DNA from: a virus | Length of the DNA stretch: 64,000 bases | Virus record (IMG/VR): IMGVR_UViG_3300025133_000038 | Span: 55,351-119,350 of that record | Reading direction: 5' to 3' (one strand) | Shown: positions 1 through 64,000 of the stretch, one piece after another | How positions within the stretch are numbered: position 1 is the stretch's first letter | Layout: the number at the start of each line of letters is the position of its first letter | The notes under the pieces: generated by a model | Seen by the model: the letters and a program-made list of their open reading frames with translations, nothing else | Told to the model about the DNA's origin: nothing | Database searches by the model: none | Position numbers and translations under genes: made by a program

Positions 1-1
1 T

Positions 2-367
2 CAGATTAAGCTGGGTTATGAAGGTATTATGCTTCGCAACACAGATGGTGTCTACAAGGCGAGAGGTCGAAGCAAAGACCTACAGAAGGTCAAGCTGTTC
101 ATCGACGAGGAGTTTGAGATTGTAGACGCTAAGGAAAACAAAGGTAAGATGGCAGGTCAATGCACCTTCATCTGTAAAACTAAAGACGGACACACCTTCG
201 GGGTTAAACCAGAGGGTACTGATGCAGTAAGAAAACAGTATTGGGTGGACTGGCAGGCTGGCACTCTGATGGGCAAAATGCTCACAGTACGCTTCTTTGC
301 CTGGACCACAAGTAAGAAGAGTGTACCAAGATTCCCAGTGGGAATTGCCATAAGGGATTATGAGTGA
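2..367 (+). CDS. lig: ATP-dependent DNA ligase, C-terminal part (5'-truncated by window edge)
   Basis: Frame open from position 2: GYEGIMLR (motif IV), DLQKVK (motif V), OB-fold ending PRFPVGIAIRDYE (motif VI). Confidence 0.9.
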   Translation, partial: QIKLGYEGIMLRNTDGVYKARGRSKDLQKVKLFIDEEFEIVDAKENKGKMAGQCTFICKTKDGHTFGVKPEGTDAVRKQYWVDWQAGTLMGKMLTVRFFAWTTSKKSVPRFPVGIAIRDYE

Positions 368-1512
368 TGAAATACCTTAATAAGATTAAGCAGATAGTTG
401 GCTCTAAAAAGAAGGTCGTACTAACCGTCACTGGTGGTGGGACCGGAGTGTTTGGACACCTACTAAACTATGGTGGTGGGTCGGAGTTCCTAGTAGAGGG
501 TATTATCAACTACTCTATGGAGAGTACTCAAGACCTAATAGGTACACCAGACAGTTATGTTAGTAAGGAGGCCGCCCTTAAGTTGGCGGTAGCTGCCTAC
601 CAACGGTGTGTCAAGCTGGGTGTTGACCCTAAGGAAGCACACGGAGTATCAACAACGGCCAAGCTGGTGACTGAGGGTGAGCGAGAGGGTAGGGTCCATG
701 AGATTTACGCGGCCTACCACTCAAACGACAAGTCCTCGTATGTCCACCTGAGGTTTGAACATGATAGGTCTCGCGTGCAAGAGGAGTATCTCTGTGAGAA
801 CTTTATCTTAGATGCCCTAAACCAATGGTTCTGTGGGGTGGACATTGCTGATAAAAAGAACGGTCTTTTTACCTGCATGAAAAAGCCAGAGGTTATAGTG
901 GGAGATACGTGTGAGACTAGCCCTGAAATAAAAGAAATAATTCGCGACAACCGGAAAGTAATCGTTATTCATAAGTCTGAGGGCACTTGGAGCCAGCGAG
1001 ATTTGGAGAAGAGTCGTCCCCTTATTTTTCCTGGGTCGTTTAATCCTATTCATGCTCAACACCTAAGGATGGCTGACGCTGCCTATAAGAAAACAGATAA
1101 GCAGGTATGGCTAGAACTATCTATAGGTAATACAGACAAGCCAGCTCTTGATTATATTACTTTGAGGGATAGAGTCTTAGATATTATAAATAAGGTTGCC
1201 TCTAGGGATAGTGTCGCTGGGGTAGTCATTTCTAATGCACCACTCTTTATCCAAAAAGCTGAGGCTATCAACAGTTGTGCTACCTTTCTAATGGGGATGG
1301 ACACATTCAATAGAATGAATGAAAAGAAGTATTATCCCAAGGAAACTAAACATATCCTTGATGGCTATTGGGTAAAGCTAATGGTCTTCAGTAGGAAGGG
1401 AGACAAGAGAATTTATCCTTCTGAGTTTGGAGACATAACAACTTTCATTTCAAAGCAAGAGTATAAAGATACCGGACTATCGTCCACACAGATTCGCAAC
1501 GCTAAAAATTAA
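364..1512 (+). CDS. CinA/PncC-like domain fused to nicotinamide/nicotinate mononucleotide adenylyltransferase (NadD/NMNAT-like) domain
   Basis: N-term VTGGG...GGSEFLVEGIINYS (CinA C-terminal domain-like); C-term IFPGSFNPIHAQH (HxGH-type motif), MGMDT and LSSTQIR nucleotidyltransferase motifs. Confidence 0.75.
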   Translation: MMKYLNKIKQIVGSKKKVVLTVTGGGTGVFGHLLNYGGGSEFLVEGIINYSMESTQDLIGTPDSYVSKEAALKLAVAAYQRCVKLGVDPKEAHGVSTTAKLVTEGEREGRVHEIYAAYHSNDKSSYVHLRFEHDRSRVQEEYLCENFILDALNQWFCGVDIADKKNGLFTCMKKPEVIVGDTCETSPEIKEIIRDNRKVIVIHKSEGTWSQRDLEKSRPLIFPGSFNPIHAQHLRMADAAYKKTDKQVWLELSIGNTDKPALDYITLRDRVLDIINKVASRDSVAGVVISNAPLFIQKAEAINSCATFLMGMDTFNRMNEKKYYPKETKHILDGYWVKLMVFSRKGDKRIYPSEFGDITTFISKQEYKDTGLSSTQIRNAKN

Positions 1513-1524
1513 GAGGCACTACAG

Positions 1525-2169
1525 ATGAGTATTGATATAGTAGCAATTGGAGACCAACTGATTGAATATCCCGAAGCTAAAGAAGAGAACTTCGAGGTAT
1601 CTTTTGATAAATATCTAACCATAGCAAAGAAAACAATAAGAACTTTTGCTGCTAGGTTTCGTCCAGGTCTAGTAGAACAAATGATGAAGAGCGATGACGC
1701 TATTTCCAATGTAGCAACAGCTATTATGATGGCTGACTGGAGATGGAGTTCTGAGTATAAGAGCAGTACTGGCAAAGTAAGAACTAAGTATTGCTATCGT
1801 AATCAGTGTGCCATCTGGGCTATTCAAGCCTACGTTGGTAGACAAGCTAAGGCTCCAAGGGTTGATTCCTTAGATAGAACCCTGACTCACGACAGCGAAA
1901 AAGAAAATAGTCTTTCACATAAGATTCCTTCAAAAGATTTGGGACCGCAGGAACAAGCAGAGAGTAATGAGAGTAAGAAGGTTTTAGATAAGATTCTTAA
2001 TCGTTCAGGTCTAACAAACAAACAAGATAAGTATATTAAGCAGTACCACATGGAGGGCTTGACGTATCAGCAGATTGCTGACCAAGTAGGTTCAACGAGA
2101 GAAGCTGTTCGTCAAATTGTAGATAGAGCAATGAGTAACATTCGTCAATTCGGAGACATCCATGAGTAA
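1525..2169 (+). CDS. sigma-70-family RNA polymerase sigma factor-like protein
   Basis: Region-4 HTH LTNKQDKYIKQYHMEGLTYQQIADQVGSTREAVRQIVDRAM; SLD motif; divergent region 2. Confidence 0.75.
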   Translation: MSIDIVAIGDQLIEYPEAKEENFEVSFDKYLTIAKKTIRTFAARFRPGLVEQMMKSDDAISNVATAIMMADWRWSSEYKSSTGKVRTKYCYRNQCAIWAIQAYVGRQAKAPRVDSLDRTLTHDSEKENSLSHKIPSKDLGPQEQAESNESKKVLDKILNRSGLTNKQDKYIKQYHMEGLTYQQIADQVGSTREAVRQIVDRAMSNIRQFGDIHE

Positions 2170-2701
2170 TATTCAAAAAGATTTAGCATTTGGTCGGGCA
2201 GCAGAAGATAGGGTCGTTAAGCTATACAAGTCCAGCGGCTTCGACTCTAACATCCAACCAAACAAAGGTAAATTTTCTGACTGGGATATTGAAAGTAAAT
2301 GCCCTATAAAAGGAACTTTGCTTTTTCACAACTTTACCACTGAGGTGAAGCATGATGCGTATGCTGCTCGTAGTGGTAACATTGCAATCGAAATGTTTAA
2401 CCCTAAGTCTGGCAAACCTAGTGGTTTAATGGCTACAAAAGCAGACTTATGGGTACACATCATATCGGACGGTGTTTATGTTGCTAACACAGAGCGGTTG
2501 AAAAAGTGGGTAAATGACACGCCCCCTAAGAGAGTTATAACTGCGGGTGGTGATGGCAATGCGACACTTTATCTGTATAGTATTGATGTTATCTTCGATG
2601 AAACAGAGGGCTCATTGTTCACAGAGATAGATGAATTGGACTCAGACAGCAGAAGAGAGGTAATTTTTGGCTGTTTAAATGAAGATTTACGGATGCTTTA
2701 A
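2162..2701 (+). CDS. PD-(D/E)XK-fold nuclease-like phage protein
   Basis: G..AE helix, WDI, EVKHD, SGNIAIE, SGLMATKADLW pattern common in phage restriction-endonuclease-fold proteins. Confidence 0.6.
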   Translation: MSNIQKDLAFGRAAEDRVVKLYKSSGFDSNIQPNKGKFSDWDIESKCPIKGTLLFHNFTTEVKHDAYAARSGNIAIEMFNPKSGKPSGLMATKADLWVHIISDGVYVANTERLKKWVNDTPPKRVITAGGDGNATLYLYSIDVIFDETEGSLFTEIDELDSDSRREVIFGCLNEDLRML

Positions 2702-2720
2702 TAACTAACCACTTAATTTA

Positions 2721-2729
2721 GGGTATAAT
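2721..2729 (+). promoter_or_regulatory. class-2-like promoter variant (GGGTATAAT), probably giving a leaderless transcript
   Basis: TATAAT 2724-2729 in a short intergenic gap, 4 nt before GTG 2734, no SD. Confidence 0.5.
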
Positions 2730-2733
2730 ACTA

Positions 2734-3081
2734 GTGAACGTACAAATAAAACTATTGATATTAAGCCTCGACTATAAAGACAACTCTGTTTTTATCTTGT
2801 CTGACGAGGAAAGCGAGGCTAAATTGCCTTCTGTCACCCTTAAAGAGGGTGACTTAGACAGGCAAATAAAGAGATTATTTAAGGAGTATTGTAATCTTAG
2901 TTGGGGTTTTATCTCTTGTGAACTAACAGATGTTAAACAGAAAAAAGATATTCTTGAAGTTTATTACGGGATTATCGTTCCTAATGATATCATTATGAAC
3001 AAAGGCTATAAATACATTGTTGGCCCTGCTGAGGGTGAGGAACTTAGGACTTTAGTTAGTGGAGTGGCGAATACATTATGA
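2734..3081 (+). CDS. degenerate Nudix-fold (NrtR N-terminal-like) protein
   Basis: V.IKLLIL...VFIL...KLPS...EGDLDRQIKRLFKEYCNL...L...EVYY follows Nudix topology but lacks the GX5EX7REUXEEXGU box. Confidence 0.45.
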   Translation: MNVQIKLLILSLDYKDNSVFILSDEESEAKLPSVTLKEGDLDRQIKRLFKEYCNLSWGFISCELTDVKQKKDILEVYYGIIVPNDIIMNKGYKYIVGPAEGEELRTLVSGVANTL

Positions 3082-3524
3082 GTAGATTTTTAGATAGGCT
3101 TGTTGGACTAGACCTACCAACAGCAGAGCGTTTACTAGAGATACAAGCACAAAAACTTCTCCAAGACAGGGCATTAGAGATGGCTTCCCGGTCGCCCGAG
3201 TCTATTGAGTTGGGTGGTCTTGCTAGTGATTCTCTTGCCCAGGTTAAGATTGTACTGAAGTCAGACAATGACTGTAATGTTATTCTAGAGATAGCGGAAG
3301 ACCTAAGTACACAAGAGGAGGCTTCAGCTATTGCTCGAATGCTATTCTCTCTTAATGAGGGTAAGATGAAGGGGACGTTTGCTGGTATCATTCAGCAACA
3401 GATGCTAACTGATGTTAGGGACACTAATTTTGGTCAGGCTATTATGGATGCTTGGGAACAAGAGTATGCTGAGCATGATGATGACTGTGTCCCTCCCTCT
3501 CAAGCACTAACGGGAGCACCCTAA
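3078..3524 (+). CDS. hypothetical protein
   Basis: 148-aa ORF translationally coupled at both ends. Confidence 0.7.
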   Translation: MSRFLDRLVGLDLPTAERLLEIQAQKLLQDRALEMASRSPESIELGGLASDSLAQVKIVLKSDNDCNVILEIAEDLSTQEEASAIARMLFSLNEGKMKGTFAGIIQQQMLTDVRDTNFGQAIMDAWEQEYAEHDDDCVPPSQALTGAP

Positions 3525-4480
3525 TGTTAGCATACTTAGGCATAGTAAACTATGTAGTTAGATGTGGCGTCCGTAAGAAGAACAGAACTGGTATCGACAC
3601 CATCGTTGTTCCTAATATGCACTTCAATCACGATATGAGTGAGGGATTTCCCGCTCTGACTACTAAGAAGTTGGCCTTCAAGACACTGAGTGTGGAGCTT
3701 GAGGGTTTTATTGGTGGTATCACAAGTAAGAAGTGGTATCAGGAACGTGGTTGTAAGATTTGGGATGAGTGGGCTAATCCTGAGGCCGTTAATGAAGTGG
3801 TCAGGGGAGATTGGAACGTCATTAGTAATGGTGTTGACTACCCCTTTCCAGATAGGAAGAAGATACAGGCGAGACTTAATGACCTTGGACCTATCTATGG
3901 TTATCAGTGGAGAAGATTCAACGTCCCTTATGACTCAGACGAATACATCCTACACTCAGGCCAGCCAGAGTGTCCCGTCAATGAGAAGTTAGAACCTCAC
4001 GACGAACCCTACGACCAACTAGCAACCATAGTTAAAACACTAAAGGAAAACCCTAACGACAGGCGTATGGTCTGCTCAGCATGGAATCCCAATCAACTAA
4101 GTCAGATGGCCCTGCCACCATGTCACTTTGTGTGGGAGCTAACCCACGTTGACGGAACACTAAACTTACACTGGACCCAGCGGTCATGCGACCTGATGCT
4201 CGGTGTCCCCTTTAATATTGCAAGCTATGCTCTACTACTAGAGCTACTAGCTAAAGAAGCTGGCATGAAGCCAGGAAATCTCAGTGGTATGTTGTGTGAC
4301 TGCCATATATATGAGAACCAAATTGAAGGAGCTAAGCTTCAACTGAAGCGAGAGCCCCTTAAACTACCTACTTTAAAAATCTCTAACTTTACCAATATTT
4401 TTGAATGGACACACGAAGACGTAGAATTGATTGACTATAATAACCTCGGCAAGATTGACTTTGGTGGAGTAGCGGTATGA
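3524..4480 (+). CDS. thyA: thymidylate synthase
   Basis: RTGIDT, LTTKK, LGPIYGYQWR, DRRM, MALPPCH, QRSCD, GVPFNIASY, DCHIYENQ. Confidence 0.97.
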   Translation: MLAYLGIVNYVVRCGVRKKNRTGIDTIVVPNMHFNHDMSEGFPALTTKKLAFKTLSVELEGFIGGITSKKWYQERGCKIWDEWANPEAVNEVVRGDWNVISNGVDYPFPDRKKIQARLNDLGPIYGYQWRRFNVPYDSDEYILHSGQPECPVNEKLEPHDEPYDQLATIVKTLKENPNDRRMVCSAWNPNQLSQMALPPCHFVWELTHVDGTLNLHWTQRSCDLMLGVPFNIASYALLLELLAKEAGMKPGNLSGMLCDCHIYENQIEGAKLQLKREPLKLPTLKISNFTNIFEWTHEDVELIDYNNLGKIDFGGVAV

Positions 4481-5091
4481 GGAATAACATGTCTGAAAAG
4501 AAGAAAACGTCACCCCAAGAAATAATCAAGAGAGCGCATAAGTCTGCTTCTATGGCTATCGGAGATAACTTCGAAGCTATAACTGCTGATGAAGCACACA
4601 CTAGAACAGATGACAAGCGGTTCATTGCTTGGGAGAAATGGGTTGACCCATATGGAGACAACTGGGAAGAGCATGAATGGCCTGGGGCTTTTAGTCCTGG
4701 TGGTGCTGAGATGGAATTTGACGAAGATAATATCGAAGAGGTAGGTATGCCTATCGACCTAGGTAGAAATATCCGAATCTTAAATACTCCGCTTGGTATT
4801 ATTCCACTAACCGAAGAGAGTAAACCTAGTACTGTATTCAACTTCTGGCTAGCTGTAACCAACTTTCCAATTACTAGAAAGATGGTCTCTATTCTAGACG
4901 ATGTAGAAGGAGTAGAAATACTAACTATCTATACCAGGTACAGATTCCGTATTAGTATAGGTAAGTTGTTTAAGGACCGTGAAGTAATGGACAGGATTAA
5001 TAGAAGAATGGCCGCATACCTTGAACACAAAGAGAGTAAAAAATGCCAATTAAACTTAACGGGCGAACTCTACAGGAAAAAAGCCAACTAA
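4477..5091 (+). CDS. hypothetical protein
   Basis: 204-aa ORF overlapping thyA stop (ATGA); FNFWLAVTNF, TRYRFRISIGKLF look like conserved blocks. Confidence 0.7.
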   Translation: MRNNMSEKKKTSPQEIIKRAHKSASMAIGDNFEAITADEAHTRTDDKRFIAWEKWVDPYGDNWEEHEWPGAFSPGGAEMEFDEDNIEEVGMPIDLGRNIRILNTPLGIIPLTEESKPSTVFNFWLAVTNFPITRKMVSILDDVEGVEILTIYTRYRFRISIGKLFKDREVMDRINRRMAAYLEHKESKKCQLNLTGELYRKKAN

Positions 5092-5723
5092 TATCTGATA
5101 TACACGACCACTCTATAAACTATGAGTCTCGTGAGATATACATGCACTCTGCCTTTCAAGAAGAGGAGGAGGGTGTTGACTTTAGGATGTGTACTAAGTT
5201 AGTAAAGAACCTAAACATCCTATTTCACATGTCTCCCACTGAACCTATCTTGATTCATCAGCTTACGGTTGGTGGAGACTGGAACTATGGAATGGCAATG
5301 TATGATGCTATTAAGTCATGTTCATCTTCTATCACTGTCCTTGCTTATGGACATGCAGGCTCAATGAGTAGCCTTATCTTTCAAGCGGCTGACTATCGCG
5401 TCCTGATGCCTAACTGTGAGTTTATGATTCACGAAGGGCAGATGGGTGCCGATGGAACAACCAAAGGTTTCTTATCTGTAGCTGAACAGCTAAAGAAAGA
5501 CAACAAGACCATGATTGACATCTATCTTGAGAAGACCAAGAAGGGTGAGAAATGGAAAGGTAAGACAGACAACTGGATTCGCAAACAACTACAAACAAAG
5601 ATGGACCTCAAACAAGAATGGTACTTAAACTCAAGGAGCGCTGTGGAATATGGATTTGCAGATGCTGTTCTTGGAGATGAGAACTATGAGAACATCGAAG
5701 TATTATTAAGGCACGAGGAATAA
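5043..5723 (+). CDS. clpP: ClpP-like serine protease
   Basis: TVGGD, MAMYDAI, GHAGSMSSLI (catalytic Ser), FMIHEG (His), EWYLNSRSAVEYGFAD. Confidence 0.85.
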   Translation: MPIKLNGRTLQEKSQLISDIHDHSINYESREIYMHSAFQEEEEGVDFRMCTKLVKNLNILFHMSPTEPILIHQLTVGGDWNYGMAMYDAIKSCSSSITVLAYGHAGSMSSLIFQAADYRVLMPNCEFMIHEGQMGADGTTKGFLSVAEQLKKDNKTMIDIYLEKTKKGEKWKGKTDNWIRKQLQTKMDLKQEWYLNSRSAVEYGFADAVLGDENYENIEVLLRHEE

Positions 5724-6365
5724 ATGTATGTAGAATTAGCCTGCTTAGACAAAACCTCTACAGCAGATGACACAAGAAAACATGTTTTTGCAGCGAGCGA
5801 ACTAGCCCTAAACGGAGTAGTGGTTCTACCGCCCTATATCACCGAGGCAAGACAGTATGTTCCAGACATGGTATTAGCGGCGCCTATAGACTATCCTTAT
5901 GGGACTATGGATACCAAAATACGGGAACATGCTGTGCTTTCAGCACTCAGAAAAGGAGCCAATACGGTTGATTTGGTTCTGAACCATACGATGGTGGTGA
6001 ATAAGAGGCTTGAGGCCATGCTCGATGATATTGAGACATGTCAAAAGATATGCTATGAGAATAGAGCCGCCCTCAGAATCATGCTAGAATATAGAATATA
6101 TGATAATTCTAAGCTATTTCTTGACACGCTGGATATGCTAGAGCTAATAGGGGTTGAATACGTTCTTCCTGCAACAGGGCTTAGGGTAGATAATTTTACC
6201 GATAGTCTTATGGCCTCTAGAGGTATGACTCAAAGAAATAACCTTAAAATCATAATGAATGGTGGGATTTTTACCAAAGAACAGTATGAAATAGTTAAAA
6301 AGGCTGGTATTTATGGAATTAGATTTACGTCCATTCCACTGGTTCAAAATATTTTCGGTGTATAA
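5724..6365 (+). CDS. DeoC (deoxyribose-phosphate aldolase)-like TIM barrel, catalytic lysines apparently lost
   Basis: PIDYPYG, GANTVDLVLN, LRIMLE, GVEYVLPATG, MNGGI, GIRF align to DeoC GFPLG/GADEIDMVIN/LKVIIE/GADFVKTSTG/KASGGI. Confidence 0.75.
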   Translation: MYVELACLDKTSTADDTRKHVFAASELALNGVVVLPPYITEARQYVPDMVLAAPIDYPYGTMDTKIREHAVLSALRKGANTVDLVLNHTMVVNKRLEAMLDDIETCQKICYENRAALRIMLEYRIYDNSKLFLDTLDMLELIGVEYVLPATGLRVDNFTDSLMASRGMTQRNNLKIIMNGGIFTKEQYEIVKKAGIYGIRFTSIPLVQNIFGV

Positions 6366-6366
6366 T
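6357..6366 (+). promoter_or_regulatory. class-2 (putative late) promoter GGTGTATAAT
   Basis: Exact motif also at 9493, 14906 (+) and 58336, 61699 (-); precedes a structural-looking gene. Confidence 0.65.
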
Positions 6367-6443
6367 AGAATGAAGAAGAATAAGGATTTGATTATAGGAA
6401 TTACACAGGATAGGTGTTAGTAGCAATATAAAGGTAAATTCAA

Positions 6444-7337
6444 ATGGCTACAAAAAACATCACAGCTTTCAAGATTGTCAACCCAGCAGCAGGTAACGAT
6501 TATTTCGATACATCCGCTACCGCTACTACGAGTTCGACACAACCTACCCTTAATGTTGGTAGGGCTACAAACTTAGGTACATCCGCAAGCACTACAAGTG
6601 CAGGCATGACCCGTATTGATATGGGTGACGGTGGACGTACTATCTTTGGTTCACAAGTACTTGTTTCTGCTCGTCAGGGCGTTCAAGGTGCTGACGTATC
6701 CGGCTCAACAGCTATCACTAGTGTCGCAGATAGTAGCGGCTTAGCTTTGTTTACTTTGACCAGTCACGGTCTAAGTGTTGGAGATAGCATCGTTGTTTTA
6801 GATGATGGTACTAATAAGGGTGTTACGGGTCCACAAAGAGTTATTGAGGTTCCTCTCTCTAGTACTTTCCGCACAGACAAGGCATATGCCGCTGCTGTTG
6901 GAAGTCTAACCTACGGTACTGTCCAAGGCGACTTCGCCACAATGACAGCGGGACAATATGTTGCCCGTCGTGTTAGCGGTATGACTCTTCGTGGTACAGC
7001 AAGCAACATTCTTAGGAGTGGTGGTTCTGACTATGCGATTCGTCGTTCTATTCATAAAGTAGAAACCGCATTCCGTCACGACGGTGTTGCTACTGCTATC
7101 CGTGCTGGTTATTGGGATGAGTACAGTGCTACGTTCACTACTGCCCCAACAGCTACTAATAGCAGCGTTGGAAATGTCGCTGGCTCTACCGTTACTGATG
7201 GTACTGCTGACCATGCAGCCCAACCTACTCGCGCTATTCCAGGTGAACTGGTTTATCGTCAGAGTGGTGCGCAAACTGCTGGTGTTGCTGCCGCAGACGG
7301 TGTCCAACTTGATGACTATGTCGCAAAGACTGGATAA
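6444..7337 (+). CDS. probable virion structural protein (Thr/Ser/Ala/Gly-rich, beta-rich)
   Basis: Composition, LTSHGLSVGD motif, own promoter and terminator. Confidence 0.55.
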   Translation: MATKNITAFKIVNPAAGNDYFDTSATATTSSTQPTLNVGRATNLGTSASTTSAGMTRIDMGDGGRTIFGSQVLVSARQGVQGADVSGSTAITSVADSSGLALFTLTSHGLSVGDSIVVLDDGTNKGVTGPQRVIEVPLSSTFRTDKAYAAAVGSLTYGTVQGDFATMTAGQYVARRVSGMTLRGTASNILRSGGSDYAIRRSIHKVETAFRHDGVATAIRAGYWDEYSATFTTAPTATNSSVGNVAGSTVTDGTADHAAQPTRAIPGELVYRQSGAQTAGVAAADGVQLDDYVAKTG

Positions 7338-7348
7338 TCTAGCTTAAG

Positions 7349-7389
7349 AGGTCTGCCTAGTGGAAAAACTAGGTAGACCTTCTTTTTTT
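7349..7389 (+). terminator. Rho-independent terminator
   Basis: 13-bp stem AGGTCTGCCTAGT/ACTAGGTAGACCT followed by TCTTTTTTT. Confidence 0.9.
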
Positions 7390-7418
7390 ACCTTATCCAT
7401 ACCTGAGAGAGTGCAACT

Positions 7419-7745
7419 ATGGACAAAAAGTATATAGAGTATATAGCAACTGTCATGATTACAATTGTTATAAGTATGACGGGCTTCTGGATGATGATGG
7501 GAAGAAACTATGTCACCAGAGCAGAAGTGAATGTCATAGCTGAAGAAAAGATGCGTTCGGTAGACGGCAAATTAAACCTATATCTTAAAAGAGAAGATAA
7601 GTTAGAGGTTATAATTAACCAGAATACGAATGCTATAAATGAATTTAAAGTTCAATCTGCAATCTTAAACCAAACTCTTCAACATATGCAAAAGCAAATG
7701 GAAAACAGAGACCTTGCGTTTGATAAATTAAGGGATGCTATGTAA
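7419..7745 (+). CDS. membrane protein with one N-terminal TM helix and a coiled coil (holin-like candidate)
   Basis: Hydrophobic IATVMITIVISMTGFWMMM followed by heptad-like segment. Confidence 0.5.
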   Translation: MDKKYIEYIATVMITIVISMTGFWMMMGRNYVTRAEVNVIAEEKMRSVDGKLNLYLKREDKLEVIINQNTNAINEFKVQSAILNQTLQHMQKQMENRDLAFDKLRDAM

Positions 7746-8425
7746 TGGAAAGAATACTAATGCCGTATGAGCAAGGGAAAGTCCTTGTTAATGAGGCTGA
7801 CGTTCTATTATTTAGGGGAACTGGTTGGGCTAGTTATTTTTTAAGCCGAAGCGGTAAGAGTACGTACACCCATGTAGCTATGGCCTCATGGATTAATGGG
7901 CGTGCTAATACCCCTGATGGTATTCTTGAGTGTGTAGAATTTAGGGAGGGCAGCCCTGTAGCGGGGCTGTTCAACTCTAATGCTGCTGGTAGTGGGCGTG
8001 CCGTTAACTTGAGCCGGGAAGTTGATAAATATCCTGGTTGTATTGACGTATATCGCCCTATACCCTATTGCACTAAGTGGGTCTTTGATGAAGAGAACGA
8101 AGACCTCAAATTGGAAAGAACATTCCTTGTTCATAAGGATGTTACAGATACAATGAGAAGGCTTACAGGTCTTCCCTATGGTTGGAGAAGAATCTGGTGG
8201 CTTGCCAAGCAAAGCATGGCTGGCTTCAGATTGTTCACAAACGTAGAAAGCCTACAGGATGATGAAAGCGGAGACATAATCTATCCAGTATGCAGTACTG
8301 CTGTCGCCTATTGCTTTAATAAAAACGGGTTCGACCTTATCAATAACAAGTCCGACGAGTGGACAGAACCAGGGGACGTTGCTCGTTCAGCGAGACTTTC
8401 TTATCTTTTCACGCTCGAACCTTGA
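7745..8425 (+). CDS. permuted papain-like NlpC/P60 enzyme (YiiX/YaeF-like)
   Basis: DVLLFRG...YTHVAM (His first)...GLPYG...VCSTAVAYC (Cys later)...PGD. Confidence 0.75.
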   Translation: MERILMPYEQGKVLVNEADVLLFRGTGWASYFLSRSGKSTYTHVAMASWINGRANTPDGILECVEFREGSPVAGLFNSNAAGSGRAVNLSREVDKYPGCIDVYRPIPYCTKWVFDEENEDLKLERTFLVHKDVTDTMRRLTGLPYGWRRIWWLAKQSMAGFRLFTNVESLQDDESGDIIYPVCSTAVAYCFNKNGFDLINNKSDEWTEPGDVARSARLSYLFTLEP

Positions 8426-8449
8426 CAAAATCGCTTTATCCTCTATAAT
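8419..8449 (+). promoter_or_regulatory. class-1 sigma70-type promoter ACCTTGACA-N16-TATAAT
   Basis: TTGACA 8422-8427, TATAAT 8444-8449. Confidence 0.85.
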
Positions 8450-8488
8450 AAGAGTGTTGAAACCAGATTCTCAAAAGGGAGTTAGTCT

Positions 8489-9007
8489 ATGAAGTTTCTT
8501 GTTTTTCTTACTGTTTTGTTGAGTTCCACCATTTCCTATGGTTTGGATACAATTCATGTAGACAACCTTGTTGTTACGGAAAACGTAGACCTTATAGAAA
8601 CCAACCACTTCTATGATGATGCTGGTAGGCTTGTTTTCGACCAAGCAATCTTTTATCAGTGGGAGTCATACCCTGGTAATCGCTATCAAGTAATAGCATG
8701 GAGGTTGATAAAGCACAACAATCAGCTTCCGACATATAATTATCAAACAAATAGATATGAATGTGTTTGGATGGACGGGCATACTCTGCGAAGAGTAAGA
8801 AGCAAGCAGGTTAGAGAGACGTGGACCCAGCATGACCCAGAGATTCTAGAGCGAGAGCATTTCCCCAAAGAACATAGAAGAAACCTAATCAAACCTAGAA
8901 TAAAAGAACCTCTTCTTGAGAAAAACCCCTTTGGCTTCCTAAATAAAGCAGTAGATGGCATAGTTATATTTAAGGGAACATTGGTGGAGTTGAAAAAAAC
9001 ATGGTAG
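8489..9007 (+). CDS. secreted hypothetical protein resembling a Planctomycete conserved family
   Basis: Signal peptide MKFLVFLTVLLSSTISYG; VDLIETNHFYDDAGRLVFDQAIFYQW...VIAWRL...ETWTQHDPE (family recalled from memory, not searched). Confidence 0.6.
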   Translation: MKFLVFLTVLLSSTISYGLDTIHVDNLVVTENVDLIETNHFYDDAGRLVFDQAIFYQWESYPGNRYQVIAWRLIKHNNQLPTYNYQTNRYECVWMDGHTLRRVRSKQVRETWTQHDPEILEREHFPKEHRRNLIKPRIKEPLLEKNPFGFLNKAVDGIVIFKGTLVELKKTW

Positions 9008-9453
9008 ACCACAAATGGAAGAAGAGATTTATAGAACTAGCCAAGCATGTGTCTGAATGGTCACAAGACCCATCTACCCAAGTTGGTTCAGTAATAGTAA
9101 GACCTAATAAAAGCATCGCTTCCTTAGGGTTCAATGGGTTTCCACAAGGCGTAGAGGACACAAAAGAAAGATACTTAGATAGAGAAATGAAGTTAAAGTT
9201 GATGGTTCATGCAGAGCAAAACGCAATTCTTTTTGCTAATGAATCATTGATAGGGTACACAATATTTACCTACCCTCTTTTTCCCTGCTCTATATGTGCG
9301 GGTTTTATTATACAGAGTGGTATAACCAGGGTTATTTCTCCAAGTTCAACCTATGGGAAGTATAGGATGCCTAATACTAGGTGGGATGAGTCTAATAAGC
9401 TGGCTAAGTCTATGTTTGACGAGTGCGGCGTGTCCTATGAGGAATTAATTTAA
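9001..9453 (+). CDS. dCMP deaminase
   Basis: SQDPSTQVG, GFNGFP, VHAEQNAI, PCSIC Zn motifs. Confidence 0.93.
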   Translation: MVDHKWKKRFIELAKHVSEWSQDPSTQVGSVIVRPNKSIASLGFNGFPQGVEDTKERYLDREMKLKLMVHAEQNAILFANESLIGYTIFTYPLFPCSICAGFIIQSGITRVISPSSTYGKYRMPNTRWDESNKLAKSMFDECGVSYEELI

Positions 9454-9492
9454 AAAAACAAAGTGACCACCACTTTACTTATGTAGTAAGGC

Positions 9493-9502
9493 GGTGTATA
9501 AT
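9493..9502 (+). promoter_or_regulatory. class-2 promoter GGTGTATAAT
   Basis: Exact motif in an intergenic region, overlapped by an upstream imperfect hairpin. Confidence 0.65.
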
Positions 9503-9507
9503 AAGAT

Positions 9508-9696
9508 TAGAGTTGGAGCATAAAGAGCAGAGATTCACTTCTCACGTTAAAGCGACACCACTCCAACCTTACTATGACCGATGAGTGCAACAGACTATTA
9601 AAGATGTTTTACTAACCAAGATTGCGCAGCAGGTTATCTCAACAGTGTCGCTTCAAAATTTACAGACCTGTCACAGTAATGTGGCGGGTCTTTTTT
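9508..9696 (+). ncRNA. candidate ~190-nt structured RNA (sRNA or attenuator/riboswitch-like leader)
   Basis: Bounded by promoter and terminator; GTTGGAG(9512-18)/CTCCAAC(9561-67) and AAGCGACAC(9550-58)/GTGTCGCTT(9645-53) pairings cross each other. Confidence 0.5.
9664..9696 (+). terminator. Rho-independent terminator with GNRA loop
   Basis: AGACCTGTCACA-GTAA-TGTGGCGGGTCT-TTTTT. Confidence 0.85.
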
Positions 9697-9716
9697 ACGT
9701 CTGGAAAGGAAATATT

Positions 9717-10052
9717 ATGGAACTAAATAACCAGAACGAAGATGAGCTAAAGAAACTCAATGACAGACCCCCAATCGAACTGTCTTTCTATCCTAAGAAC
9801 TCCCAAGGAGAAATTATGGGTGAGAGAAAAGTAGTAAGGGGTGATGGATTTAAGGTGTGGCGAACCTGGACAAATAATAATGGCCCAGGTCGCTCTAACA
9901 AGAAACGAAAGCCCAACTTCAAAAAGAAGCAAGGAAATCAACGCTATAAGGAAGTCTTGCCAAAAGGTAAAGAGGCAGACAATCTAGCAAAGGAAGTGGC
10001 TAAATATGCGGAGAAGAAGCAAGAGGCAAGAGATAATAATGACAACTCATAA
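9717..10052 (+). CDS. basic hypothetical protein
   Basis: ATG 9717 with AAGGA SD; the track's 9585 start would run through the terminator. Confidence 0.65.
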   Translation: MELNNQNEDELKKLNDRPPIELSFYPKNSQGEIMGERKVVRGDGFKVWRTWTNNNGPGRSNKKRKPNFKKKQGNQRYKEVLPKGKEADNLAKEVAKYAEKKQEARDNNDNS

Positions 10053-12489
10053 GTATGAGAATGCTGTAGCCGAATCGGAAAAGTACTTTGGGAATAGTTT
10101 GTCGGCCAAGGCTTGTACAGACAAGTACTTATTGAGAAACAATGAAAATAAACTATTGGAGAAGACCCCTGTAGATATGCATACGCGTATCGCTAAAGAG
10201 GTCGCAAGGATTGAGAAGAAGAAATTTAAAAATCCCCTTACCGAACAACAAATCTTTGATTACCTAGATGGTTTTGGAAAGATTATTCCGCAAGGGAGTC
10301 CAATGCATGGTATTGGCAATAAAGAACAATTCGTCAGCCTAAGTAACTGTTTTGTCCTACATAAACCTTTGGATTCCTATGGTGGAATCATGTTGGTTGA
10401 CGAACAAATAGTGCAGATTTCCAAACGCCGAGGTGGTGTTGGTATCTCGCTTGATAACCTACGACCCACAGGTTCCCCAACCCATAACTCTTCTCGTACA
10501 AGTACGGGGATGCGGTCATGGATGGAACGCTACTCTAGTTCAATTAGAGAAGTTGGTCAGGCAGGTAGAAGGGGCGCGTTAATACTTACCTTAAACGTAC
10601 ATCACCCCGACATACTAACCTTTATTACAGCAAAGAATGATGGCACTAGTGTTACTGGGGCTAATATCAGCGTTCAGTATACTGATGAGTTCTTAGAGGC
10701 TGTCTATAATGATGAAGAGTATGAGCAAAGATGGCCCATTGATTCTAAAGACCCAGAAGTTTCCGTTAAGGTTAAGGCTAGAGATATATGGGAAGCCGCT
10801 GTTCATAATGCGTGGGATAGGGCTGAGCCAGGATTACTGTTCTGGGACAATGTCCTAAAGGAGAGTCCCGCAGACTGTTACGAAGACTTCAAGACTATCT
10901 GTACTAACCCCTGTGCTGAGATTCCCCTCTCTGTATTAGACTCATGCCGCCTATTGGTTATGAACCTATTCCAGTATGTTGAGAATCACTTCACAGACAA
11001 AGCTAAGTTTGACTTCAAACGATTCCGTGAAGATACTATGGTAGCACAGCGAATTATGGACGATATTATTGACCTCGAATTAGAGGCTGTTAATCGTATC
11101 ATTCGTAAGATTAAGGCTGACCCTGAACCTATGTATGCTAAGAAGGCAGAGCTTGATACGTGGAATGAGATTAAGAAAGCCTGTGTAAATGGGCGACGTA
11201 CCGGAACTGGTATCACGGCACTTGGTGATACGCTAGCTGCTATGGGTATCAAGTATGGTACTGAGGAATCTATCAGTATGACTGAGATGATTTATCGTGA
11301 ACTTAAACTTGCGGTCTATCGTAGCTCAGTTGATATGGCTAAAGAGATTGGACCTTTCAAGTCTTGGGACCACAATAAAGAGAAGAAGAATCCTTTCTTA
11401 TTGCGCATCAAGAAGGAAGACCCTGAGCTATGGAAGGATATGAAGAAGTACGGCAGGCGTAACATAGCATGTCTTACTACTGCACCAACTGGTACTACCA
11501 GCATGATGGCTATGCTACGTGTCTTGGTTGGAGAGGAATGTTTTAAGGAACACGGTACTACAACAGGTATTGAACCCTTGTTCCAACTCTCATTCATCCG
11601 TCGTAAGAAGGGTAACCCTGGCGACGACGGTTTCCGTAGTGATTTTGTGGACGAGTCCGGTGACCACTGGATGGAGTTTGAGGTCTTCCACCCTGGCGTG
11701 GAACTATGGAAGAAGGTAACTGGTGAGACTGATGTGACCAAGTCCCCATACTATGGAGCTTGTTCACCGGATATTGATTGGACTAACAGAGTAAGATTGC
11801 AGGCTGCTGCCCAGCGACACGTAGACCACTCTATCTCTAGCACTGTAAACCTCCCTGAGGATGTGTCGGAAGAGACAGTGGGTGAAATCTACTTGGAAGC
11901 ATGGAAGTCTGGCTGTAAGGGCATGACGGTATACCGTCAAGGTTGTCGAACTGGAGTCCTGTTGGAAAAGAAGGTGGGTATTCCTAAAACGAATGCTCCT
12001 CCTCGACCAAAAGAGTTAGACTGTGATGTCTATCATATCTCTGTCAAGGGTCAACCATACTTTGTTATAGTTGGTCTATATGAGGGAGACCCCTACGAAG
12101 TTTTCGCAGGAAAGAATGGCGTTATTGGTAAGAAGATTAAGACAGGCAAAGTTGTTAAGAAGGGGCGTAAGCAATACAAAGCTATCTTTGATGATGATAG
12201 TGAGCTATCTCCTCTAAGTGCTTTCTCTTCTGACGAAGAAGAAGTGGTGACAAGAATGTGTTCTACTGCCTTACGTCATGGTACTGATATTAGTTTCCTG
12301 GTCCATCAACTAGAGAAGTCTAATGGTAGCTTGGACTCATTCTCCAAGAGTATTGCGAGAGCCCTAAAGAAATATATCGGTGATGGGACCGAGGTAAAAG
12401 GCGAAGAGTGTGAACAGTGTTCTGGAAAGCTAATCAGACAAGAAGGCTGTATGACTTGCCCCGGCTGTGGCTGGGCAAAATGTACGTAA
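10039..12489 (+). CDS. nrdJ: ribonucleotide reductase, class II (adenosylcobalamin-dependent)
   Basis: SLSNCF, RRGGVG, GRRGA, ANISV, EPG, TNPCAE, APTGT, SISSTVNLP, KGMTVYR; C-terminal TSCPD-like domain plus CxxC...CxxC; no nrdB nearby. Confidence 0.88.
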   Translation: MTTHKYENAVAESEKYFGNSLSAKACTDKYLLRNNENKLLEKTPVDMHTRIAKEVARIEKKKFKNPLTEQQIFDYLDGFGKIIPQGSPMHGIGNKEQFVSLSNCFVLHKPLDSYGGIMLVDEQIVQISKRRGGVGISLDNLRPTGSPTHNSSRTSTGMRSWMERYSSSIREVGQAGRRGALILTLNVHHPDILTFITAKNDGTSVTGANISVQYTDEFLEAVYNDEEYEQRWPIDSKDPEVSVKVKARDIWEAAVHNAWDRAEPGLLFWDNVLKESPADCYEDFKTICTNPCAEIPLSVLDSCRLLVMNLFQYVENHFTDKAKFDFKRFREDTMVAQRIMDDIIDLELEAVNRIIRKIKADPEPMYAKKAELDTWNEIKKACVNGRRTGTGITALGDTLAAMGIKYGTEESISMTEMIYRELKLAVYRSSVDMAKEIGPFKSWDHNKEKKNPFLLRIKKEDPELWKDMKKYGRRNIACLTTAPTGTTSMMAMLRVLVGEECFKEHGTTTGIEPLFQLSFIRRKKGNPGDDGFRSDFVDESGDHWMEFEVFHPGVELWKKVTGETDVTKSPYYGACSPDIDWTNRVRLQAAAQRHVDHSISSTVNLPEDVSEETVGEIYLEAWKSGCKGMTVYRQGCRTGVLLEKKVGIPKTNAPPRPKELDCDVYHISVKGQPYFVIVGLYEGDPYEVFAGKNGVIGKKIKTGKVVKKGRKQYKAIFDDDSELSPLSAFSSDEEEVVTRMCSTALRHGTDISFLVHQLEKSNGSLDSFSKSIARALKKYIGDGTEVKGEECEQCSGKLIRQEGCMTCPGCGWAKCT

Positions 12490-12503
12490 ATTTTCTTGTT
12501 TCG

Positions 12504-12534
12504 ACCTTGACAGGGCCGAATCATCCTCTATAAT
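12504..12534 (+). promoter_or_regulatory. class-1 promoter ACCTTGACA-N16-TATAAT
   Basis: TTGACA 12507-12512, TATAAT 12529-12534. Confidence 0.85.
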
Positions 12535-12555
12535 ACTTTCTGAGGCTAGAACAAC

Positions 12556-13323
12556 ATGACGAGACGAAGACAAAAGCAACGTAGACCTAAGGATAAACAG
12601 GACAATTTGATTAAGCAAACACCTAAGCCTACATTCCGTAAGCAAAAGGTTGAAGCTAGAACTAAGAACCAGCGAACCTTTATTAAGTCCATCAAAGCTA
12701 ATAAGCTAACGGTGTGCTTGGGGCCTGCTGGTACAGGTAAGACCTATTTACCTACTGCTCTTGCTATGATAGCTTTAAGGAGTGGTGATGTTAAGCGCAT
12801 CATTATTACTAGGCCCGTAGTAGAAGCTGGAGAGAGATTAGGGTTCTTACCTGGGGATATGCAAGCTAAGCTAGACCCCTACTTTAGGTCTATTTACGAT
12901 GAGATGCTACAATTTGTGGACCAAGCGACACTAGATGCTTGGTTCCTTGATAAGACTATTGAGATTTGTCCCTTCGCATTTATGAGGGGACGCAACCTAC
13001 ATGGCTCATTCATTATTGCTGATGAGGCACAGAACGCAACGAGGAAGCAGCTAATCATGCTTGTTACTCGGTTCGGAAAGTCCTCTAAGATGATAATTAG
13101 TGGTGACCATACGCAGGTTGATTTACGACCAGAGAGTCAGAGTGGCCTTGCATGGCTGGCTGACGAAATTGTGCCCCGTATGCGTGATGACTACGGTAGT
13201 GATGCTGATATAGTCACTATGGACAATGCAGACATCGTGCGTGAAGGGCTTGTTGAGGACTTCATTAACGCAGTTGAGGAATACGATGAAGACAGAGCAT
13301 CAGAGGACACTAGTTTTAAATAG
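12556..13323 (+). CDS. phoH: PhoH-family ATPase
   Basis: GPAGTGKT, RPVVEAGERLGFLPGD, FMRGR, DEAQN, GDHTQVD. Confidence 0.95.
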   Translation: MTRRRQKQRRPKDKQDNLIKQTPKPTFRKQKVEARTKNQRTFIKSIKANKLTVCLGPAGTGKTYLPTALAMIALRSGDVKRIIITRPVVEAGERLGFLPGDMQAKLDPYFRSIYDEMLQFVDQATLDAWFLDKTIEICPFAFMRGRNLHGSFIIADEAQNATRKQLIMLVTRFGKSSKMIISGDHTQVDLRPESQSGLAWLADEIVPRMRDDYGSDADIVTMDNADIVREGLVEDFINAVEEYDEDRASEDTSFK

Positions 13324-13885
13324 TAATGGTAGCCCTATGGGTATAATCTCTTGGAAGAGAGCTGTCACCATGTCAGTTCTTAACCAACAGAAACAAGACG
13401 AAGGGCTAGTTGTTCTAACATACTTTCAAAATGACTATATCCTGGGAGCTTCTGGAAAGAAGTATGAAATCCCCGCTGTTGTCATGTGTCCAAGGTATGT
13501 CAAACGTAAGGACAAAGGTGTACCATTCTCTCGTAAGAATGTATATCTGCGTGACCAAATGACTTGTCAGTACTGTGGTAAAACAGACGGTACTGCTCGT
13601 AATCTAACTTACGACCATGTCATACCAAGGTCTACTTGGAACAAGAAGGGGTATAATGGCACTCCTACTAATTGGACAAATATCGTGGCTTGTTGTGAAC
13701 CATGCAACAAATTAAAGGCTGACCGTACTCCTAAGCAGGCAGGTATGAAGTTGCTTAAGCAACCGAAACAACCTAACTCTCAGCAGTACATACTAGGACT
13801 AAGTCCTTGGTGTAGGATTCCCGAAGAGTGGGAACCATTCATTACACCATTGTATAAGCACCTGGAGCCTGGAAACAAGCCGTAG
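13286..13885 (+). CDS. HNH endonuclease (McrA/HNH_5-like)
   Basis: TLVLN, FSRKNVYLRDQMTCQYCG, TYDHVIPRS, WTNIVACCEPCNKLKADRTP. Confidence 0.9.
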   Translation: MKTEHQRTLVLNSNGSPMGIISWKRAVTMSVLNQQKQDEGLVVLTYFQNDYILGASGKKYEIPAVVMCPRYVKRKDKGVPFSRKNVYLRDQMTCQYCGKTDGTARNLTYDHVIPRSTWNKKGYNGTPTNWTNIVACCEPCNKLKADRTPKQAGMKLLKQPKQPNSQQYILGLSPWCRIPEEWEPFITPLYKHLEPGNKP

Positions 13886-13938
13886 GGACATGGGGAGTGG
13901 CTACAAATGTGGTCACTTCCCTATTTTTTAGGAATAAA

Positions 13939-14898
13939 ATGAGATATAAACTATCCGCTACAGACAAAAGACTGATTGAAAAGACAACATCAGACTTCAG
14001 TACGAAAATCTACGGAAATAAGGCCCTAGCTCTCCGTTCTAGAGCCTCTAAGAGGCAATCCCCACTGAACCTTAATGGTAATCTATACGCCTATAAAGGC
14101 CCTTCTCAGGGGTCTCCTGCTTTCAAAGTAAACTGTTCAGGAGCGCCCAGCTCTGCCGGAAATGCCTGCTCAGGGGCTCTTCCTCTTTATATGTCTCCTA
14201 TCTCAACAGGAACGAAGTGGAATGACCGAGACTTCAACGGCTTCGCCACGGGTAATTCATATCCAGAACCCCTTCCTCTCATAACAACAGAAGAACCCAT
14301 TGTTGGAGGAACGAAATCTGTTGACGGAGCAAGGTCAAGTATAAACATATCATATTTCTATGATGGCCCTTCTACAGAAAGAGGGAAAGTCCTAGTAAAA
14401 AAGAAGACTGACGCTACTATGCAAGCAGCAAATGAGGTCTGCTGCCTGCCAGAAAGAGACGTTAAGCAATCTTATCCTCTGAAGGATGAAATTCCCATAG
14501 GGATTCTTCTTACTGATGTTGTCAGCTTAGACCTTACTAAGCAACACACTATGGGTGACCAAGTACAAACAGGTAGTAAGGTATCCCTCTTAACAAGAGG
14601 CTCCGTAGTTCTTAGGGCAGTAGGAAATCCCCAGTCGTGTGAGACTGCTTACTATAATAAGAATGGTAATGTGACCAATCAGAAGGTGTCTAGGCCAATT
14701 GGCTATTTCGCATCTGAGATAGACGACGACGGCTATATCAAAGTAGAAGTTAAAATTCCCGTAGTCTCTACAAATAAGTACCCAGGTCGTGATTACGACT
14801 CCCGAAATCGTACAGTAGATGGTATGTCTGAGAAGGAATACCTTGAGACCAACCTAGCAATACTAGACAATAGACGAATCATTTTAGACTCAATTTAA
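13939..14898 (+). CDS. protein with C-terminal capsid-decoration/cement-like domain
   Basis: PIGILLTDVVSLDLTKQH...QVQTGSKVSLLTRG...IGYFASEIDDDGYIKVEV resembles head-decoration proteins of large phages (from memory). Confidence 0.45.
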   Translation: MRYKLSATDKRLIEKTTSDFSTKIYGNKALALRSRASKRQSPLNLNGNLYAYKGPSQGSPAFKVNCSGAPSSAGNACSGALPLYMSPISTGTKWNDRDFNGFATGNSYPEPLPLITTEEPIVGGTKSVDGARSSINISYFYDGPSTERGKVLVKKKTDATMQAANEVCCLPERDVKQSYPLKDEIPIGILLTDVVSLDLTKQHTMGDQVQTGSKVSLLTRGSVVLRAVGNPQSCETAYYNKNGNVTNQKVSRPIGYFASEIDDDGYIKVEVKIPVVSTNKYPGRDYDSRNRTVDGMSEKEYLETNLAILDNRRIILDSI

Positions 14899-14905
14899 AA
14901 GAAAA

Positions 14906-14915
14906 GGTGTATAAT
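14906..14915 (+). promoter_or_regulatory. class-2 promoter GGTGTATAAT, probably leaderless
   Basis: Exact motif, 4 nt before ATG 14920. Confidence 0.65.
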
Positions 14916-14919
14916 ACAG

Positions 14920-15249
14920 ATGCCGATTTATACTTTCCTATGTGATGAAGAAGCCAACGGTTGTAACGAGCGTTTCGAGAAGAGCCTGTCGATGAAAGAG
15001 TTCGACGAGAAGGTTCCTACGAAGAAGATAACTTGCCCTAACTGTAAGAAACGCAAACCAGTTATAACCCAAATAGACATACCCCTCCATGTAACTATGG
15101 CAGGACGTACTGTTGGTGCGGTCGCTGACCGTAACTCAACCCGTCTAAGTAAAGATGAGCAACATCACTTACACAAAAAACACACAACTTATGACAACCC
15201 AGACCTTAAACTGCCTGATGGTATGACCCAAGGCAAGGATATGGTATAG
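14920..15249 (+). CDS. FmdB-family zinc-ribbon protein
   Basis: MPIYTFLC...C...FE...CPNC. Confidence 0.75.
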   Translation: MPIYTFLCDEEANGCNERFEKSLSMKEFDEKVPTKKITCPNCKKRKPVITQIDIPLHVTMAGRTVGAVADRNSTRLSKDEQHHLHKKHTTYDNPDLKLPDGMTQGKDMV

Positions 15250-15287
15250 GTTGTTACAACCTTTCCTTTCCTAGAAGAGACTTACCT

Positions 15288-15797
15288 ATGACGCAAGAAA
15301 ACCCTATTGTCCTAGAGGGAGATATACATCAACCTCGCCCAAAACTCTATTGTCCAATACACAAGAGAGAAGAACTATGCCCTGTCCCAAGAGGCAAGGC
15401 TGTTTCGGGAAGAAATTCTACAAGTATGCGTAGCGGTGGTGGTATTAAAACCAGAGACCCTAAAGTATACGATGCCCCAGATGGTTATGTTTGCATGACC
15501 ACTTCTAGTATTCCTTACAAGGGCACCCCTATCTATATTAAAGAATCAACAGCATATCCTAAATCAAAGGAACAAGAATGTCCGAAGAAAAAGAAATCAT
15601 TCCTCACCAAACTATTATGCAGTTTCAAGGAGAGGTTTTTGCAAGGCGTCCAGATGGTAAGGTCAATCCCCTTGCTCTGTGTAGGCTTGATAAAATCTTT
15701 ACCATCTTTGGCGACTCGCTTGAAGAATGTAAGGCTAAAATGGAAGCGTTCGCGGAGGCAATTAACCGAATCCCAGAAGAAACAATCCAAGAAATAA
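15288..15797 (+). CDS. hypothetical protein (3' part overlaps next ORF)
   Basis: 169-aa ORF filling the gap after the FmdB gene. Confidence 0.45.
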   Translation: MTQENPIVLEGDIHQPRPKLYCPIHKREELCPVPRGKAVSGRNSTSMRSGGGIKTRDPKVYDAPDGYVCMTTSSIPYKGTPIYIKESTAYPKSKEQECPKKKKSFLTKLLCSFKERFLQGVQMVRSIPLLCVGLIKSLPSLATRLKNVRLKWKRSRRQLTESQKKQSKK

Positions 15798-15820
15798 TGA
15801 AGGAACAAAATGACAAATAG
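15578..15820 (+). CDS. hypothetical protein
   Basis: AAGGA SD before ATG; stop overlaps start of 15810 ORF. Confidence 0.6.
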   Translation: MSEEKEIIPHQTIMQFQGEVFARRPDGKVNPLALCRLDKIFTIFGDSLEECKAKMEAFAEAINRIPEETIQEIMKEQNDK

Positions 15821-16286
15821 ACAACGCCCAGGTAAGGCAACGAACGATGATTTGTTTGCCCCTAATGGAGACAAAACCGCAGGCTTAACTGCCTACGAGA
15901 AAAAGATGGCAGCAGAAGATACTGAGGCCATATATACAATCTCTGGTAAGCAACATGACTATGATGATAATGGTCTTCCTGTCCTATATGACGTACAATA
16001 TGACGACGGGCAAATTGAATATGCTCACGACTCACTTGATGCTCACGTCAAGGTCACTACTACCAAAGGTAGAGAAGAGTATTATGCTAAGATTGGTGCT
16101 GGTGGTCAGCTCCGTAATCCTATCGGATTATATGAGGGTGCTGGTCGGAGAACAGACGAAGTAAGAATGGGCAGGGCTCAGTTCGTATGGAAGAGGGTGA
16201 GTGCAAAGTGTATTAACTTCTACCTTGAATTTCTAAAAACTAAAAACTTAAGGCATCTTAAAAATGCACAGCGAGAGGTGATTTAA
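15810..16286 (+). CDS. hypothetical protein
   Basis: AAGGA SD; coupled to next gene by TAATG. Confidence 0.75.
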   Translation: MTNRQRPGKATNDDLFAPNGDKTAGLTAYEKKMAAEDTEAIYTISGKQHDYDDNGLPVLYDVQYDDGQIEYAHDSLDAHVKVTTTKGREEYYAKIGAGGQLRNPIGLYEGAGRRTDEVRMGRAQFVWKRVSAKCINFYLEFLKTKNLRHLKNAQREVI

Positions 16287-17008
16287 TGGCTAAGAAGAAA
16301 GCTAAAGTAAAAGGGACTCTATCCCAAACAGAGAAGTATGCTATCCAGGGTATGATTCAGGACGGTAAAGAGGTCTCAGAGATTGAGGACACCCTTGGTC
16401 GAACAGGAACTGCCGTTAAGAACTACATCACTAGTGAGCTTCCCAATCTAATTGATAACATCATCGAGGCTCGCCTCCAACGTGTTGATGCAGGAGCAAA
16501 GGCTGAGGATGTCTTTCCTGAGGAGTTTGAAAGAGAGTTCACTGACGAAGACTACTACGATGTAGAAGACGAGGAGGTTGCTCGTTCTGATAGTGGGAAT
16601 AAAATAGTCTCTAGTAAAGACCTCATTAAGAAGAAGCTCGAACAAGAAAACGCTCCTATCCATGTGGATGAAGAGATTGAGAAGGAAACTATCCATAAGC
16701 TGAGAGGCGTGGGGCTTGACCAAGAGGAGGCCGAAGACTTACTTAGGAGAGCAAAGCGCAAGCTGGTAAGAACTCCTGACAATGCAGGGCAGCTTCTTTC
16801 TTTCTGCCTGAAACAACTTAATGTTGGTGACCATACAGGGTCAAAAACTATGGGTGGTAAGCCTGGAGTTGCTGTGTGGAACGGTACTGCTTCTGCTATT
16901 GCAGATGACGGTCGTAAGAGCAGGGCTTTAGACCAGAACCAAGTTAATCGTAGCACTAGAGGTCGTGGTAACAGTATGTATAACCCTAAGACTGGAGAAA
17001 CCCGCTAA
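16286..17008 (+). CDS. hypothetical protein with N-terminal HTH-like segment
   Basis: LSQTEKYAIQGMIQDGKEVSEIEDTLGRTGTAVKNYI. Confidence 0.65.
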   Translation: MAKKKAKVKGTLSQTEKYAIQGMIQDGKEVSEIEDTLGRTGTAVKNYITSELPNLIDNIIEARLQRVDAGAKAEDVFPEEFEREFTDEDYYDVEDEEVARSDSGNKIVSSKDLIKKKLEQENAPIHVDEEIEKETIHKLRGVGLDQEEAEDLLRRAKRKLVRTPDNAGQLLSFCLKQLNVGDHTGSKTMGGKPGVAVWNGTASAIADDGRKSRALDQNQVNRSTRGRGNSMYNPKTGETR

Positions 17009-17472
17009 TGGCAACTGTCTATGAGAAGACAGACAACAGATGTTACCCCTCTAAGTATTCTCCCGGTAAGTATGTAACAGGCGCACAGTATGTTATTGAA
17101 CTTATCTGCGAACGCAAGGCGGCACTCAATGGTGAGGTGCTGTCTTTGCGTTTCTGGAGGAACGAGGAGTGGGCCAAGGAATTTAGTTCACAAACTAGGA
17201 CAGTAAATTCGTTATTGAAAAAGTATTCAGTTAAAGCACTGGTTCATGTGCTTCACGACAACCCCAGAATCTACTCGTTGAGGGCGGCTTGGATTAGACC
17301 AAAGATTGACGATGCCCAGAGATTAGTTGACAAAGCAGAGAAAAGAAAAGCCGAAGCAGTTAGTCAACAAAAGCCTGTCAAGAGGGTTACAGTAGATGTA
17401 AACAGTAAGCCGCGACAGCGGGTTGTGAGAAAGAATGCTCTTTCTAAACTATACGAATTGGACGAGGTATAA
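17008..17472 (+). CDS. hypothetical protein
   Basis: TAATG-coupled 154-aa ORF directly before recA. Confidence 0.75.
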   Translation: MATVYEKTDNRCYPSKYSPGKYVTGAQYVIELICERKAALNGEVLSLRFWRNEEWAKEFSSQTRTVNSLLKKYSVKALVHVLHDNPRIYSLRAAWIRPKIDDAQRLVDKAEKRKAEAVSQQKPVKRVTVDVNSKPRQRVVRKNALSKLYELDEV

Positions 17473-17473
17473 G

Positions 17474-18604
17474 ATGGCTAAGAAGAAAAAAGCTAAGAAG
17501 AAAATTGAGAAGACCGAGGAAATTCTAATCCCTAACCTGGATGATATTTTGAAGGGTATGGAGAAGGAATTTGGAGAGGGAATATTTGTCGCTGGTAATG
17601 ACATTATCTCTCGCAATAGGCAAGTTATCTCCTTCAGTCCTAAGATGGACTTAATGCTTGGGGGAGGTATCCCAGAAGGGAACATTTTAATTTGCACAGG
17701 ACCACCCAAGGTTGGTAAAACAACAGGGTGTCTACACTTCGCTGGTATGGCTCAGCGCCCAGAATACGACCACCCTAAGCATGGTCCAAGGCACGTATTC
17801 TTCCATAATGTTGAGATGAGACTTAAGGACAGAGACCTTGAGGGTATCCAACATCTAATCACAGACGGTACGAGATTCACATCTATTGAATCCAAACCAG
17901 GAAACATCCTAACTGCTGAAAAACACGCTAGAATCTTTGAGAGATTGGTTCATCAGGTTCCAGGTGCTATCTTTGTGTTTGATTCCTTTTCTGCTCTGTG
18001 TACTGAGACTAGGCTTAATAGTGAGCTTGGAAATAAATTCAGAGATAATCAAGGAAGTATCCTATCAGATATGTTGATTAGAACTCAGCCTGTCATCTTG
18101 ATGAATGATGCCATTGTCCTTGGTGTGACACATATTGTGGCTAACACCAGTGGGTTTGGCAGTAACAAGAGTGAGACTGCGGGTGTTAAGATTCAGTATC
18201 ACTCTGATATTAAGTTGCGCGCTACACATCGTACTGCTTGGAAAGTGGGCGGGACTAAGGAGAAAGATGGGACTCAAGTAGGTCAGCATGTTCACTGGAA
18301 TTGTGACTGGTCTGCCATTGGTCCTCCTGGCACTAAGTGTGAGAGTTTACTTCGTTACGGATATGGTATTGATAAAGAGTCAGAGATGATTGAGGTCTGT
18401 AGCGACCTTGGCCTTATTAATAAGGCTGGTTCTTGGCTTACATTCCCAGACGGAACGAAGGTTCAGGGCTTAGAGAATGCTAGGGAGGTACTAGCAGCAG
18501 ACCCTGAGTTGTATAGCGACCTTAATAAACAGTTTAGAGAAATGATGGGGTTCGTAGATGAAAGTGACAGACCTGTTGGGAAAGACAACAAATTGGAGGC
18601 TTAA
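17474..18604 (+). CDS. recA: RecA/UvsX-like recombinase
   Basis: DLMLGGGIPEG, Walker A GPPKVGKTT, FVFDS, YGYGID, INKAGSW, QGLEN. Confidence 0.9.
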   Translation: MAKKKKAKKKIEKTEEILIPNLDDILKGMEKEFGEGIFVAGNDIISRNRQVISFSPKMDLMLGGGIPEGNILICTGPPKVGKTTGCLHFAGMAQRPEYDHPKHGPRHVFFHNVEMRLKDRDLEGIQHLITDGTRFTSIESKPGNILTAEKHARIFERLVHQVPGAIFVFDSFSALCTETRLNSELGNKFRDNQGSILSDMLIRTQPVILMNDAIVLGVTHIVANTSGFGSNKSETAGVKIQYHSDIKLRATHRTAWKVGGTKEKDGTQVGQHVHWNCDWSAIGPPGTKCESLLRYGYGIDKESEMIEVCSDLGLINKAGSWLTFPDGTKVQGLENAREVLAADPELYSDLNKQFREMMGFVDESDRPVGKDNKLEA

Positions 18605-18980
18605 GGGACATATGGCTGGAGAAGGACACCGTGTTGCTTCAGCCCCCCATAAGGCTGCAAGGGCAGTTATTAGAGGTATGTTTCCCACTATCTCATTCAA
18701 AGAAGAGGTTCCCATATCAACAGGAAGGGGAACCCTCTACTTAGATTTCTACCTGCCTATTTATAAGCTGGCTATTGAGGTACACGGCCAACAACACTAC
18801 CAATATACACCTCATTTTCACCATACTAGAGCTGGTTTTCTTGCTTCTAAGCAGAGAGATAGAGATAAAGTACTATGGTGTGAAATAAACGGCCTGACAA
18901 TAGTTGAACTACCATATAATGAGGAAGAAGATGACTGGAAACAAAGAATTTACAACGCTCACTACGGACAAGATGAATAA
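18558..18980 (+). CDS. Vsr/DUF559-like PD-(D/E)XK endonuclease
   Basis: LYLDFYLP..KLAIEVHGQQHY...RDRDK..WC..NG. Confidence 0.8.
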   Translation: MKVTDLLGKTTNWRLKGHMAGEGHRVASAPHKAARAVIRGMFPTISFKEEVPISTGRGTLYLDFYLPIYKLAIEVHGQQHYQYTPHFHHTRAGFLASKQRDRDKVLWCEINGLTIVELPYNEEEDDWKQRIYNAHYGQDE

Positions 18981-19437
18981 GGCCATCAAGATACTTGATG
19001 ATTATGAGAACCAGATAGGATTACCTGCTCACGATGCTCCTGGTAGTGAGGAAGAGCTTAATGATTACTTTACATGGGATAGAAGTATGATTGAGCAATT
19101 ACCAGCAGAAACACTGGCTGCTTGTTCCTACAGACTAGCCCAATACTCTGTATATATTCAGCGCGAGGCCAATAGGGAAACAGCTAGGATGAAATGGGCT
19201 AAGCATGAGCTTGATGATGCTGTTGTAGGGCAACTAGATGATTACGATAAGTTTATGAAGTTTGAAATGAAGGTCGTGGCTATCTGTCGAGACAATTCAT
19301 ATGCCAATGCCCTTAGGAAAATTATGATTAAGGCAGAACAGCGTGTGGATAGATTAACCTATCTATCTACTGGCATAAAAAACCTATCAGACAATATGAA
19401 GTCTGCTACAATAACAAAGGGTAGAAGAAATGAGTGA
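18973..19437 (+). CDS. helical hypothetical protein (possibly UvsY-like recombination mediator)
   Basis: All-alpha coiled pattern next to recA; UvsY similarity is inference only; start could be 18931. Confidence 0.5.
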   Translation: MNKAIKILDDYENQIGLPAHDAPGSEEELNDYFTWDRSMIEQLPAETLAACSYRLAQYSVYIQREANRETARMKWAKHELDDAVVGQLDDYDKFMKFEMKVVAICRDNSYANALRKIMIKAEQRVDRLTYLSTGIKNLSDNMKSATITKGRRNE

Positions 19438-20020
19438 TGAATTTAATATTGGGGACGCAATGGACTCCCTGGACGATGGTGATATGGCTAGAGTCGAAAG
19501 GCTTATCGAAAAATTAGCCAAGCAAAAACAGAAAAATTCTCAGGGTCGCCCACCAAAAAATGGTGGAAATCAGAGGAAAAAGAGAAGGTCAAACCTTGAC
19601 AATTCTCAATCTGAGCCTAGTATACAAGGGAAGACGCGAGGAAAACGACCTCCGAGACAACCAAATCCTAACACTAACAATGGAGTTCAGCGTAGGGGTC
19701 AAGGTCAACAAAAGAGGAAGACCTTTACTAAGCGTGAGGCTATTGATACGTCAGGTCAGAGACACAATAAGTTTGAAGACTTTGGTTATGACGACCAGTT
19801 CAAGCAAGACTCTGAGCTAGACCAAAAACTAAGCGGAAACAACAGACCAACCCCTAGAATGGGAAGCAACAACAACCCCTATGTTGAAGCGACATGTGTG
19901 ATTTGTAACTGGATATTTGATGTGACCCCTAACGAGGTTTATAACGACCCAGACAAGGGTCCAATTTACAAATGTAATGATTGTGCATCGCAAGAAGCAA
20001 GAGGCGGAAGAAGAGGTTAA
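19430..20020 (+). CDS. hypothetical protein with basic disordered middle and C-terminal Zn ribbon
   Basis: CVIC...CNDC at C-terminus. Confidence 0.7.
   Translation: MSDEFNIGDAMDSLDDGDMARVERLIEKLAKQKQKNSQGRPPKNGGNQRKKRRSNLDNSQSEPSIQGKTRGKRPPRQPNPNTNNGVQRRGQGQQKRKTFTKREAIDTSGQRHNKFEDFGYDDQFKQDSELDQKLSGNNRPTPRMGSNNNPYVEATCVICNWIFDVTPNEVYNDPDKGPIYKCNDCASQEARGGRRG
19593..19623 (+). promoter_or_regulatory. internal class-1-like promoter ACCTTGACA-N16-TAGTAT upstream of dnaB
   Basis: Same extended -35 and 16-nt spacer as the intergenic promoters; -10 imperfect. Confidence 0.45.
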
Positions 20021-20023
20021 TGA

Positions 20024-21469
20024 ATGGCGATACTATCAAACGCCCCAGCAGAAAGAGCTATCCTTTCTGGAGTATGTAAGTTTGGTGATGATGCTTGGTT
20101 GGACGTAGCGGATATGATTCAGCCAACGACATTTACTATTGATAGCAACAGGATGATTTGGCGATGCATGGAGCAAATATTTAAGGACCAGTCACACGAC
20201 TATGTTGACGTTCCTATGATTTTGTCTGCGGCTCAAGACCTAAGCATTGGAGCCCACTTTGACAGGTCAGAAGAGGCTAAGCACCTATCTGGTATTATGA
20301 ACATGCCAGTTCAGCTTGACTCAGTGAGAAGGTTTGCTGCTAAGTGTAGAAAGTTAGAGGTGGCTAGAGTAGTCAGAGGACAGCTAGACCTCGCCAAGGA
20401 AGAACTATTAGATGTAACAGGTGACGAGAGTGTGCTTTCCATCATTGGTAAGGCTGAGATTGATTTCTCATCTATGATGAAGGATAGTGAGAATGGCCCC
20501 AAGAGAATTGGTGCCAGTATCATGGACCACCTCAAACATCTGGCTGATAACCCCGTTGAACAGATTGGTATTGCTACTGGTTTTCCAGCCTTTGATAATG
20601 CTATTGGTGGTGGACTTAGACCTGCAACTATTAATGTTATTGCTGCTCGACCTAAGACAGGTAAGACACTACTCTCTGATAATATGGGCTATGCCATAGC
20701 AAAGAGTGGGGTTCCTGTTCTTAATCTTGACACTGAAATGACAGAAGAAGACCACCAGAACAGATTGGCCGCAATGGTGTCTGGCTGTACCATTAACAGT
20801 ATTGAAAGCGGGCAGTTTGGACAAGACCCTGAATCTAGAATGCGTGTTAGAAACGCAGGTGAAGAAATTGCCAAGGTTCCCTATGATTACATGTCTATTG
20901 CTGGCAAGCCTTTTGAAGACCAACTATCTATCATTAGGCGATGGTTAAAGAAAACTGTTGGACTACATCCTGATGGCACAGCCAAACCCTGTGTTATTAT
21001 TTATGACTATCTAAAGCTAATGGACTCGTCAGGTATCTCCCAAGAGATGCAAGAGTACCAAATGCTTGGGTTTATGATGACTAGCTTGCATAACTTTGCA
21101 CACCGCTATCAAGTACCATTCTTAACATTCATGCAAACAAACCGTGTTGGTATGGAGAAGGAAGACACGAGTGCTGCTGCTGGTTCAGACAGAATCATCT
21201 GGCTATGCTCTAACTTCACGCTATTCAAGATGAAGACTAATGATGAGATACAAGAAGACGGTATTGAAAACGGTAATCGAAAACTAAAACCTATTGTCTG
21301 TCGTCATGGTCAGGGAATGGATTTTTTAAACTATATTAACTGTGCTATGACTGGTGAGAACGCTAGAATCATAGAAGGTAAAACTAAATTTGAGACTGAA
21401 CTTGAGCGTAAAGAAGAAAACGAGGGTTATGTAGATGGCGAAGATGGAGAAGACATCCCATTCGACTAA
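20024..21469 (+). CDS. dnaB: replicative DnaB-family helicase
   Basis: AERAILS, GIATGF, AARPKTGKT, DTEM, IYDYLKLM, QTNR, RHG. Confidence 0.95.
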   Translation: MAILSNAPAERAILSGVCKFGDDAWLDVADMIQPTTFTIDSNRMIWRCMEQIFKDQSHDYVDVPMILSAAQDLSIGAHFDRSEEAKHLSGIMNMPVQLDSVRRFAAKCRKLEVARVVRGQLDLAKEELLDVTGDESVLSIIGKAEIDFSSMMKDSENGPKRIGASIMDHLKHLADNPVEQIGIATGFPAFDNAIGGGLRPATINVIAARPKTGKTLLSDNMGYAIAKSGVPVLNLDTEMTEEDHQNRLAAMVSGCTINSIESGQFGQDPESRMRVRNAGEEIAKVPYDYMSIAGKPFEDQLSIIRRWLKKTVGLHPDGTAKPCVIIYDYLKLMDSSGISQEMQEYQMLGFMMTSLHNFAHRYQVPFLTFMQTNRVGMEKEDTSAAAGSDRIIWLCSNFTLFKMKTNDEIQEDGIENGNRKLKPIVCRHGQGMDFLNYINCAMTGENARIIEGKTKFETELERKEENEGYVDGEDGEDIPFD

Positions 21470-22604
21470 TTATAATCATGTCGGGCAGGAGAAAATGGCA
21501 GCGATGGGTGAAGAACTCGTCGAGCGAATAGATGAGTTGTTTGATGTATTGGGCGTTACTCTCAGACGAGAGAAGAGGAAGTATGTAGGGTGTTGTCCAG
21601 TTCACGGTGGTGATAGAGACAATGCCCTTAACTTGTTCTATGAGGGTAATAGTATGGTGGGCAACTGGAAGTGTCGCTCACACTCCTGTCACGAACGATT
21701 TAAGCCTACTATAGTAGGGTTTATACGAGGTGTCCTGTCCAACAGAGAGTTGAACTGGGAGGCTCCTGGTGACGAAATGTATAGTTTTCACGACACTATC
21801 AAGTTCATCACAGGCTTCCTCGGTAGTGACTTAGACAAGTTCTCTGTTGACCTGAGCAAGGTTGAAAAGTCCCGCTCAGGTGACCACACTAATAGATTCT
21901 ACGCTAAGAAACAAAATATTAAAAATAAGATACCCAGGGCTACAGTAAGGAAGTTTATAGTTGAACCAACGTACTACATCGACCGAAACTATTCAAAGAA
22001 AATCCTCGATAAGTATGATGTTTCCTTCTGCAACAATCCTAAGAAGCCAATGTATAAGAGGTGTGTAACACCGATTTACGATGACGACCATAAGTTTATG
22101 GTTGGCTGCACTGGGCGCAGTATATTTGAGAAGTGTGGTGACTGTGGGGGTTTCCATGACCCTAACAGGCCATGCCCTCTACCTGATGAGGTTCGCAGGT
22201 ATTCCAAATGGAAGCACAGTTATCAGTTCGCAGCAGAAGAGTGGTTATATAACTACTGGTATGCCAAGAGGCATATCTTAGAGACTAAGTGTGCTGTGCT
22301 AGTAGAAAGCCCTGGTAATGTGTGGAGGCTTGAAGAAGCAGGCATCCACAATAGCCTGGGGTTGTTTGGAATAGCCTTGAATGATGGTCAGCTAGATTCT
22401 CTGAACAGATGTGGGGCGATGAATATCTTGTTAGCCCTTGACAATGATGACGCTGGTTCTTTAGGTGCTGAACCTATTATAGAAGAGCTGTCTAACTTAT
22501 ATAATGTAGAAGTACTAGATATTTCCGGTGCGGACATCGGAGATATGACACCAGAACAGGTCAAGAAAGACTTATTACCACAGATTGAGAGATTTTACGT
22601 ATGA
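21435..22604 (+). CDS. dnaG: DNA primase (Zn finger + TOPRIM)
   Basis: CPVHGGD...WKCRSHSC, GCTGR, LYN, LVESPGNV, LDNDDAG, DIGDM; start may be 21494. Confidence 0.9.
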   Translation: MAKMEKTSHSTNYNHVGQEKMAAMGEELVERIDELFDVLGVTLRREKRKYVGCCPVHGGDRDNALNLFYEGNSMVGNWKCRSHSCHERFKPTIVGFIRGVLSNRELNWEAPGDEMYSFHDTIKFITGFLGSDLDKFSVDLSKVEKSRSGDHTNRFYAKKQNIKNKIPRATVRKFIVEPTYYIDRNYSKKILDKYDVSFCNNPKKPMYKRCVTPIYDDDHKFMVGCTGRSIFEKCGDCGGFHDPNRPCPLPDEVRRYSKWKHSYQFAAEEWLYNYWYAKRHILETKCAVLVESPGNVWRLEEAGIHNSLGLFGIALNDGQLDSLNRCGAMNILLALDNDDAGSLGAEPIIEELSNLYNVEVLDISGADIGDMTPEQVKKDLLPQIERFYV

Positions 22605-22939
22605 ATATCCTATTCCTAGACGATGATAAAAAGAGACAGAGAGATTTTAGAAGTAAGGTGCCGTCTGCAAAGATAGTGTCAACTGCTGAGGTCTGTATTA
22701 ACAATATTCAAAAAGAAGATGTCTGGAATATCTTATTCTTAGAGGGTGAGTCGTGTGGTGGTACAGAAATAGTACAGTGGATAGTTGAGAACGAACCTCA
22801 GGTTCGCAATATCATTGTCCACGCACAAAATCCAGATACTGGGATGGAGATGGTACAGGCTCTTAAGAGCGCACAGTATCAGGCTTCTTACATGCCCTTT
22901 AATACAATGCTTAAAAATATGGAGAAGGTAAATGGCTAA
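22601..22939 (+). CDS. stand-alone receiver-like (cyclic-phosphate-processing Rec family) protein
   Basis: ILFLDDD...ILFL...GTEIVQWI...IIVHAQN; the usual LDHDLG is replaced by LEGESCG. Confidence 0.6.
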   Translation: MNILFLDDDKKRQRDFRSKVPSAKIVSTAEVCINNIQKEDVWNILFLEGESCGGTEIVQWIVENEPQVRNIIVHAQNPDTGMEMVQALKSAQYQASYMPFNTMLKNMEKVNG

Positions 22940-23771
22940 TATAGTAGCGTTTTCTGGTAAGAAACAGAGTGGAAAGAACACCTCTGGGAACTTCTTACTG
23001 GGTATGAAAATGATAGACCTTGGTTTGACTCATGGTATTGAGATGACCAAGAAGGGGCAGTTGCTTATCCGAGATTTGTACGGTGACGCTCAATGGGAGG
23101 GTGTTTTCGCCTATGAAAGCACAGTGCAGACAGTCAGGGACTTTATTGATACGGAGATTCATCCCTGGTATAAGATATACAGCTTTGCTGACCTCCTTAA
23201 GGAGTCTCTGTGTATTGAGCTGCTTGGCTTGACCCATGAACAGTGCTATGGTACTGATGAACAGAAGAATACTCCTACTCACTTGAAGTGGGAGGATATG
23301 CCTGGAGTCGCCACAACAGACGTGTGGGGTACAATTGACGGAAAGAAAACTCTAGATAGTCTAGGGATGGCCTATCATACCCCTGGATTTATGACAGCCC
23401 GTGAGGTTATGCAGTTTGTCGGAACAGACATTATGCGTAAGATGTATGGTGATGTATGGTCCAAAGGAACAGTAAATAGGATTCTCAAAGAGAACTCTGA
23501 GATGGCAGCAATATGTGACTGTCGTTTTCCTAATGAGGTAGAGGCAGTACAAGAGGCTGGCGGGAAAGTAATTAGATTGACACGATTTACAACAGATGTA
23601 GACCCACATCCTAGTGAGACAGCATTGGACGGCTACAAAGGGTTTGACGCCGTAATTGATAATCAAAATATGAGCCTGGGTGAACAAAACGGAGCTATCT
23701 ATGACCAACTTACGAAGTGGGGTTTCCCACTACCAAAGCTTGACGGGTTAGAGACTAACATTAAAGAGTAA
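22932..23771 (+). CDS. deoxynucleoside monophosphate kinase
   Basis: SGKKQSGKNT, SFADLLK, TAREVMQFVGTD, DCRFPNE, HPSE. Confidence 0.9.
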   Translation: MANIVAFSGKKQSGKNTSGNFLLGMKMIDLGLTHGIEMTKKGQLLIRDLYGDAQWEGVFAYESTVQTVRDFIDTEIHPWYKIYSFADLLKESLCIELLGLTHEQCYGTDEQKNTPTHLKWEDMPGVATTDVWGTIDGKKTLDSLGMAYHTPGFMTAREVMQFVGTDIMRKMYGDVWSKGTVNRILKENSEMAAICDCRFPNEVEAVQEAGGKVIRLTRFTTDVDPHPSETALDGYKGFDAVIDNQNMSLGEQNGAIYDQLTKWGFPLPKLDGLETNIKE

Positions 23772-23777
23772 ATTTAT

Positions 23778-24875
23778 ATGGGAATGCCTATAACGTATTT
23801 TAGAAGCAGTAGTTACAATGGCTGGGACATGTGTCCTATGCAGTACATGATTGAATATGTCTTAGGGCATAGAGGTAAGTCAGGTCTTGCAGCAGACAAG
23901 GGAACTATTGTCCACAAGGTACTTGAAATAATAGCTAATGCTAAGATTGCCCATCAGGGTGGACTAACATCAATTACGGAGACTGACATTGGTACTCATA
24001 CCTGGACTGTTCACGAGGATACCATCCTTGACGAAGAACAGGTTGATGAGATTACCAACGTGGTCTTTGAATACTATAAGACGAGGACTCCACACAAGTG
24101 GGCTCCTAAGGACTACCGTGACGTTCACAAGTGGGTACAAAAAGCACTCGCTCTGAATGATGGTGAGTTTGACCCTCGTAACAAAGATATTGTTGAGGCT
24201 GAGGCCCGCTTTGACTTTGAGATTGAGGAGCCTTGGGCTTACTATAAGTTGGATGAGGTAGAGGGCTTCCTTGCTTTGAAGGGAACTATTGACCAAGTTA
24301 ATAGGGTGGACGATACTACGTTAGAAATCCTTGATTGGAAGACAGGGCGTAGGCTTAACTGGGCGACTGGCAAAGAGAAGGATTATGCTGCTCTGTGTAA
24401 AGACCCTCAGCTACGTATCTATCACTATGCTGCGCATAAGATGTGGCCTGAGATTGAGCAGATACTAGTGACCATCTACTTCATTAATGATGGTGGGCCT
24501 TTCACGGTGTGCTTCGGACCTGAGGAATTAAAAGAAACAGAGAAGATGCTACAGAAGAGATTTGAGGAGATTAAGACCAATGAGATGCCTCAAAAGAAAG
24601 TCTCTTGGAAGTGTAGTAAGTTCTGTGGTCAAGGTAAGAGTACGTTTGAGGGGACTACCAACAAGGAGGGTGGTGACATCAAACCTCTTATTCAAAGGCA
24701 GGATGGTCACGTTACAAAGGCTGGACAGGTGATGTCTAAGTGTGAACAGACCGACTATGCACTAAGACACAAGGGTATGGAATCAGTAATTAAAAATATG
24801 ACCGCCGATGGACACGAGGTTGCCTTTTATAAGGCTCCAGGCGAGGTCGAGGAGGAGAAAAAAGATGAAGCGTAG
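23778..24875 (+). CDS. PD-(D/E)XK RecB/Cas4-like exonuclease
   Basis: SSYN..CP, GTIVHKVLE, GTIDQV, ILDWKTG, QLRIY, C-terminal Cys cluster. Confidence 0.85.
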   Translation: MGMPITYFRSSSYNGWDMCPMQYMIEYVLGHRGKSGLAADKGTIVHKVLEIIANAKIAHQGGLTSITETDIGTHTWTVHEDTILDEEQVDEITNVVFEYYKTRTPHKWAPKDYRDVHKWVQKALALNDGEFDPRNKDIVEAEARFDFEIEEPWAYYKLDEVEGFLALKGTIDQVNRVDDTTLEILDWKTGRRLNWATGKEKDYAALCKDPQLRIYHYAAHKMWPEIEQILVTIYFINDGGPFTVCFGPEELKETEKMLQKRFEEIKTNEMPQKKVSWKCSKFCGQGKSTFEGTTNKEGGDIKPLIQRQDGHVTKAGQVMSKCEQTDYALRHKGMESVIKNMTADGHEVAFYKAPGEVEEEKKDEA

Positions 24876-25476
24876 AACATTTATGAAGGCAGTAGCAGCG
24901 ACTACTAGCCTTGTAGTCTTGCCTTTTAAGGCATTAGCTAAGAAACAACCTATGAGTTGGGAATATCCTGCGATAGGTAAGATTGAGAGTATCTATTGCT
25001 CTAATGATATTTCTTCTTCTGTTATGTTTAATGGTGGTCCAAGTTATGAGCTTCCTCGTAAGAATGGTCCCTATATTAGATGGATAAACTTTCCTATCGA
25101 GACTATGCTGGAGATAAACTTCGAGAACGAGGCTTGTATTGTCTACAAGGGGTTTAACTTCAAGCGAGAGCAGATAGAAGGTAAGACACTAGATGAGATG
25201 ATTCACCATGTTAAAATATCAAAGATGGGTATCTCAGAACTATACTTAGATAAAAAGAATTGCTTTAAGATGAGCAGCGTAACCTTTCCAAACCCAACAA
25301 AGGAAACGATTGTAGTAAACCTAGAAGACTTAGGTTTGGGAGACATGAGGAGGGTTCCTAATGATAATGCTCCACGCATCACCTATGAGACATTGTTTGA
25401 TGGAAAGCCTGCTAGTGAGGTGGATTTATCTCGTTACCGAGAATCGGAAGCCGAAATACTAAAGAGGTATATTTGA
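24865..25476 (+). CDS. hypothetical protein with twin-arginine (Tat)-like signal peptide
   Basis: GGAGGAG SD; MKRRTFMKAVAATTSLVVLPFKALA. Confidence 0.6.
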   Translation: MKRRTFMKAVAATTSLVVLPFKALAKKQPMSWEYPAIGKIESIYCSNDISSSVMFNGGPSYELPRKNGPYIRWINFPIETMLEINFENEACIVYKGFNFKREQIEGKTLDEMIHHVKISKMGISELYLDKKNCFKMSSVTFPNPTKETIVVNLEDLGLGDMRRVPNDNAPRITYETLFDGKPASEVDLSRYRESEAEILKRYI

Positions 25477-25928
25477 TGCACCCTGGATGGCCTGCATATT
25501 GGGCTGATTACAAGAGGTGCCTGAGGGCACAAGGAATTGAAGTAAAGGAACCAAAGATGGACCTGACATTTAAGAAGTTGGCAGAAGGGCTAAAGGAAAG
25601 CAACAAGAACTACTTTCCTCATGCTCGTAAGTGGACTGGGTCGGACTGGATGACAGCCCTATGTGGTGAGGTGGGTGAAGCCGCCAACATAATCAAGAAG
25701 ATTAACCGTGGTGATTTTAAAACAGAGGAAAAACTAGCTATCGCCCATAAGGAACTAAGCAAGGAGTTTGCTGATATTCTCATGTACTTAGAGCATATCT
25801 CTCGTCACTATGGTATAGACCTAGAGAAGGCAGTTCTTGACAAGTTTGAGGAAGTTATGACTCGCGTTGACAGCGACCTTTCTCTCAGAGAAAAAGATGA
25901 CAAAAAATCGGTTTACCCACAATATTAG
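25473..25928 (+). CDS. mazG: MazG-like nucleotide pyrophosphohydrolase
   Basis: LCGEVGEAANIIKK...KEFADILMYL...GIDLE. Confidence 0.85.
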   Translation: MMHPGWPAYWADYKRCLRAQGIEVKEPKMDLTFKKLAEGLKESNKNYFPHARKWTGSDWMTALCGEVGEAANIIKKINRGDFKTEEKLAIAHKELSKEFADILMYLEHISRHYGIDLEKAVLDKFEEVMTRVDSDLSLREKDDKKSVYPQY

Positions 25929-25943
25929 AATTTTCCGCGAGCG

Positions 25944-25974
25944 ACCTTGACAAAATCGCCTTTCGCCCTATAAT
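25944..25974 (+). promoter_or_regulatory. class-1 promoter ACCTTGACA-N16-TATAAT
   Basis: TTGACA 25947-25952, TATAAT 25969-25974. Confidence 0.88.
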
Positions 25975-26015
25975 ACCCAAAGACAACTTGAGACTTTTCA
26001 CAAAACGAGATTGAT

Positions 26016-27896
26016 ATGAAAACTTATACACCACTACATTGTCATACTCATTACAGTCTACTTGATGGCCTATCAAAGCCAGAGAAGGTAGCTGAGAGAC
26101 TTGACGAGATAGGTGTTGAGGCGTGTGCTATCACAGACCACGGTAATATCAGTGGTAGTGTGGCCTTCTCTAATGCCCTAAGGGGCCATGAACGCCCTAA
26201 GAAATCTATTCTTGGGTGCGAACTATATGTTTGTAGTGAACATGCTACTATTCAAGTTCCAGAGAACCAAAAGCTACTACATCTTCCAGTCCTAGCTAAG
26301 AACAAGGCTGGTTGGAACAAGTTAATTCACCTAACTAGTAGTTCTAATTCCTCGGAACACTTCTATCATAAGCCCCGGCTGTCCCTAGACCAGATAACGG
26401 AGTATTCTGGTAACCTTATTGGCTTCAGTGGTCACCTGGGTTCCCATATTGCCTCCTCTATCCTGGTTGATGGTAAGCCCCATGATAACTGGCGTAAGCA
26501 AACAGCTAAGCTAGCCGAATGGATGCGAGACTGTTTCGGTAAGGACAATTTCTACCTAGAAATCCAACTAATGGACCACGTAAGCAATCCCCTACAGAAG
26601 GTGGTAGCAGACTGCGTGCGAACAATTAGTAAGGACACAGGTATCCCCTGCATTGCTACTCCTGACGCCCACTATGCTAGGTCAGAAGACGCAATCGACC
26701 AGAGGATTCTTCTCTGCACCAACTTGAGAAAGACTCTAACTGAGTGTTATAACGATAAGAATCAAACTATGGGTTGTTTCTTCAAGTCTGAGAATTATCA
26801 CATCCCTTCATACGAAGAGATGCTTTCATATGGGCATACTGAGGAAGAGTTAGATAACACAATGGCTCTGACTAGTACTGTTGATGACTATCAGATTGTT
26901 GGCCCTCCTATTTTCCCTCAGTTTGAATGTCCTGGTGGCATTAGTGCTGATGACCACCTAAGGCAGATGTGTAGGGATGGTTTTAGGCAAAAGGTACTAG
27001 AGAAGGGATTAGATACAGCCCAATATGGGGCTCAGGCAGACAAAGAACTTAAGGTATTTGTAGATGCTCAACTATCTGCGTACTTCCTGATTGTTCAGGA
27101 TGTTCTACAGTTTTGTACTGATAAAGGGTGGATGTTAGGACCGGGGCGTGGCTCAGCAGCAGGCTGTCTAGTCTCATACCTGATTGACATTACTCAGATT
27201 GACCCTCTTCCACATGAGTTGTGGTTTGAGCGATTTTATAACGCTGGCCGTAATAGTGCTGACCATGTATCTATTCCTGATATTGATATGGACGTGCCTA
27301 TCACCAAGCGGGCGGCTGTTATTGACTATTTAAAAGAGAAGTACGGGCAAGACAAAGTCTCTCAGATGATTACCTATCAGACAATGAAGGGTAGTGGGGC
27401 GTTGAAGGCTGTACTAAGGGCTCACGGTGGTGTTCCGTTCGAGATGATGAACGAGATGACCAAGAACATGCCTGAGGAGGCTAAGATTTCCAGTGAGCTT
27501 CAGGCGATGAAGGATGCTACTGGTAGTGCCTCTATTATTCAGTGGGCGCTGGAGAACAGAGCGAAGGATTTTGCTGACTGGGTGACGATGGATGACGAGG
27601 GTAACCTTGAGGGTCCATTCGCACAGCGGTTTGAACAGGCTATGAGACTAGAGGGTACTAAGGTAGCTCAGTCTAAGCACGCTGCTGGTGTAGTTATTGC
27701 ACCGGAGGCCCTAAGTAACATCTGTCCGATGGTACTGGATACAAAGAGCAAGGAACGCAACATGATTGCGGGACTTGAAATGAATGACCTTGAGGCGTTA
27801 GGCTTAATCAAATTTGATGTACTTGGCATTGCTTACTTGGATAAGATTATGGGTATTCAGGACATTCTTGGGACAGGGGAGATTCAGTGTGCGTAA
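26016..27896 (+). CDS. dnaE: DNA polymerase III alpha, N-terminal half (PHP + palm/thumb)
   Basis: LHCHTHYSLLDG, ITDHG, DAHY, GPGRGSAAG, FERF, PDIDMD, SKHAAGVVI, GLIKFDVLG; stops about 20 aa after KFD. Confidence 0.95.
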   Translation: MKTYTPLHCHTHYSLLDGLSKPEKVAERLDEIGVEACAITDHGNISGSVAFSNALRGHERPKKSILGCELYVCSEHATIQVPENQKLLHLPVLAKNKAGWNKLIHLTSSSNSSEHFYHKPRLSLDQITEYSGNLIGFSGHLGSHIASSILVDGKPHDNWRKQTAKLAEWMRDCFGKDNFYLEIQLMDHVSNPLQKVVADCVRTISKDTGIPCIATPDAHYARSEDAIDQRILLCTNLRKTLTECYNDKNQTMGCFFKSENYHIPSYEEMLSYGHTEEELDNTMALTSTVDDYQIVGPPIFPQFECPGGISADDHLRQMCRDGFRQKVLEKGLDTAQYGAQADKELKVFVDAQLSAYFLIVQDVLQFCTDKGWMLGPGRGSAAGCLVSYLIDITQIDPLPHELWFERFYNAGRNSADHVSIPDIDMDVPITKRAAVIDYLKEKYGQDKVSQMITYQTMKGSGALKAVLRAHGGVPFEMMNEMTKNMPEEAKISSELQAMKDATGSASIIQWALENRAKDFADWVTMDDEGNLEGPFAQRFEQAMRLEGTKVAQSKHAAGVVIAPEALSNICPMVLDTKSKERNMIAGLEMNDLEALGLIKFDVLGIAYLDKIMGIQDILGTGEIQCA

Positions 27897-28842
27897 ATCA
27901 AGACACAAAGATATGTCTCGTCAAAAATTTCATATGTTTACTCTTATAAAGAGGGTGGAGAATACTAAGCATGGAGAAGTAAAATATTTATGTGAATGTG
28001 ATTGTGGAACAATAAAAGAGGTTGTTTTATCACACCTAAGAAGAAATAGTGTGAAATCTTGCGGCTGTAAGAGAAGAAGTAGTCTAGAGGGTAAAAAATT
28101 TGGAAGATTATTGGTTAAAAAATATTCCCACACAGATAAGCATCGTTGTATGAGATGGGAATGTTTATGTAAATGTGGAAATATCTGCTATCCAACTTCT
28201 GCCCATTTAACTACTGGCACTGTAAAGTCTTGCGGGTGTTTAGTCGCAAAGAGCAATCAAATTAAATTGGATAATATAAAACAGGATAGGGTTTTAAATA
28301 ATAATTTAGCAAAACTACATCCTAACCTTTGTTTAATATGGGATTATAAAAAAAACAACAAAACGCCAGAAGAATTTACTAGCGGCAGTGGAGAAAAAGT
28401 GTGGTGGACTTGTGATAAACACGAGTCTTATCTACAAACTATATATGCTAAGTCTAAAAGGAATCATACTTGTCCAAAATGTAAGGTTTCCCATGGAGAA
28501 AGACGGATAATATCTATCCTAGATAAGTTAAAGATAGAATATTTATTTGACCAGAAAGAAAATAAGTATAAAGAGATAGAAGATTGTAAAATAGATTTTT
28601 ACCTACCAAGGTTTGACCTGTATGTAGAATATCATGGGCGACAACACTATAAAGCTATTGATATTGGAGTATGGGGAATAAAATCCAAAGAAGAAGGTGA
28701 AGCTAGATTGAAGAAACAACAGATAAGGGACCAATTGGTCCGAGACACACTAGGTAACAAACTACTAGAAATTCCATACTGGGATTTCGATAATATTGAA
28801 ACTTTAATTTTGGAGAAATTAGAATGGTTAAAAGAGAACTGA
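27889..28842 (+). mobile_element. free-standing homing endonuclease-like gene (Cys-rich DNA-binding repeats + Zn ribbon + Vsr-like nuclease)
   Basis: Two C.C.CG...KSCGC repeats, HP...WDY.KN...SG.KVWW.C...CPKC, IDFYLP...VEYHGRQHY; visibly more AT-rich than flanks; GTG 27889 overlaps dnaE-N stop. Confidence 0.8.
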
Positions 28843-29204
28843 AGTTTAAAGACCTAAGCGAAGGAGAAATCTTTAAGCATAACGGTAGATGGCTAAAGAA
28901 AGTTCGTCCTCATGGATTGCTCTGGGCTCCAAAGAAGAACGCTACTGAAGTTAACACAGGAGATGAAGATTTCTTTGTAGATGATTCAACCCTAGTTAGC
29001 GTCGATAGCGAACTACCACAAGTAGACGAAGCCCCAGAGATGGAGCAGGTATTTGAACAAGGGCAACTTGAGTGTGAAGACCCACTTGGAGTAGAGAAAA
29101 CCCCTGAAAAGTCAGACCTAACCTTTGACTATGGTAGTTCTGAAGAGGATTCTGAAAAGGGCTGTGATGAAGACTGCGATGAAGGTTGCGGGAGTTGTGA
29201 CTAA
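28824..29204 (+). CDS. hypothetical protein with acidic, Cys-containing C-terminus
   Basis: Coupled ORF; FKDLSEGEIF N-term; ends GCDEDCDEGCGSCD. Confidence 0.65.
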   Translation: MVKRELKFKDLSEGEIFKHNGRWLKKVRPHGLLWAPKKNATEVNTGDEDFFVDDSTLVSVDSELPQVDEAPEMEQVFEQGQLECEDPLGVEKTPEKSDLTFDYGSSEEDSEKGCDEDCDEGCGSCD

Positions 29205-29911
29205 TGAATTTCAAAAACATCGTAGTCTATGACTGGGAGACAGACTCACCTAAACCTGAGACCTGCAACCCAGTCCAACTCGGTGCTGTAGTTATCAACC
29301 CTCGTAAGCTAGAGTTCATTAAAGGTGCTGAGTTTAACTCAGATATGAGACCTCTAGACATTGATGATGATGACTATTTCGACCGAAACAAAAGCACCAT
29401 CGAGTGGCACTCTAGAATTTCTAAGTGTTCAACTGATGAGGTTATTGCAAGATGGAAGGCAGCTCCTTCACAAGAGTCGGTATGGCGTAGTTTCACTCAG
29501 TGGCTATCAAAGTATCACCTAAAGCAATCTCGTCAGTCTAAGTTCACGGCCCCTATTAGGGCTGGGTATAACATTCTCAAGTTCGATGATGTTATCACTC
29601 AGAGAATGGCCGAGAAGTATGGTGACGTTGAAAAGGATGGGACAATCAAGATTTGGTCACCTAGAGACCACATTGACTTGCTCCCTATGATGTTCTGGTG
29701 GTTTGAGAACCAAGAAAATCCTCAGAAGTATACTATGGATGTAATGAGACCCTACTTTGGCGTTAGCGCTGAGAAGGCTCACGATGCCCTTAAGGATGTA
29801 TATGACGAAGGCCAGATACTAATTAAGTGTCTACAGACACAACGATGGCTGACTGACAAACTACTTACCCAAGGAAAGTTAGGTCCGAAAAGTGGAAAAG
29901 TTCAAGTTTAA
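29204..29911 (+). CDS. DEDDh 3'-5' exonuclease (DnaQ/epsilon-like)
   Basis: ExoI VYDWETD, ExoII AGYNILKFDD, ExoIII AHDALKD. Confidence 0.88.
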   Translation: MNFKNIVVYDWETDSPKPETCNPVQLGAVVINPRKLEFIKGAEFNSDMRPLDIDDDDYFDRNKSTIEWHSRISKCSTDEVIARWKAAPSQESVWRSFTQWLSKYHLKQSRQSKFTAPIRAGYNILKFDDVITQRMAEKYGDVEKDGTIKIWSPRDHIDLLPMMFWWFENQENPQKYTMDVMRPYFGVSAEKAHDALKDVYDEGQILIKCLQTQRWLTDKLLTQGKLGPKSGKVQV

Positions 29912-31553
29912 CTACTGTGATTGTGAATTTCCCTGCACTGGCAGCGGAGATGATTTGAAGATTATCTTCAATCCTAGTCTCGAAAGCATCCCTATGTACT
30001 GTGAAGCTACATGGGACTTGATTGGGTCTGGGAATACTAAAGGTGTCTTCCAATTAGAGTCTAGGTTGGGCCAAATGCTGGCTAAGAAGTTAAAACCTAG
30101 GAATATTGACCACCTATCGGCCCTTGTCGCCATCATGCGTCCAGGTTGTCTGGAAGCTATGCGTGATGGTAAGTCGGTTACCCAACACTACATCGACAGA
30201 AAGAATGATGAAGAAGCGGTGACGTATTTTCACCCCTCTTTGGAGCCAAGTCTACGTTCTACCTTTGGTGAAATGATTTACCAAGAACAAGCCATGCAAA
30301 TAGCGAGAGACCTAGCGGGTTTCTCTCTGCAAGAAGCTGACGTTCTACGTAAGGCCATCGGTAAAAAGAAGGCTGACATGATGAATAAGGTTGAATATAC
30401 CTTTATGGAGGGCTGTAAGTTCACTGGTGTTGTTCCTAATGATGTAGCTAAAGAAATTTTTGAGTGGATTCGTAAATCTCAGAGATATTCATTCAATAAA
30501 TCTCACTCCGTTAGTTATGCTTACAATGCATACCTATCGGCTTATACCAAGGCACACTTTCGGCGTGCCTTTTTTACCTCCTATCTTTATTATGCAAAGG
30601 AAAAGATTAAACCGCATGATGAGGTTAGAGAGTTAGTTAATAATGCAAGGACTATGGATGTAGACGTATATCCTCCTGACTTGCGTAAGCAGAATGCTCA
30701 CTTCGCCCTATTTGACCGCAAAGTATTCTTTGGTTTGGTTGATATTAAGGGTGTGGGTGAGTCTGCAATCACACGAATGACGAAGAAAATAGTTCAGGCA
30801 GAAGAAGAACTGGGTAGGCCAATCGAGGATTGGTGTTGGTCAGACTTCTTACTGTTCCTGTCCCAAAACATTAGCAAGACCGCTGTCGAAGCCATGATTA
30901 AGGTCGGGGCTTTACGATGGATGAACGTGTCACGTCAACGAATGTGGTTTGAGTTCGAGCAATTCTCTGCTGTCTCTGATAGGGAGCAGAAGTGGCTCAA
31001 AGAGAAGTATATAGATGATAGTCAGAGTGATATGAGCTGCTCTGAACTATTACAAATACTGTTGGACTCCCCTGTTGGGAGAAAAGGTGGTATATCCAAT
31101 AAGAATAGGCATAAGAAGGTGGTTGGTATCAAGGCAATAGTCGATAAGCCACCATCTAGCCTAGAGGATACGCCTGAGTGGATAGCCTCTGTTGAAGAAT
31201 CACTAATGGGAATTTCCATCACATGCACTGTGGTAGACTCGTGCGAAACGAGCGCTGCTAACACAACATGTAAAGATTTTAACAGTGGTACTAGTCGCAA
31301 AAACGGTATAATGATGGCTGTAAAAGTGGACGAGGTGAAAGAGATTACAACTAAGAAAGGGAAGAACCCTGGTCAGAAGATGGCCTTTCTTTCTGTTTCA
31401 GATAGTTATGGTGCTTTGGATTCTTGTGTCCTATTTCCTGACGAGTGGACTCAAAGTAGGGTGAAGCTGTTCATAGGCAACACTGTTATGCTTGGAGGCG
31501 AACGAGGTAAGGAAAAGGATAGTTTTATAGTTAATAAAGTTTGGCAAATTTAG
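29892..31553 (+). CDS. dnaE: DNA polymerase III alpha, C-terminal half (fingers, HhH, OB)
   Basis: TKGVFQLES, AIMRPG, IYQEQAM, ADVLRKAIGKK, YSFNKSHSVSY, IKGVGE, MAFLSVSD; GTG start. Confidence 0.93.
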   Translation: MEKFKFNYCDCEFPCTGSGDDLKIIFNPSLESIPMYCEATWDLIGSGNTKGVFQLESRLGQMLAKKLKPRNIDHLSALVAIMRPGCLEAMRDGKSVTQHYIDRKNDEEAVTYFHPSLEPSLRSTFGEMIYQEQAMQIARDLAGFSLQEADVLRKAIGKKKADMMNKVEYTFMEGCKFTGVVPNDVAKEIFEWIRKSQRYSFNKSHSVSYAYNAYLSAYTKAHFRRAFFTSYLYYAKEKIKPHDEVRELVNNARTMDVDVYPPDLRKQNAHFALFDRKVFFGLVDIKGVGESAITRMTKKIVQAEEELGRPIEDWCWSDFLLFLSQNISKTAVEAMIKVGALRWMNVSRQRMWFEFEQFSAVSDREQKWLKEKYIDDSQSDMSCSELLQILLDSPVGRKGGISNKNRHKKVVGIKAIVDKPPSSLEDTPEWIASVEESLMGISITCTVVDSCETSAANTTCKDFNSGTSRKNGIMMAVKVDEVKEITTKKGKNPGQKMAFLSVSDSYGALDSCVLFPDEWTQSRVKLFIGNTVMLGGERGKEKDSFIVNKVWQI

Positions 31554-31560
31554 TGAAACG

Positions 31561-31592
31561 ACCTTGACAAATGGGTCGGTGGTGGCTATAAT
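31561..31592 (+). promoter_or_regulatory. class-1 promoter ACCTTGACA-N17-TATAAT
   Basis: TTGACA 31564-31569, TATAAT 31587-31592. Confidence 0.88.
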
Positions 31593-31646
31593 GCTACTAT
31601 GAAGTGTGTTTTTTGACAATAACAATTTTTTGGAGGAACAGAACTA

Positions 31647-32087
31647 ATGAATATCGTAGTTCTAAAAGGTAATCTCGCAAGAGACCCAGAATCGCGTGAA
31701 GTAACAGCAAACGGACGTACAACCACAGTGGTAAACTTTTCGATTGCAGTCTCTCGGTTCTTTAAAAAGCAGGATGGCACTAAGGATAAGGACGTAACTT
31801 TCATCGCATGTGAAGCATGGGATACTGGTGCGGAGACCATCGCTAAGTATGTGAAAAAGGGTGACCCCATCCTTGTTCACGGTTCGCTTAAGACCGAATC
31901 ATGGCCTGATAAGGACAACCCAGAAAAGAAGCATTCTCGAACTAAGGTTCGCGTAGAACGCTTCGATAAATTGTATCGGGCTCCTAAGAATGAGGATGGC
32001 ACCTATGTCAACTCCTCAGCAACTTCGGAACCTGTTCCTGCTAACGCTGGACCATCCGATACAGAGGGAGACGACATCCCGTTCTAA
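31647..32087 (+). CDS. ssb: single-stranded DNA-binding protein
   Basis: MNIVVLKGNLARDPE, KKGDPILVHGSL, acidic tail DDIPF; GGAGG SD. Confidence 0.95.
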   Translation: MNIVVLKGNLARDPESREVTANGRTTTVVNFSIAVSRFFKKQDGTKDKDVTFIACEAWDTGAETIAKYVKKGDPILVHGSLKTESWPDKDNPEKKHSRTKVRVERFDKLYRAPKNEDGTYVNSSATSEPVPANAGPSDTEGDDIPF

Positions 32088-32596
32088 TGGAATGTCGCTA
32101 TAGTCCACAACAAGTTGACGACTTGGTCCATGAGAACATGGGCCTTGTCGTCTCTATTGTTAAATCCCTGAGACCCCCTAACGCAACTGAGTACGAAGAG
32201 TATATTCAGTTGGGTAGGATAGGGTTATGGAAAGCAATTCGCAAACATGACCCGAAGCTGGCTAAACTATCAACAATCGCATGGGACTACATTAGATGGG
32301 AAATTATTCGTTATATCAATAAGAGCGTTAAATATAACACCTTGATGAATAACCCAGATGCCCAATATAGACTTCAATGCGTTCATTCTGAACGAACCCA
32401 AGAGTTGTTTACAGACAGTGTTGCCGAAGCCATACCAAGTTCCCTTTCAAAATCTGAATGCATAGTAGTGGATATGCGTCACCAGGGATATACCTTCGAA
32501 GAGATAGGTAAAGAGCTTGGAGGTTATACACGAGGTTGGGCAAACAAACTATTCAAACTAGCAATAAAGAAGATACAAGATGCCAACGAAAACTAA
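32087..32596 (+). CDS. sigma-70-family sigma factor (regions 2 and 4)
   Basis: NMGLVVSIV...EEYIQLGRIGLWKAIRKHDP...LSTIAWDYIRWEI; LSKSE...GYTFEEIGKELG. Confidence 0.85.
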   Translation: MECRYSPQQVDDLVHENMGLVVSIVKSLRPPNATEYEEYIQLGRIGLWKAIRKHDPKLAKLSTIAWDYIRWEIIRYINKSVKYNTLMNNPDAQYRLQCVHSERTQELFTDSVAEAIPSSLSKSECIVVDMRHQGYTFEEIGKELGGYTRGWANKLFKLAIKKIQDANEN

Positions 32597-34253
32597 GAAG
32601 CGTATATTGATGGTTAATGAAGGTGGTCATCTTCATACTGGATATGGCAACTACGGATTAGAAGTTCTAACCAGACTGTATAATACTGATAAGTATGAGA
32701 TAGCTGAGTTTTCTAGTTTTACAACCATAGAACAAGCAAGAGACAACAAGGCTATTTGTCCTTGGAAAATCTATGCTAATGCTGTTCATAAAGATGACCC
32801 TAGATACGAACAAATGAAAGCTAGAGGAGATTGTTCCTTTGGTTCTTGGAGGTTTGAGAGGGTTGTGCTAGACTTTAAGCCAGATATTGTCTTTGACATA
32901 CGAGACTACTGGATGCTTGCCTTTGAGAATGACTCCCCTTTGAGGGAGTATTTTCATTGGAGCATAATGCCTACTGTAGATTCTTCTCCCCAAAACGAAT
33001 CATGGCTAGAAACCTTTATTCAAGCAGATAGTGTATTCACCTATTCTGATTGGGGAAAGGAAGTTCTAGAGGACGAAGGTGGAGGTAAGATTGAAACATG
33101 TGGAGTAGCATCTCCTGGTGTTGACCTCAATGTTTTTACCCCTACTAAAGATAAGAATGTCCATAGAGATAGTATGGGGTTGAGTGGAGACCTTAATATA
33201 GTAGGTACGGTTATGCGTAACCAAAAACGTAAACTATACCCAGAATTATTTGAAGCCTTTGCAAACTATATAGAAAAGTGCATCAAAGAAGGTCGTGAAG
33301 ACTTAGCTAAAAAAAGCTACTTATATGTTCATACTTCATATCCTGATAGCGGATGGGAAATACCACAGCTATTAGCTAGGTATGGATTAAGCCATAAGGC
33401 TCTCTTTACATATCTATGTGGAAACTGCGGGTATTATTTCTCTTCCTTCTTCCAAGATGCTAGAACAGTATGCAAGAAGTGCAGTCATACCTCAGCTATG
33501 CTACCTAACTCAGCCAAGGGCTTAACAAGAAAGCAACTAGCTGATGTCTACAACCTATTTGACGCATATGTTCAATACTCTATCTGTGAGGGTTTTGGTA
33601 TGCCTCAGGTAGAAGCTATTGCTTGTGGAGTTCCTATCTTTACCGTTGGCTATAGCGCCATGACAGAGATTGGGGTTAAGTCAGGAGGCTTTGTTGTACC
33701 CCCTAAGACTAAATTCTTAGAATTAGAGACAGGAGCTTATAGGGTATACCCTGATAATGACTATCTTGTTGACTCTTTGTTTAACTTCTTTATAAAACCT
33801 CTTCCTGCAAGGGCTAAGTTTAATTTCCAAGCAAGGCAAACAGCAGAAAAATTCTACGACTGGGATGTTACAGCTAAGATATGGGAAAACCATTTCGACT
33901 CTATTGAGCTAACCGGAAACCAAGGCAAGTGGGACACTAAGGTTAGTATCCACGAACCAGCCGAAAGCATTCCTCCTCAGCATGAAAACTGGAACAACGA
34001 AGATTTTGTAGAATGGTTAATCCTAGATGTTTTAGGAAGACCAGACCTAATTAATGGACATTATTCTATGGAAGCCTATAGAAGTCTTCATTATGGAATT
34101 AGAAAGGTCGGAGAAGAATATGTTAACATTACTAGACAAGACCTATTCAATGCAGCTAAGGCTAAGGCTAAGTTAAAAGCCCTAGCTGAAAAAGCTAGGA
34201 TGGGAATGGTTACCGTTCTAAAGGAAGATTTTATCGAGGCTGCAAATGAGTAA
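32580..34253 (+). CDS. GT-B (GT4-like) glycosyltransferase with Zn-ribbon insertion
   Basis: TGYG, PGVD, VMRNQKRK, EGFGMPQVEAIACG; CGNC...CKKC insert. Confidence 0.9.
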   Translation: MPTKTKKRILMVNEGGHLHTGYGNYGLEVLTRLYNTDKYEIAEFSSFTTIEQARDNKAICPWKIYANAVHKDDPRYEQMKARGDCSFGSWRFERVVLDFKPDIVFDIRDYWMLAFENDSPLREYFHWSIMPTVDSSPQNESWLETFIQADSVFTYSDWGKEVLEDEGGGKIETCGVASPGVDLNVFTPTKDKNVHRDSMGLSGDLNIVGTVMRNQKRKLYPELFEAFANYIEKCIKEGREDLAKKSYLYVHTSYPDSGWEIPQLLARYGLSHKALFTYLCGNCGYYFSSFFQDARTVCKKCSHTSAMLPNSAKGLTRKQLADVYNLFDAYVQYSICEGFGMPQVEAIACGVPIFTVGYSAMTEIGVKSGGFVVPPKTKFLELETGAYRVYPDNDYLVDSLFNFFIKPLPARAKFNFQARQTAEKFYDWDVTAKIWENHFDSIELTGNQGKWDTKVSIHEPAESIPPQHENWNNEDFVEWLILDVLGRPDLINGHYSMEAYRSLHYGIRKVGEEYVNITRQDLFNAAKAKAKLKALAEKARMGMVTVLKEDFIEAANE

Positions 34254-35367
34254 GAATATTTTATTTATAGCGCCCTATCGACAGGGTGATGGTTGGGGTA
34301 AGGCTTCTCAAGATTTTGCCCTAGCTATGGAAACTACTAAGCATAATATTGCTATTCGCCCTATATATATGGACAGAGGTTTCTTTAAGCAAGAAGCTAT
34401 AGACCCAAAACTAATAGAAATGGAAGGTCGTTCTTTTGATAAGTATGATATGGTTATCGAAAATGTTCTTCCTAACTACTATGAGAAAACAGAGGTTCCT
34501 ACTCTGGCGTTTTTGTTCTTAGAGACAAACAATCTTGATAAAACCTTTTGGTATAGACCTATGTCTATCATGGATGGTATAATAGTTGCCTCTGATGCAG
34601 AGAAAACGACTGTTGACAGAGAAATCAATACACCTTGTTGGAACGTAGGTGGTCCCCTAGACAGCACTGTTGAAGATGAGGGCGACCTTGAGGGAATACC
34701 AAAGGACACTTTTAACTTCTACTTTATTGGAGAGAGTATTGATAGAAAGAACTTGGAGGCTTTAATTACAGCTTTCCATCTTGAGTTCTACCGTAGCGAA
34801 CCTGTGAACCTTATCCTTAAACTAAATAAAAGTGGTATGGATTCTCGCACTCTAAGCCAGCATATGCAAAAAGAGATACAGGGTATAAAAAACAAACTAC
34901 GCATCTACGAAGATAAAAATCTTTACAAGTCTGAATATCTTATTACAGATAGGCTGACAGAGAAAGAAATGGTACAGCTACATACGTCGTGCAACTGTTT
35001 TGTTATGCCTTCTAGAGGAGAGGCTTTCTGTAGACCTGCTGCTAGGGCTATGGTGTACGGCAACACTCCTATTGTTACAGACAATACAGGAATGACAGCC
35101 TTTATTAATGATGAAACAGGATGGGTTGTTCCATCGAAAGAAGTTCCTCTTGTTTCTAGGGATTATCCCCTAAAAGGAATATACACAAGTCGTGAAACGT
35201 GGTATGATATTGATATACTCGCTCTAGGCAAGGCTATGAGAGAGGCTTATACCTCAGACAGAACAGATAAGATTAAAGCAGGAATGGAAATGGCTAAGGC
35301 CCTAACTTATGAATCTGTTGGAAAAAATATAGAAAGGGTCATTGATGAGTACGACTCCAGTCAGTAA
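34246..35367 (+). CDS. GT4-like glycosyltransferase
   Basis: DGWG, RKNLEALI, FVMPSRGEAFCRPAARAM..G.TPIVT. Confidence 0.85.
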   Translation: MSKNILFIAPYRQGDGWGKASQDFALAMETTKHNIAIRPIYMDRGFFKQEAIDPKLIEMEGRSFDKYDMVIENVLPNYYEKTEVPTLAFLFLETNNLDKTFWYRPMSIMDGIIVASDAEKTTVDREINTPCWNVGGPLDSTVEDEGDLEGIPKDTFNFYFIGESIDRKNLEALITAFHLEFYRSEPVNLILKLNKSGMDSRTLSQHMQKEIQGIKNKLRIYEDKNLYKSEYLITDRLTEKEMVQLHTSCNCFVMPSRGEAFCRPAARAMVYGNTPIVTDNTGMTAFINDETGWVVPSKEVPLVSRDYPLKGIYTSRETWYDIDILALGKAMREAYTSDRTDKIKAGMEMAKALTYESVGKNIERVIDEYDSSQ

Positions 35368-36271
35368 TATACTACACAGAACATTAAACAAAAGAGATAA
35401 GCTCAACATACTATGTTTCTTCTTTGATGGGCGGTTTGAAGACGTTCTAGTAAAGACAGGTCATAATATCTACGGTGCGGAAAACTCCTTTATCTCTAAC
35501 TGCGATAGAAATCCAAACCTAAGGTACTTGCCTGACAATATCTCTCAAGTAGAACAGGATATGTGCTGGGATTTAATTCTATATAACCATGAAGAATCTC
35601 AGTTCAATAACGCTAGAAAAATGAGTGCGATATTACACGTACCAGCTCTAAGAGTTGAGCACTTCCTTTCTGCCACAAACATACCAACCGAGATTACAGA
35701 AGACACGGTCTTTTCTCACTCTGTTGTCAAAAATTCTTATAAGGCAGACGGCGAAATTATTCGTTATGGTATTGAAGATTCAGGCGAATCAGAAGAAGAA
35801 CGCGATATTGATGTGTTGATTCATGGTAACTTTATTCCTAGTGACTATCAAGCCGTAAGGTTTATTGAAGGATTAGACTACAATGTTGAGGTTTGGGGAG
35901 ACAGTCCTGGTTTATCAGAACAGATTTCTAATGAAGACTTAGTAAGTAAGCTCAAAAAGACCAAGGTTTTTATCAACCTCTCAACTCAGGGCGGTGTTCC
36001 TTATAGTGCCTTAGTTGCTATGATGTCTGGGTGTGCTATTATTTCTAATAAGACTGAAGCTACAGAGGGTGTCTTTACTGATGACTTTGCTATCTTAGTC
36101 AAGACACTTGAGGATTTTGATGTGTCGCTAAACCATATTCTGTCCACTGATTGGAAAAATATGGGAAAAGCTGCTAGAAAGGTAGCCCTTGAAAACTTTA
36201 ATATCGAAACTAATGCTAAGTTATGGGACAAAAAACTAAGACAAAAAAGTGAAGAGGTTTATATAAGATGA
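35345..36271 (+). CDS. divergent GT-B glycosyltransferase
   Basis: KVFINLS...PYSALVAMMSGCAIIS...MGKAARK. Confidence 0.7.
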   Translation: MSTTPVSNILHRTLNKRDKLNILCFFFDGRFEDVLVKTGHNIYGAENSFISNCDRNPNLRYLPDNISQVEQDMCWDLILYNHEESQFNNARKMSAILHVPALRVEHFLSATNIPTEITEDTVFSHSVVKNSYKADGEIIRYGIEDSGESEEERDIDVLIHGNFIPSDYQAVRFIEGLDYNVEVWGDSPGLSEQISNEDLVSKLKKTKVFINLSTQGGVPYSALVAMMSGCAIISNKTEATEGVFTDDFAILVKTLEDFDVSLNHILSTDWKNMGKAARKVALENFNIETNAKLWDKKLRQKSEEVYIR

Positions 36272-36693
36272 AGATTCAAATAACTAAGGAACAACCTGCT
36301 ACTAAAGAGCCTGACGTAGTACCTGTTCATCCAGACGAGATAGATATTGTTGAAGATGGTAGCTGCGAACTAATTAGGTTAAGTCAAACCCTTGACTATT
36401 GCCCAACTCCAGTTCGTAATGAACTATTCGAAAAAGTCCTCAAAAAAGTAAGGTATGAAGGTACTGTTTGCATCTCTGGATTAGACATTATCTCTTTTGG
36501 ACTAGGTATAGCCAATGGTAAATATGATATTGATGAAATAAACCTTCTTTTGTTCTCAGGAGGGCAGTCTATCTCAGACTTAGGAACAACTAAGGCTATT
36601 TTACTACAAAAAGATTTTGTTATCAAGAAGACTAGGTTCGATGGGGATATGTACTTCATTGAAGCTCAGAGACCAGGACCATCAAATGAGTAA
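36268..36693 (+). CDS. truncated class I SAM-methyltransferase-like protein
   Basis: DGSCELI...TLDY...KKVRYEGTV matches the post-motif-I part of the MTase fold; no GxG motif I. Confidence 0.45.
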   Translation: MKIQITKEQPATKEPDVVPVHPDEIDIVEDGSCELIRLSQTLDYCPTPVRNELFEKVLKKVRYEGTVCISGLDIISFGLGIANGKYDIDEINLLLFSGGQSISDLGTTKAILLQKDFVIKKTRFDGDMYFIEAQRPGPSNE

Positions 36694-37495
36694 AACTAAA
36701 GAAACTAAAGACACTGTATGTCAAGGATGCGTCTTTATTAGTGAGTCTAATAGGTGTGAGGCTCACATGCTAAGCTCTGCTGAAAACGCAGGTCTTGACG
36801 TTGTAGAATGTTGGAATGAAGAGGGTGAGTTTAATGTCATTCCAGGACGAAAGTGTACTATGAAAAGACCTGCTTCTTGGGCAGCGAAACAAGGTGTTGA
36901 TATTCGAAATAGTGATGTTGTACAGACCCCTCCAAGCACTAAAGAATTAATAGCTTATGCTCAGGCCGAGATGAAAGTAGATTTCTCTGCTATGGTTGTA
37001 TGTCAAAAAGATACTACTATTGAAGACATCGCCCAAACACTACAAAGCCTAGTCGCTCAAGAGCATGAACCTGTATTCGTTGGGGTTGTAAGAGAACACG
37101 CATGTAAGGTTGACCCTAAAGACATCTTTTTACTTATTAATGCTATGGGATTCGATGAATGGAAGATTGAAAACCCTGTAGATGGAAGAAATGGTAGAAA
37201 AGCTGTTGAAGGTATCTTAAAGTTTAAATTAACCACCTATTTTGCCACCTTTAAGGCTGGTCGTAATGTAGATGAAAACTTCTTCTCTGATTTAAACTAT
37301 AAAATTACTAGAGAATGGTTTACTTTTGCTATTATCAAGAACGACAAAGACCCTATTGACGGGGTCGTGGTCCCTAGTCTTATTTACAAATACTTTGGAA
37401 ACAACTTCGATAAGCTCGAAGAAATAATAGAGGAAGAGGCTCAAACATGTCAGGGAATACTGAACATACAGCAGATAAACAAGACATTCCAGTAA
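36686..37495 (+). CDS. hypothetical protein (Cys-rich N-term, GT-A-like C-term)
   Basis: CQGCVF...C...C; IAQTLQSLVAQ resembles the GT2 'L.SL..Q' helix. Confidence 0.55.
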   Translation: MSKTKETKDTVCQGCVFISESNRCEAHMLSSAENAGLDVVECWNEEGEFNVIPGRKCTMKRPASWAAKQGVDIRNSDVVQTPPSTKELIAYAQAEMKVDFSAMVVCQKDTTIEDIAQTLQSLVAQEHEPVFVGVVREHACKVDPKDIFLLINAMGFDEWKIENPVDGRNGRKAVEGILKFKLTTYFATFKAGRNVDENFFSDLNYKITREWFTFAIIKNDKDPIDGVVVPSLIYKYFGNNFDKLEEIIEEEAQTCQGILNIQQINKTFQ

Positions 37496-38007
37496 TACTA
37501 CTGGTCCATAGAGCAAAAGCAGGGTTGATAAAACAAACCTATGAGAACCTAATGATTATTTCCTCTGGAGAAGGTAGTGCGGCAGAATTTTTCCAAGCAA
37601 ATATCAAAGAGGATAAGGCAGAAGCTCTCTATGGTTTTCTTTCAGAGCATGACTACCTAGCTACAGAAGACGCTATAGAAAAAATAGCAAAACTTCTTAT
37701 CGAAGACCCATATATAGGAGCAGTATATTGCGACGGAATAATTAGGGCTCATAATGATACTCCTCAAATATTCCCTCCTTTTTCAAAGGAATCCTATACT
37801 ACTTGTATTATTAACACTCCTTTGTTCGCTCAACATAACCTTTTACAAGAATGGGACGAGGAGCTAAACTCTACATATTTTTATGACTATTATAAGAAAC
37901 TTGGTGCTACTACACTAGTAGGACATATTCCAGAACAACTAATTTTAACAAAGTATAATCCTACATCGTCAGAAGAAATTCAAAAGGTAAGAGAAAAGCA
38001 TGGGTAA
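37447..38007 (+). CDS. degenerate GT2-like protein
   Basis: FLSEHDYL (DxD position), GAVYCD, WDEEL...YD...HIPEQL. Confidence 0.55.
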   Translation: MSGNTEHTADKQDIPVILLVHRAKAGLIKQTYENLMIISSGEGSAAEFFQANIKEDKAEALYGFLSEHDYLATEDAIEKIAKLLIEDPYIGAVYCDGIIRAHNDTPQIFPPFSKESYTTCIINTPLFAQHNLLQEWDEELNSTYFYDYYKKLGATTLVGHIPEQLILTKYNPTSSEEIQKVREKHG

Positions 38008-38722
38008 AGCTAAGAGAAATGTTGCTGCTATCTCATCACCCAGTAAGCAAAAATATAGTATTATCATACCTGCTGCGGGTCAGGGACAACGAATGAAGTC
38101 GTATGGAGCTAAGCCTCTTATAAAACTTGGTGACAAAACGCTTATTCAACACCAACTAGATAGAATTAAGAAAGCTTTTACTCAGTATAAAGTTACTGTT
38201 GTAACAGGATTTCAATCTACTAAGGTTGAAAAGAACCTTCCTAAAGGCATAGACCATATAGAAAACCCTTACTACGAACATACAAATGTAGCATATAGCA
38301 TTTCTCTAGGTATGAGTCGTGCAGAAACAGAGAATGTTCTCATCATCTATGGAGATTTGGCGTTTAATAGGGCGGCTTTGAAACTGCCTCTTATGGGAGA
38401 ATCTCTTATCTCTATAGACACCTCTGGGCAGATGAAGAAGGATGAGGTTGGTTGTGTAGTTCATAACAATCTCGTAACCAATATGATGTATGGCCTTCCT
38501 CTTAAATGGGGTCAGATGATGTTCTTAACAGGCAAGGAGCTGAAACTCTGGAAGGAAATAGTAACAAGTCAAGACTGTTCCAAGTGGTATGGCTTTGAGG
38601 TGTTGAATGAGATAATAAACAGAGGTGGAAGCCTTAGGGCATTTACCCCTAAAAATGCAGTAAGCACAGATATAGACACATCTAAAGATATAGAAAGAGC
38701 AAGAAAAATATGCGAACTATAG
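38000..38722 (+). CDS. nucleotidyltransferase (LicC/GlmU-like sugar- or choline-phosphate NTP transferase)
   Basis: IIPAAGQGQRMKSYGAKPLI, VVTGF, ENPYYEHTN, IIYGDL, DIDT..D. Confidence 0.85.
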   Translation: MGKAKRNVAAISSPSKQKYSIIIPAAGQGQRMKSYGAKPLIKLGDKTLIQHQLDRIKKAFTQYKVTVVTGFQSTKVEKNLPKGIDHIENPYYEHTNVAYSISLGMSRAETENVLIIYGDLAFNRAALKLPLMGESLISIDTSGQMKKDEVGCVVHNNLVTNMMYGLPLKWGQMMFLTGKELKLWKEIVTSQDCSKWYGFEVLNEIINRGGSLRAFTPKNAVSTDIDTSKDIERARKICEL

Positions 38723-39585
38723 TAACCATTTATTCAGATTCTCAGCCAGCAGATGGGATTATGTCTACCCTATCTGCCTTAGACGCTAAGAATGAGAACT
38801 TTAGGGTAGTAGACTGGAACCCTAATGTTAAACCAGCCTTTGATATGTTTGCTGAGCTTAATCCAGACCTTATTATTTCGGACGCAACCAATACCCCTAA
38901 CCTATCTGGAGCCCTGAAGGAGTATAGTTGTAAGACAGTAGTCTGCGGTAGTATGCCGCCAGCGAGTTTGGAGCCAGACCTTCTTCTCCTGCCTGAATCT
39001 ATTCCAGAAATGATAATAAAACATTGTACCCTTCCATATTTACAGGTTAAAAACGCTGCAAATTATGCTAAGTTTAGAGGGGGCAAACGAGATAGAAAAA
39101 AACAAGCAGACATCTTGTATTTTGCTAGTCATAAAGAGGCTCAGAGTCAAGAAGCAGACATATTAAGCATATTGTCTGGTCTACCTTACAGTTTTCGCGT
39201 CGTTGGACACAAAAGACCCTTACTACAGTATGTTGGGGCGACAACACTACAAGAAACTGCGGATTTCATGGCTTCTTCTAAAATAGTTATTGATATTGGG
39301 GGTTTTCAGCTACATGACATAGCTATGCAAAAGGGATTTTGTCTTTCCAATGTTGAAAATGGCCTATATCCATGCTTACACAGTCTTGACCCTGAAAAGA
39401 TAGAAGAACAGGTCGAAGACCTTCTTTCTCAGGACAAGAAGCGAGATTCAATTGCTAAAAAAGCCTATAAAGAGACAGTGTCTAAGGATACTTACTTTCA
39501 TAGGTTATCAGAGGCATTTATCCTACTAGGGTGGGATGATGAGGCTAAAGAAGTAACAAAAACACTAAAGGAATTGACTGAATAA
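38710..39585 (+). CDS. CgeB/YkvP-like GT-B glycosyltransferase
   Basis: SSKIVID...IAKKAYKETVSKDTYFHRL C-terminal signature. Confidence 0.65.
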   Translation: MRTIVTIYSDSQPADGIMSTLSALDAKNENFRVVDWNPNVKPAFDMFAELNPDLIISDATNTPNLSGALKEYSCKTVVCGSMPPASLEPDLLLLPESIPEMIIKHCTLPYLQVKNAANYAKFRGGKRDRKKQADILYFASHKEAQSQEADILSILSGLPYSFRVVGHKRPLLQYVGATTLQETADFMASSKIVIDIGGFQLHDIAMQKGFCLSNVENGLYPCLHSLDPEKIEEQVEDLLSQDKKRDSIAKKAYKETVSKDTYFHRLSEAFILLGWDDEAKEVTKTLKELTE

Positions 39586-40064
39586 TGATAAGAGCAGGCT
39601 TCTTAATAGATGCACTGGGTGCATCGCAGCAATCTATAGCTTTAACGTCCCAGATGAACGAACTGATGGCTCAGAAGGCGAATTACAGCATGTGTCTGTT
39701 CTACAGAAACTATGACAGGTCGCTAATTTCTCCTCATTTTGCCATGTTTAGCGAATATGTGGCATGGTCCTTTAGCGGGATAGCTATTGCCACCGATATT
39801 AAATCAGCAAAGACGCTTTTGAAGTGTCCTGGCCCCAAAAAGAAGTTCTTCTATGTGTGGAGTACTGAGTGGGCTTTTAACAACAGGTTGAGTTATTCAG
39901 ACTTAGCCAAAGTATACCAAGCGGACGATATGCAGTTAATAGTGAGGAGTGAGTCGCACTACGACATCGTTTCTAAGCTATGGCAGAGGCCCGCAAAGAT
40001 AATAGAGGAGTTTAACTATGAGCAAGTTGCCGATTTCCTTACAGAAGAAAGCCAAGGACTATAA
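39585..40064 (+). CDS. hypothetical protein (GT-B N-terminal-domain-like)
   Basis: IAIATD...KKFFYVWSTEW...LIVRS. Confidence 0.55.
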   Translation: MIRAGFLIDALGASQQSIALTSQMNELMAQKANYSMCLFYRNYDRSLISPHFAMFSEYVAWSFSGIAIATDIKSAKTLLKCPGPKKKFFYVWSTEWAFNNRLSYSDLAKVYQADDMQLIVRSESHYDIVSKLWQRPAKIIEEFNYEQVADFLTEESQGL

Positions 40065-40863
40065 AAACCTTAGTGATGCAGCGAAAGAGAAGCTGTTGAG
40101 GGAACTTTACGTAAACAGGGAGATGAGCTACCCACAAATAGCTGAAGTTGTGGATTCCTACGCTAAGAAGGTTAGTCGGGACGCCAAGAAGTTGGGTATT
40201 GAGTCTCGTACACTAGCAGAAGCACAAAGTCTGGCTCTAAAAACTGGACGTAGGACTCATCCTACTGAAGGTAAGGGGCATAGTGAGGAGTCTAAGTTGA
40301 GAATTAGTGAGAAAATGGCCTCTACATGGGACCAATTAACAGAAACAGAGAAGGAACATCGCTCTCAGATTGGTAAAGACCACTGGAATAGCTTCTCAGA
40401 GGAGAAAAAGGCCGAAATGAGACAGGCGGCGGGCGATGCCGTGAGACAAGCCTCAAAAGATGGGTCTAAATTGGAAAAATTTATCTACGAAACCTTGACA
40501 AACGCAGGAATCGTCGTAGAATTTCATAAGGAGAGGATGGTTGTCAATCAGCGACTACAGGTTGACCTTTTCCTGCCTGAGCTTAATACTGCTATTGAAG
40601 TAGATGGCCCATCTCACTTTAAACCCATATGGGGACAAGAGACATTGGACCGTAATAGACGGGCTGATAACCAAAAGGCGGGTTTGATACTTGCTCAAGG
40701 TTGTTGCTTAATAAGACTTAGGCAAACGCAGTCCTTATCTCAACACTATAAGAGAGAGGTTGCGAAGAATTTACTAGAAGAAGTACTGAAGATTAAGAAA
40801 AAGTTCCCTGCTAGGGGACATCGTTTAATTATTATTGGAGGTGAAGAGAATGACGAAGAATAA
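40018..40863 (+). CDS. HTH + NUMOD3-like + Vsr/DUF559 endonuclease
   Basis: LYVNREMSYPQIAE HTH; GKGHSEESKLRISE; VDLFLPELNTAIEVDGPSH. Confidence 0.75.
   Translation: MSKLPISLQKKAKDYKNLSDAAKEKLLRELYVNREMSYPQIAEVVDSYAKKVSRDAKKLGIESRTLAEAQSLALKTGRRTHPTEGKGHSEESKLRISEKMASTWDQLTETEKEHRSQIGKDHWNSFSEEKKAEMRQAAGDAVRQASKDGSKLEKFIYETLTNAGIVVEFHKERMVVNQRLQVDLFLPELNTAIEVDGPSHFKPIWGQETLDRNRRADNQKAGLILAQGCCLIRLRQTQSLSQHYKREVAKNLLEEVLKIKKKFPARGHRLIIIGGEENDEE
40492..40522 (+). promoter_or_regulatory. internal class-1 promoter ACCTTGACA-N16-TAGAAT
   Basis: TTGACA 40495-40500, TAGAAT 40517-40522; preceded by an AT-rich tract. Confidence 0.55.
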
Positions 40864-41638
40864 AGACGACGCTGTTTTGGATGATTTCGATTTGGACCAA
40901 TGTGAACCAGTTGAAGAGGAAGAAGCTCAAAGTATCGACCTTGAGGGTGAGGAGAAGATGACTCCTGTTCATCCTAATTGGACACAATATGTGTTGGACC
41001 AACTTGAGGACCATGAGAAGGTGGGGAATGCCCCAACAACTGATGGGCTTAGGCGTATTTGCGAGCGTGTGTTTGGTGAGATTATTAGTAGTGAGACAAG
41101 GATTCTTCAGTGTCCTACTGTAGAGAACCAACGTCATGCTAGTGTGACAGTAGAACTTCTTATTAACAGATATGGCGTTCCCCCTGGTATGAATCCAGAG
41201 AGGGCGGTCATGGGTGCTGCTGATGTCTATTGGGGCAACACAGAGGCTCCTTATTGTAACCACTCAGTTGCTACTGCCGAAACTAGAGCAGAGGGACGAG
41301 CGATACGAAGAGCAATGAGATTGACGAAAGTCATTGTTGCAGAGGAGAACAGCGCGGTTGTTGAACATGACTATTCTGACAAGTCCGAGGCATCGCCTCA
41401 AGCTGATGGTTTTGTTAGTGTGGCTCAGGTTAACAGTGTGGGAGTTGTGTGTAAAAGACTTAACGTAAATGTTGATAAATTTGTCAACAAAGAGTACTCT
41501 TATGCACATAATATTAGAGAGGTTAAGTACACCGACTTCTTTGATTTACTAGCCAAGCTAAATGGCTATCAGGGTGAAGACGGTATTGGTATCCCAGAAG
41601 ACGTAGAGGGATACAACGAAGATTGGCGTTCTAAATAG
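40850..41638 (+). CDS. Rad52/Sak-like single-strand annealing protein
   Basis: GLRRICERVFG...beta strands...ATAETRAEGRAIRRAM; GGAGG SD. Confidence 0.55.
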   Translation: MTKNKDDAVLDDFDLDQCEPVEEEEAQSIDLEGEEKMTPVHPNWTQYVLDQLEDHEKVGNAPTTDGLRRICERVFGEIISSETRILQCPTVENQRHASVTVELLINRYGVPPGMNPERAVMGAADVYWGNTEAPYCNHSVATAETRAEGRAIRRAMRLTKVIVAEENSAVVEHDYSDKSEASPQADGFVSVAQVNSVGVVCKRLNVNVDKFVNKEYSYAHNIREVKYTDFFDLLAKLNGYQGEDGIGIPEDVEGYNEDWRSK

Positions 41639-41649
41639 GGAACAATTTT

Positions 41650-41997
41650 ATGAGTAAGATGAAGGTAAACTACAAGGCGAAACCAAACCTAGTTATTGAG
41701 TTTGAGGCCGCAGGGCAAAAAGAGTTGTTTGAAGAGATGGCTGGGTTGCAAGAAATCCTTAACCATAGCTGTCAACGAGACGGATGTAAGGGTAAGGATA
41801 CTAAGCTCCATTACGCTGTCCGAGAAGTTGAAGGCAACAAGTTCTACGAACTAAAATGTGAGTGTGGTGGAGCCCTGGGCTTCGGTTCTCACAAGGTTGG
41901 TGGAACACTATTCCCACAGAAGAAAGACCAAGAGGGAGAATGGCTTCCTTACAACGGTTGGACCAAGTGGAACAACGAAACTAAGAAGAGAGAGTAA
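41650..41997 (+). CDS. hypothetical Zn-binding protein
   Basis: CQRDGC...CECGG, GWTKW. Confidence 0.7.
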   Translation: MSKMKVNYKAKPNLVIEFEAAGQKELFEEMAGLQEILNHSCQRDGCKGKDTKLHYAVREVEGNKFYELKCECGGALGFGSHKVGGTLFPQKKDQEGEWLPYNGWTKWNNETKKRE

Positions 41998-42019
41998 CAC
42001 ACTATCTCCAAGAGTGTTT

Positions 42020-42056
42020 AAGGGTGGTAGGGCTTATGTCCTACTGCCCTTTTTTT
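42020..42056 (+). terminator. Rho-independent terminator at the convergence of the + and - strand arms
   Basis: AGGGTGGTAGGGC-TTAT-GTCCTACTGCCCT-TTTTTT. Confidence 0.9.
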
Positions 42057-42633
42057 ATGTACCAAAGGGATGGGCGGTAAAGTTTCCGTTTGTACAAAAA
42101 GCCCCGCCGTTCCAATTCATCTGAAACGAACCCCCTGTTAAGTCTATCGCCCCGCTACAACCACCTGGGATTGCAGTGGGATAACTAGCAGAAGCCGTAA
42201 TAGCTGAGGCTCCTGGGTGACCACTACAAGCTCCTGAAGCAGCTTCTCTTAATTTAAACAATATATTACAACTAGTTTCATGTACCAGTAAATGCATTTG
42301 TTTATTGTCGAATATTCCACTACAATTACCAGGAGAGCTATAAACATCACTAGAAGAAGACCATATTTGATAGTCCGTTCCACCACAAGTTGCCGCTCCT
42401 ACATAAGTTACAGGAAGTCTAACATTCATTATAGTAGCACAGTCCGAACAACTATTGCTACCAAACCCTATTCCTTCTACGTCAAAAGTTTCGGGAAATG
42501 TGCAACTACAAATAGTAGGAGGCCCACCTCCTCCCCCTTCACAAGAAGGACACGATGGGCAAAATGATATTCCTTCATTTCTCATTATAATTCCTGAGTC
42601 ATCATTATATATCCAAGGTCCACCAGTTGGCAT
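42055..42633 (-). CDS. Cys/Gly/Ser-rich tail-tip accessory protein
   Basis: Last gene of tail operon; many Cys residues. Confidence 0.55.
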   Translation of the reverse strand: MPTGGPWIYNDDSGIIMRNEGISFCPSCPSCEGGGGGPPTICSCTFPETFDVEGIGFGSNSCSDCATIMNVRLPVTYVGAATCGGTDYQIWSSSSDVYSSPGNCSGIFDNKQMHLLVHETSCNILFKLREAASGACSGHPGASAITASASYPTAIPGGCSGAIDLTGGSFQMNWNGGAFCTNGNFTAHPFGT

Positions 42634-42635
42634 AA

Positions 42636-45600
42636 TTAAGCTCCTGAACAGTCTACTATTGGCACTCTAACTAAACAACCATCAGTATCTACACCCAAGA
42701 CATAAGCAACCCCAGTACCACTAGCTATTGGGGCACTATTAACATCTATTCCCATTACAATGCTACAGGCATCTGAACCAGTGTCTGCTACTAATCCTGC
42801 TCCAAGCTCAATATTACTTATCAAGTTAGAGGCTGAAACATCTCCAGAACTAATACATGTATTGTTTTGAGTAATGCTTAATCCTGCGCCAATTTTAATT
42901 TCACAATCATTATCCCCATCTTCTACATGTAAACCCCCATGAAATTCGATAGCATTCATTAGACCAGGATTAGCAGATAAAGTTCCTGTTAAACAACCGC
43001 TTCCTGTGGAAGGGGTAAATCCAGCATTAAGAACAATGCTTGATGGGTTACAACAAGCATCCACCCCAGTATCAACAGCAAAATTGTTAACAAGGTCAAG
43101 GCCCTTTCCTACAACAATATGTCTAACGTCGTATGCTGTTAAACTAGACTCACCAACCGTTGCTCCTGTTGGACAGCCAGTTCCATCATAAAAAGTAACA
43201 CCCTTCTGGGGTTGATTGACGATATTATAACTACAGTCTTCAGCGTCATAATCAGCCATGATAGTGTCACCAGAGCAGGCTGTAACACCAATAAGATTGT
43301 CTACATAAAAGGCTGCATCAAAAGGATTTCCACTACAATCATATCTTGTTGTATTATCTGTAAGATGACATAGTGCTGAGCCACCAGGGCATAGGTCTTC
43401 TTGCAATATACCATGAACCAATGTATAGGCTGGTGGAGATACCCAAACAGCCCTATCCCTATCGTAACGTAAGTCGATTGGTGCTACGGGCCAAGTCTGA
43501 GGCTGTCTCAAGTGGTCATCAAGAAATTTACACTCTAGATTAGAAGAAGTAAAAGTTCCAGTGCTTGCATTGGCATAAGTATCTGCTTTATTCGGTACAG
43601 GAAAACCATCTAAATCATAGCCCCACGCCTGCATTAGAATAGGTCCACGAGTAGCAAACATTCTATAGTCGTCTTGATAGTCCCCGCTCTCTTGGCTTGC
43701 ATTGTCTACATATCCCTGAATGGGCATCACCATACTAGACGCTGGTGGACCATCACCAGTACCAGAACCTTGACGACCAATAATCTCTATATGATGACCA
43801 CGGTCAGTAGTATCACTCCTGTTTGTAGAAATCTGACTTCTTTGTTTACCAGCAGGATTAGTGAATGGGTTCAAGTAATCAATATCAATAGTTGGATTGT
43901 ATTCGTCCAAAGCTCCACCAGCAGCACCTTGTTTATCCATTGGTGGCTGAGCCCTACGAGGATGACCAGAGGTACACCCAGCATCAGGAGTAGCATACTG
44001 AGGAAGACCACCATCACCATCCATAGAGACAGGCATAATCAGTCCGTCCCAAGACATAAAGGCTTTTGTATCATACCTAGCGAACTCTGTTACCATTTCT
44101 CTAGCTGATTCGTCTGCTATATTAGACCTTCTAAAGTTTGTTCCAGTACCCCAAGGGTTTGAAGAACCAACCAAGACTACGTGAGGGGTTGATGATTCTT
44201 TTGAACCATCTTGGTTTAATCTTATCCCAAAATTATTCTTTCTGAATGTAGCAAGATTTTGAGATGATTGACTCCTAGCTTTTATTCTTTGTCTATTAAA
44301 AGCTCTCATCTCTTTACTAGCATTTAACCGATTTTGCCCTGCTGCTTTTAGTCTATCGGCATTATACTTAGCGAACCTGCCAAACTTAGGGGTATAAGTC
44401 CTCATTGTATAGGTTGTGGTAAACCCACTAACACCCACACTAGTGGTTACCCCTGTAATATTAGGCCCGTATGTGCCGTCCCATGAGCCAATAGTAGTAC
44501 TGACATACTGACCATAAGAACCACCCGTAACAGTAAGAGTTCTATTCTCATATAGGTTGTTTCCACCACCATTAAAAGGACCGGCTCCAGCGAATCCATT
44601 TGCAGCGCTTGCAGATAGAAGCTCAGCACCAATCGGAACAGTTGGATAACCAGGGATGTTTAAACTACCCTTCTCTCCAACCTGCATAGAGGTAATACCC
44701 TCTGTGGACAGTAGTCCACCAGCAGTATTCATACCAGAGTAACTACCGTATGACCAAGGAACAAGACCTTCTTCGTGAACTACATTTGCTTTTCCTGCAA
44801 CAGTAGAAGAACCATAAGGACCATATTTCAAAGCATTACTCTTAATGCCAACAGCCGCAGCAATAGGCATTTTTGACTTATATCCATATTCCCCATATAC
44901 ACCTCGTCCACCAACCTTTTTCAGTGCTTCTTTCTCTCTTTCTGCCATAGCAGCCTTAGCTACCTCTGTTGAGTTTTCGATAGCAGGAGCCCAATCTATT
45001 AACTTTCCTTCTCCTTCGTCCTCAACGTCGTCAACATTACCAGAAATAGTTAATATAGCTCGGGGAGAAGCAAGGGTGTATTTGTTAGTATAAACAAAGT
45101 CAGCTTCTATCTGAGCTTTGACCCACAAGTCTTTATTGACCGCATCTACTACGAACTCGTCAGGATTAAGAGAAGCAAAATCTGTCTTATCTGCACTATC
45201 AAACCTCACAAAATTCATAAACCTACCATCTTCATGGCGAAAATAATCAGCAGCAACAGAAGGATTAGTTATTCCTATTACAGTAGACAGTTCTGTCCAA
45301 CCACCATCACTAGGTTCCTCACTGGTTTGAATCTCCCCACCCCATCCAACAAAAGCAGCATCTTGACTGGTTGCTATATATCCACAAGAATTAGGGACTA
45401 GAACTTGAAACTTCTTGCCGTAAAATTCGGTAGCATAATTATGAACAAAATCAAAAACCTTTTGTAAAGCCCATCTCAGCTTATCATCATCTACATCACC
45501 AGCTTTAAACTGCGCCCCACCAAGATTAACTATATCAGTAGCCTGAATTTCATCAACAGGGATTCCAGTTAAAGCCTGAAGCATGTCTAGTCTAATTTTA

Positions 45601-47069
45601 CCCTTACCATAACCATCAGACCCAAACGCAGTATATAAATCTGTAGCGACCTTCATTGCCGAAGCACCAACCCATATTTCCATACCCCCAAGAGCAGCTC
45701 TTAGCTCTCTTTCAGTAATAGTAACTGAGCTAACACCCATAGCTAAACCATAATCAGCAAGCTGAATGTTTAAATTTGTAATATCTGCTTCAAATTGCCA
45801 ATTACCACTAGCATCTCTAGTTGGGACAATAACATTTCCGTCTGAGTCTAATCCAAAATACGGAAGAACAACCTCATTACCAGGACCAACCCCATTTTCA
45901 GTTTCGTATATATTCTGCTTCTCTCCACCAACAATTAACTGTTGGGTCTTCTCATTGCGAAGCTCTCGACCCACTTGATTCTTAATGGTTCCTGAGCCAA
46001 CAGCATCAGTAATAGTTATAAACTCTTCAATAGCACCGAATAATGGTTGAGCATCACGGTCTGACGTGCGAATTTTGATAATCTTAACTATGTCTTGACT
46101 ATCAACCACAGTATTTGTCCAACTAGCACCAGTTGCATCAACAGGCACCAGCTCTACATAATAATCGTGACCGGAGATTCCAGTTACTTGAGAAATAAGT
46201 TCTTGCAGAGAAGAGGCTACCCCGTTCATTCTAATCTGAGCTGGAAGAGTTGGTACTTCTGAGAAGTCTACCACATAGTGGGCTTCATTGGTGGCGTTTT
46301 CGTCTAAAAGGCCCATACCTGAGGTAAGACCAGTGACACCTGAGTAGCCTGTATTAGATGTTCCTTTGAATGCTATATAACCTGTAGAGAATACTCCCCC
46401 AAGGGCACCTACAGTACTGGAACCACTTAGAAGAACCTCTGCGCCCGCTCGAATGTTATTCCAGGGCATACCATTAGAGTCAACATCAGACCCACCGAAA
46501 CCTGCTGCTGGTGAACCAAAGATAGTGCCGTCTACGCCCTGAGCAAGGGGACCGCAATTAGCTGAGAGAGCTTCCATGAAACCGTAGGCATTAACGATAT
46601 TGTCTAAGCCTGTTGTAAAGCCAGCATATTCATTGATAACTACCTGGGTGGCGGCTAGTAGCTCTCGGGGGTCTTCTATCTTAACAACATAAGCATTGTT
46701 ATTAATCATAGATTTGACAGGCAGGCCAGTATTAAGAGAGCGAATATCTGTCTTAGACCAGTCTGAGATTAGACCACTAAATTCAAAATCACCCACTCTA
46801 AAGTAAACTGGGGCACCAACAATATTGTTCTCTTCTCCAATAAAGCCTGGGTCTGCACCTGTCCACGTCTGTTGGTTTAAGGAGCGGTCGTAGTATTCTT
46901 TACTTCCTCCGCAAGGGTCTTGGATTAGCTGAACTGTTAGCTCAGACTTCTGCTCTCCCCAACCTGCGCCTGCATCAAACGATACGACACTACAGCCCAA
47001 GAATAGGGTCTGAGTAATCCCTCCGAAGACGCTCGCTGGCGTACATGTATTTTTTACTGGTAGTACCAT
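42636..47069 (-). CDS. tail tip/hub (central tail) protein
   Basis: 1477 aa, second gene after tape measure; beta-rich; Cys-rich C-terminus. Confidence 0.65.
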   Translation of the reverse strand: MVLPVKNTCTPASVFGGITQTLFLGCSVVSFDAGAGWGEQKSELTVQLIQDPCGGSKEYYDRSLNQQTWTGADPGFIGEENNIVGAPVYFRVGDFEFSGLISDWSKTDIRSLNTGLPVKSMINNNAYVVKIEDPRELLAATQVVINEYAGFTTGLDNIVNAYGFMEALSANCGPLAQGVDGTIFGSPAAGFGGSDVDSNGMPWNNIRAGAEVLLSGSSTVGALGGVFSTGYIAFKGTSNTGYSGVTGLTSGMGLLDENATNEAHYVVDFSEVPTLPAQIRMNGVASSLQELISQVTGISGHDYYVELVPVDATGASWTNTVVDSQDIVKIIKIRTSDRDAQPLFGAIEEFITITDAVGSGTIKNQVGRELRNEKTQQLIVGGEKQNIYETENGVGPGNEVVLPYFGLDSDGNVIVPTRDASGNWQFEADITNLNIQLADYGLAMGVSSVTITERELRAALGGMEIWVGASAMKVATDLYTAFGSDGYGKGKIRLDMLQALTGIPVDEIQATDIVNLGGAQFKAGDVDDDKLRWALQKVFDFVHNYATEFYGKKFQVLVPNSCGYIATSQDAAFVGWGGEIQTSEEPSDGGWTELSTVIGITNPSVAADYFRHEDGRFMNFVRFDSADKTDFASLNPDEFVVDAVNKDLWVKAQIEADFVYTNKYTLASPRAILTISGNVDDVEDEGEGKLIDWAPAIENSTEVAKAAMAEREKEALKKVGGRGVYGEYGYKSKMPIAAAVGIKSNALKYGPYGSSTVAGKANVVHEEGLVPWSYGSYSGMNTAGGLLSTEGITSMQVGEKGSLNIPGYPTVPIGAELLSASAANGFAGAGPFNGGGNNLYENRTLTVTGGSYGQYVSTTIGSWDGTYGPNITGVTTSVGVSGFTTTYTMRTYTPKFGRFAKYNADRLKAAGQNRLNASKEMRAFNRQRIKARSQSSQNLATFRKNNFGIRLNQDGSKESSTPHVVLVGSSNPWGTGTNFRRSNIADESAREMVTEFARYDTKAFMSWDGLIMPVSMDGDGGLPQYATPDAGCTSGHPRRAQPPMDKQGAAGGALDEYNPTIDIDYLNPFTNPAGKQRSQISTNRSDTTDRGHHIEIIGRQGSGTGDGPPASSMVMPIQGYVDNASQESGDYQDDYRMFATRGPILMQAWGYDLDGFPVPNKADTYANASTGTFTSSNLECKFLDDHLRQPQTWPVAPIDLRYDRDRAVWVSPPAYTLVHGILQEDLCPGGSALCHLTDNTTRYDCSGNPFDAAFYVDNLIGVTACSGDTIMADYDAEDCSYNIVNQPQKGVTFYDGTGCPTGATVGESSLTAYDVRHIVVGKGLDLVNNFAVDTGVDACCNPSSIVLNAGFTPSTGSGCLTGTLSANPGLMNAIEFHGGLHVEDGDNDCEIKIGAGLSITQNNTCISSGDVSASNLISNIELGAGLVADTGSDACSIVMGIDVNSAPIASGTGVAYVLGVDTDGCLVRVPIVDCSGA

Positions 47070-47088
47070 TATTCCTTAGTTTCCCTTA

Positions 47089-48624
47089 TTAACATACTGT
47101 TGTGCTGCCAGTACCAGAGCATTCCTGATATGTCCAGCCAATATTCCTACTATATCGTCCTTGTTGTGCGACCCAAGATTCATTATCTTGATGTTTGAAT
47201 ACTTGGTCAGCAGCGTCCGTTAGCTCCGTTTGGAACTCACATAAAATGTCTGCTACTCCAGACTTAACTTGGTCTCTATAGGCATTCCAGAGAGTAATAG
47301 AGCATCCTGTTGGAGGGTCAACGAGAACCTCAATGGAAACGTCTCTCTTCAACTCAGTGGTTGTACTTATCTCCTGCAAGACTGGACCATTAGGTCTTCC
47401 TAAGACAGGAATAACAGCAAAGACATCTGTGTGATTGGAGTCATTCACCGTAATAATTTCACTTAGTACGCTTCCACTTAAAGAACCTGTTTCAAGCAGG
47501 AAGCAAACTCTGTTGTCGTACTCATATGTATAGTTTATTGCACCCTTGGCCTTAGCGTGGGCGATTGTATAGCTTAGGGCGTCTGTGTGTAATGACCTAT
47601 TCAAAGAGAGTGGGTCTGACACGGCTTTAGCTCTGGCATATAGCCTATTCTGTACTGTTGACCAGTATGAGGAGGCATTGGCATATTTATCTGTGGTAAT
47701 AGTAAAGTCACCTGGGTCAGTACCATAGTCTCTCACTTCCAACCCTTGAATACTACCTTCAACTCTAACGGTAGTGTTAGGACTAGACTTAGCTGTCGTT
47801 ACAGTGACGGTAAAGTCTTCCGTTGCCCCGGCAGAAGCTAATCCTGAGATACCAGTATTAACTAATAGCCAAGTCTCTGTTGCTGCAAACGAACCATTAA
47901 CCTCATCCTGATTGTTGGTTCTCATATGGCTGTAGACGCCTAAATCACCAACGTCTACATTAATAACACCGCTAGCACCATCGCTAATTCGAGTTGAATC
48001 ATAACCTAGTCTCGGAATAACCCAGTCTCTAGCCTCTTCCCACCCATCACTACTGTATCCACCACTACCTGTACCAGAACACATAGCGATACCTTCTGCT
48101 GAAAGCTCATGCGTTAATACTAAAGCATAAGGAGTAGCGTCTTGTCCTGTATCAATAGTCTCTGTATACTGACTGTATTCATCCGCAAACTCTAAGCTCC
48201 AAGACTCACTAGTAGCTTTTACATTCTCTGTATAGTTAGTAGACTCACCAACTTCAACAGCGAACTGTAGAGTTATTGTAAACTCAGTAGTTAGTGTCCA
48301 ATTGTTATTGCTCGTACTAAACTGAGGAGGTGTTACAATCTTAGGATATGCCCTAACAATATCTACAGCCCCACACTGAACTAAGAATAATTGACAATCA
48401 TCTTTAAAAGCATCTCTTAGGGCATCAATCCTAGTCTTAAGGTTTTCAATACCCGCATCGCCCTGAAGATTGTTTGACGCTACTATAGTACCTGTAATTG
48501 TGACAGATGTAACCTCTTGAATTGGAGAATCATCACCAGACCTAGTTATTTCCTTAGAAATCTCGATAAAAGGAACGGGCGAAAATGAATACGCTCCGTA
48601 TGTCATCGTTGTTGTTGCTGCCAT
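47089..48624 (-). CDS. distal tail / baseplate-like protein
   Basis: Immediately after tape measure (TAATG coupled); repeated ESWSL/ETW beta units. Confidence 0.6.
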   Translation of the reverse strand: MAATTTMTYGAYSFSPVPFIEISKEITRSGDDSPIQEVTSVTITGTIVASNNLQGDAGIENLKTRIDALRDAFKDDCQLFLVQCGAVDIVRAYPKIVTPPQFSTSNNNWTLTTEFTITLQFAVEVGESTNYTENVKATSESWSLEFADEYSQYTETIDTGQDATPYALVLTHELSAEGIAMCSGTGSGGYSSDGWEEARDWVIPRLGYDSTRISDGASGVINVDVGDLGVYSHMRTNNQDEVNGSFAATETWLLVNTGISGLASAGATEDFTVTVTTAKSSPNTTVRVEGSIQGLEVRDYGTDPGDFTITTDKYANASSYWSTVQNRLYARAKAVSDPLSLNRSLHTDALSYTIAHAKAKGAINYTYEYDNRVCFLLETGSLSGSVLSEIITVNDSNHTDVFAVIPVLGRPNGPVLQEISTTTELKRDVSIEVLVDPPTGCSITLWNAYRDQVKSGVADILCEFQTELTDAADQVFKHQDNESWVAQQGRYSRNIGWTYQECSGTGSTTVC

Positions 48625-51600
48625 TATATTGTTCCTTCTTGAGTTTCACCAGTGATTGGGTTGATACTATTTCCAAGAGCTTCTCTTACCTGAGTAGCAA
48701 TCATATCTTGAATTGGTTCCTCGATGTTAGCAAGAGCCTCTGCTCCGTTAATATTCACGTTGACCTGAACTGGTGCAATCTGTACCTCTATGGTTTCTGG
48801 AATGGTTAAGTTGGCTAGCGTCTGAGCTGCCTGATTCAAAGTAGTTACCGCCTGAGTAAACCCATCTAGAGATGGAACTACTGTAGCTAGTTGAGCAGTA
48901 GCAGTAGCAAAGCCATTTAGGGCTGTTTGAGAGGAGGCGTCTAGCTTCATCTCTGATTGTGTTCCTCCAGCGCTTGGTGCAGAGAAAGGAAGGTTTTCTT
49001 GGGAACCATCAGCAAATCCACTTACTTTCTTACCTCTATTCATTGCTTGTAGCACTGCTAGGTTAGCCTGAACACCCTTCTTGTTCACTACGAACTCTCC
49101 TGGTGTTAGCATTGCGGGAATACTATCTGTATTTCCAATACCTGGAACTCCACCGCCTGTGTTATAGGCAGACCTTCTACCTCCTGGGCGGCGCTTTTTA
49201 AATACAGGGGTCTCCTCAGGTTTAGACCTAGAAGTGGCTACTGGTGTGTTATACAGAGATGTATCACTACCAAAACCCCTAGCTCTTATTCTTTGTTGAG
49301 CCTTTATAGTAATCCCATTGCTGCTTTCTTGAGAAGCTTGAAACTGCTCAGCGTGCTTGGCTTGAGATTCTCGTAGTTTGCTAGCTAATGCCCACTGCCC
49401 ATCTTTTTCTAAGCTTGCAACAATTGAGGCTATTCTGTCGCTGTTTCTCTTACTAGGTCCAAAAGTAGCTAGTTGCCTTAACTCAAATCTAGCATTATCA
49501 ATGGAGTTACGAGTTCTTGTTGCTTCTGCGGTTCCTTTAACGCTTCTGTCTTGAACTGCTTGTCTAGCTGCAACCTTCGCGTCAAACTTCGCTCCTATTT
49601 TATCAATAAGTCCTTTGTGTCCGTTTTCTCTTTCTTCTCTTCTCTTTTTTACACTTTCTGGTTGGACAAACCTAGGCCCAGTTCTTCTGTTTGTGCTTAC
49701 TCCAGGAGTAAGACCCCTTCTTCCTCTAGCCCTACTAGCACCACCAGCAGTTGGTCCACCAGCTTTTGCAATGCGAGCAGCAGTTCTGTCTGCACTTGTT
49801 GCCTCAAGAGGTAATCCTAGTGCTTTATTTGCTCTTTGAGCAGCCTCATCAGCGCCAAAACCCTGAAGGGCTTTGTCTACCGGGGTAAGACTTTCTATAT
49901 TAGCTTTTCTAGCAGCTATAGTCGCAGCTCTATCGGTTCTTTTCTTTTCATTCTTAGCTATTAGAGCTTCTCTTTTTTTCTGGGCAATCTCTTGAGGTGT
50001 CAATCTTTTACGATTAAAGCTTACTCTTGAGTTGTTACTATTACTATTCTCTTCTTCAAGAGCTTTGTCAATCTGAGCCCCTAAGTGCTGAGGCCCTTCT
50101 CCAGGAATAATTTTATTGGCTCTTCTTTGAGCTTCTTGTTCAGAAACACCGTCTTGCCTTGAGAATCTACGAACTATCTCATCTCTACGCTTCTTATCTT
50201 CTGCCCTCTTAATATCTTGATTAGTAGCAGTGCTTGGGTCTAAACCTAAGCTTTTAGCTTTAGCATTCCTTCGACCTCTTGCCCCAAATCCACCGGAAGG
50301 ACCATAAACATCTCCTCGTCCAAACCCATTTTGAACAATAGATTGAGCGTGTGAGGCAAAGAATCCTTGACCAGGGCCTGAACTTTGGGTTTGAACTTGG
50401 TCTGACTTATCCTCTTCAGGGTCATTAAAACCAAACAGTTTTCTACCTGCATTAAAAAGACTGCCTAATAATCCGCCACTAGCTAATCTTACTCCTCCGC
50501 TATTGATAGCACTCAGTAATCCACTATGCCTATTGGCAGCAGTTTTGTTTACTACGAACTCACCAGGGGTAAGTTTAGCATTGACAGTGTCTGTGTTTCC
50601 CGCACCAGGAACGCTACCACCCTTGTTCAAATGCAACCTAAAGATGTCAGGGTCTGTGTAATTAATAGGAGAAGCAGGAGTAGGTGCCGAAGCTGGGTCG
50701 TACCTTAAGACTCCTGTCGTGGGAGTATGGGCCTGACTTGCTAATTGAGTAGGAGTTAAGGAGCTGTTTTGCCTCTTTTGTATGGCTTTATTTTCTGCAT
50801 CTCTAAGCTGATTTCCTTTTTTAACCACAAGACGTTCTGCATCTAATTCTTTTTGGCTTGCGATAGTGGCTTGATTACGAGCCTTATACAAAGCTTCTTG
50901 AGCAGCAGCAACGGCTTCTGGGTCTTTACTTCTTTTTATGTTTGCTATCTCGTTCGTAGCATCTTTTCTTACTTGAGCTTTTGCCGCTGCCTTTTGAGAG
51001 AAATCTAATCCTTCTTCTTGAAGTTCTCTTATCTTTCTCCTTCTCTTGTTCTGTTGAACTACAGTTCCTCCTTTCTTCTCAGTTAAAGCATCAGCTTCTT
51101 TAAACTTTGCATCAGCTTTATCCGTAAGTTCTTTTTCAGAAGCAGTCTTTCTAGTTAAAGGCTCTAGTTTTGCAATACGAGCTTCCTCAGCTCTAGACAA
51201 GGGTTTCTTTGCCTTATCTAATTTAGTCTCAGCAGCAAGAACCCTTGCGTCTGCCGCATCAGTATCTGACTTAGCTGTGCGAAGAGCGCCTTCAGCCTCT
51301 TTAAGAGTTTTCTTGGAGGCAAGAGTGCCGTCTTCATCTATTTTACCTGCTTCAAGAGCTTTCTTTCTTTCCGCAGCATCTAATTTAACAGCAGTCTCAA
51401 AAGCCGTAACCCCAGCAGCAAAAGCACTAGTAGTTTTATTCCATACCTCAGGAAGTTTACCAGCCATATAATCAGCTTGAGCCTGTTGAGCTTTTCGCTG
51501 TATCTCAAAGACAGCTTTCATCTGAATTATAAGCTCTTTTTCTCCAGAAGTTTCACCTTTATCTGTGCTAGCTAATCCCTCAATCGTTTGACCGTCACCA

Positions 51601-54600
51601 AGGTCTATATCAAGACCCCTAGTTACAGGACCAGCAGCCCTAAGCCTAGCATCACTAATAATCTTTCTTGTCACCTTAGCCTCTTCTGGGCTTTGCAATG
51701 CTGCTATCTGCTCTAATCTCTTAGTTGCTTTAGCAAGAGCTGGTCCTTGAAGTTGTTCTCCAGCCCTTAGTCTACCGGCAAGGTCTACTTCTCTTGCTAT
51801 TTCCCTTCTTTGAAGAGGGTTTGCCTCAGCTATTTCTTGAACTAAATTCTTCGCTCCAGCTCTACGATTTTCAATCTCTGCAAGTTTTGATTGAATAGCA
51901 GTAAGTCTTACTGTTGACTTAGCCATTAAACCTAAAGCTTTATTGTTTGCATTTAGAGCTTCAGAATTAAGTCTTTCTTCCTCTGCTAATGCATCAAGAG
52001 AAGCAATGGTGTCTGCGCCCTGAGCATCCCCACCGGCTAGAGCTAACCTACGAGAATCAATACCTTCTTTTTCTGCTTCTAATTCAGCAATTCTGGTTGT
52101 AATACCAGCTACTCCACCAAGAGGATTAGCCCCACCTCTTGCTTGAAGTCTAGCTAGCTGGTCATCTTCTGGTCTTGCTTGTTGGTCAATAGACAGGATA
52201 TTCCCAGCAGCTTTATCTAAAACAAGAGCGTTCTTAGCTGTGTTTAGTAGAACCTGGTCTTGAGCAGCATTAACTTTATTCTGCAAGGCAATAAAATTAT
52301 TTAGAGATGTTTCATATTGAGAGTTCAAAGTAGCCAATGCCTTAACAAAGACTTGTCCTTGCTCAGCTATCTTCTTTGCTAAAGGAGCTAATACTCCTGT
52401 TAGGTCTCCATCATTTAAGAAGCTTTGTATTCTTTCTGTGTCAAAAGTTCCTCCTTCAGACTGCCTAGAAGCAAGAGCCCCTTCAAGATTTTGCCTAACT
52501 ATCTTCTGTAGTTGTTCTGGCAGTGAAGAGAGAGCCCCACTAGAGTCTATATTATCTATAATCTGTGCAGCATTTAGTTTTTCTCCACCGGAAACAGCGC
52601 CAAGGAGGGCTTCTTTCATAACCTCTTCTATTTGGCGACTTCCAACAATGCCTGCTTTTAGGTCTTTCTCTAGTTGAGTACCAACAATACCTGTTGTTCT
52701 AGCAAAGTTTTCAAAATTCTTAGCTATCTCTTCTGTGCTTTTAGTCAAGGGCGCTTCGAAAGGATTCACAGCATTTAGCGTTGTTACTCCAGCACCAGGA
52801 CCATTATTAATATCTGCTGATATTGATTTAATAGCTGCGTTCTGAGTCTTTAGGGTTGATTCAAAGACTACAAGTGCTTGGGATGCAACATTAACTCTTG
52901 AACCTATATTATCAAATTCTTTACCCGCAAGGTCTGCTGCTGATTTAGCTGCTGCCATCTGAATAGCTGCAAGCTCAGCCTCTTTAGCTGTCTTGATTAA
53001 TCCTGCATCCAGTCCCTTAAAAGGACCAGAACTAAAGAATGAGTCTATATCTGCTGTTGCTTCTTCTAGGGTTAAAGAACCTTCTTGAAGTTTATGAGCT
53101 AAAACAGCAGTATTATTACCAATAGCGGGAGCTGACCTATCTAAGAACTCTTGGGTGTCTACTTTGTTGACAATCTTTTCTTGTTCTCTTAGGGCTCTAA
53201 TTCCAGCCTCTCCATCTCCTCCTCCATAGAGGTCTCCTATTGTTGCTCCTACTGCCCCTATGACACCAGAACTGCTTTGTCTTCCTGCTTGTCTAAGGGT
53301 CTCTGTTCTATTTTTATTTACCCCTGGAAGAAATTCATCGAAAGCATTGGCTAGTGTACCAAAAAGAGTTAGCTCATTTTTAGACGCGTTCGTTACATCT
53401 GATGAAGATTCTAAAACTCTTTTTATCCTAGCCTGAGTTCCACTGTCGTCTTTTGTAAGCTCGAATGTCTTAAAGCTTATAGCTAATTCTTTCGTTGCTT
53501 TGTTTAATTCAAGCATAGCGTTAGACTTAACTGCTTTATTAAAGGAGTCTATTCCTGAAGCAGCAGCTCCTAAGCCTGCGCCAATAATTATTCCAGGAGC
53601 ACCAAAAACAGAACCTGCTGCTGCTCCACTAGCGGCCCCAGATAAGGCCCCTGCTCCAGCAGCTAATCCGGCATTTTGTTTTTTCCCAGGGGTTTGAAGT
53701 TGAGCAAGTAAGGCAGGAGCGGCGAACGCTAAGCCACCAGCACCAGCTTGGAACGCGCCAAGAGCCTTCTGTCTTCCAGCAGCTTTTCTTTCTGCTATCT
53801 TTGCTTTAGCTTTATCTCTAAACCTTCCTGTTTTCTGGAACCCAGTAGGGCCTTGTTGAACAGGAGGTTGACCATTAACGAAGGCACCTCCAGCACGAGC
53901 AGAATCAAGTGTTGCTTGAACATCACCTGGAAACTTCGCTGATTCTTTTTTGCTTTTAGCGTTATTGTAATCCCTATGTATTAGGGTCTCTCCTGGAGTA
54001 TACGTTCTTGCATTAGCCAGTCTTGGGTCTAATGGCTGGAAGCCCTGACGACTAGAAGCAATTCGATTTCTTGCTGCTCTTGTAGCATTTTTAACACTAT
54101 CTCCCTTATCTAGCTTACCTTTAGCTGCACGAATACCCTCTATCATTTCGGCAGTTGTAGCACCAGCAGCTTTAAGTCTCTTTGCTAGATTTGCTAATTC
54201 ATCTCTGACCTTACCCGAAGCTTGAGTTGTTTGCTTCTGTTGTTTTTGCTGCTTCTTCTGTTGCGATTGTTGCTGCTTTTGTTGTTGCTTTGCCTGAGGA
54301 GTAGGCTGAACAGGAGTAACTGTTGTTCCAGCAGGAGCGCCAGCAGCTTGAGCTGCGGCTGTAGCCTGTGCCTGTGGACTAGGTACAACATTAAGACCTT
54401 TGCTTGCTTTTGCTAATTCTTTTTGCTCTCTTTCAGCTTCTCTTTTTAGTCTTTCTTTTTCTTTATTAGCAGCTCCTCTTACTTTCTTCTTACTTCCGCG
54501 AGCAAGTCTTACTCGGTCTCCAACAAAACCACCTTTATTAAAACCTTGGACCTTACCTTGGTTCATCTTACGTAGGTTGTCCTCACCGATTCTATCTACA

Positions 54601-57600
54601 GCATCCTTATTGAATACGAACTCACCTGGGGTCAGTAGGGCTGGAATGGTATCCTTCGGGGAAATACCTCTTGCTGAACCACCTCTATTAAAGAACTCAT
54701 CAGGAATTTTTAAATTTTCTCTTTGTTCTAACTGAGCTTGTCTTACTAGGGACTGAGAGCCTCTCTTGTCCCTACCTTTATCTGTACCAAATCTAGACTT
54801 ACCAGTGTCCTTAAAGGTTTTTTTATCACCCCTTAGAAAATTTTGAACTTGTTTTAAAAACTTTGTATTATTCTTACCATAAGAACCAATAGTTCTGGTC
54901 GCATCCGTAGGTATATCAGAAGGAATGTTAAAGTTTTCCCGTGAAGCTAATTTTTTACCAAGACCAAGAGGAAAATCAATAGACTTACCAAAGACTCCTT
55001 TTTGTCCCTCAAAAGGGGCTCCAAGAGAACCCAGCGCTGCCTCAAAGATTATACCAGCAGCAGCGGTCATATCTGTTGCTGCCATTGCTTCTTTTATATT
55101 TGTTGACTTACCAGCACTTAATCTACCAGCCATTGCTGATGAAGTATTCTTTACAGCAGTTTCTAGGTCTCCTTCTATTCCAGCCTCTGCCTTGTCTTGA
55201 AACTTATCCCCAAGAGTTCCCTTATAAACAACTACCTTCTTTTTATCTGTTGGAGTTTTAGAAGTAAAAGGATTAGCTCCTTCTATAGGGTTTGGTCCTA
55301 GTCCAACAAGACCAATCTTAATAGCCCCTTCTGTTTCTATAGCTTCCTCTGCTTCTATCTTAGCTAAGTCGTCTATTTTAAGACTATGTTCTTTATTAAA
55401 ATAAACCTTTTTTTGAAAACTATTCTTTAAAATATCCCTAACACCTTTGGTGTTTTTAGGTTCTGCATTGGTTGCATTTAAATATTCATCAGAACCAGCT
55501 AGTTGTATCAAGTCTGCTTCTGATAGTCTTTGTATGTTGTCAGAAATACCGCTCCCAGTAAAAAGCTTCCTACCTGCTGCAAGTGCTTTTTTTGCTTCTT
55601 CTAGATTAATATAGTTAGGCGGAGCCCCTTTCATTCTTCTGCTCGTAGAATCCCCATCAGCAAACCTAACACGACCACCCTTGTTGTAACCAAACTTCTT
55701 ACTAAACCTACTAGTTCTACTCTTGTTAATCTCACGCAGACGAGCCCTGTTCGAGACAAGCATCTCCCTTTCTTCTTCTGTCAAAGAAGCCTTCTCCTCA
55801 GCCTGCTCTATCTTCTGCATCAACGCTTGCTTTTTCCTACCAACATTACCAGGAGAACGACCGCGAGTTGTAAGATTAAACTTAGCAGAACCACCCCTAT
55901 TTAGTCTTTGTAGATTTTCGTGACCAATACCCTCAGCAACCTTCTTACGGATTACGAACTCACCTGGAGTTAGGTCGGCCCTAACAGTATCAGAACTACC
56001 TTGACCTGGAACTACACCACCAGTATTGAAACCTAGAACTTTACCTCCACCACTAAATTTCTTACTACTCTTGATAACATTAGTTAGATTAATAAGAGCT
56101 GTGGTGTTAGCCTTCACCATTGTTGTATTAGCAGAGATAGCAGCACTACCTCCTCCAGTTGCAGCCTTAGCAGTAGCAGAACCTAAACTCTTAGCTCCAC
56201 CAGCCCCACCAGAACCCTCTCTTAGACCGCCAAAGAAACCCTTGCCGAATTGTGATGCAGCAGAAGCAACCTTAATGGCGGCAAATGCCGTTAGCAGGGG
56301 AAGAACAGGCTTGACAGCACCAGCCAGTGTGATTAGGCTCTTGGCTGTTGTCAGAACGATGGTTGCAATAGTCTTAAAGGAACTCGTATTAGTCAAGTCA
56401 CGAATAAGGGCAGAGAACTCTTCACGAGTCTGCGCGATTTGAACAGCTAGGGTCTTCTGTGCTTTAGCGGCATCAGTAGCTAGGGAGTCTTGACCTTGTT
56501 GAGCAACCTTAAGGGCTTTCTGAGCATCCCCAAACCTTTGGATTAACGGGATAACTTTACCTACCTGACGGAAACCACCAAGTTCTTCAACCAACTGGTT
56601 AAACTTAGCGCTACGTGGGTCAAGGTTTTTTAGCCCGTCAGAAAGTCTTTCAACAGCCTTGAAGGCACCAACGAAGTTACCTTCTGTATCTTGTAGCTGA
56701 ATACCTAGTTCTTTAAGGTGAACAATGGTGGAACCACGCTGGATACGTGTAAAGACGGTTCTCAAACCAGTAGCGATAGTCTCAGCAGATTCACGGGTCG
56801 TAGCACGAACGCTAGTGAACAAAGCAATAAATTCTTGTAGTTTTTCCAACTTGAATGAGTTGGTAAATGTTTCAACATCACCAGAAGCAGCAGCAAACAC
56901 ACCACCAGTACGTCGTACAGCAGCGATAATATCTTCAGCTTCTACGGCGAACTTACCAGCAACAGCATTAATAGAACCTAGAACCTTCTCTAGGTCTTGG
57001 GCGCCAATTCTAAACTGCCTCATAGCAGCGATAGCACCTTCCGTTGTCTGTTTGATTTGACCAAATGTTGGGGCTAGGTCAGACTTAGCTAGGGCTTCAA
57101 GAGCAACCTTAGTGTCTCTTGCGCTAAGACCTGTCTGAGCCAAGCTACGAGACACCTCCAATAGAGAGGCAGATGAAGTACCAAAGGTTGTAGATAATCT
57201 TGTTATCTCTTTAGTTAGGGAGCTAAGGGAGCCAATGCTTCTATCTCCCACCTGTGCAATCTTAACCAACTGACGCTCAAAATTAATAGCCTCAGAAGCA
57301 GCAGACGAAATAGCCCTTACAAATCCAAACACCAACCCAGTAGCAATACTAAAACCAGCGAATCTCTTTAGGGCTAGACCACCAGCCTTACCAAGCTCGA
57401 ACATAAAGGTAGTAGCTTCTTTTGCAGCATCACCTGTTGCTTTAACCCCAGTGGCAGCGGCCTTTGCTGCGGAAGAAGTTTTAGCTAGACCAGTAGCGGC
57501 AGCGGAAGCAGACTTACCCATACTACCTAGAGAGGCAGCGGCAGCAGCAGATTTGGCTGCAATAGAAGTGAGCGTCTTATCAACGGCCTGTAGCTCTTTA

Positions 57601-57758
57601 TTTAGAGCTGTTACTTGTCTTTGTGTGGCTTTGTTTAGACGTAAGGTTATAGAACCATCTAAAGCTGATAGTTCTGCCTTCGCCTTCTTAACTACTTTAC
57701 TTAAACCTGTTGGTCCTGCGAAGTTAAGTACTGCTGTCAGATTGAATGCACTAGCCAT
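48624..57758 (-). CDS. tail tape measure protein (3044 aa)
   Basis: N-terminal TP901-type TMP core (FERQLVKIAQV...LAQTG...IATGLRTVFTRI), Ala/Gly-rich helical body, position after tail tube and chaperones. Confidence 0.9.
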   Translation of the reverse strand: MASAFNLTAVLNFAGPTGLSKVVKKAKAELSALDGSITLRLNKATQRQVTALNKELQAVDKTLTSIAAKSAAAAASLGSMGKSASAAATGLAKTSSAAKAAATGVKATGDAAKEATTFMFELGKAGGLALKRFAGFSIATGLVFGFVRAISSAASEAINFERQLVKIAQVGDRSIGSLSSLTKEITRLSTTFGTSSASLLEVSRSLAQTGLSARDTKVALEALAKSDLAPTFGQIKQTTEGAIAAMRQFRIGAQDLEKVLGSINAVAGKFAVEAEDIIAAVRRTGGVFAAASGDVETFTNSFKLEKLQEFIALFTSVRATTRESAETIATGLRTVFTRIQRGSTIVHLKELGIQLQDTEGNFVGAFKAVERLSDGLKNLDPRSAKFNQLVEELGGFRQVGKVIPLIQRFGDAQKALKVAQQGQDSLATDAAKAQKTLAVQIAQTREEFSALIRDLTNTSSFKTIATIVLTTAKSLITLAGAVKPVLPLLTAFAAIKVASAASQFGKGFFGGLREGSGGAGGAKSLGSATAKAATGGGSAAISANTTMVKANTTALINLTNVIKSSKKFSGGGKVLGFNTGGVVPGQGSSDTVRADLTPGEFVIRKKVAEGIGHENLQRLNRGGSAKFNLTTRGRSPGNVGRKKQALMQKIEQAEEKASLTEEEREMLVSNRARLREINKSRTSRFSKKFGYNKGGRVRFADGDSTSRRMKGAPPNYINLEEAKKALAAGRKLFTGSGISDNIQRLSEADLIQLAGSDEYLNATNAEPKNTKGVRDILKNSFQKKVYFNKEHSLKIDDLAKIEAEEAIETEGAIKIGLVGLGPNPIEGANPFTSKTPTDKKKVVVYKGTLGDKFQDKAEAGIEGDLETAVKNTSSAMAGRLSAGKSTNIKEAMAATDMTAAAGIIFEAALGSLGAPFEGQKGVFGKSIDFPLGLGKKLASRENFNIPSDIPTDATRTIGSYGKNNTKFLKQVQNFLRGDKKTFKDTGKSRFGTDKGRDKRGSQSLVRQAQLEQRENLKIPDEFFNRGGSARGISPKDTIPALLTPGEFVFNKDAVDRIGEDNLRKMNQGKVQGFNKGGFVGDRVRLARGSKKKVRGAANKEKERLKREAEREQKELAKASKGLNVVPSPQAQATAAAQAAGAPAGTTVTPVQPTPQAKQQQKQQQSQQKKQQKQQKQTTQASGKVRDELANLAKRLKAAGATTAEMIEGIRAAKGKLDKGDSVKNATRAARNRIASSRQGFQPLDPRLANARTYTPGETLIHRDYNNAKSKKESAKFPGDVQATLDSARAGGAFVNGQPPVQQGPTGFQKTGRFRDKAKAKIAERKAAGRQKALGAFQAGAGGLAFAAPALLAQLQTPGKKQNAGLAAGAGALSGAASGAAAGSVFGAPGIIIGAGLGAAASGIDSFNKAVKSNAMLELNKATKELAISFKTFELTKDDSGTQARIKRVLESSSDVTNASKNELTLFGTLANAFDEFLPGVNKNRTETLRQAGRQSSSGVIGAVGATIGDLYGGGDGEAGIRALREQEKIVNKVDTQEFLDRSAPAIGNNTAVLAHKLQEGSLTLEEATADIDSFFSSGPFKGLDAGLIKTAKEAELAAIQMAAAKSAADLAGKEFDNIGSRVNVASQALVVFESTLKTQNAAIKSISADINNGPGAGVTTLNAVNPFEAPLTKSTEEIAKNFENFARTTGIVGTQLEKDLKAGIVGSRQIEEVMKEALLGAVSGGEKLNAAQIIDNIDSSGALSSLPEQLQKIVRQNLEGALASRQSEGGTFDTERIQSFLNDGDLTGVLAPLAKKIAEQGQVFVKALATLNSQYETSLNNFIALQNKVNAAQDQVLLNTAKNALVLDKAAGNILSIDQQARPEDDQLARLQARGGANPLGGVAGITTRIAELEAEKEGIDSRRLALAGGDAQGADTIASLDALAEEERLNSEALNANNKALGLMAKSTVRLTAIQSKLAEIENRRAGAKNLVQEIAEANPLQRREIAREVDLAGRLRAGEQLQGPALAKATKRLEQIAALQSPEEAKVTRKIISDARLRAAGPVTRGLDIDLGDGQTIEGLASTDKGETSGEKELIIQMKAVFEIQRKAQQAQADYMAGKLPEVWNKTTSAFAAGVTAFETAVKLDAAERKKALEAGKIDEDGTLASKKTLKEAEGALRTAKSDTDAADARVLAAETKLDKAKKPLSRAEEARIAKLEPLTRKTASEKELTDKADAKFKEADALTEKKGGTVVQQNKRRRKIRELQEEGLDFSQKAAAKAQVRKDATNEIANIKRSKDPEAVAAAQEALYKARNQATIASQKELDAERLVVKKGNQLRDAENKAIQKRQNSSLTPTQLASQAHTPTTGVLRYDPASAPTPASPINYTDPDIFRLHLNKGGSVPGAGNTDTVNAKLTPGEFVVNKTAANRHSGLLSAINSGGVRLASGGLLGSLFNAGRKLFGFNDPEEDKSDQVQTQSSGPGQGFFASHAQSIVQNGFGRGDVYGPSGGFGARGRRNAKAKSLGLDPSTATNQDIKRAEDKKRRDEIVRRFSRQDGVSEQEAQRRANKIIPGEGPQHLGAQIDKALEEENSNSNNSRVSFNRKRLTPQEIAQKKREALIAKNEKKRTDRAATIAARKANIESLTPVDKALQGFGADEAAQRANKALGLPLEATSADRTAARIAKAGGPTAGGASRARGRRGLTPGVSTNRRTGPRFVQPESVKKRREERENGHKGLIDKIGAKFDAKVAARQAVQDRSVKGTAEATRTRNSIDNARFELRQLATFGPSKRNSDRIASIVASLEKDGQWALASKLRESQAKHAEQFQASQESSNGITIKAQQRIRARGFGSDTSLYNTPVATSRSKPEETPVFKKRRPGGRRSAYNTGGGVPGIGNTDSIPAMLTPGEFVVNKKGVQANLAVLQAMNRGKKVSGFADGSQENLPFSAPSAGGTQSEMKLDASSQTALNGFATATAQLATVVPSLDGFTQAVTTLNQAAQTLANLTIPETIEVQIAPVQVNVNINGAEALANIEEPIQDMIATQVREALGNSINPITGETQEGTI
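49080..56035 (-). repeat. four copies of protein motif [FLY]NxGG.(V)PG.G..D[TS][VI].A.LTPGEFV..K inside the TMP
   Basis: Copies at about 55945-56035, 54606-54695, 50544-50630 and 49080-49166. Confidence 0.9.
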
Positions 57759-57771
57759 TAAGTTACCCTAT

Positions 57772-57845
57772 AAAAAAGTGGTCATACCGAAAGGATGCAA
57801 AAGAGATATATTTCTCGCCTGCATAACTCTTCCGGTATAACCACT
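57772..57845 (-). terminator. long hairpin + U-tract between chaperone gene and TMP
   Basis: 17-bp basal stem AGTGGTTATACCGGAAG/CTTTCGGTATGACCACT, inner ATGCA/TGCAT and GAGA/TCTC, then a T run. Confidence 0.7.
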
Positions 57846-57855
57846 ATCCATTTAC

Positions 57856-58806
57856 TTAGTTCGTTTCTGAAACGACTTCTTCTTTAGCTTTAGCTTTAGC
57901 CTTAGCTTTGGTCTTGGTCTTCTTCTTAGGTTCTTCTGACTTGGTTTTATCCTTGCCGTAGCCCCAATCATTATCAGCGACCTCAGAACCATCGTCCTCC
58001 AAGAAGGGAGATGCTTCAACCAAATAGTCTCCATCTTCATCAACAAGGACGCCATCCTTATCTACTCGCTTACCCTGAGCGTTTACTAGGTAACCCTCTT
58101 CATCGACCTTATTTCCGTCAATATCAACAAAGTCTCCCTCTTCATTAACAAGTCTTAGCTCATCATCCATGAACCCAAACTTAGTCAAAAAACGGTTTTC
58201 AACAAGACCCTTTTCATAGTTGTCATCGACACCATAAAGGTCTTGAGCCAAGATGTTAGCGCCTTGAATGGCTACTTTATTAGTGTTGTTGTTTAAGTAG
58301 TCTTCATAAGAAGCAAAATATCGTTTCTTACTATCATTATACACCACACAAGAAGAAACAAGACAGTTAAACTGCTCTGCATCAGCCTGTCCCTCAGCGG
58401 AATTAACATCCATTGCTGTTCGAGCTGACAACATACCAAAGATTTCACTCCTAAGTCGCTTAATCTCTAAGGCAATAGCCCTAGCAGCCGACAACTTAAT
58501 ACCACCCTTAGCCAGCGCCTTCTCCTTCTCTAGGGACTGCTTTTGCAATCCTTGAAGCTCAGCGGCCTTCTCGTCGTTCCACAAACCCTGGGCTCGTAGC
58601 ACATCATCCATCTTTGACCTAACAATAGTATTACTATTTAGACAATTGCTAAATGTTATATTATATATTTTTTTAGCCTCTTGGTAATCCTTAACGGATG
58701 GTTTAACCACGGCTAAATTGACCTTCTTCTTAACTGGCTTGTCTTCACCAGGAACATTAACGTCAATTTCTACTTCGAATGTTTCGATAATATTATCGCT
58801 CATCAC
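57856..58806 (-). CDS. probable tail assembly chaperone
   Basis: Position before TMP; short repeats VNEEG/VDIDG/VDEEG/VDKDG/VDEDG; Lys-Ala tail. Confidence 0.55.
   Translation of the reverse strand: MMSDNIIETFEVEIDVNVPGEDKPVKKKVNLAVVKPSVKDYQEAKKIYNITFSNCLNSNTIVRSKMDDVLRAQGLWNDEKAAELQGLQKQSLEKEKALAKGGIKLSAARAIALEIKRLRSEIFGMLSARTAMDVNSAEGQADAEQFNCLVSSCVVYNDSKKRYFASYEDYLNNNTNKVAIQGANILAQDLYGVDDNYEKGLVENRFLTKFGFMDDELRLVNEEGDFVDIDGNKVDEEGYLVNAQGKRVDKDGVLVDEDGDYLVEASPFLEDDGSEVADNDWGYGKDKTKSEEPKKKTKTKAKAKAKAKEEVVSETN
58336..58345 (-). promoter_or_regulatory. internal class-2 motif GGTGTATAAT
   Basis: Exact motif on coding strand about 580 nt upstream of TMP start. Confidence 0.35.
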
Positions 58807-59209
58807 TTTTCTCCTTGTTGTCCGCTGTAATTGTGATACTCTTAACAGGTAATTTTAGCTGATAGCCATTGTATTCAACATCATAATGTGCTGACTCTTC
58901 TTTAATAGCCCTCAACTGATTGTTTCCATTATTCAGAACTTCAGTACGAGTTACGTCCCAAATTTCTCTCCATACTCTTTCCTCTTCTGTGAGGTCGCTA
59001 GGTGCTTTACCATGACCCCATAGCTCGCCAAATCTCTCTTCAAACCGCGATAGAGAACCAATCATAGTAGTCTTAAACTTCTTCTCTATTACATTATCAA
59101 GTTTACGTCGGGAGTTAGCCGAAGTACGTTCCTGATTAGCCTTTTTCTGAGCCTCTTTTAACTTCTTGTTTGTAAGGAAGTCGGTGAGGTTTTTTGTCTT
59201 CTCTCCCAT
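58793..59209 (-). CDS. hypothetical tail-region protein
   Basis: AGGA SD; 138-aa ORF in tail operon. Confidence 0.7.
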   Translation of the reverse strand: MGEKTKNLTDFLTNKKLKEAQKKANQERTSANSRRKLDNVIEKKFKTTMIGSLSRFEERFGELWGHGKAPSDLTEEERVWREIWDVTRTEVLNNGNNQLRAIKEESAHYDVEYNGYQLKLPVKSITITADNKEKSDER

Positions 59210-59220
59210 TTTGTTTTCCT

Positions 59221-60291
59221 TTATCCTTTACTAGATTTAACATTCTGAGATAGCAATTGTGCAGCCTCAGTTCTTATTCTTATTTGCTGGTCGGGCAATG
59301 CAGCGTCATGCAATTTACCACCAGCGGCCTTAATAGCGGCCTCTCTCTGCTTCTTAATCATTTGGTTTGGCATATCATTCAAAGAGTTAATCTTCTTAGC
59401 ATCCTTCTGTGAGCCTGCTACTACGAATAATTCATTTGCGCTCTCATGCTTGCCACCAGTAATATCATCAACCATTCTTTGATTCTTATCTTTCTCGCCC
59501 TTACGTCGCTCTTTAATCATCCACCCATCAAAAGCATCATCGTCATTTAGTATGTCTTCATCAGGACAATCAGGATGTTCATAAGCACTATCGTACATCC
59601 TACTCATCTGACAAAGCAACCTTTGGTCATCAGTTAGTTCAACAGAAGGTTTTCCAAATGGATTTCCACTAGCCTTACCTAAAGACCAATAACCCCGCCA
59701 TGATTCCATACGAGATAAAAATCTAATTTGACCCTCATCTATACGGCGTGAGTTTAATATGCGAATTATTTTGTCGAGCAGGGAAAAATTGGCGTCAAAT
59801 ATCTCTTCCTCTGCGAAAACAGGGCGGCCTTGCTCGTCTTTCATAGTCATGGCAACAAGGGCTTGCATCTTTATTATTTCGGCATAGCCCTCTCTAGTCA
59901 TTGCATCATACTGGTGGCGGCTCATGTGCATTTCTGCAACTTTGGACTTTACCTTTCCTAGTATAGTGCGAATTTTATCTTTTTTCTTAGAGTCAAATGC
60001 CGATTCAAATAGTTCGACCTTTAGGTCTTCTATGCGTGTTTCGATTTCTTTGAAGTTTTCGTCTATCTCTTTAGAGATTTGTCCCAGTGAGATAAGCAGG
60101 CGTTTATTGACGAAATCAGTAGTCCACATGTCATAGGCTGTATCTTCATACGCCTCTTGTGCTATTTCTGCTGCTCGCCGCTTTTGGGAGATAGTCGGAC
60201 TGTGTACTTGATACGTTTTACCTTCAACGCGCACTACAACGTGACCCGACATTATTTGATATAAGAGGGTCTCTGCCTCTTTACTTTCCAT
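59221..60291 (-). CDS. probable tail assembly chaperone
   Basis: Follows tail tube; YDSAYEHPDCPDEDILNDDDAFDGW motif; AGGAG SD. Confidence 0.55.
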   Translation of the reverse strand: MESKEAETLLYQIMSGHVVVRVEGKTYQVHSPTISQKRRAAEIAQEAYEDTAYDMWTTDFVNKRLLISLGQISKEIDENFKEIETRIEDLKVELFESAFDSKKKDKIRTILGKVKSKVAEMHMSRHQYDAMTREGYAEIIKMQALVAMTMKDEQGRPVFAEEEIFDANFSLLDKIIRILNSRRIDEGQIRFLSRMESWRGYWSLGKASGNPFGKPSVELTDDQRLLCQMSRMYDSAYEHPDCPDEDILNDDDAFDGWMIKERRKGEKDKNQRMVDDITGGKHESANELFVVAGSQKDAKKINSLNDMPNQMIKKQREAAIKAAGGKLHDAALPDQQIRIRTEAAQLLSQNVKSSKG

Positions 60292-60406
60292 ATAAGCTCC
60301 TGCTTGTCCTAGGGATAGGTTAGATTATCCACTTGCCCCGCCAAGGTGTTCTATAAGCGATTTTTGGGCTATCGCAAAATAAACTAACCAACCTCATACA
60401 TTTAAT

Positions 60407-60416
60407 ATTATACACA
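60407..60416 (-). promoter_or_regulatory. class-2 promoter variant TGTGTATAAT
   Basis: Directly downstream of the tail-tube terminator, so likely restarts transcription. Confidence 0.6.
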
Positions 60417-60436
60417 ATAAGTGGTCAAATGTTGAG

Positions 60437-60474
60437 AAAAAAATAGGACGTAGCCCCAAATGAGGCTACGCCCT
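60437..60474 (-). terminator. Rho-independent terminator after tail tube gene
   Basis: AGGGCGTAGCCTC-ATTT-GGGGCTACGTCCT-ATTTTTTT on - strand. Confidence 0.9.
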
Positions 60475-60488
60475 TTAAATCTGACATC

Positions 60489-61646
60489 TTACAGTAGGTG
60501 TGTTGCTCTCGCTGTCCACCAAGCTGAACCACTAGCGTGTGGGTCATTCAAGTGCAAGACCGTTAGGTCGTTGAACGTGGAGTAAGAGTAAGTTACACTT
60601 ACGTTACCACCACCAGAATCACCACCGGTATAGTTCACAGAAGATAGCTTGTTCTTAGTACCAAGCCATAGTCTAGTACCTTCACATGTTGCAACACGGA
60701 TAGAAGCATCAACTAAGTTGCCTCCGCTATCGCATGGGTGAGTACCAGTACTGTAAATACCGTCTTCCGTTGCGGAAATCAAGTCACCAGAGTGAGAAGT
60801 AACTTCAAACTCACAGGTCACTTCGATTGGGAATGTTACGACACGGTGATAGGGACCACGACGACCAAGCTCATTAATCTCTTCACGACCAAGGTCGGCA
60901 GAAACGGAGATGCTTGAAAGGTGGGCACCAAACTCAGTACCTGTGTCGATATTATATCCCGTACCATTCAAACCAGAAATACCAGGTATTTCAAGAGGGA
61001 ATGCACATACGTCGTGAATCTCAATACCGATGGAGGCATTACCCGTACCCATGATAAGGTTTTCACGTCGGTTTACTCCACCAGAACCAGTTGGCTCGTC
61101 GTCATTATTCTGGAACGGAGTAATAACAATATTTTCGTTAGCAGGCAGCGTAGCTGTTGCGTTAGGGTCATTACTCCAAACCTTGTTGTTTCCAACCAAA
61201 GTAACGTCTTCAGTGAAGTTATCTTCTAGTGGGAAGTTGTATGACAATGAAGATACAAACATTCCTGAGCAGTTCAGGCGTGAACCTGGGCTACCACTAG
61301 CGGATTCTTGAGTGTCGTCGAAAATTTCGAGTCCAATCACACACTTAGCATTAGAGCGACCAGCCAGTGTTGGGCCAGTAGCATTAGTTGTTGATTCGTG
61401 ATAAATCAATGGGTAACCATCCAGAACCTTAGTCAACGAGACTTCGACATCTGGTAGGTCTTCGATATTATCGTAGATAGCCAACTGACCTAACTCAAAG
61501 ACTTGCTCCAAGTTAAAGTTAGTGGTAATACCTACAGACTGTGCACCACGAATAGCGTTTAGGGTAGACGATAGAATGTCTCCATTATCATCAAGGCCCT
61601 TAGCGCCAACGGCGTGTACAGCATAGTAAATTCGCTTATTTGCCAT
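60489..61646 (-). CDS. major tail (tube) protein
   Basis: Own promoter, AGGAG SD and terminator; QSVGITTNFNLEQVFELG...REEINELGRRGPYHR tube-like beta pattern. Confidence 0.7.
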   Translation of the reverse strand: MANKRIYYAVHAVGAKGLDDNGDILSSTLNAIRGAQSVGITTNFNLEQVFELGQLAIYDNIEDLPDVEVSLTKVLDGYPLIYHESTTNATGPTLAGRSNAKCVIGLEIFDDTQESASGSPGSRLNCSGMFVSSLSYNFPLEDNFTEDVTLVGNNKVWSNDPNATATLPANENIVITPFQNNDDEPTGSGGVNRRENLIMGTGNASIGIEIHDVCAFPLEIPGISGLNGTGYNIDTGTEFGAHLSSISVSADLGREEINELGRRGPYHRVVTFPIEVTCEFEVTSHSGDLISATEDGIYSTGTHPCDSGGNLVDASIRVATCEGTRLWLGTKNKLSSVNYTGGDSGGGNVSVTYSYSTFNDLTVLHLNDPHASGSAWWTARATHLL

Positions 61647-61698
61647 CAGAAAACTCTCCTATAAATTGTTTGCAGTAGTCAAGCGATGGGTGTAATTA

Positions 61699-61708
61699 AT
61701 TATACACC
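61699..61708 (-). promoter_or_regulatory. class-2 promoter GGTGTATAAT
   Basis: Exact motif in intergenic gap upstream of tail tube. Confidence 0.7.
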
Positions 61709-61712
61709 GGAA

Positions 61713-62711
61713 TTAAACATTACCGTAAACTATCTCCAATGTTGCCGTTACTGTACCCTCATAAAGGTTAGGATGTATAGCCTGAACCTCAGATAAGACA
61801 CAATTTTCAAACCAACACTTTTTATAGCGATATCCACCCTCAGCCACCAAATCAGGATACACATTTGAATTGGCGATGTCACCATTAGAATCTAAGGGCC
61901 AAACATCAGCCGCTATAATAGCGTCAGTATCAAACAACCAGATAGTTTTATCCTTCTGGAACCGAAAAGTATCCACAAGGTTGTTCCTCATATAAGAATC
62001 CTCTGCCACTATGTGAAACATCACATCTTGGCTAATCTTGAGAGAACCGTTTCCTAACTCATATCCTTCCGATGTTCCTCTTGGTACTGCCTCTACTACG
62101 ACTGCTGGCAATTGAACACGGTGTTGTCCATTAATGGACCATCCACCGCCCGCTGAGTCCTGCTGAAGGAAGTCAGAGTTATCTCCGTCGAAAGAGTGCG
62201 TCTGAATCTCCCTAAACCATTTTGCCTTATCCATAGTGTAAGTGTGTACCCAGCGAAATGCATATTCCGCCCTCACCTCTACTGTAGTGGCCTTTGCCGT
62301 ATTGAAAATTATCCTTCCAAGACGATAGTTAACCACATAGTTAGAAGAGCTTTCTAGGACACCATCTACATATACTGTTACCGTGTTAGGGTTATATGTA
62401 GCTGCGTCTACTGGACTAACATAGTCCACTCCTTGTTCCCAGACCCACTGCATCCTAAATGCTTCCCAAACTTGACCCGAAGTATAACTTGGGTCATCAA
62501 CTAGCCTGCACCTTGCAGGGTCAGCCGTCTTTGGGAAGGAAGTATTACTGCCGCCGCCGGGAGTGTAATCTACATCCCACCAGTTGCCCATTTGCATGAA
62601 CGCCCAGTTTATATATTGTTCTAGGTTTGTCTCCAAATTATTTAATAATAGAACATCCCCAATAGCATCAGGGACTAATTTGAATTTTGTATAATCTGGA
62701 GAAGCTACCAT
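61713..62711 (-). CDS. tail terminator/completion protein
   Basis: Gene before tube; VQLPAVVVE...GYELG...DVMFHIVAED...RNNLVD. Confidence 0.55.
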   Translation of the reverse strand: MVASPDYTKFKLVPDAIGDVLLLNNLETNLEQYINWAFMQMGNWWDVDYTPGGGSNTSFPKTADPARCRLVDDPSYTSGQVWEAFRMQWVWEQGVDYVSPVDAATYNPNTVTVYVDGVLESSSNYVVNYRLGRIIFNTAKATTVEVRAEYAFRWVHTYTMDKAKWFREIQTHSFDGDNSDFLQQDSAGGGWSINGQHRVQLPAVVVEAVPRGTSEGYELGNGSLKISQDVMFHIVAEDSYMRNNLVDTFRFQKDKTIWLFDTDAIIAADVWPLDSNGDIANSNVYPDLVAEGGYRYKKCWFENCVLSEVQAIHPNLYEGTVTATLEIVYGNV

Positions 62712-63362
62712 TTATTTTACCTGTTTTATTAGTTCAGTCTGAATCAAAGCTACTATTTCTGCCTCTGTGGTCTCTAACGCCCTAGTAACAAAATTATTAC
62801 GAGCAGTACCAGCAAAACCAGGAGGCACGCGCCATCTTCTACCCTTACCTCTTACCATTAGGGCTCGCCCTGTTCTACCCCTTCTTGCTGCACGAGGGTC
62901 AAAAGTCACCCCATAGTCCCTTACTATAACTTTGTTACCAAAAGTAAGCAACCACTCTAGCCAAGGTAATTCTACACCTTTTTCTGTAGTTATCCTCGCT
63001 GCTGGGTGAGCTAGGGCGTCTGCCCAGTCTCTTTGTATAGCAACTAAGGTAAAACCACCTCTTATTCCAGCCTTAATAGAGCGAACGGGTTTGATTATAA
63101 CCTTAACGCTGTTAGCCCAAAGGTCTATGATTGCATCTAGTTTCGCAATATCTGCCATACCAATCTCACCACCCAACTTACCAAACTGAATTGACAAGTA
63201 CTCGCCAGTACTCTTAATAGCCTTAATCAGTATCTCTCTAACCTTTGGAGTTAAAGAGATTGCAGTTCTATTAAGAGCAGAGTTTAAGTCTTTTAACAAT
63301 GCTCTTTGGGCTTCAGCCTGAATAACCTTTTGAGTCGGAAGCTTTGCTGTTACTTTAACCAC
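62712..63362 (-). CDS. neck/tail-completion protein
   Basis: Basic; LPWLEWLL, WRVPPGFAGTARNNFVTRA. Confidence 0.5.
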   Translation of the reverse strand: MVKVTAKLPTQKVIQAEAQRALLKDLNSALNRTAISLTPKVREILIKAIKSTGEYLSIQFGKLGGEIGMADIAKLDAIIDLWANSVKVIIKPVRSIKAGIRGGFTLVAIQRDWADALAHPAARITTEKGVELPWLEWLLTFGNKVIVRDYGVTFDPRAARRGRTGRALMVRGKGRRWRVPPGFAGTARNNFVTRALETTEAEIVALIQTELIKQVK

Positions 63363-63876
63363 CTATTTTTTTCCACATAGTTGTGAAGTGCGTAGTAGCA
63401 CCAAAACCGCAAGGCTCAGGCTCACTAGCTCTCTCAAAGGTATGGCGAACCTTACCTTCCAGGTCTTCATCTACAACTAGCTTATTAACCCTCTTCAAAA
63501 TCAGAAGGTCATCAATACTAGTCAAGGTTTGGACATGCACTTCTGGAGCATTGATTCTTGATGCAGAAGCAACAGTATTAATCCAACTTTTCGAATCCCA
63601 AAGGACACATATATAAACAGTATCACCCGCCGTGGAAGTATCCTCAACAGCATCCCCATGTGGGGCGAATCGAGGACCGCCGTGTAGGAAGATGGGAGAG
63701 GGCTTATTCCCTATGGGGTCTACAGCATTACCACCAGTGATGGCTTCTGTTTTACTACCCTCATAGATGGGACGACATGGAACTGTGAGGGCCGCATCCT
63801 CTAGGAGCGAATCTATCATATTTTTCCACATCGTCTTCATCTCTGTGGTTATAATACCTGAAAAGGGATTTGTCAT
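63355..63876 (-). CDS. head closure / head-tail joining protein
   Basis: ATG 63876 coupled by TAATG; ends EPEPCGFG..HFTTMWKK. Confidence 0.5.
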   Translation of the reverse strand: MTNPFSGIITTEMKTMWKNMIDSLLEDAALTVPCRPIYEGSKTEAITGGNAVDPIGNKPSPIFLHGGPRFAPHGDAVEDTSTAGDTVYICVLWDSKSWINTVASASRINAPEVHVQTLTSIDDLLILKRVNKLVVDEDLEGKVRHTFERASEPEPCGFGATTHFTTMWKKIGG

Positions 63877-63998
63877 TATTGCATTTCTCTCCAAGTCATA
63901 CTGGCTTCAACATCGTGACCAGCCGTTCCACCGACAGGTCTCCAACACAATACTATTTCATCTACAGTATCATCTATAGCAGCACCTAGTCGTAGGGC
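63876..63998 (-). CDS. C-terminal end of a virion structural protein (truncated by window)
   Basis: Open frame ...ALRLGAAIDDTVDEIVLCWRPVGGTAGHDVEASMTWREMQ* coupled to next gene. Confidence 0.55.
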   Translation of the reverse strand, partial: ALRLGAAIDDTVDEIVLCWRPVGGTAGHDVEASMTWREMQ

Positions 63999-64000
63999 GT

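Follow-up and report, generated by a model that had tools for sequence, protein, structure and literature searches.

A conserved pseudoknotted RNA ahead of ribonucleotide reductase genes in uncultured phages: a candidate attenuating leader

What lies in the 263-nt gap (positions 9454-9716) that separates a dCMP deaminase gene from a small open reading frame (ORF) ahead of nrdJ in the genome of an uncultured marine phage? Ribonucleotide reductase (RNR) determines how much DNA precursor is available, and few metabolic genes are more common in marine phages than those that encode it, yet we know of essentially no account of how phages regulate it. The gap belongs to a window of 64,000 nt, the whole stretch of DNA analyzed here, which is part of a 119-kb virus record (IMG/VR record IMGVR_UViG_3300025133_000038, positions 55,351 to 119,350). 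A preliminary description, made from the letters alone, had called it one of the largest non-coding gaps of the window and proposed that it holds a self-contained structured RNA; on a crude ORF map it is among the larger gaps but not the largest, as gaps of 573, 597 and 690 nt occur elsewhere in the window. Here we report that, on the evidence of its relatives, the gap encodes a real, structured and pseudoknotted RNA of about 190 bases (Table 1), and that comparison of sequences places this RNA in a family carried at the same position by many uncultured phages, with matches only in phage contigs. The family is uncatalogued, being absent from Rfam 15. Because a structured, uncatalogued RNA sits in the same place in so many phages, we suggest that it is a leader which probably controls the amount of reductase made.

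Table 1. Features of the gap and of the flanking genes, numbered from the first base of the window
Feature	Position	Strand	Details
dCMP deaminase gene	9001-9453		upstream of gap; Pfam dCMP_cyt_deam_1
Promoter-like site	9474-9502	+	TTTACT 9474-9479, 17-nt spacer, TATAAT 9497-9502; 10/12 consensus matches
Conserved box G-TGTATAAT-A	9494-9503	+	inside promoter-like site
H1 5' strand GUUGGAG	9512-9518	+	pairs with 9561-9567
Single-stranded AUAAAGAG in loop L1	9520-9527	+	conserved as (N)AUAAAGA(G) in family alignments
Hairpin P1.1 in L1	9526-9548	+	GAGA 9530-9533 with UCUC 9540-9543
H2 5' strand AAGCGACAC	9550-9558	+	pairs with 9645-9653
H1 3' strand CUCCAAC	9561-9567	+	inside H2, giving an H-type pseudoknot
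Long hairpin P3	9574-9637	+	AUGACC 9574-9579/GGUUAU 9632-9637; GUGCAA 9585-9590/UUGCGC 9622-9627; MFE fold
H2 3' strand GUGUCGCUU (DNA GTGTCGCTT)	9645-9653	+	pairs with 9550-9558
Linker CAAAAUUUAC	9654-9663	+	xAAAAUU(U)ACA in long-type relatives L049, L186, L188, L210, L238
Intrinsic-terminator-like hairpin	9664-9691	+	12 pairs, GUAA loop; U6 at 9692-9697
Lysine-rich 111-aa ORF	ATG 9717, stop 10052	+	preceded by ribosome site GGAAAGGAAA at 9703-9712
nrdJ, class II-like ribonucleotide reductase	10006-12489	+	Pfam Ribonuc_red_lgC 1.7e-79

The nrdJ product has lgN and TSCPD matches in Pfam in addition to its main domain, both below cut-offs, and its best phage matches show 39-46% identity, some of them annotated as B12-dependent RNR; to judge from the N-terminus of a related locus, L049, its true start is probably ATG 10039. 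The 111-aa ORF, whose ATG is separated by 19 nt from the U-run that ends the RNA, is 50% identical to its L049 counterpart and had no Pfam family and no match among phage records. No DNA-level relative of the gap region, or of two of the compact relatives described below, was found among 50,697 phage records, and the reductases of carriers are at most 53% identical to that of any cultured phage.

Within the gap, the two helices of the preliminary description (H1 and H2), their crossing and the GNRA-capped terminator were all recovered when the sequence was checked. The helices cross because their strands follow one another in the order 5' H1, 5' H2, 3' H1, 3' H2, with a link of 2 nt (0-4 nt across the family) between the H2 5' strand and the H1 3' strand. 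Its smaller helices are likewise there, TAACC (9613-9617) pairing with GGTTA (9632-9636) and GAGA (9530-9533) with TCTC (9540-9543), the latter hairpin possibly being extended, by analogy, by outer pairs of AGC (9526-9528) with GUU (9546-9548). Taken alone, the 195-nt RNA of the window has a fold energy of z = -1.60 (13 of 200 shuffles fold equally well), and the opposite strand with its flanks gives z = -2.57. Folding of a single sequence cannot decide whether the RNA is structured; the proof is supplied by relatives.

Such relatives were recovered in several ways. The gap of a near-identical strain (L001/L048/L181) carries two substitutions relative to the window, A>G at 9618 and G>A at 9626, the second of which changes a U.G pair of P3 to U-A; contigs from four DNA sequencing runs contained only the two known strain variants, and a metagenome scan with the small-ORF alignment returned one locus, identical to the L048 type. 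L049 has an nrdJ 74% identical to that of the window, its genes stand in the same order, and its gap is homologous by nhmmer (E = 3.9e-6). A covariance model of the window-type and L049 sequences, R1, picked up weaker matches in five phage loci at greater distance (L035, L037-L040; E = 4e-4 to 0.15), directly behind the deaminase gene. Searching IMG/VR with a pattern of the shared blocks yielded 47 stretches or loci, 46 of them with a convincing copy, and these 46 together with the window and L049 were deduplicated to 36 distinct sequences; L230 and three opposite-strand pattern matches were spurious. Model R2 recovered three copies that had escaped the pattern (L041-L043), and a promoter-free pattern a further long-type lineage (L238, L242-L244), which with L049 makes two long-type lineages beyond the pattern and model matches. 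Another pattern found only the two lineages already known, and CGCTTNAAAATTTACA was discarded as too unspecific, with at least 118 chance-level stretches. The motif is absent from most phage nrdJ loci tested, 2 of the 13 nrdJ-based loci carrying it; among the 45 deaminase-based loci there were model matches in eight, and L001 was matched by nhmmer. One exact pattern, run against 185,579 prokaryote species, each represented by a single genome, gave two stretches, neither of them a full-length R2 match.

The alignments of these sequences support the crossing helices. In A5, a plain MAFFT alignment of the 36 distinct sequences (window included) that was not fitted to structure, the 16 pairs proposed from the window are 93.2% paired, against 36-50% in slid controls in which the partner was moved by 1-3 columns, and none of 500 shuffles matches the observed pairing or covariation score. 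Six of the seven H1 pairs are altered on both sides in this alignment. In A8, which comprises 25 compact sequences and leans towards structure because the alignment was made to model R2, four helices with 29 pairs in all reach 93.9% pairing, and 16 of the pairs are changed on both sides (slid controls, 35-45% paired; no shuffle in 500 reaching the observed values). Pair counts used separately supplied structure strings, R2 itself carrying one erroneous base pair (A6 columns 66-142), and the R1 alignment of the long forms (A9), where H1 is out of register, was excluded from them.

Each helix can also be followed on its own. H1 stems score 8.05 on average with their own partner, 4.85 with the partners of unlike sequences (n = 738) and 5.00 with shuffled partners; 36 of the 39 RNAs score at least 6, and the 39 share 29 distinct helix sequences. 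Between the window and L049, H1 changes from GUUGGAG/CUCCAAC to GCUGGAG/CUCCAGC with pairing kept. The alignments show H2 to be 99-100% paired, although the search pattern itself imposed some of the sequence conservation (the -10 box and the H2 strands). H2 nevertheless shows compensatory variants, GAGCG..CGCUC and, in L049, AAGCGGUAC/GUGCCGCUU, and it covaries in the model-only matches L041-L043 (AAGUGACAC/GUGUCACUU and AAGUAACAC/GUGUUACUU), which were not selected on H2 sequence. The conserved blocks AUAAAGA, YUA-RAGCGRCAC and GUGYCGCUY appear in the window as AUAAAGAG, GUUA-AAGCGACAC and GUGUCGCUU.

From 5' to 3', members of the family consist of a TGTATAAT box, 2-9 nt, the H1 5' strand, (N)AUAAAGA, hairpin P1.1, one A, the H2 5' strand (RAGCGRCAC), 0-4 nt, the H1 3' strand, the long hairpin P3, the H2 3' strand (GUGYCGCUY) and a terminator-like end. 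A hairpin of the P1.1 type ends one base before H2 in nearly all members, its sequence differing between them, and in 34 of 39 RNAs the folding of the L1 segment has z < -1, the window's own being weak (z = -1.3). All 39 RNAs have a long hairpin at the place of P3; the L3 segment has z < -1 in 28 of them, is no more stable than shuffles in the window (z = +0.3), and in the compact group five of the six pairs of the P3 stem are changed on both sides (A8). A competing helix that had been proposed, CACTC (9559-9563) with GAGTG (9583-9587), exists in the window but has, by eye, no counterpart at the matching place in relatives. A CAAC/GUUG hairpin drawn by RNAalifold for the compact forms was rejected; it varies on one side only and is absent by eye in L041-L043 and L204. 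The preliminary description had set against an RNA the possible translation of an ORF extension from 9585. The gap alignment of the window and L049 contains indels of 12, 5, 9, 7 and 7 nt, those of 9, 7 and 7 nt falling inside the extension, and therefore has no conserved reading frame, the 9585 extension included; the L049 ORF begins at ATG.

At the 5' end, the promoter sequence noted earlier, GGTGTATAAT, is present at 9493-9502. The TGTATAAT box, in the form G-TGTATAAT-A, stands immediately 5' of the RNA in all 39 distinct upstream stretches, 36 of which were found by a pattern that requires the box and three (L041-L043) by a box-free model; variants are TGTATATC in L049 and TGTATATA in the L238 lineage. 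Just 3 of the 39 stretches have a -35 hexamer matching at least 4/6, and A-tracts lie upstream. We infer from this placement that the box would act as a transcription start signal, noting that the window alone shows no excess of promoter-like sites (3 in 2 kb, shuffles giving 4.7 +/- 2.4). A family of strong promoters, TTGACA-N16-CTATAAT, recurs in the window genome, and the next member after 9502 lies only at 12507-12534; with no similar strong promoter in between, nrdJ would on that reading need read-through of 9664-9697.

The 3' ends of the 41 distinct copies take several forms. In 20 a U-run follows H2 directly, 12 (the window among them) have a separate hairpin and U-run, six have both and three have only a run of four U. 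The 3' strand of H2 itself thus adjoins the U-run in compact relatives; in the long form of the window it is followed by the linker and then by a separate hairpin with its U-run. This terminator-like hairpin has a predicted stability of -19.6 kcal/mol by itself, the number of such sites in the window alone not being above chance (3, against 1.8 +/- 1.5 in shuffles), and its counterpart in L049 has a wholly different stem sequence with the pairing kept. Among relatives the ribosome site comes between this terminator-like end and the start codon, which are 13-140 nt apart, mostly too close to leave space for another promoter.

Counting ORFs of 70 aa or more, the one that comes first after the RNA encodes the large subunit of RNR in 32 of 34 distinct cases, and by architecture 22 of these reductases have ATP-cone, lgN and lgC, seven have RNR_Alpha/RNR-II_ins_dom and three have lgN and lgC only. 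The two exceptions, like the window, have a single small ORF in between. In L204 it is nuclease-like and a 736-aa RNR frame comes next; in L208 (the same as L035) it is a 74-aa ORF with a 730-aa ORF behind it; and in the window type the ORF filter skipped the 111-aa ORF, the frame of which opens upstream of the end of the RNA. Three loci gave no ORF under the filter, two of them reading MSVREL... like the class II group and the third being L212. Upstream genes vary, with a dCMP deaminase in 9 of 22 tested and the others without family. The RNA always has the orientation of the downstream gene, and the window conforms to this layout, its terminator (9664-9697), 111-aa ORF and nrdJ following one another in the same direction.

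A B12-specific role is not supported by this distribution, as 22 of the 34 downstream genes are of the type with ATP-cone, lgN and lgC, whose best phage matches are annotated nrdA; the best matches of the RNR_Alpha type are annotated ribonucleoside-triphosphate reductase. Standing before three reductase architectures, the RNA therefore goes with reductases in general and not with B12. Of the two functional ideas of the preliminary description, a small RNA or a switch for read-through into the RNR gene, the second fits the comparative data best (32 of 34 before reductases, with a terminator-like end).

Known RNA families do not account for the motif. ARAGORN found no tRNA or tmRNA gene in the window, in line with the preliminary description, and the Infernal-type comparison with Rfam 15 gave no family at gathering score on the window, cobalamin and 6S included; the best weak match at E <= 10 in 9350-9850 was SdsR_RyeB (20.7 bits, against a threshold of 38), resting on the terminator. 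Six related loci had no Rfam 15 match at gathering score and only chance-level matches at E <= 10. The cobalamin riboswitch RF00174 and its variants gave no covariance-model match, and none at E <= 10 in 9350-9850, and for the purine and 2'-dG riboswitches there was no Rfam match, the conserved fold being a pseudoknot and not a three-way junction. A 6S-like reading is likewise not supported, since there is no Rfam match and the conserved helices cross and enclose separate hairpins instead of forming a 6S-type long hairpin; the sigma-decoy and antitoxin-mimic readings are not supported. The window contains no NrdR-box-like site at three or fewer mismatches from the consensus used. A description of the motif was not found in the abstracts and open literature searched; one paper (PMC9004378) concerns a glutamine riboswitch, another motif.

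Our observations are consistent with a cis-acting, riboswitch-like attenuating leader of RNR operons, a reading that we regard as somewhat likelier to be right than wrong. With the fold, its conservation, its position and its terminator-like ends established by comparison of sequences, we infer where transcription starts, that termination is regulated, which way the switch works and what kind of signal sets it, as follows. Transcription would begin a few bases after the TGTATAAT box, and the RNA would fold as an H-type pseudoknot with P1.1 in its first loop and P3 in its third, the transcript reaching the terminator before the downstream ribosome site. In the compact forms, formation of the pseudoknot would complete the terminator-like helix; folding should favor termination there, because H2 is the stem before the U-run, and this use of H2 suggests an OFF switch stabilized by its signal. 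A signal that stabilizes the pseudoknot would then stop transcription and leave little reductase, and without it the polymerase would continue into the small ORF and nrdJ. This signal would most likely be a small molecule tied to deoxynucleotide supply, a deoxynucleotide-related metabolite being the natural guess because the leader stands before three reductase architectures. The conserved, aptamer-like fold does lie upstream of functionally related genes, as expected of riboswitches, and a more specific proposal is that it forms the aptamer of a new riboswitch class sensing a deoxynucleotide-pool signal (e.g., dATP, another dNTP or a dNDP), an RNA counterpart of NrdR feedback in which the ligand would lock the helix that doubles as, or precedes, the terminator; this more specific proposal we advance tentatively, and consider it possible rather than probable.

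The same promoter-pseudoknot-terminator unit might instead be a gene of its own, yielding a stable, trans-acting small RNA that works on a protein or on other RNAs, with its place beside the reductase reflecting inherited gene order and the reductase being expressed through leaky read-through only. Every copy does have a promoter-like box and a terminator-like end, and in the long forms an independent, strong terminator follows a conserved A/U-rich linker, an arrangement that resembles the 3' modules of Hfq-binding small RNAs (the weak SdsR_RyeB match rests there); with this terminator and the tandem terminators of 6 of the 41 copies, the RNA looks as much like a discrete product as like a switch. 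An antiterminator would speak for switching, and in the window the 3' arm of P3 can pair with the 5' arm of the terminator (-10.1 kcal/mol), a candidate for which no conserved equivalent was found among nine long-type lineages (-6.11 kcal/mol with their own arms, -5.40 with swapped ones, 692 of 5000 permutations being as good). Against a free-standing gene, the downstream neighbor is a reductase in 32 of 34 cases and of three architectures although the upstream gene varies, and most copies leave no room for a separate reductase promoter past the terminator, so that the RNA is physically the leader of the reductase message. We regard a stand-alone small RNA as unlikely. Somewhat less probable again is control by a factor, in which the fold would be bound by a protein of phage or host, whether an antiterminator or the reductase itself, or would act directly on the polymerase in the manner of put or EAR, so that control would be temporal and not metabolic. 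Promoter, structured RNA, terminator(s) and genes would be laid out identically, tandem terminators would suit processive antitermination, and the conserved nucleotides of the loops could equally well form a protein site or a ligand pocket; however, H2 adjoins the U-run in compact forms, where the correct fold would favor termination over antitermination, the neighborhood offers no conserved gene as a candidate partner (small ORFs after the RNA were seen in the window and L049, whose ORFs are related to each other, and in L208 and L204), and there is no Rfam match to put or EAR.

Two further readings seem to us much more remote. A self-cleaving ribozyme or processing element, separating the deaminase message from the reductase message, could share the compact pseudoknotted fold and the invariant junction nucleotides, and small ribozymes are common in phage DNA; we think it very improbable, given that no Rfam ribozyme family matches and that a ribozyme needs neither the -10-like box upstream nor the terminator-like ends downstream. 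An element acting as DNA, an operator or origin, is suggested by an imperfect 29-nt palindrome that overlaps the promoter (9468-9496), but the compensatory changes in the crossing helices are strand-specific and tolerate G.U pairs and the orientation to the downstream gene is constant, and this reading is the least credible of all.

The attenuating leader that we favor may be compared with several known systems. The 2'-deoxyguanosine riboswitches, variants of the purine riboswitch, are three-way junctions of about 70 nt upstream of reductase genes in Mesoplasma florum. Like them, the RNA described here would be a cis-acting leader before RNR genes that ends in a terminator, with a plausible logic of deoxynucleotide feedback; unlike them, it is an H-type pseudoknot of 145-190 nt with two inserted hairpins, seen in phage contigs only. 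The SAM-II, SAM-V, preQ1-II and fluoride riboswitches share crossing helices, conserved first-loop nucleotides beside the second helix, and a second helix whose 3' strand carries the expression signal. The present RNA is far larger than these, has hairpins in both loops and lacks sequence or model similarity to them, and its 3' strand adjoins a U-run rather than hiding a ribosome site. Among regulators that are not RNA, NrdR represses all reductase classes in bacteria by binding DNA at tandem 16-bp NrdR boxes; the likeness is that one regulator stands before reductase genes of different classes, and the difference that NrdR is a protein acting on DNA. The put sites of HK022, a phage example, and the EAR element of Bacillus are likewise cis-acting structured RNAs between a promoter and terminators, but in the compact forms of the present family a conserved helix of the RNA itself is the terminator-like stem, and there is no Rfam similarity.

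That one conserved fold precedes three reductase architectures suggests a signal which they all share, and not a cofactor such as B12. Should that signal be a small molecule, the family would constitute a new riboswitch class, so far confined to viruses, and might provide the first case of a natural RNA that senses deoxynucleotide pools; even with a protein as the signal, a pseudoknot helix serving as the terminator stem in the compact forms would be an unusual design. The approximately 40 distinct sequences now in hand offer enough variety for direct biochemistry on synthetic RNA, for which a cultured host is not needed.

Some copies of the leader carry repeats that involve its helices, among them the two crossing ones, H1 and H2. 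In the GUGUCGGAA group of the compact relatives, the shorter copies with a U-run directly after H2 (e.g., L197 1252-1401, minus strand), GUGUCG of the H2 3' strand is repeated in the 5' strand of H1, and CGACAC of the H2 5' strand is repeated in the 3' strand of H1, so that two nested hairpins could form in place of a pseudoknot. This alternative is impossible in other groups, including locus L187 and the window, and for this reason we favor the pseudoknot over two nested hairpins. A different repeat is found in the related phage locus L049, where the 10-mer AACCTACGAT is present at both 2004-2013 and 2061-2070, one copy lying in P1.1 (the hairpin of the first loop) and the other in P3 (the long hairpin); either copy could therefore pair with each partner strand.

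Conserved wobble pairs are often a sign of a contact site. At one H1 pair (columns 10 and 62 of A8, the covariance-model alignment of compact sequences), 24 of 25 sequences carry a G.U wobble; in the MAFFT alignment of distinct copies (A5), 27 of the 36 have G.U at this pair and seven have G-C, the window being among the latter.

Between leader and reductase lies a small lysine-rich ORF (see the table), 50% identical between the window and L049 and, by a single comparison (E = 0.004), only weakly similar to a 74-aa ORF in locus L208. The small ORF belongs to no Pfam family, and a search of phage records gave no match to it. From window 10006, where it opens, the nrdJ frame overlaps this ORF by 47 nt (10006-10052); the second ATG of the frame, at 10039, is the likelier start, because the L049 reductase protein aligns from that position.

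On a crude ORF map of the window, three non-coding gaps exceed that of the leader in size; an earlier covariance model of the leader (R1) gave no more than chance-level matches near 25177-25239 and 25967-26033.

Coordinates of promoters, small ORFs and larger non-coding gaps
Feature	Location	Basis
TTGACA-N16/17-(C)TATAAT promoter	window 8422-8449	pattern
Same	window 12507-12534	pattern
Same	window 25947-25974	pattern
Same	window 31564-31592	pattern
Same, 11 further	elsewhere in genome	pattern
Lysine-rich small ORF	window 9717-10052; L049 2204-2530; L208 1394-1615	
Larger non-coding gap	window 13324-13896	crude ORF map
Same	window 24876-25472	crude ORF map
Same	window 28134-28823	crude ORF map

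A simple pattern search of the whole genome revealed a tight family of sigma-70-like promoters (n = 15, besides the leader's own weaker site), often with CGACC on their 5' side. Several long-type relatives of the leader share a CCACTTT-like element 5' of the -10 box. The -35 box and spacer of the window's leader promoter are overlapped by a 29-nt imperfect palindrome, CACCAC...GCGGTG (9468-9496), matched in position by a shorter one in L049 (ACACC-N7-GGTGT, 1950-1966). For the palindrome in the window, an operator and an upstream hairpin are both possible readings.

Follow-up and report, generated by a model that had tools for sequence, protein, structure and literature searches.

The main finding of this work was the identification of a DNA polymerase III alpha subunit encoded by two separate genes, dnaE-N and dnaE-C, in a 64,000-nucleotide stretch of DNA from an uncultured marine phage (hereafter the window; positions 55,351 to 119,350 of IMG/VR record IMGVR_UViG_3300025133_000038). 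We consider it likely that this two-gene enzyme, with an exonuclease gene nested between its halves, belongs to a large, old phage lineage, that the halves assemble without a covalent link and that the endonuclease gene also found between them is recent. The comparative sequence evidence supports a two-protein C-family polymerase, devoid of a splicing element and cut at the palm/fingers boundary; to this extent the heterodimeric replicase proposed in the first-pass annotation stands, but neither the break made by an endonuclease nor the metal site at the termini does. As first described, five ORFs follow one another on the + strand (dnaE-N, endonuclease-like, acidic, DEDDh exonuclease and dnaE-C; Table 1), three of them between the halves, which lie 1995 nt apart; there the endonuclease and the exonuclease were confirmed by ORFs and Pfam/PHROG matches and the acidic gene by its ORF. 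In the 119-kb record, estimated to be 79% complete, the split DnaE was the only DNA polymerase recognized by Pfam, with no matches to PolA, PolB or the beta-clamp.

Table 1. Features of the split dnaE region (positions in the window).
Feature	Position	Strand	Description
Promoter-like site TTGACA-16-TATAAT	25947..25974	+	Candidate; perfect sigma-70 consensus (12/12), consensus match only; 42 nt upstream of dnaE-N start
dnaE-N	26016..27896	+	626 aa; N-terminal Pol III alpha domains (PHP, palm, thumb); all three catalytic Asp
Insertion with free-standing homing-endonuclease-like gene	27887..28796	+	910 bp; homology to L002 ends at 27886 and resumes at 28797 (blastn)
Endonuclease-like ORF	ATG 27913 to stop 28840-28842	+	Pfam DUF4379; PHROG homing-endonuclease families
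Acidic ORF	28824..29204	+	126 aa; residues 1-61 beta-barrel domain, 62-126 disordered acidic tail ending in CDEDCDEGCGSCD
DEDDh (DnaQ-like) 3'-5' exonuclease	29204..29911	+	235 aa; Pfam RNase_T, phrog_192
dnaE-C	29892..31553	+	553 aa, GTG start; fingers, HhH (beta-binding), OB fold; added N-terminal CxC...C head
Empty intein site	30147..30149	+	Cys codon of MRPG|CLEAM in dnaE-C; L002, X5 and X7 have a 726-732-nt intein there
Second promoter-like site	31564..31592	+	Candidate; perfect sigma-70 consensus (12/12), consensus match only; directly 3' of dnaE-C, 5' of ssb
ssb	31647-32087		SSB by Pfam

The two halves together make up an uninterrupted DnaE core. In dnaE-N a PHP domain (Pfam, 3e-35) is followed, as in C-family DnaE-type enzymes, by a palm with the catalytic aspartates (DNA_pol3_alpha, 5e-66, profile positions 2-260 of 260), and its best sequence match among solved single-chain DnaE had an E-value of 8e-69. 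The PDIDMD (D422, D424, D426) and KFD (D601) motifs are invariant in all 27 N halves aligned and the protein ends with a tail of 22 aa after KFDVLG, in agreement with the first description of this half, which placed its end about 20 aa past that motif. The remaining DnaE-type domains, fingers, HhH and OB fold, are found in dnaE-C (DNA_pol3_finger, 2e-44; HHH_6, 2e-10; best match to a solved single-chain DnaE, 2e-52), in which 33 aa precede the conserved IP. Its AlphaFold2 model (mean pLDDT 91.5; 84-86 in the head, residues 1-30) aligned to M. tuberculosis 5LEW with Z 22.4 (22..360 on 608..933), while residues 445-553 match OB folds (Z 11-12.7) and the structural alignment to solved DnaE starts at residue 14-25. 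The alignment to E. coli DnaE that had been proposed as a check gave Z 22.0 on 5FKU (18..553 on 576..1073). In sequence alignments, residue 608 of dnaE-N corresponds to residue 625 of Taq alpha and residue 609 to residue 589 of M. tuberculosis DnaE1, in which residue 607 is the counterpart of residue 29 of dnaE-C; likewise, the full-length phage DnaE profile phrog_405 is covered at positions 42-613 by dnaE-N and 622-1052 by dnaE-C. The earlier statement that essentially no core sequence is missing is thus borne out: no core residues are lost at the break, which lies at the palm/fingers boundary, around E. coli residue 575/576.

Neither half matched an intein/Hint family of Pfam, and RYSFNKSH, the cyanobacterial split-intein site, is uninterrupted within dnaE-C, as had been noted from the letters. 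With no intein halves at the break, trans-splicing is impossible. Between 25500 and 32000 no Rfam family, which means described families only, matched at E up to 1, nor was a group I intron RNA core recognized flanking the inserted ORFs. It could be argued that the halves are rejoined by some cryptic RNA or protein splicing, or that the locus is a decaying pseudogene, since inteins and intron-like interruptions of dnaE are common in this phage group, as illustrated by the intein of the relative L002 and by interruptions in L089 and L126, the latter LAGLIDADG-bearing. However, the L002 intein was readily detected, unlike anything at the dnaE-N/dnaE-C junction, the catalytic and structural residues of both halves do not vary among relatives of 38-97% identity, and the exonuclease gene in the gap is conserved with an invariant active site; we therefore regard these explanations as very improbable. 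Judged from sequence, both halves are probably expressed and not joined at the RNA level.

The survey of fused and split relatives suggested earlier was carried out on 81 related viral loci, whose N halves are 38-97% identical. An exonuclease gene lies downstream of N in 78 loci, the contigs of the other three ending within 121 nt of N. The C half was seen in 70, without exception as an ORF separate from N and placed after the exonuclease gene (order N, exonuclease, C); these loci, like the window, depart from the one continuous polypeptide of a typical DnaE. Nine of the 11 loci without C are on contigs that end within 433 nt of the last part seen (the exonuclease gene or, failing that, N), and the other two, L023 and L036, carry cargo genes from the exonuclease to the contig end. 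The best 119 N-half relatives listed, the window's own entry aside, have 613-666 aa and consist of PHP and palm only, while the C-half relatives listed, at least 120, comprise fingers and later domains only in those included in a 40-row alignment (533-574 aa). Catalytic residues are invariant in the N, C and exonuclease alignments. These comparisons indicate that the split is old and common to a very large lineage of uncultured aquatic phages.

Fused dnaE alleles also exist in related phages. In a FastTree phylogeny of 106 N parts, fused clades nest within split ones (the nodes that enclose them have local support of 97-99) and the fewest fused/split state changes are five, which suggests fission first and re-fusion later, since the fused alleles stand inside the split ones. 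The opposite order, in which the fused form is ancestral and was split repeatedly by an exonuclease-bearing cassette inserted at one permissive site, could draw on the single-chain nature of bacterial DnaE, on the proneness of the module gaps to insertion (homing-endonuclease, UDG-like, GroES-like, metabolic and RCC1-like cargo) and on the exonuclease gene that abuts dnaE upstream in fused clade B and lies about 2.1 kb downstream of it in the fused locus L127. Nevertheless, besides the nesting, a fused phage ancestor would require far more splits, each arising independently yet with identical gene order and break point, and we find this scenario unlikely. As the fused alleles show the single-chain form to be equally viable, the split need not bring an advantage.

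The product of the endonuclease-like ORF contains a DUF4379 treble clef (Pfam, 7e-12) and matches PHROG "HNH/homing endonuclease" families down to 1e-25; searches with E-value limits of 10 (Pfam) and 1 (PDB sequences) gave no further family and no match, respectively. Its KIDFYLP..VEYHGRQH stretch resembles the three conserved motifs of Vsr-like homing endonucleases (Dassa et al. 2009) by eye only; a similar stretch occurs in a second ORF of the window (E 1e-4). The first-pass annotation had compared the locus to NrdA of phage Aeh1, split by mobE, and thereby implied that a homing endonuclease broke an intact dnaE whose halves are held by a metal site of terminal cysteines. A mobile endonuclease gene, polymorphic in presence, does lie in the break, as in fractured genes, cysteines occur at both termini in the window, and intein-less precedents are documented in PMC2677866 (NrdA of Aeh1, gp43 of Aeromonas phage 25 and an SbcD-like gene). 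However, relatives free of the gene do not have an unbroken dnaE: the insertion is missing from L002, which is 97% identical, and is skipped by contigs of X5 and X7 (public marine assemblies), and in all three dnaE is split at the same place. The gaps of the remaining 79 related loci that were scanned (L003-L082; 80 with L002) hold no homologue, a lone weak match in L011 lying upstream of N, while contigs of X3 span both insertion borders with 0 differences. The last 2.3 codons of dnaE-N and its stop (27887-27896) come from the insertion, and with them the cysteine of the "..QCA*" end, which in L002 reads "..QTV*", and no conserved Cys or His was found in the N tails of 77 other relatives read (L003-L082 minus three without a tail read). 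There is therefore no conserved bridge of terminal cysteines, and neither the proposed metal site common to the two new termini nor the analogy to Aeh1 is supported. With 70 of 70 relatives that have all parts being split without it, the insertion was rejected as the cause of the split, and such a fracture has next to no chance of being the explanation. The endonuclease gene is a recent selfish insertion in the short spacer between N and the micro-protein gene that usually follows it in related loci, with no part in the split.

The nested exonuclease, a nuclease of the proofreading type, matches RNase_T at 1e-5 (26.6 bits, cut-off 24) and phrog_192, "DNA polymerase exonuclease subunit". The Exo I (DxE), Exo II (D) and Exo III (Hx4D) motifs are all present, with D10, E12, D128, H193 and D198 invariant in 29 of 29 homologues, and the protein is 100% identical to its L002 copy. 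The genes between the halves had been described as all overlapping head to tail, which holds for the three downstream junctions: the endonuclease ORF, with its stop at 28840-28842, runs out of the insertion (28796) and over the acidic-ORF start (ATG 28824), TAATG (29202-29206) is common to the acidic ORF and the exonuclease, and the exonuclease stop (29909-29911) overlaps the GTG start of dnaE-C. An overlap of dnaE-N with the endonuclease would require a TTG start at 27814; since the insertion begins only at 27887, the start is probably ATG 27913, 16 nt past the dnaE-N stop. The two promoter-like sites, the only 12/12 sigma-70 matches in 23500-33000, bracket the dnaE block, and no convincing + strand terminator was recognized inside it. 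With its overlapping stops and starts, the block has the appearance of a single transcription unit, which would deliver N, exonuclease and C together. The most likely mechanism, as far as sequence can tell, is a non-covalent polymerase of N and C co-expressed with its exonuclease, in which PHP domain, thumb and catalytic Asp triad would come from N, and C would add the HhH and OB domains and, with its fingers, complete the pocket for dNTP and template; as each polypeptide would supply part of the active site, a working site would form only in the complex. Physical assembly and activity are presumed in the same way, and the exonuclease or the micro-protein may act as subunits.

The acidic ORF occupies a variable slot. 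By alignment, its residues 1-61 are homologous to a "CC" micro-protein of about 59 aa found in the same slot in most relatives, a family of 190 cluster representatives, nearly all stand-alone and of 55-70 aa. In the AlphaFold2 model, pLDDT is 81-91 over residues 1-60 and 50-62 in the tail; the domain is predicted to be all-beta with five strands, and its fold matches are generic SH3/KOW-like barrels (best Z 5.0), with no entry for theta/HOT (E. coli holE), the small helical partner of epsilon, among the best 50 listed; in function the micro-protein may still be analogous to theta. The case for an obligatory subunit is weakened by the occurrence of at least three types of unrelated protein in this slot (two of them with an hhalign probability of 0.1%, another of zinc-ribbon type).

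The observation that the new termini carry cysteines stands for dnaE-C, all 40 aligned C halves having C9, C11 and C37, but not for the insertion-derived cysteine of dnaE-N. A metal-binding knuckle formed by these head cysteines inside dnaE-C is plausible. It could be extended to a metal-bridged complex, in which the CxC...C head binds zinc and the fourth ligand comes from the N half or the "CC" micro-protein. Solved DnaE structures have no such head; the CxC stretch is not part of the region aligned to them and is missing in fused relatives. Moreover, CC is invariant in 34 of 36 micro-proteins, and the two exceptions, the window and L002, have both a fourth head cysteine, C15, gained in their subclade, and a 4-Cys micro-protein tail. 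Nonetheless, L042, L058 and L063 have a CC micro-protein without CxC, several loci show the reverse, and CxC is absent from 16 of the 70 C-half heads examined, the split subclade L060-L082 being mostly without it, so that we hold such a bridge to be quite unlikely.

Our literature searches found no description of a two-piece DnaE with the layout N, exonuclease, C. Compared to single-chain DnaE of bacteria and phages (solved for T. aquaticus 2HPI/3E0D, E. coli 2HNH/5FKU, M. tuberculosis 5LEW/7PU7), the phage enzyme has the same domain order (PHP, palm, thumb, fingers, HhH, OB) and catalytic Asp triad, and the dnaE-C model aligns with Z 21-22; however, its chain is broken between palm and fingers with an exonuclease gene nested in the break, its C half begins with some 17-21 additional residues that include the invariant CxC, and in the model alignment it ends at the OB domain, without the C-terminal tau-binding domain. 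PolC of Firmicutes (Geobacillus 3F2B/3F2C; dnaE-C model Z 14) is also a C-family enzyme with a DEDDh exonuclease inside the polymerase coding region. There, however, the nuclease forms an inserted domain within PHP, all in a single polypeptide, whereas here it is a separate ORF between palm and fingers. The split DnaE of cyanobacteria and the "fractured" dnaE of marine metagenomes, as presented by Dassa et al. (2009; PMC2677866), are likewise in two pieces and come with split inteins, whether or not a free-standing homing endonuclease accompanies them; the fractured genes share with our locus an endonuclease gene between the pieces and a marine viral or metagenomic source. By contrast, the phage locus has neither N-intein nor C-intein, its break point is not the cyanobacterial one, the FNKSH site being intact, and its split can dispense with the endonuclease gene. 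NrdA of Aeh1 (mobE) and the PolB gp43 of Aeromonas phage 25, as summarised in that source (PMC2677866), are intein-less genes in pieces from T4-like phages; there, in a narrow set of phages, the break is attributed to the endonuclease insertion. They resemble the present case as essential replication enzymes of two non-covalent polypeptides, an association that is presumed here, with an endonuclease gene in the gap; nevertheless, our break predates that gene, is common to a very large lineage, holds a functional partner gene, the exonuclease, and affects a polymerase of family C, not B. Finally, according to Iyer et al. (2021; PMC7824862), T4-like jumbo phages encode a "minimal" split Pol III alpha, whose catalytic module lies in separate proteins predicted to reconstitute the enzyme; that version is devoid of PHP and other domains and has its pieces in distant genes beside a family B replicase, whereas here a full-length architecture is split once, in adjacent genes, and is the only polymerase found.

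Textbooks present Pol III alpha as the single-chain replicase of bacteria. In the window, the DnaE domains are encoded by two of five ORFs lying on the plus strand between 26016 and 31553 (see the table below). Since the ORF layout and the domain matches agree, the gene-by-gene description in the first-pass annotation was right, except that the endonuclease-like gene likely starts at ATG 27913 and not at TTG 27814. One full-length phage DnaE profile is distributed over the two products, with positions 42-613 in dnaE-N and 622-1052 in dnaE-C. By sequence, N residue 608 matches residue 625 of Taq alpha and C residue 32 its residue 647, while in M. tuberculosis DnaE1 the corresponding pairs are 609 with 589 and 29 with 607. 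In structural comparison, the AlphaFold2 model built for the C half (mean pLDDT 91.5) matches solved DnaE only from model residue 14-25 onwards (5LEW, Z 22.4, 22..360 against 608..933; 5FKU, Z 22.0, 18..553 against 576..1073). Because profile, sequence and model alignments meet there, the cut lies between palm and fingers, close to residue 575/576 of the E. coli protein, with all core residues kept, which confirms the earlier claim that essentially no core sequence is missing. The first 17-21 residues of dnaE-C are an addition, predicted by AlphaFold2 to form short beta strands (pLDDT 84-86). The catalytic Asp residues of dnaE-N are invariant among the N halves aligned, as are many finger residues in the C-half alignment, and the DEDDh residues of the exonuclease are invariant in 29 of 29 homologues.

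Features of the split dnaE region and of related loci (window positions unless a locus is named)
Feature	Position	Strand	Product or content	Basis
Promoter-like site	25947-25974			12/12 match
dnaE-N	26016-27896	+	626 aa; PHP, palm, thumb	Pfam PHP 3e-35; DNA_pol3_alpha palm model 5e-66, positions 2-260 of 260 (whole model)
PHP domain	26016-26700		H10, H12, D17, H42, E69, H89, H140, D217, H219	27 N halves
Endonuclease-like gene	27913-28842	+	between dnaE-N and dnaE-C	DUF4379 treble clef; PHROG 'HNH/homing endonuclease' families
Acidic ORF	28824-29204	+	126 aa; between dnaE halves	ORF reading
DEDDh exonuclease	29204-29911	+	between dnaE halves	RNase_T over cut-off; phrog_192 'DNA polymerase exonuclease subunit'
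dnaE-C	29892-31553	+	553 aa; fingers, HhH, OB	Pfam DNA_pol3_finger 2e-44; HHH_6 2e-10
Empty intein site	30147-30149			
Promoter-like site	31564-31592			12/12 match
Further endonuclease-family ORF	18558-18977		140 aa	PHROG
Further endonuclease-family ORF	40018-40860			PHROG
Tape-measure-like ORF	48624-57758	-	3044 aa	PHROG tail tape-measure families
Intein of L002	L002 8879-9604		about 243 aa	HNH-like motif
Interrupted dnaE	L126 5001-9475			
ORF in L126 interruption	L126 6327-7037		LAGLIDADG-type	
Interrupted dnaE	L089 1427-5980			
DUF1559-like gene	L023 10193-11068		prepilin-type N-terminal signal	by eye
DUF1559-like gene	L036 7633-8505		prepilin-type N-terminal signal	by eye
Gap cargo	L054 8917-15029			by eye
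Gap cargo	L047 9057-11561			by eye
Gap cargo	L005 8914-9784			by eye
Gap cargo	L014 6431-7277			by eye

The same annotation had described ends free of intein motifs and an intact cyanobacterial split-intein site in the C half, and both observations held. Neither half matched an intein family in Pfam, just 22 residues follow KFDVLG in the dnaE-N tail and just 33 precede the conserved IP in the dnaE-C head, and FNKSH is uninterrupted in dnaE-C. A true intein was readily seen in L002, a closely related viral locus with 97% identity in N, so the method is able to detect inteins. Rfam gave no match over 25500-32000 of the window at E up to 1.

Judged from its relatives, the dnaE split is old and widespread. 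In the N-half protein search, the 119 matches listed besides the window's own (52-70% identity, 613-666 aa) hold PHP and palm only, and at least 120 stand-alone C halves were among the matches listed in the C-half search. Across 81 related viral loci, with N halves 38-97% identical, the exonuclease gene comes after dnaE-N in 78, the other three contigs stopping at most 121 nt past N. dnaE-C is also visible in 70 loci, every time in the order N, exonuclease, C, and in these dnaE-N and dnaE-C are never one ORF. A second set gave 28 more loci of the same order, some of them on contigs of the first set. The survey of relatives for fused versus split forms, named earlier as a check, returned the split form in 70 of 70 loci showing all three parts, and fused single-chain relatives as well. 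Nine of the 11 loci without dnaE-C are on contigs that stop at most 433 nt beyond the last part seen (the exonuclease gene if found, otherwise N); in L023 and L036 the exonuclease gene is followed by a 140-145-aa ORF and a prepilin-type gene, reaching the contig end. The latter resembles Planctomycete DUF1559 proteins by eye and may hint at the host of this subclade. In phage GenBank records, DNA similarity to the window was confined to short patches and the best protein identities were about 33% (dnaE-N) and about 30% (dnaE-C), so that no cultured close relative was found.

The first-pass annotation had likened the arrangement to a mobE-like break made by the endonuclease. This explanation is contradicted by L002, which keeps separate N and C together with the acidic ORF and the exonuclease gene (100% identical) and lacks the endonuclease gene. 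By blastn, homology with L002 ends at window 27886 and returns at 28797, an insert of 910 bp replacing 5 bp of L002. The insert begins within the final codons of dnaE-N and therefore encodes its terminal '..QCA*' ('..QTV*' in L002); the endonuclease ORF extends past it, ending within the start of the acidic ORF. Among public marine assemblies, X3 contigs span both insert borders with 0 differences, X4 holds pieces of the insert-bearing form at 99% identity or more, and X5 and X7 contigs (24.7 and 18.4 kb) skip the insert. X5, X7 and L002 have a 726-732-nt intein between MRPG and C of dnaE-C, at the site that is empty in the window. Two haplotypes are thus seen, one with the endonuclease gene and an empty intein site (window and X3, X4 in part) and the reverse one (L002, X5 and X7); none of the contigs compared carried both elements or neither. 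On this comparison the homing endonuclease gene is a late arrival, and a tempting inference is corrected, as such a gene inside a gene break need not be the cause of the break. Two further window ORFs, one of them short, match the same PHROG endonuclease families as the gap endonuclease (559, 9084, 4538 and 7140), to which they have distant similarity only. The window and L002 share 94.3% identity in dnaE-N and 95.4% in the segment running from the acidic ORF up to the intein site; for the flanks the values are 97.1% (20000-24866, upstream) and 99.1% (30147-36063, downstream). The two mobile elements bound the block 26035-30149, which may have been swapped along with one of them. Window 24867-26034 contains a 222-aa ORF and a MazG-like gene, in place of which L002, X5 and X7 have a different stretch of about 400 nt with a 126-aa ORF.

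Single-chain DnaE came up when longer proteins were searched for, measuring 1099-1157 aa, or as much as 1396 aa if an intein family also matched, with N-half identity of 38-54%, bacterial DnaE being just 35-37% identical to the N half. The junctions of the fused proteins are short and without CxC. In a FastTree tree built from 106 N parts, the phage sequences group as one clade with support 100. Fused forms occur in it as two clades, of 16 and 21 rows, and as one isolated row; all three are nested among split forms, and the nodes enclosing them have support of 97-99. At least five split/fused state changes are needed. This nesting, in a single quick tree for one part of the gene, favours a single early fission followed by re-fusions. 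In fused clade B (L084-L088) the exonuclease gene adjoins dnaE upstream, and in the fused locus L127, which with L126 was read by hand from loci L126-L203, it lies about 2.1 kb downstream, beyond ssb and a 556-aa gene. In L126, dnaE is unbroken across the palm/fingers junction and is interrupted right before PDIDVD by about 1 kb, an intron-like stretch with a LAGLIDADG-type ORF and no match in Rfam; a Cas4-like nuclease gene beside it carries an intein. In L089, from a fused clade, about 830 nt break into dnaE near N residue 380.

The space that separates the dnaE-N stop from the start of the exonuclease gene (median 185 nt, range -4 to 6136, 78 loci) is occupied in most loci by an ORF of 57-62 aa, and CC is invariant in 34 of 36 aligned micro-proteins of this kind. 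The acidic ORF of the window is a homologue of this family: its residues 1-61 are predicted to form a five-strand beta domain (pLDDT 81-91), it has LW where the family has CC, and its acidic disordered tail ends in four cysteines. Fold matches were generic SH3/KOW-like barrels only (Z 5.0 at most). The family comprises 190 cluster representatives, almost all of them stand-alone. Among the 1.84 billion representatives searched with its profile, no fusion to DnaE or exonuclease appeared, Pfam returned no family, and Atlas only viral clusters without a name. In other subclades the slot is taken by a zinc-ribbon ORF (37-60 aa) or by an unrelated ORF of 71-82 aa; between the CC type and a 75-aa micro-protein type, hhalign gave a probability of 0.1%. 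The overlap of the micro-protein stop with the exonuclease start suggests that their translation may be coupled; a non-ATG start of the exonuclease genes was ruled out, their ATG overlapping the preceding stop as ATGA. The gap also takes cargo (four loci in the table, L003 and L016), named by eye from translations as a metabolic gene set of about 6 kb (aldehyde-dehydrogenase-like, aminotransferase-like and other genes), an 834-aa RCC1-like ORF, and UDG-like and GroES-like genes.

Cysteines had been noted at both new termini, together with a possible metal bridge between them. Conservation backs the C head, where all 40 of the C halves aligned have C9, C11 and C37, and not the N tail, as the 78 relatives whose N tail was read (L002-L082 apart from three) share no conserved Cys or His there; the window's own terminal cysteine is supplied by the insert, and the bridge between the termini is not supported. 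By a crude pattern, CxC is found in the C head of 54 of 70 loci, being mostly absent in the divergent split subclade L060-L082 and absent in all fused relatives read. A metal knuckle within the C half is plausible from this conservation. His114 was dropped as fourth ligand, since this residue is likewise present in most of the fused relatives that lack CxC. The subclade of the window, which lost CC while gaining C15 and the Cys tail, gives a weak hint of a metal bridge between the C head and the micro-protein, but loci with one motif (CxC or CC) and not the other contradict it.

The window belongs to a 119-kb viral record, estimated to be 79% complete, that includes a large replication module; searching this incomplete record for PolA, PolB and the beta clamp gave no match. 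Most structural ORFs near the tape-measure-like ORF have no PHROG match. Two promoter-like sites matching TTGACA-N16/17-TATAAT perfectly bracket the five genes, directly before dnaE-N and after dnaE-C; they are the only perfect ones of 19 such sites, a total in no excess over the shuffle mean of 18.6. A search of sequencing runs listed no RNA run with this phage. The nine PHP residues in the table are invariant or nearly so, and appear to correspond to the nine PHP metal ligands of proofreading-competent DnaE1; on that ground both the PHP domain and the DEDDh protein may be candidate proofreaders of the phage.

Given this anatomy and conservation, a two-chain replicase is the most likely account. 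The products of dnaE-N and dnaE-C would fold apart and then associate via the palm/fingers interface, which is intramolecular in ordinary DnaE. The Asp triad would come from N and the dNTP- and template-binding fingers from C, so that synthesis would need both chains, and the exonuclease from the same message would proofread. A broader reading, which we consider possible but rather doubtful as a whole, is that the replicase core would be assembled from loose parts (PHP-palm-thumb, fingers-HhH-OB and the DEDDh exonuclease, in many cases with the micro-protein); that the new N-terminus of the C half would have evolved the CxC...C knuckle docking the halves, possibly via zinc shared with another chain; and that a single fission early in the lineage would have been undone by two or more re-fusions, in which the exonuclease gene moved upstream (clade B) or downstream (L127). 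If so, C-family polymerases would have, at the palm/fingers junction, a split site that is reversible in nature.

Should full-length DnaE work as two polypeptides, it would offer a natural palm/fingers split site for engineering and mechanistic work, as two chains would come together to form the active site. Such an enzyme would also be a new example of proofreader and polymerase genes kept in step, and a test case for fission and re-fusion in an essential enzyme. This layout is not described in the openly accessible literature searched, and such a form is not mentioned in the consulted portions of three surveys of C-family polymerases (PMC3919608, PMC3201878, PMC12926913). In the sections consulted, the nearest precedents are the natural two-piece forms with split inteins, in cyanobacteria and fractured genes including DnaE (PMC2677866), the endonuclease-fractured NrdA and gp43 (as cited in PMC2677866), and the minimal PHP-less split Pol III of jumbo phages (PMC7824862), each of which is unlike the window in a defining point.
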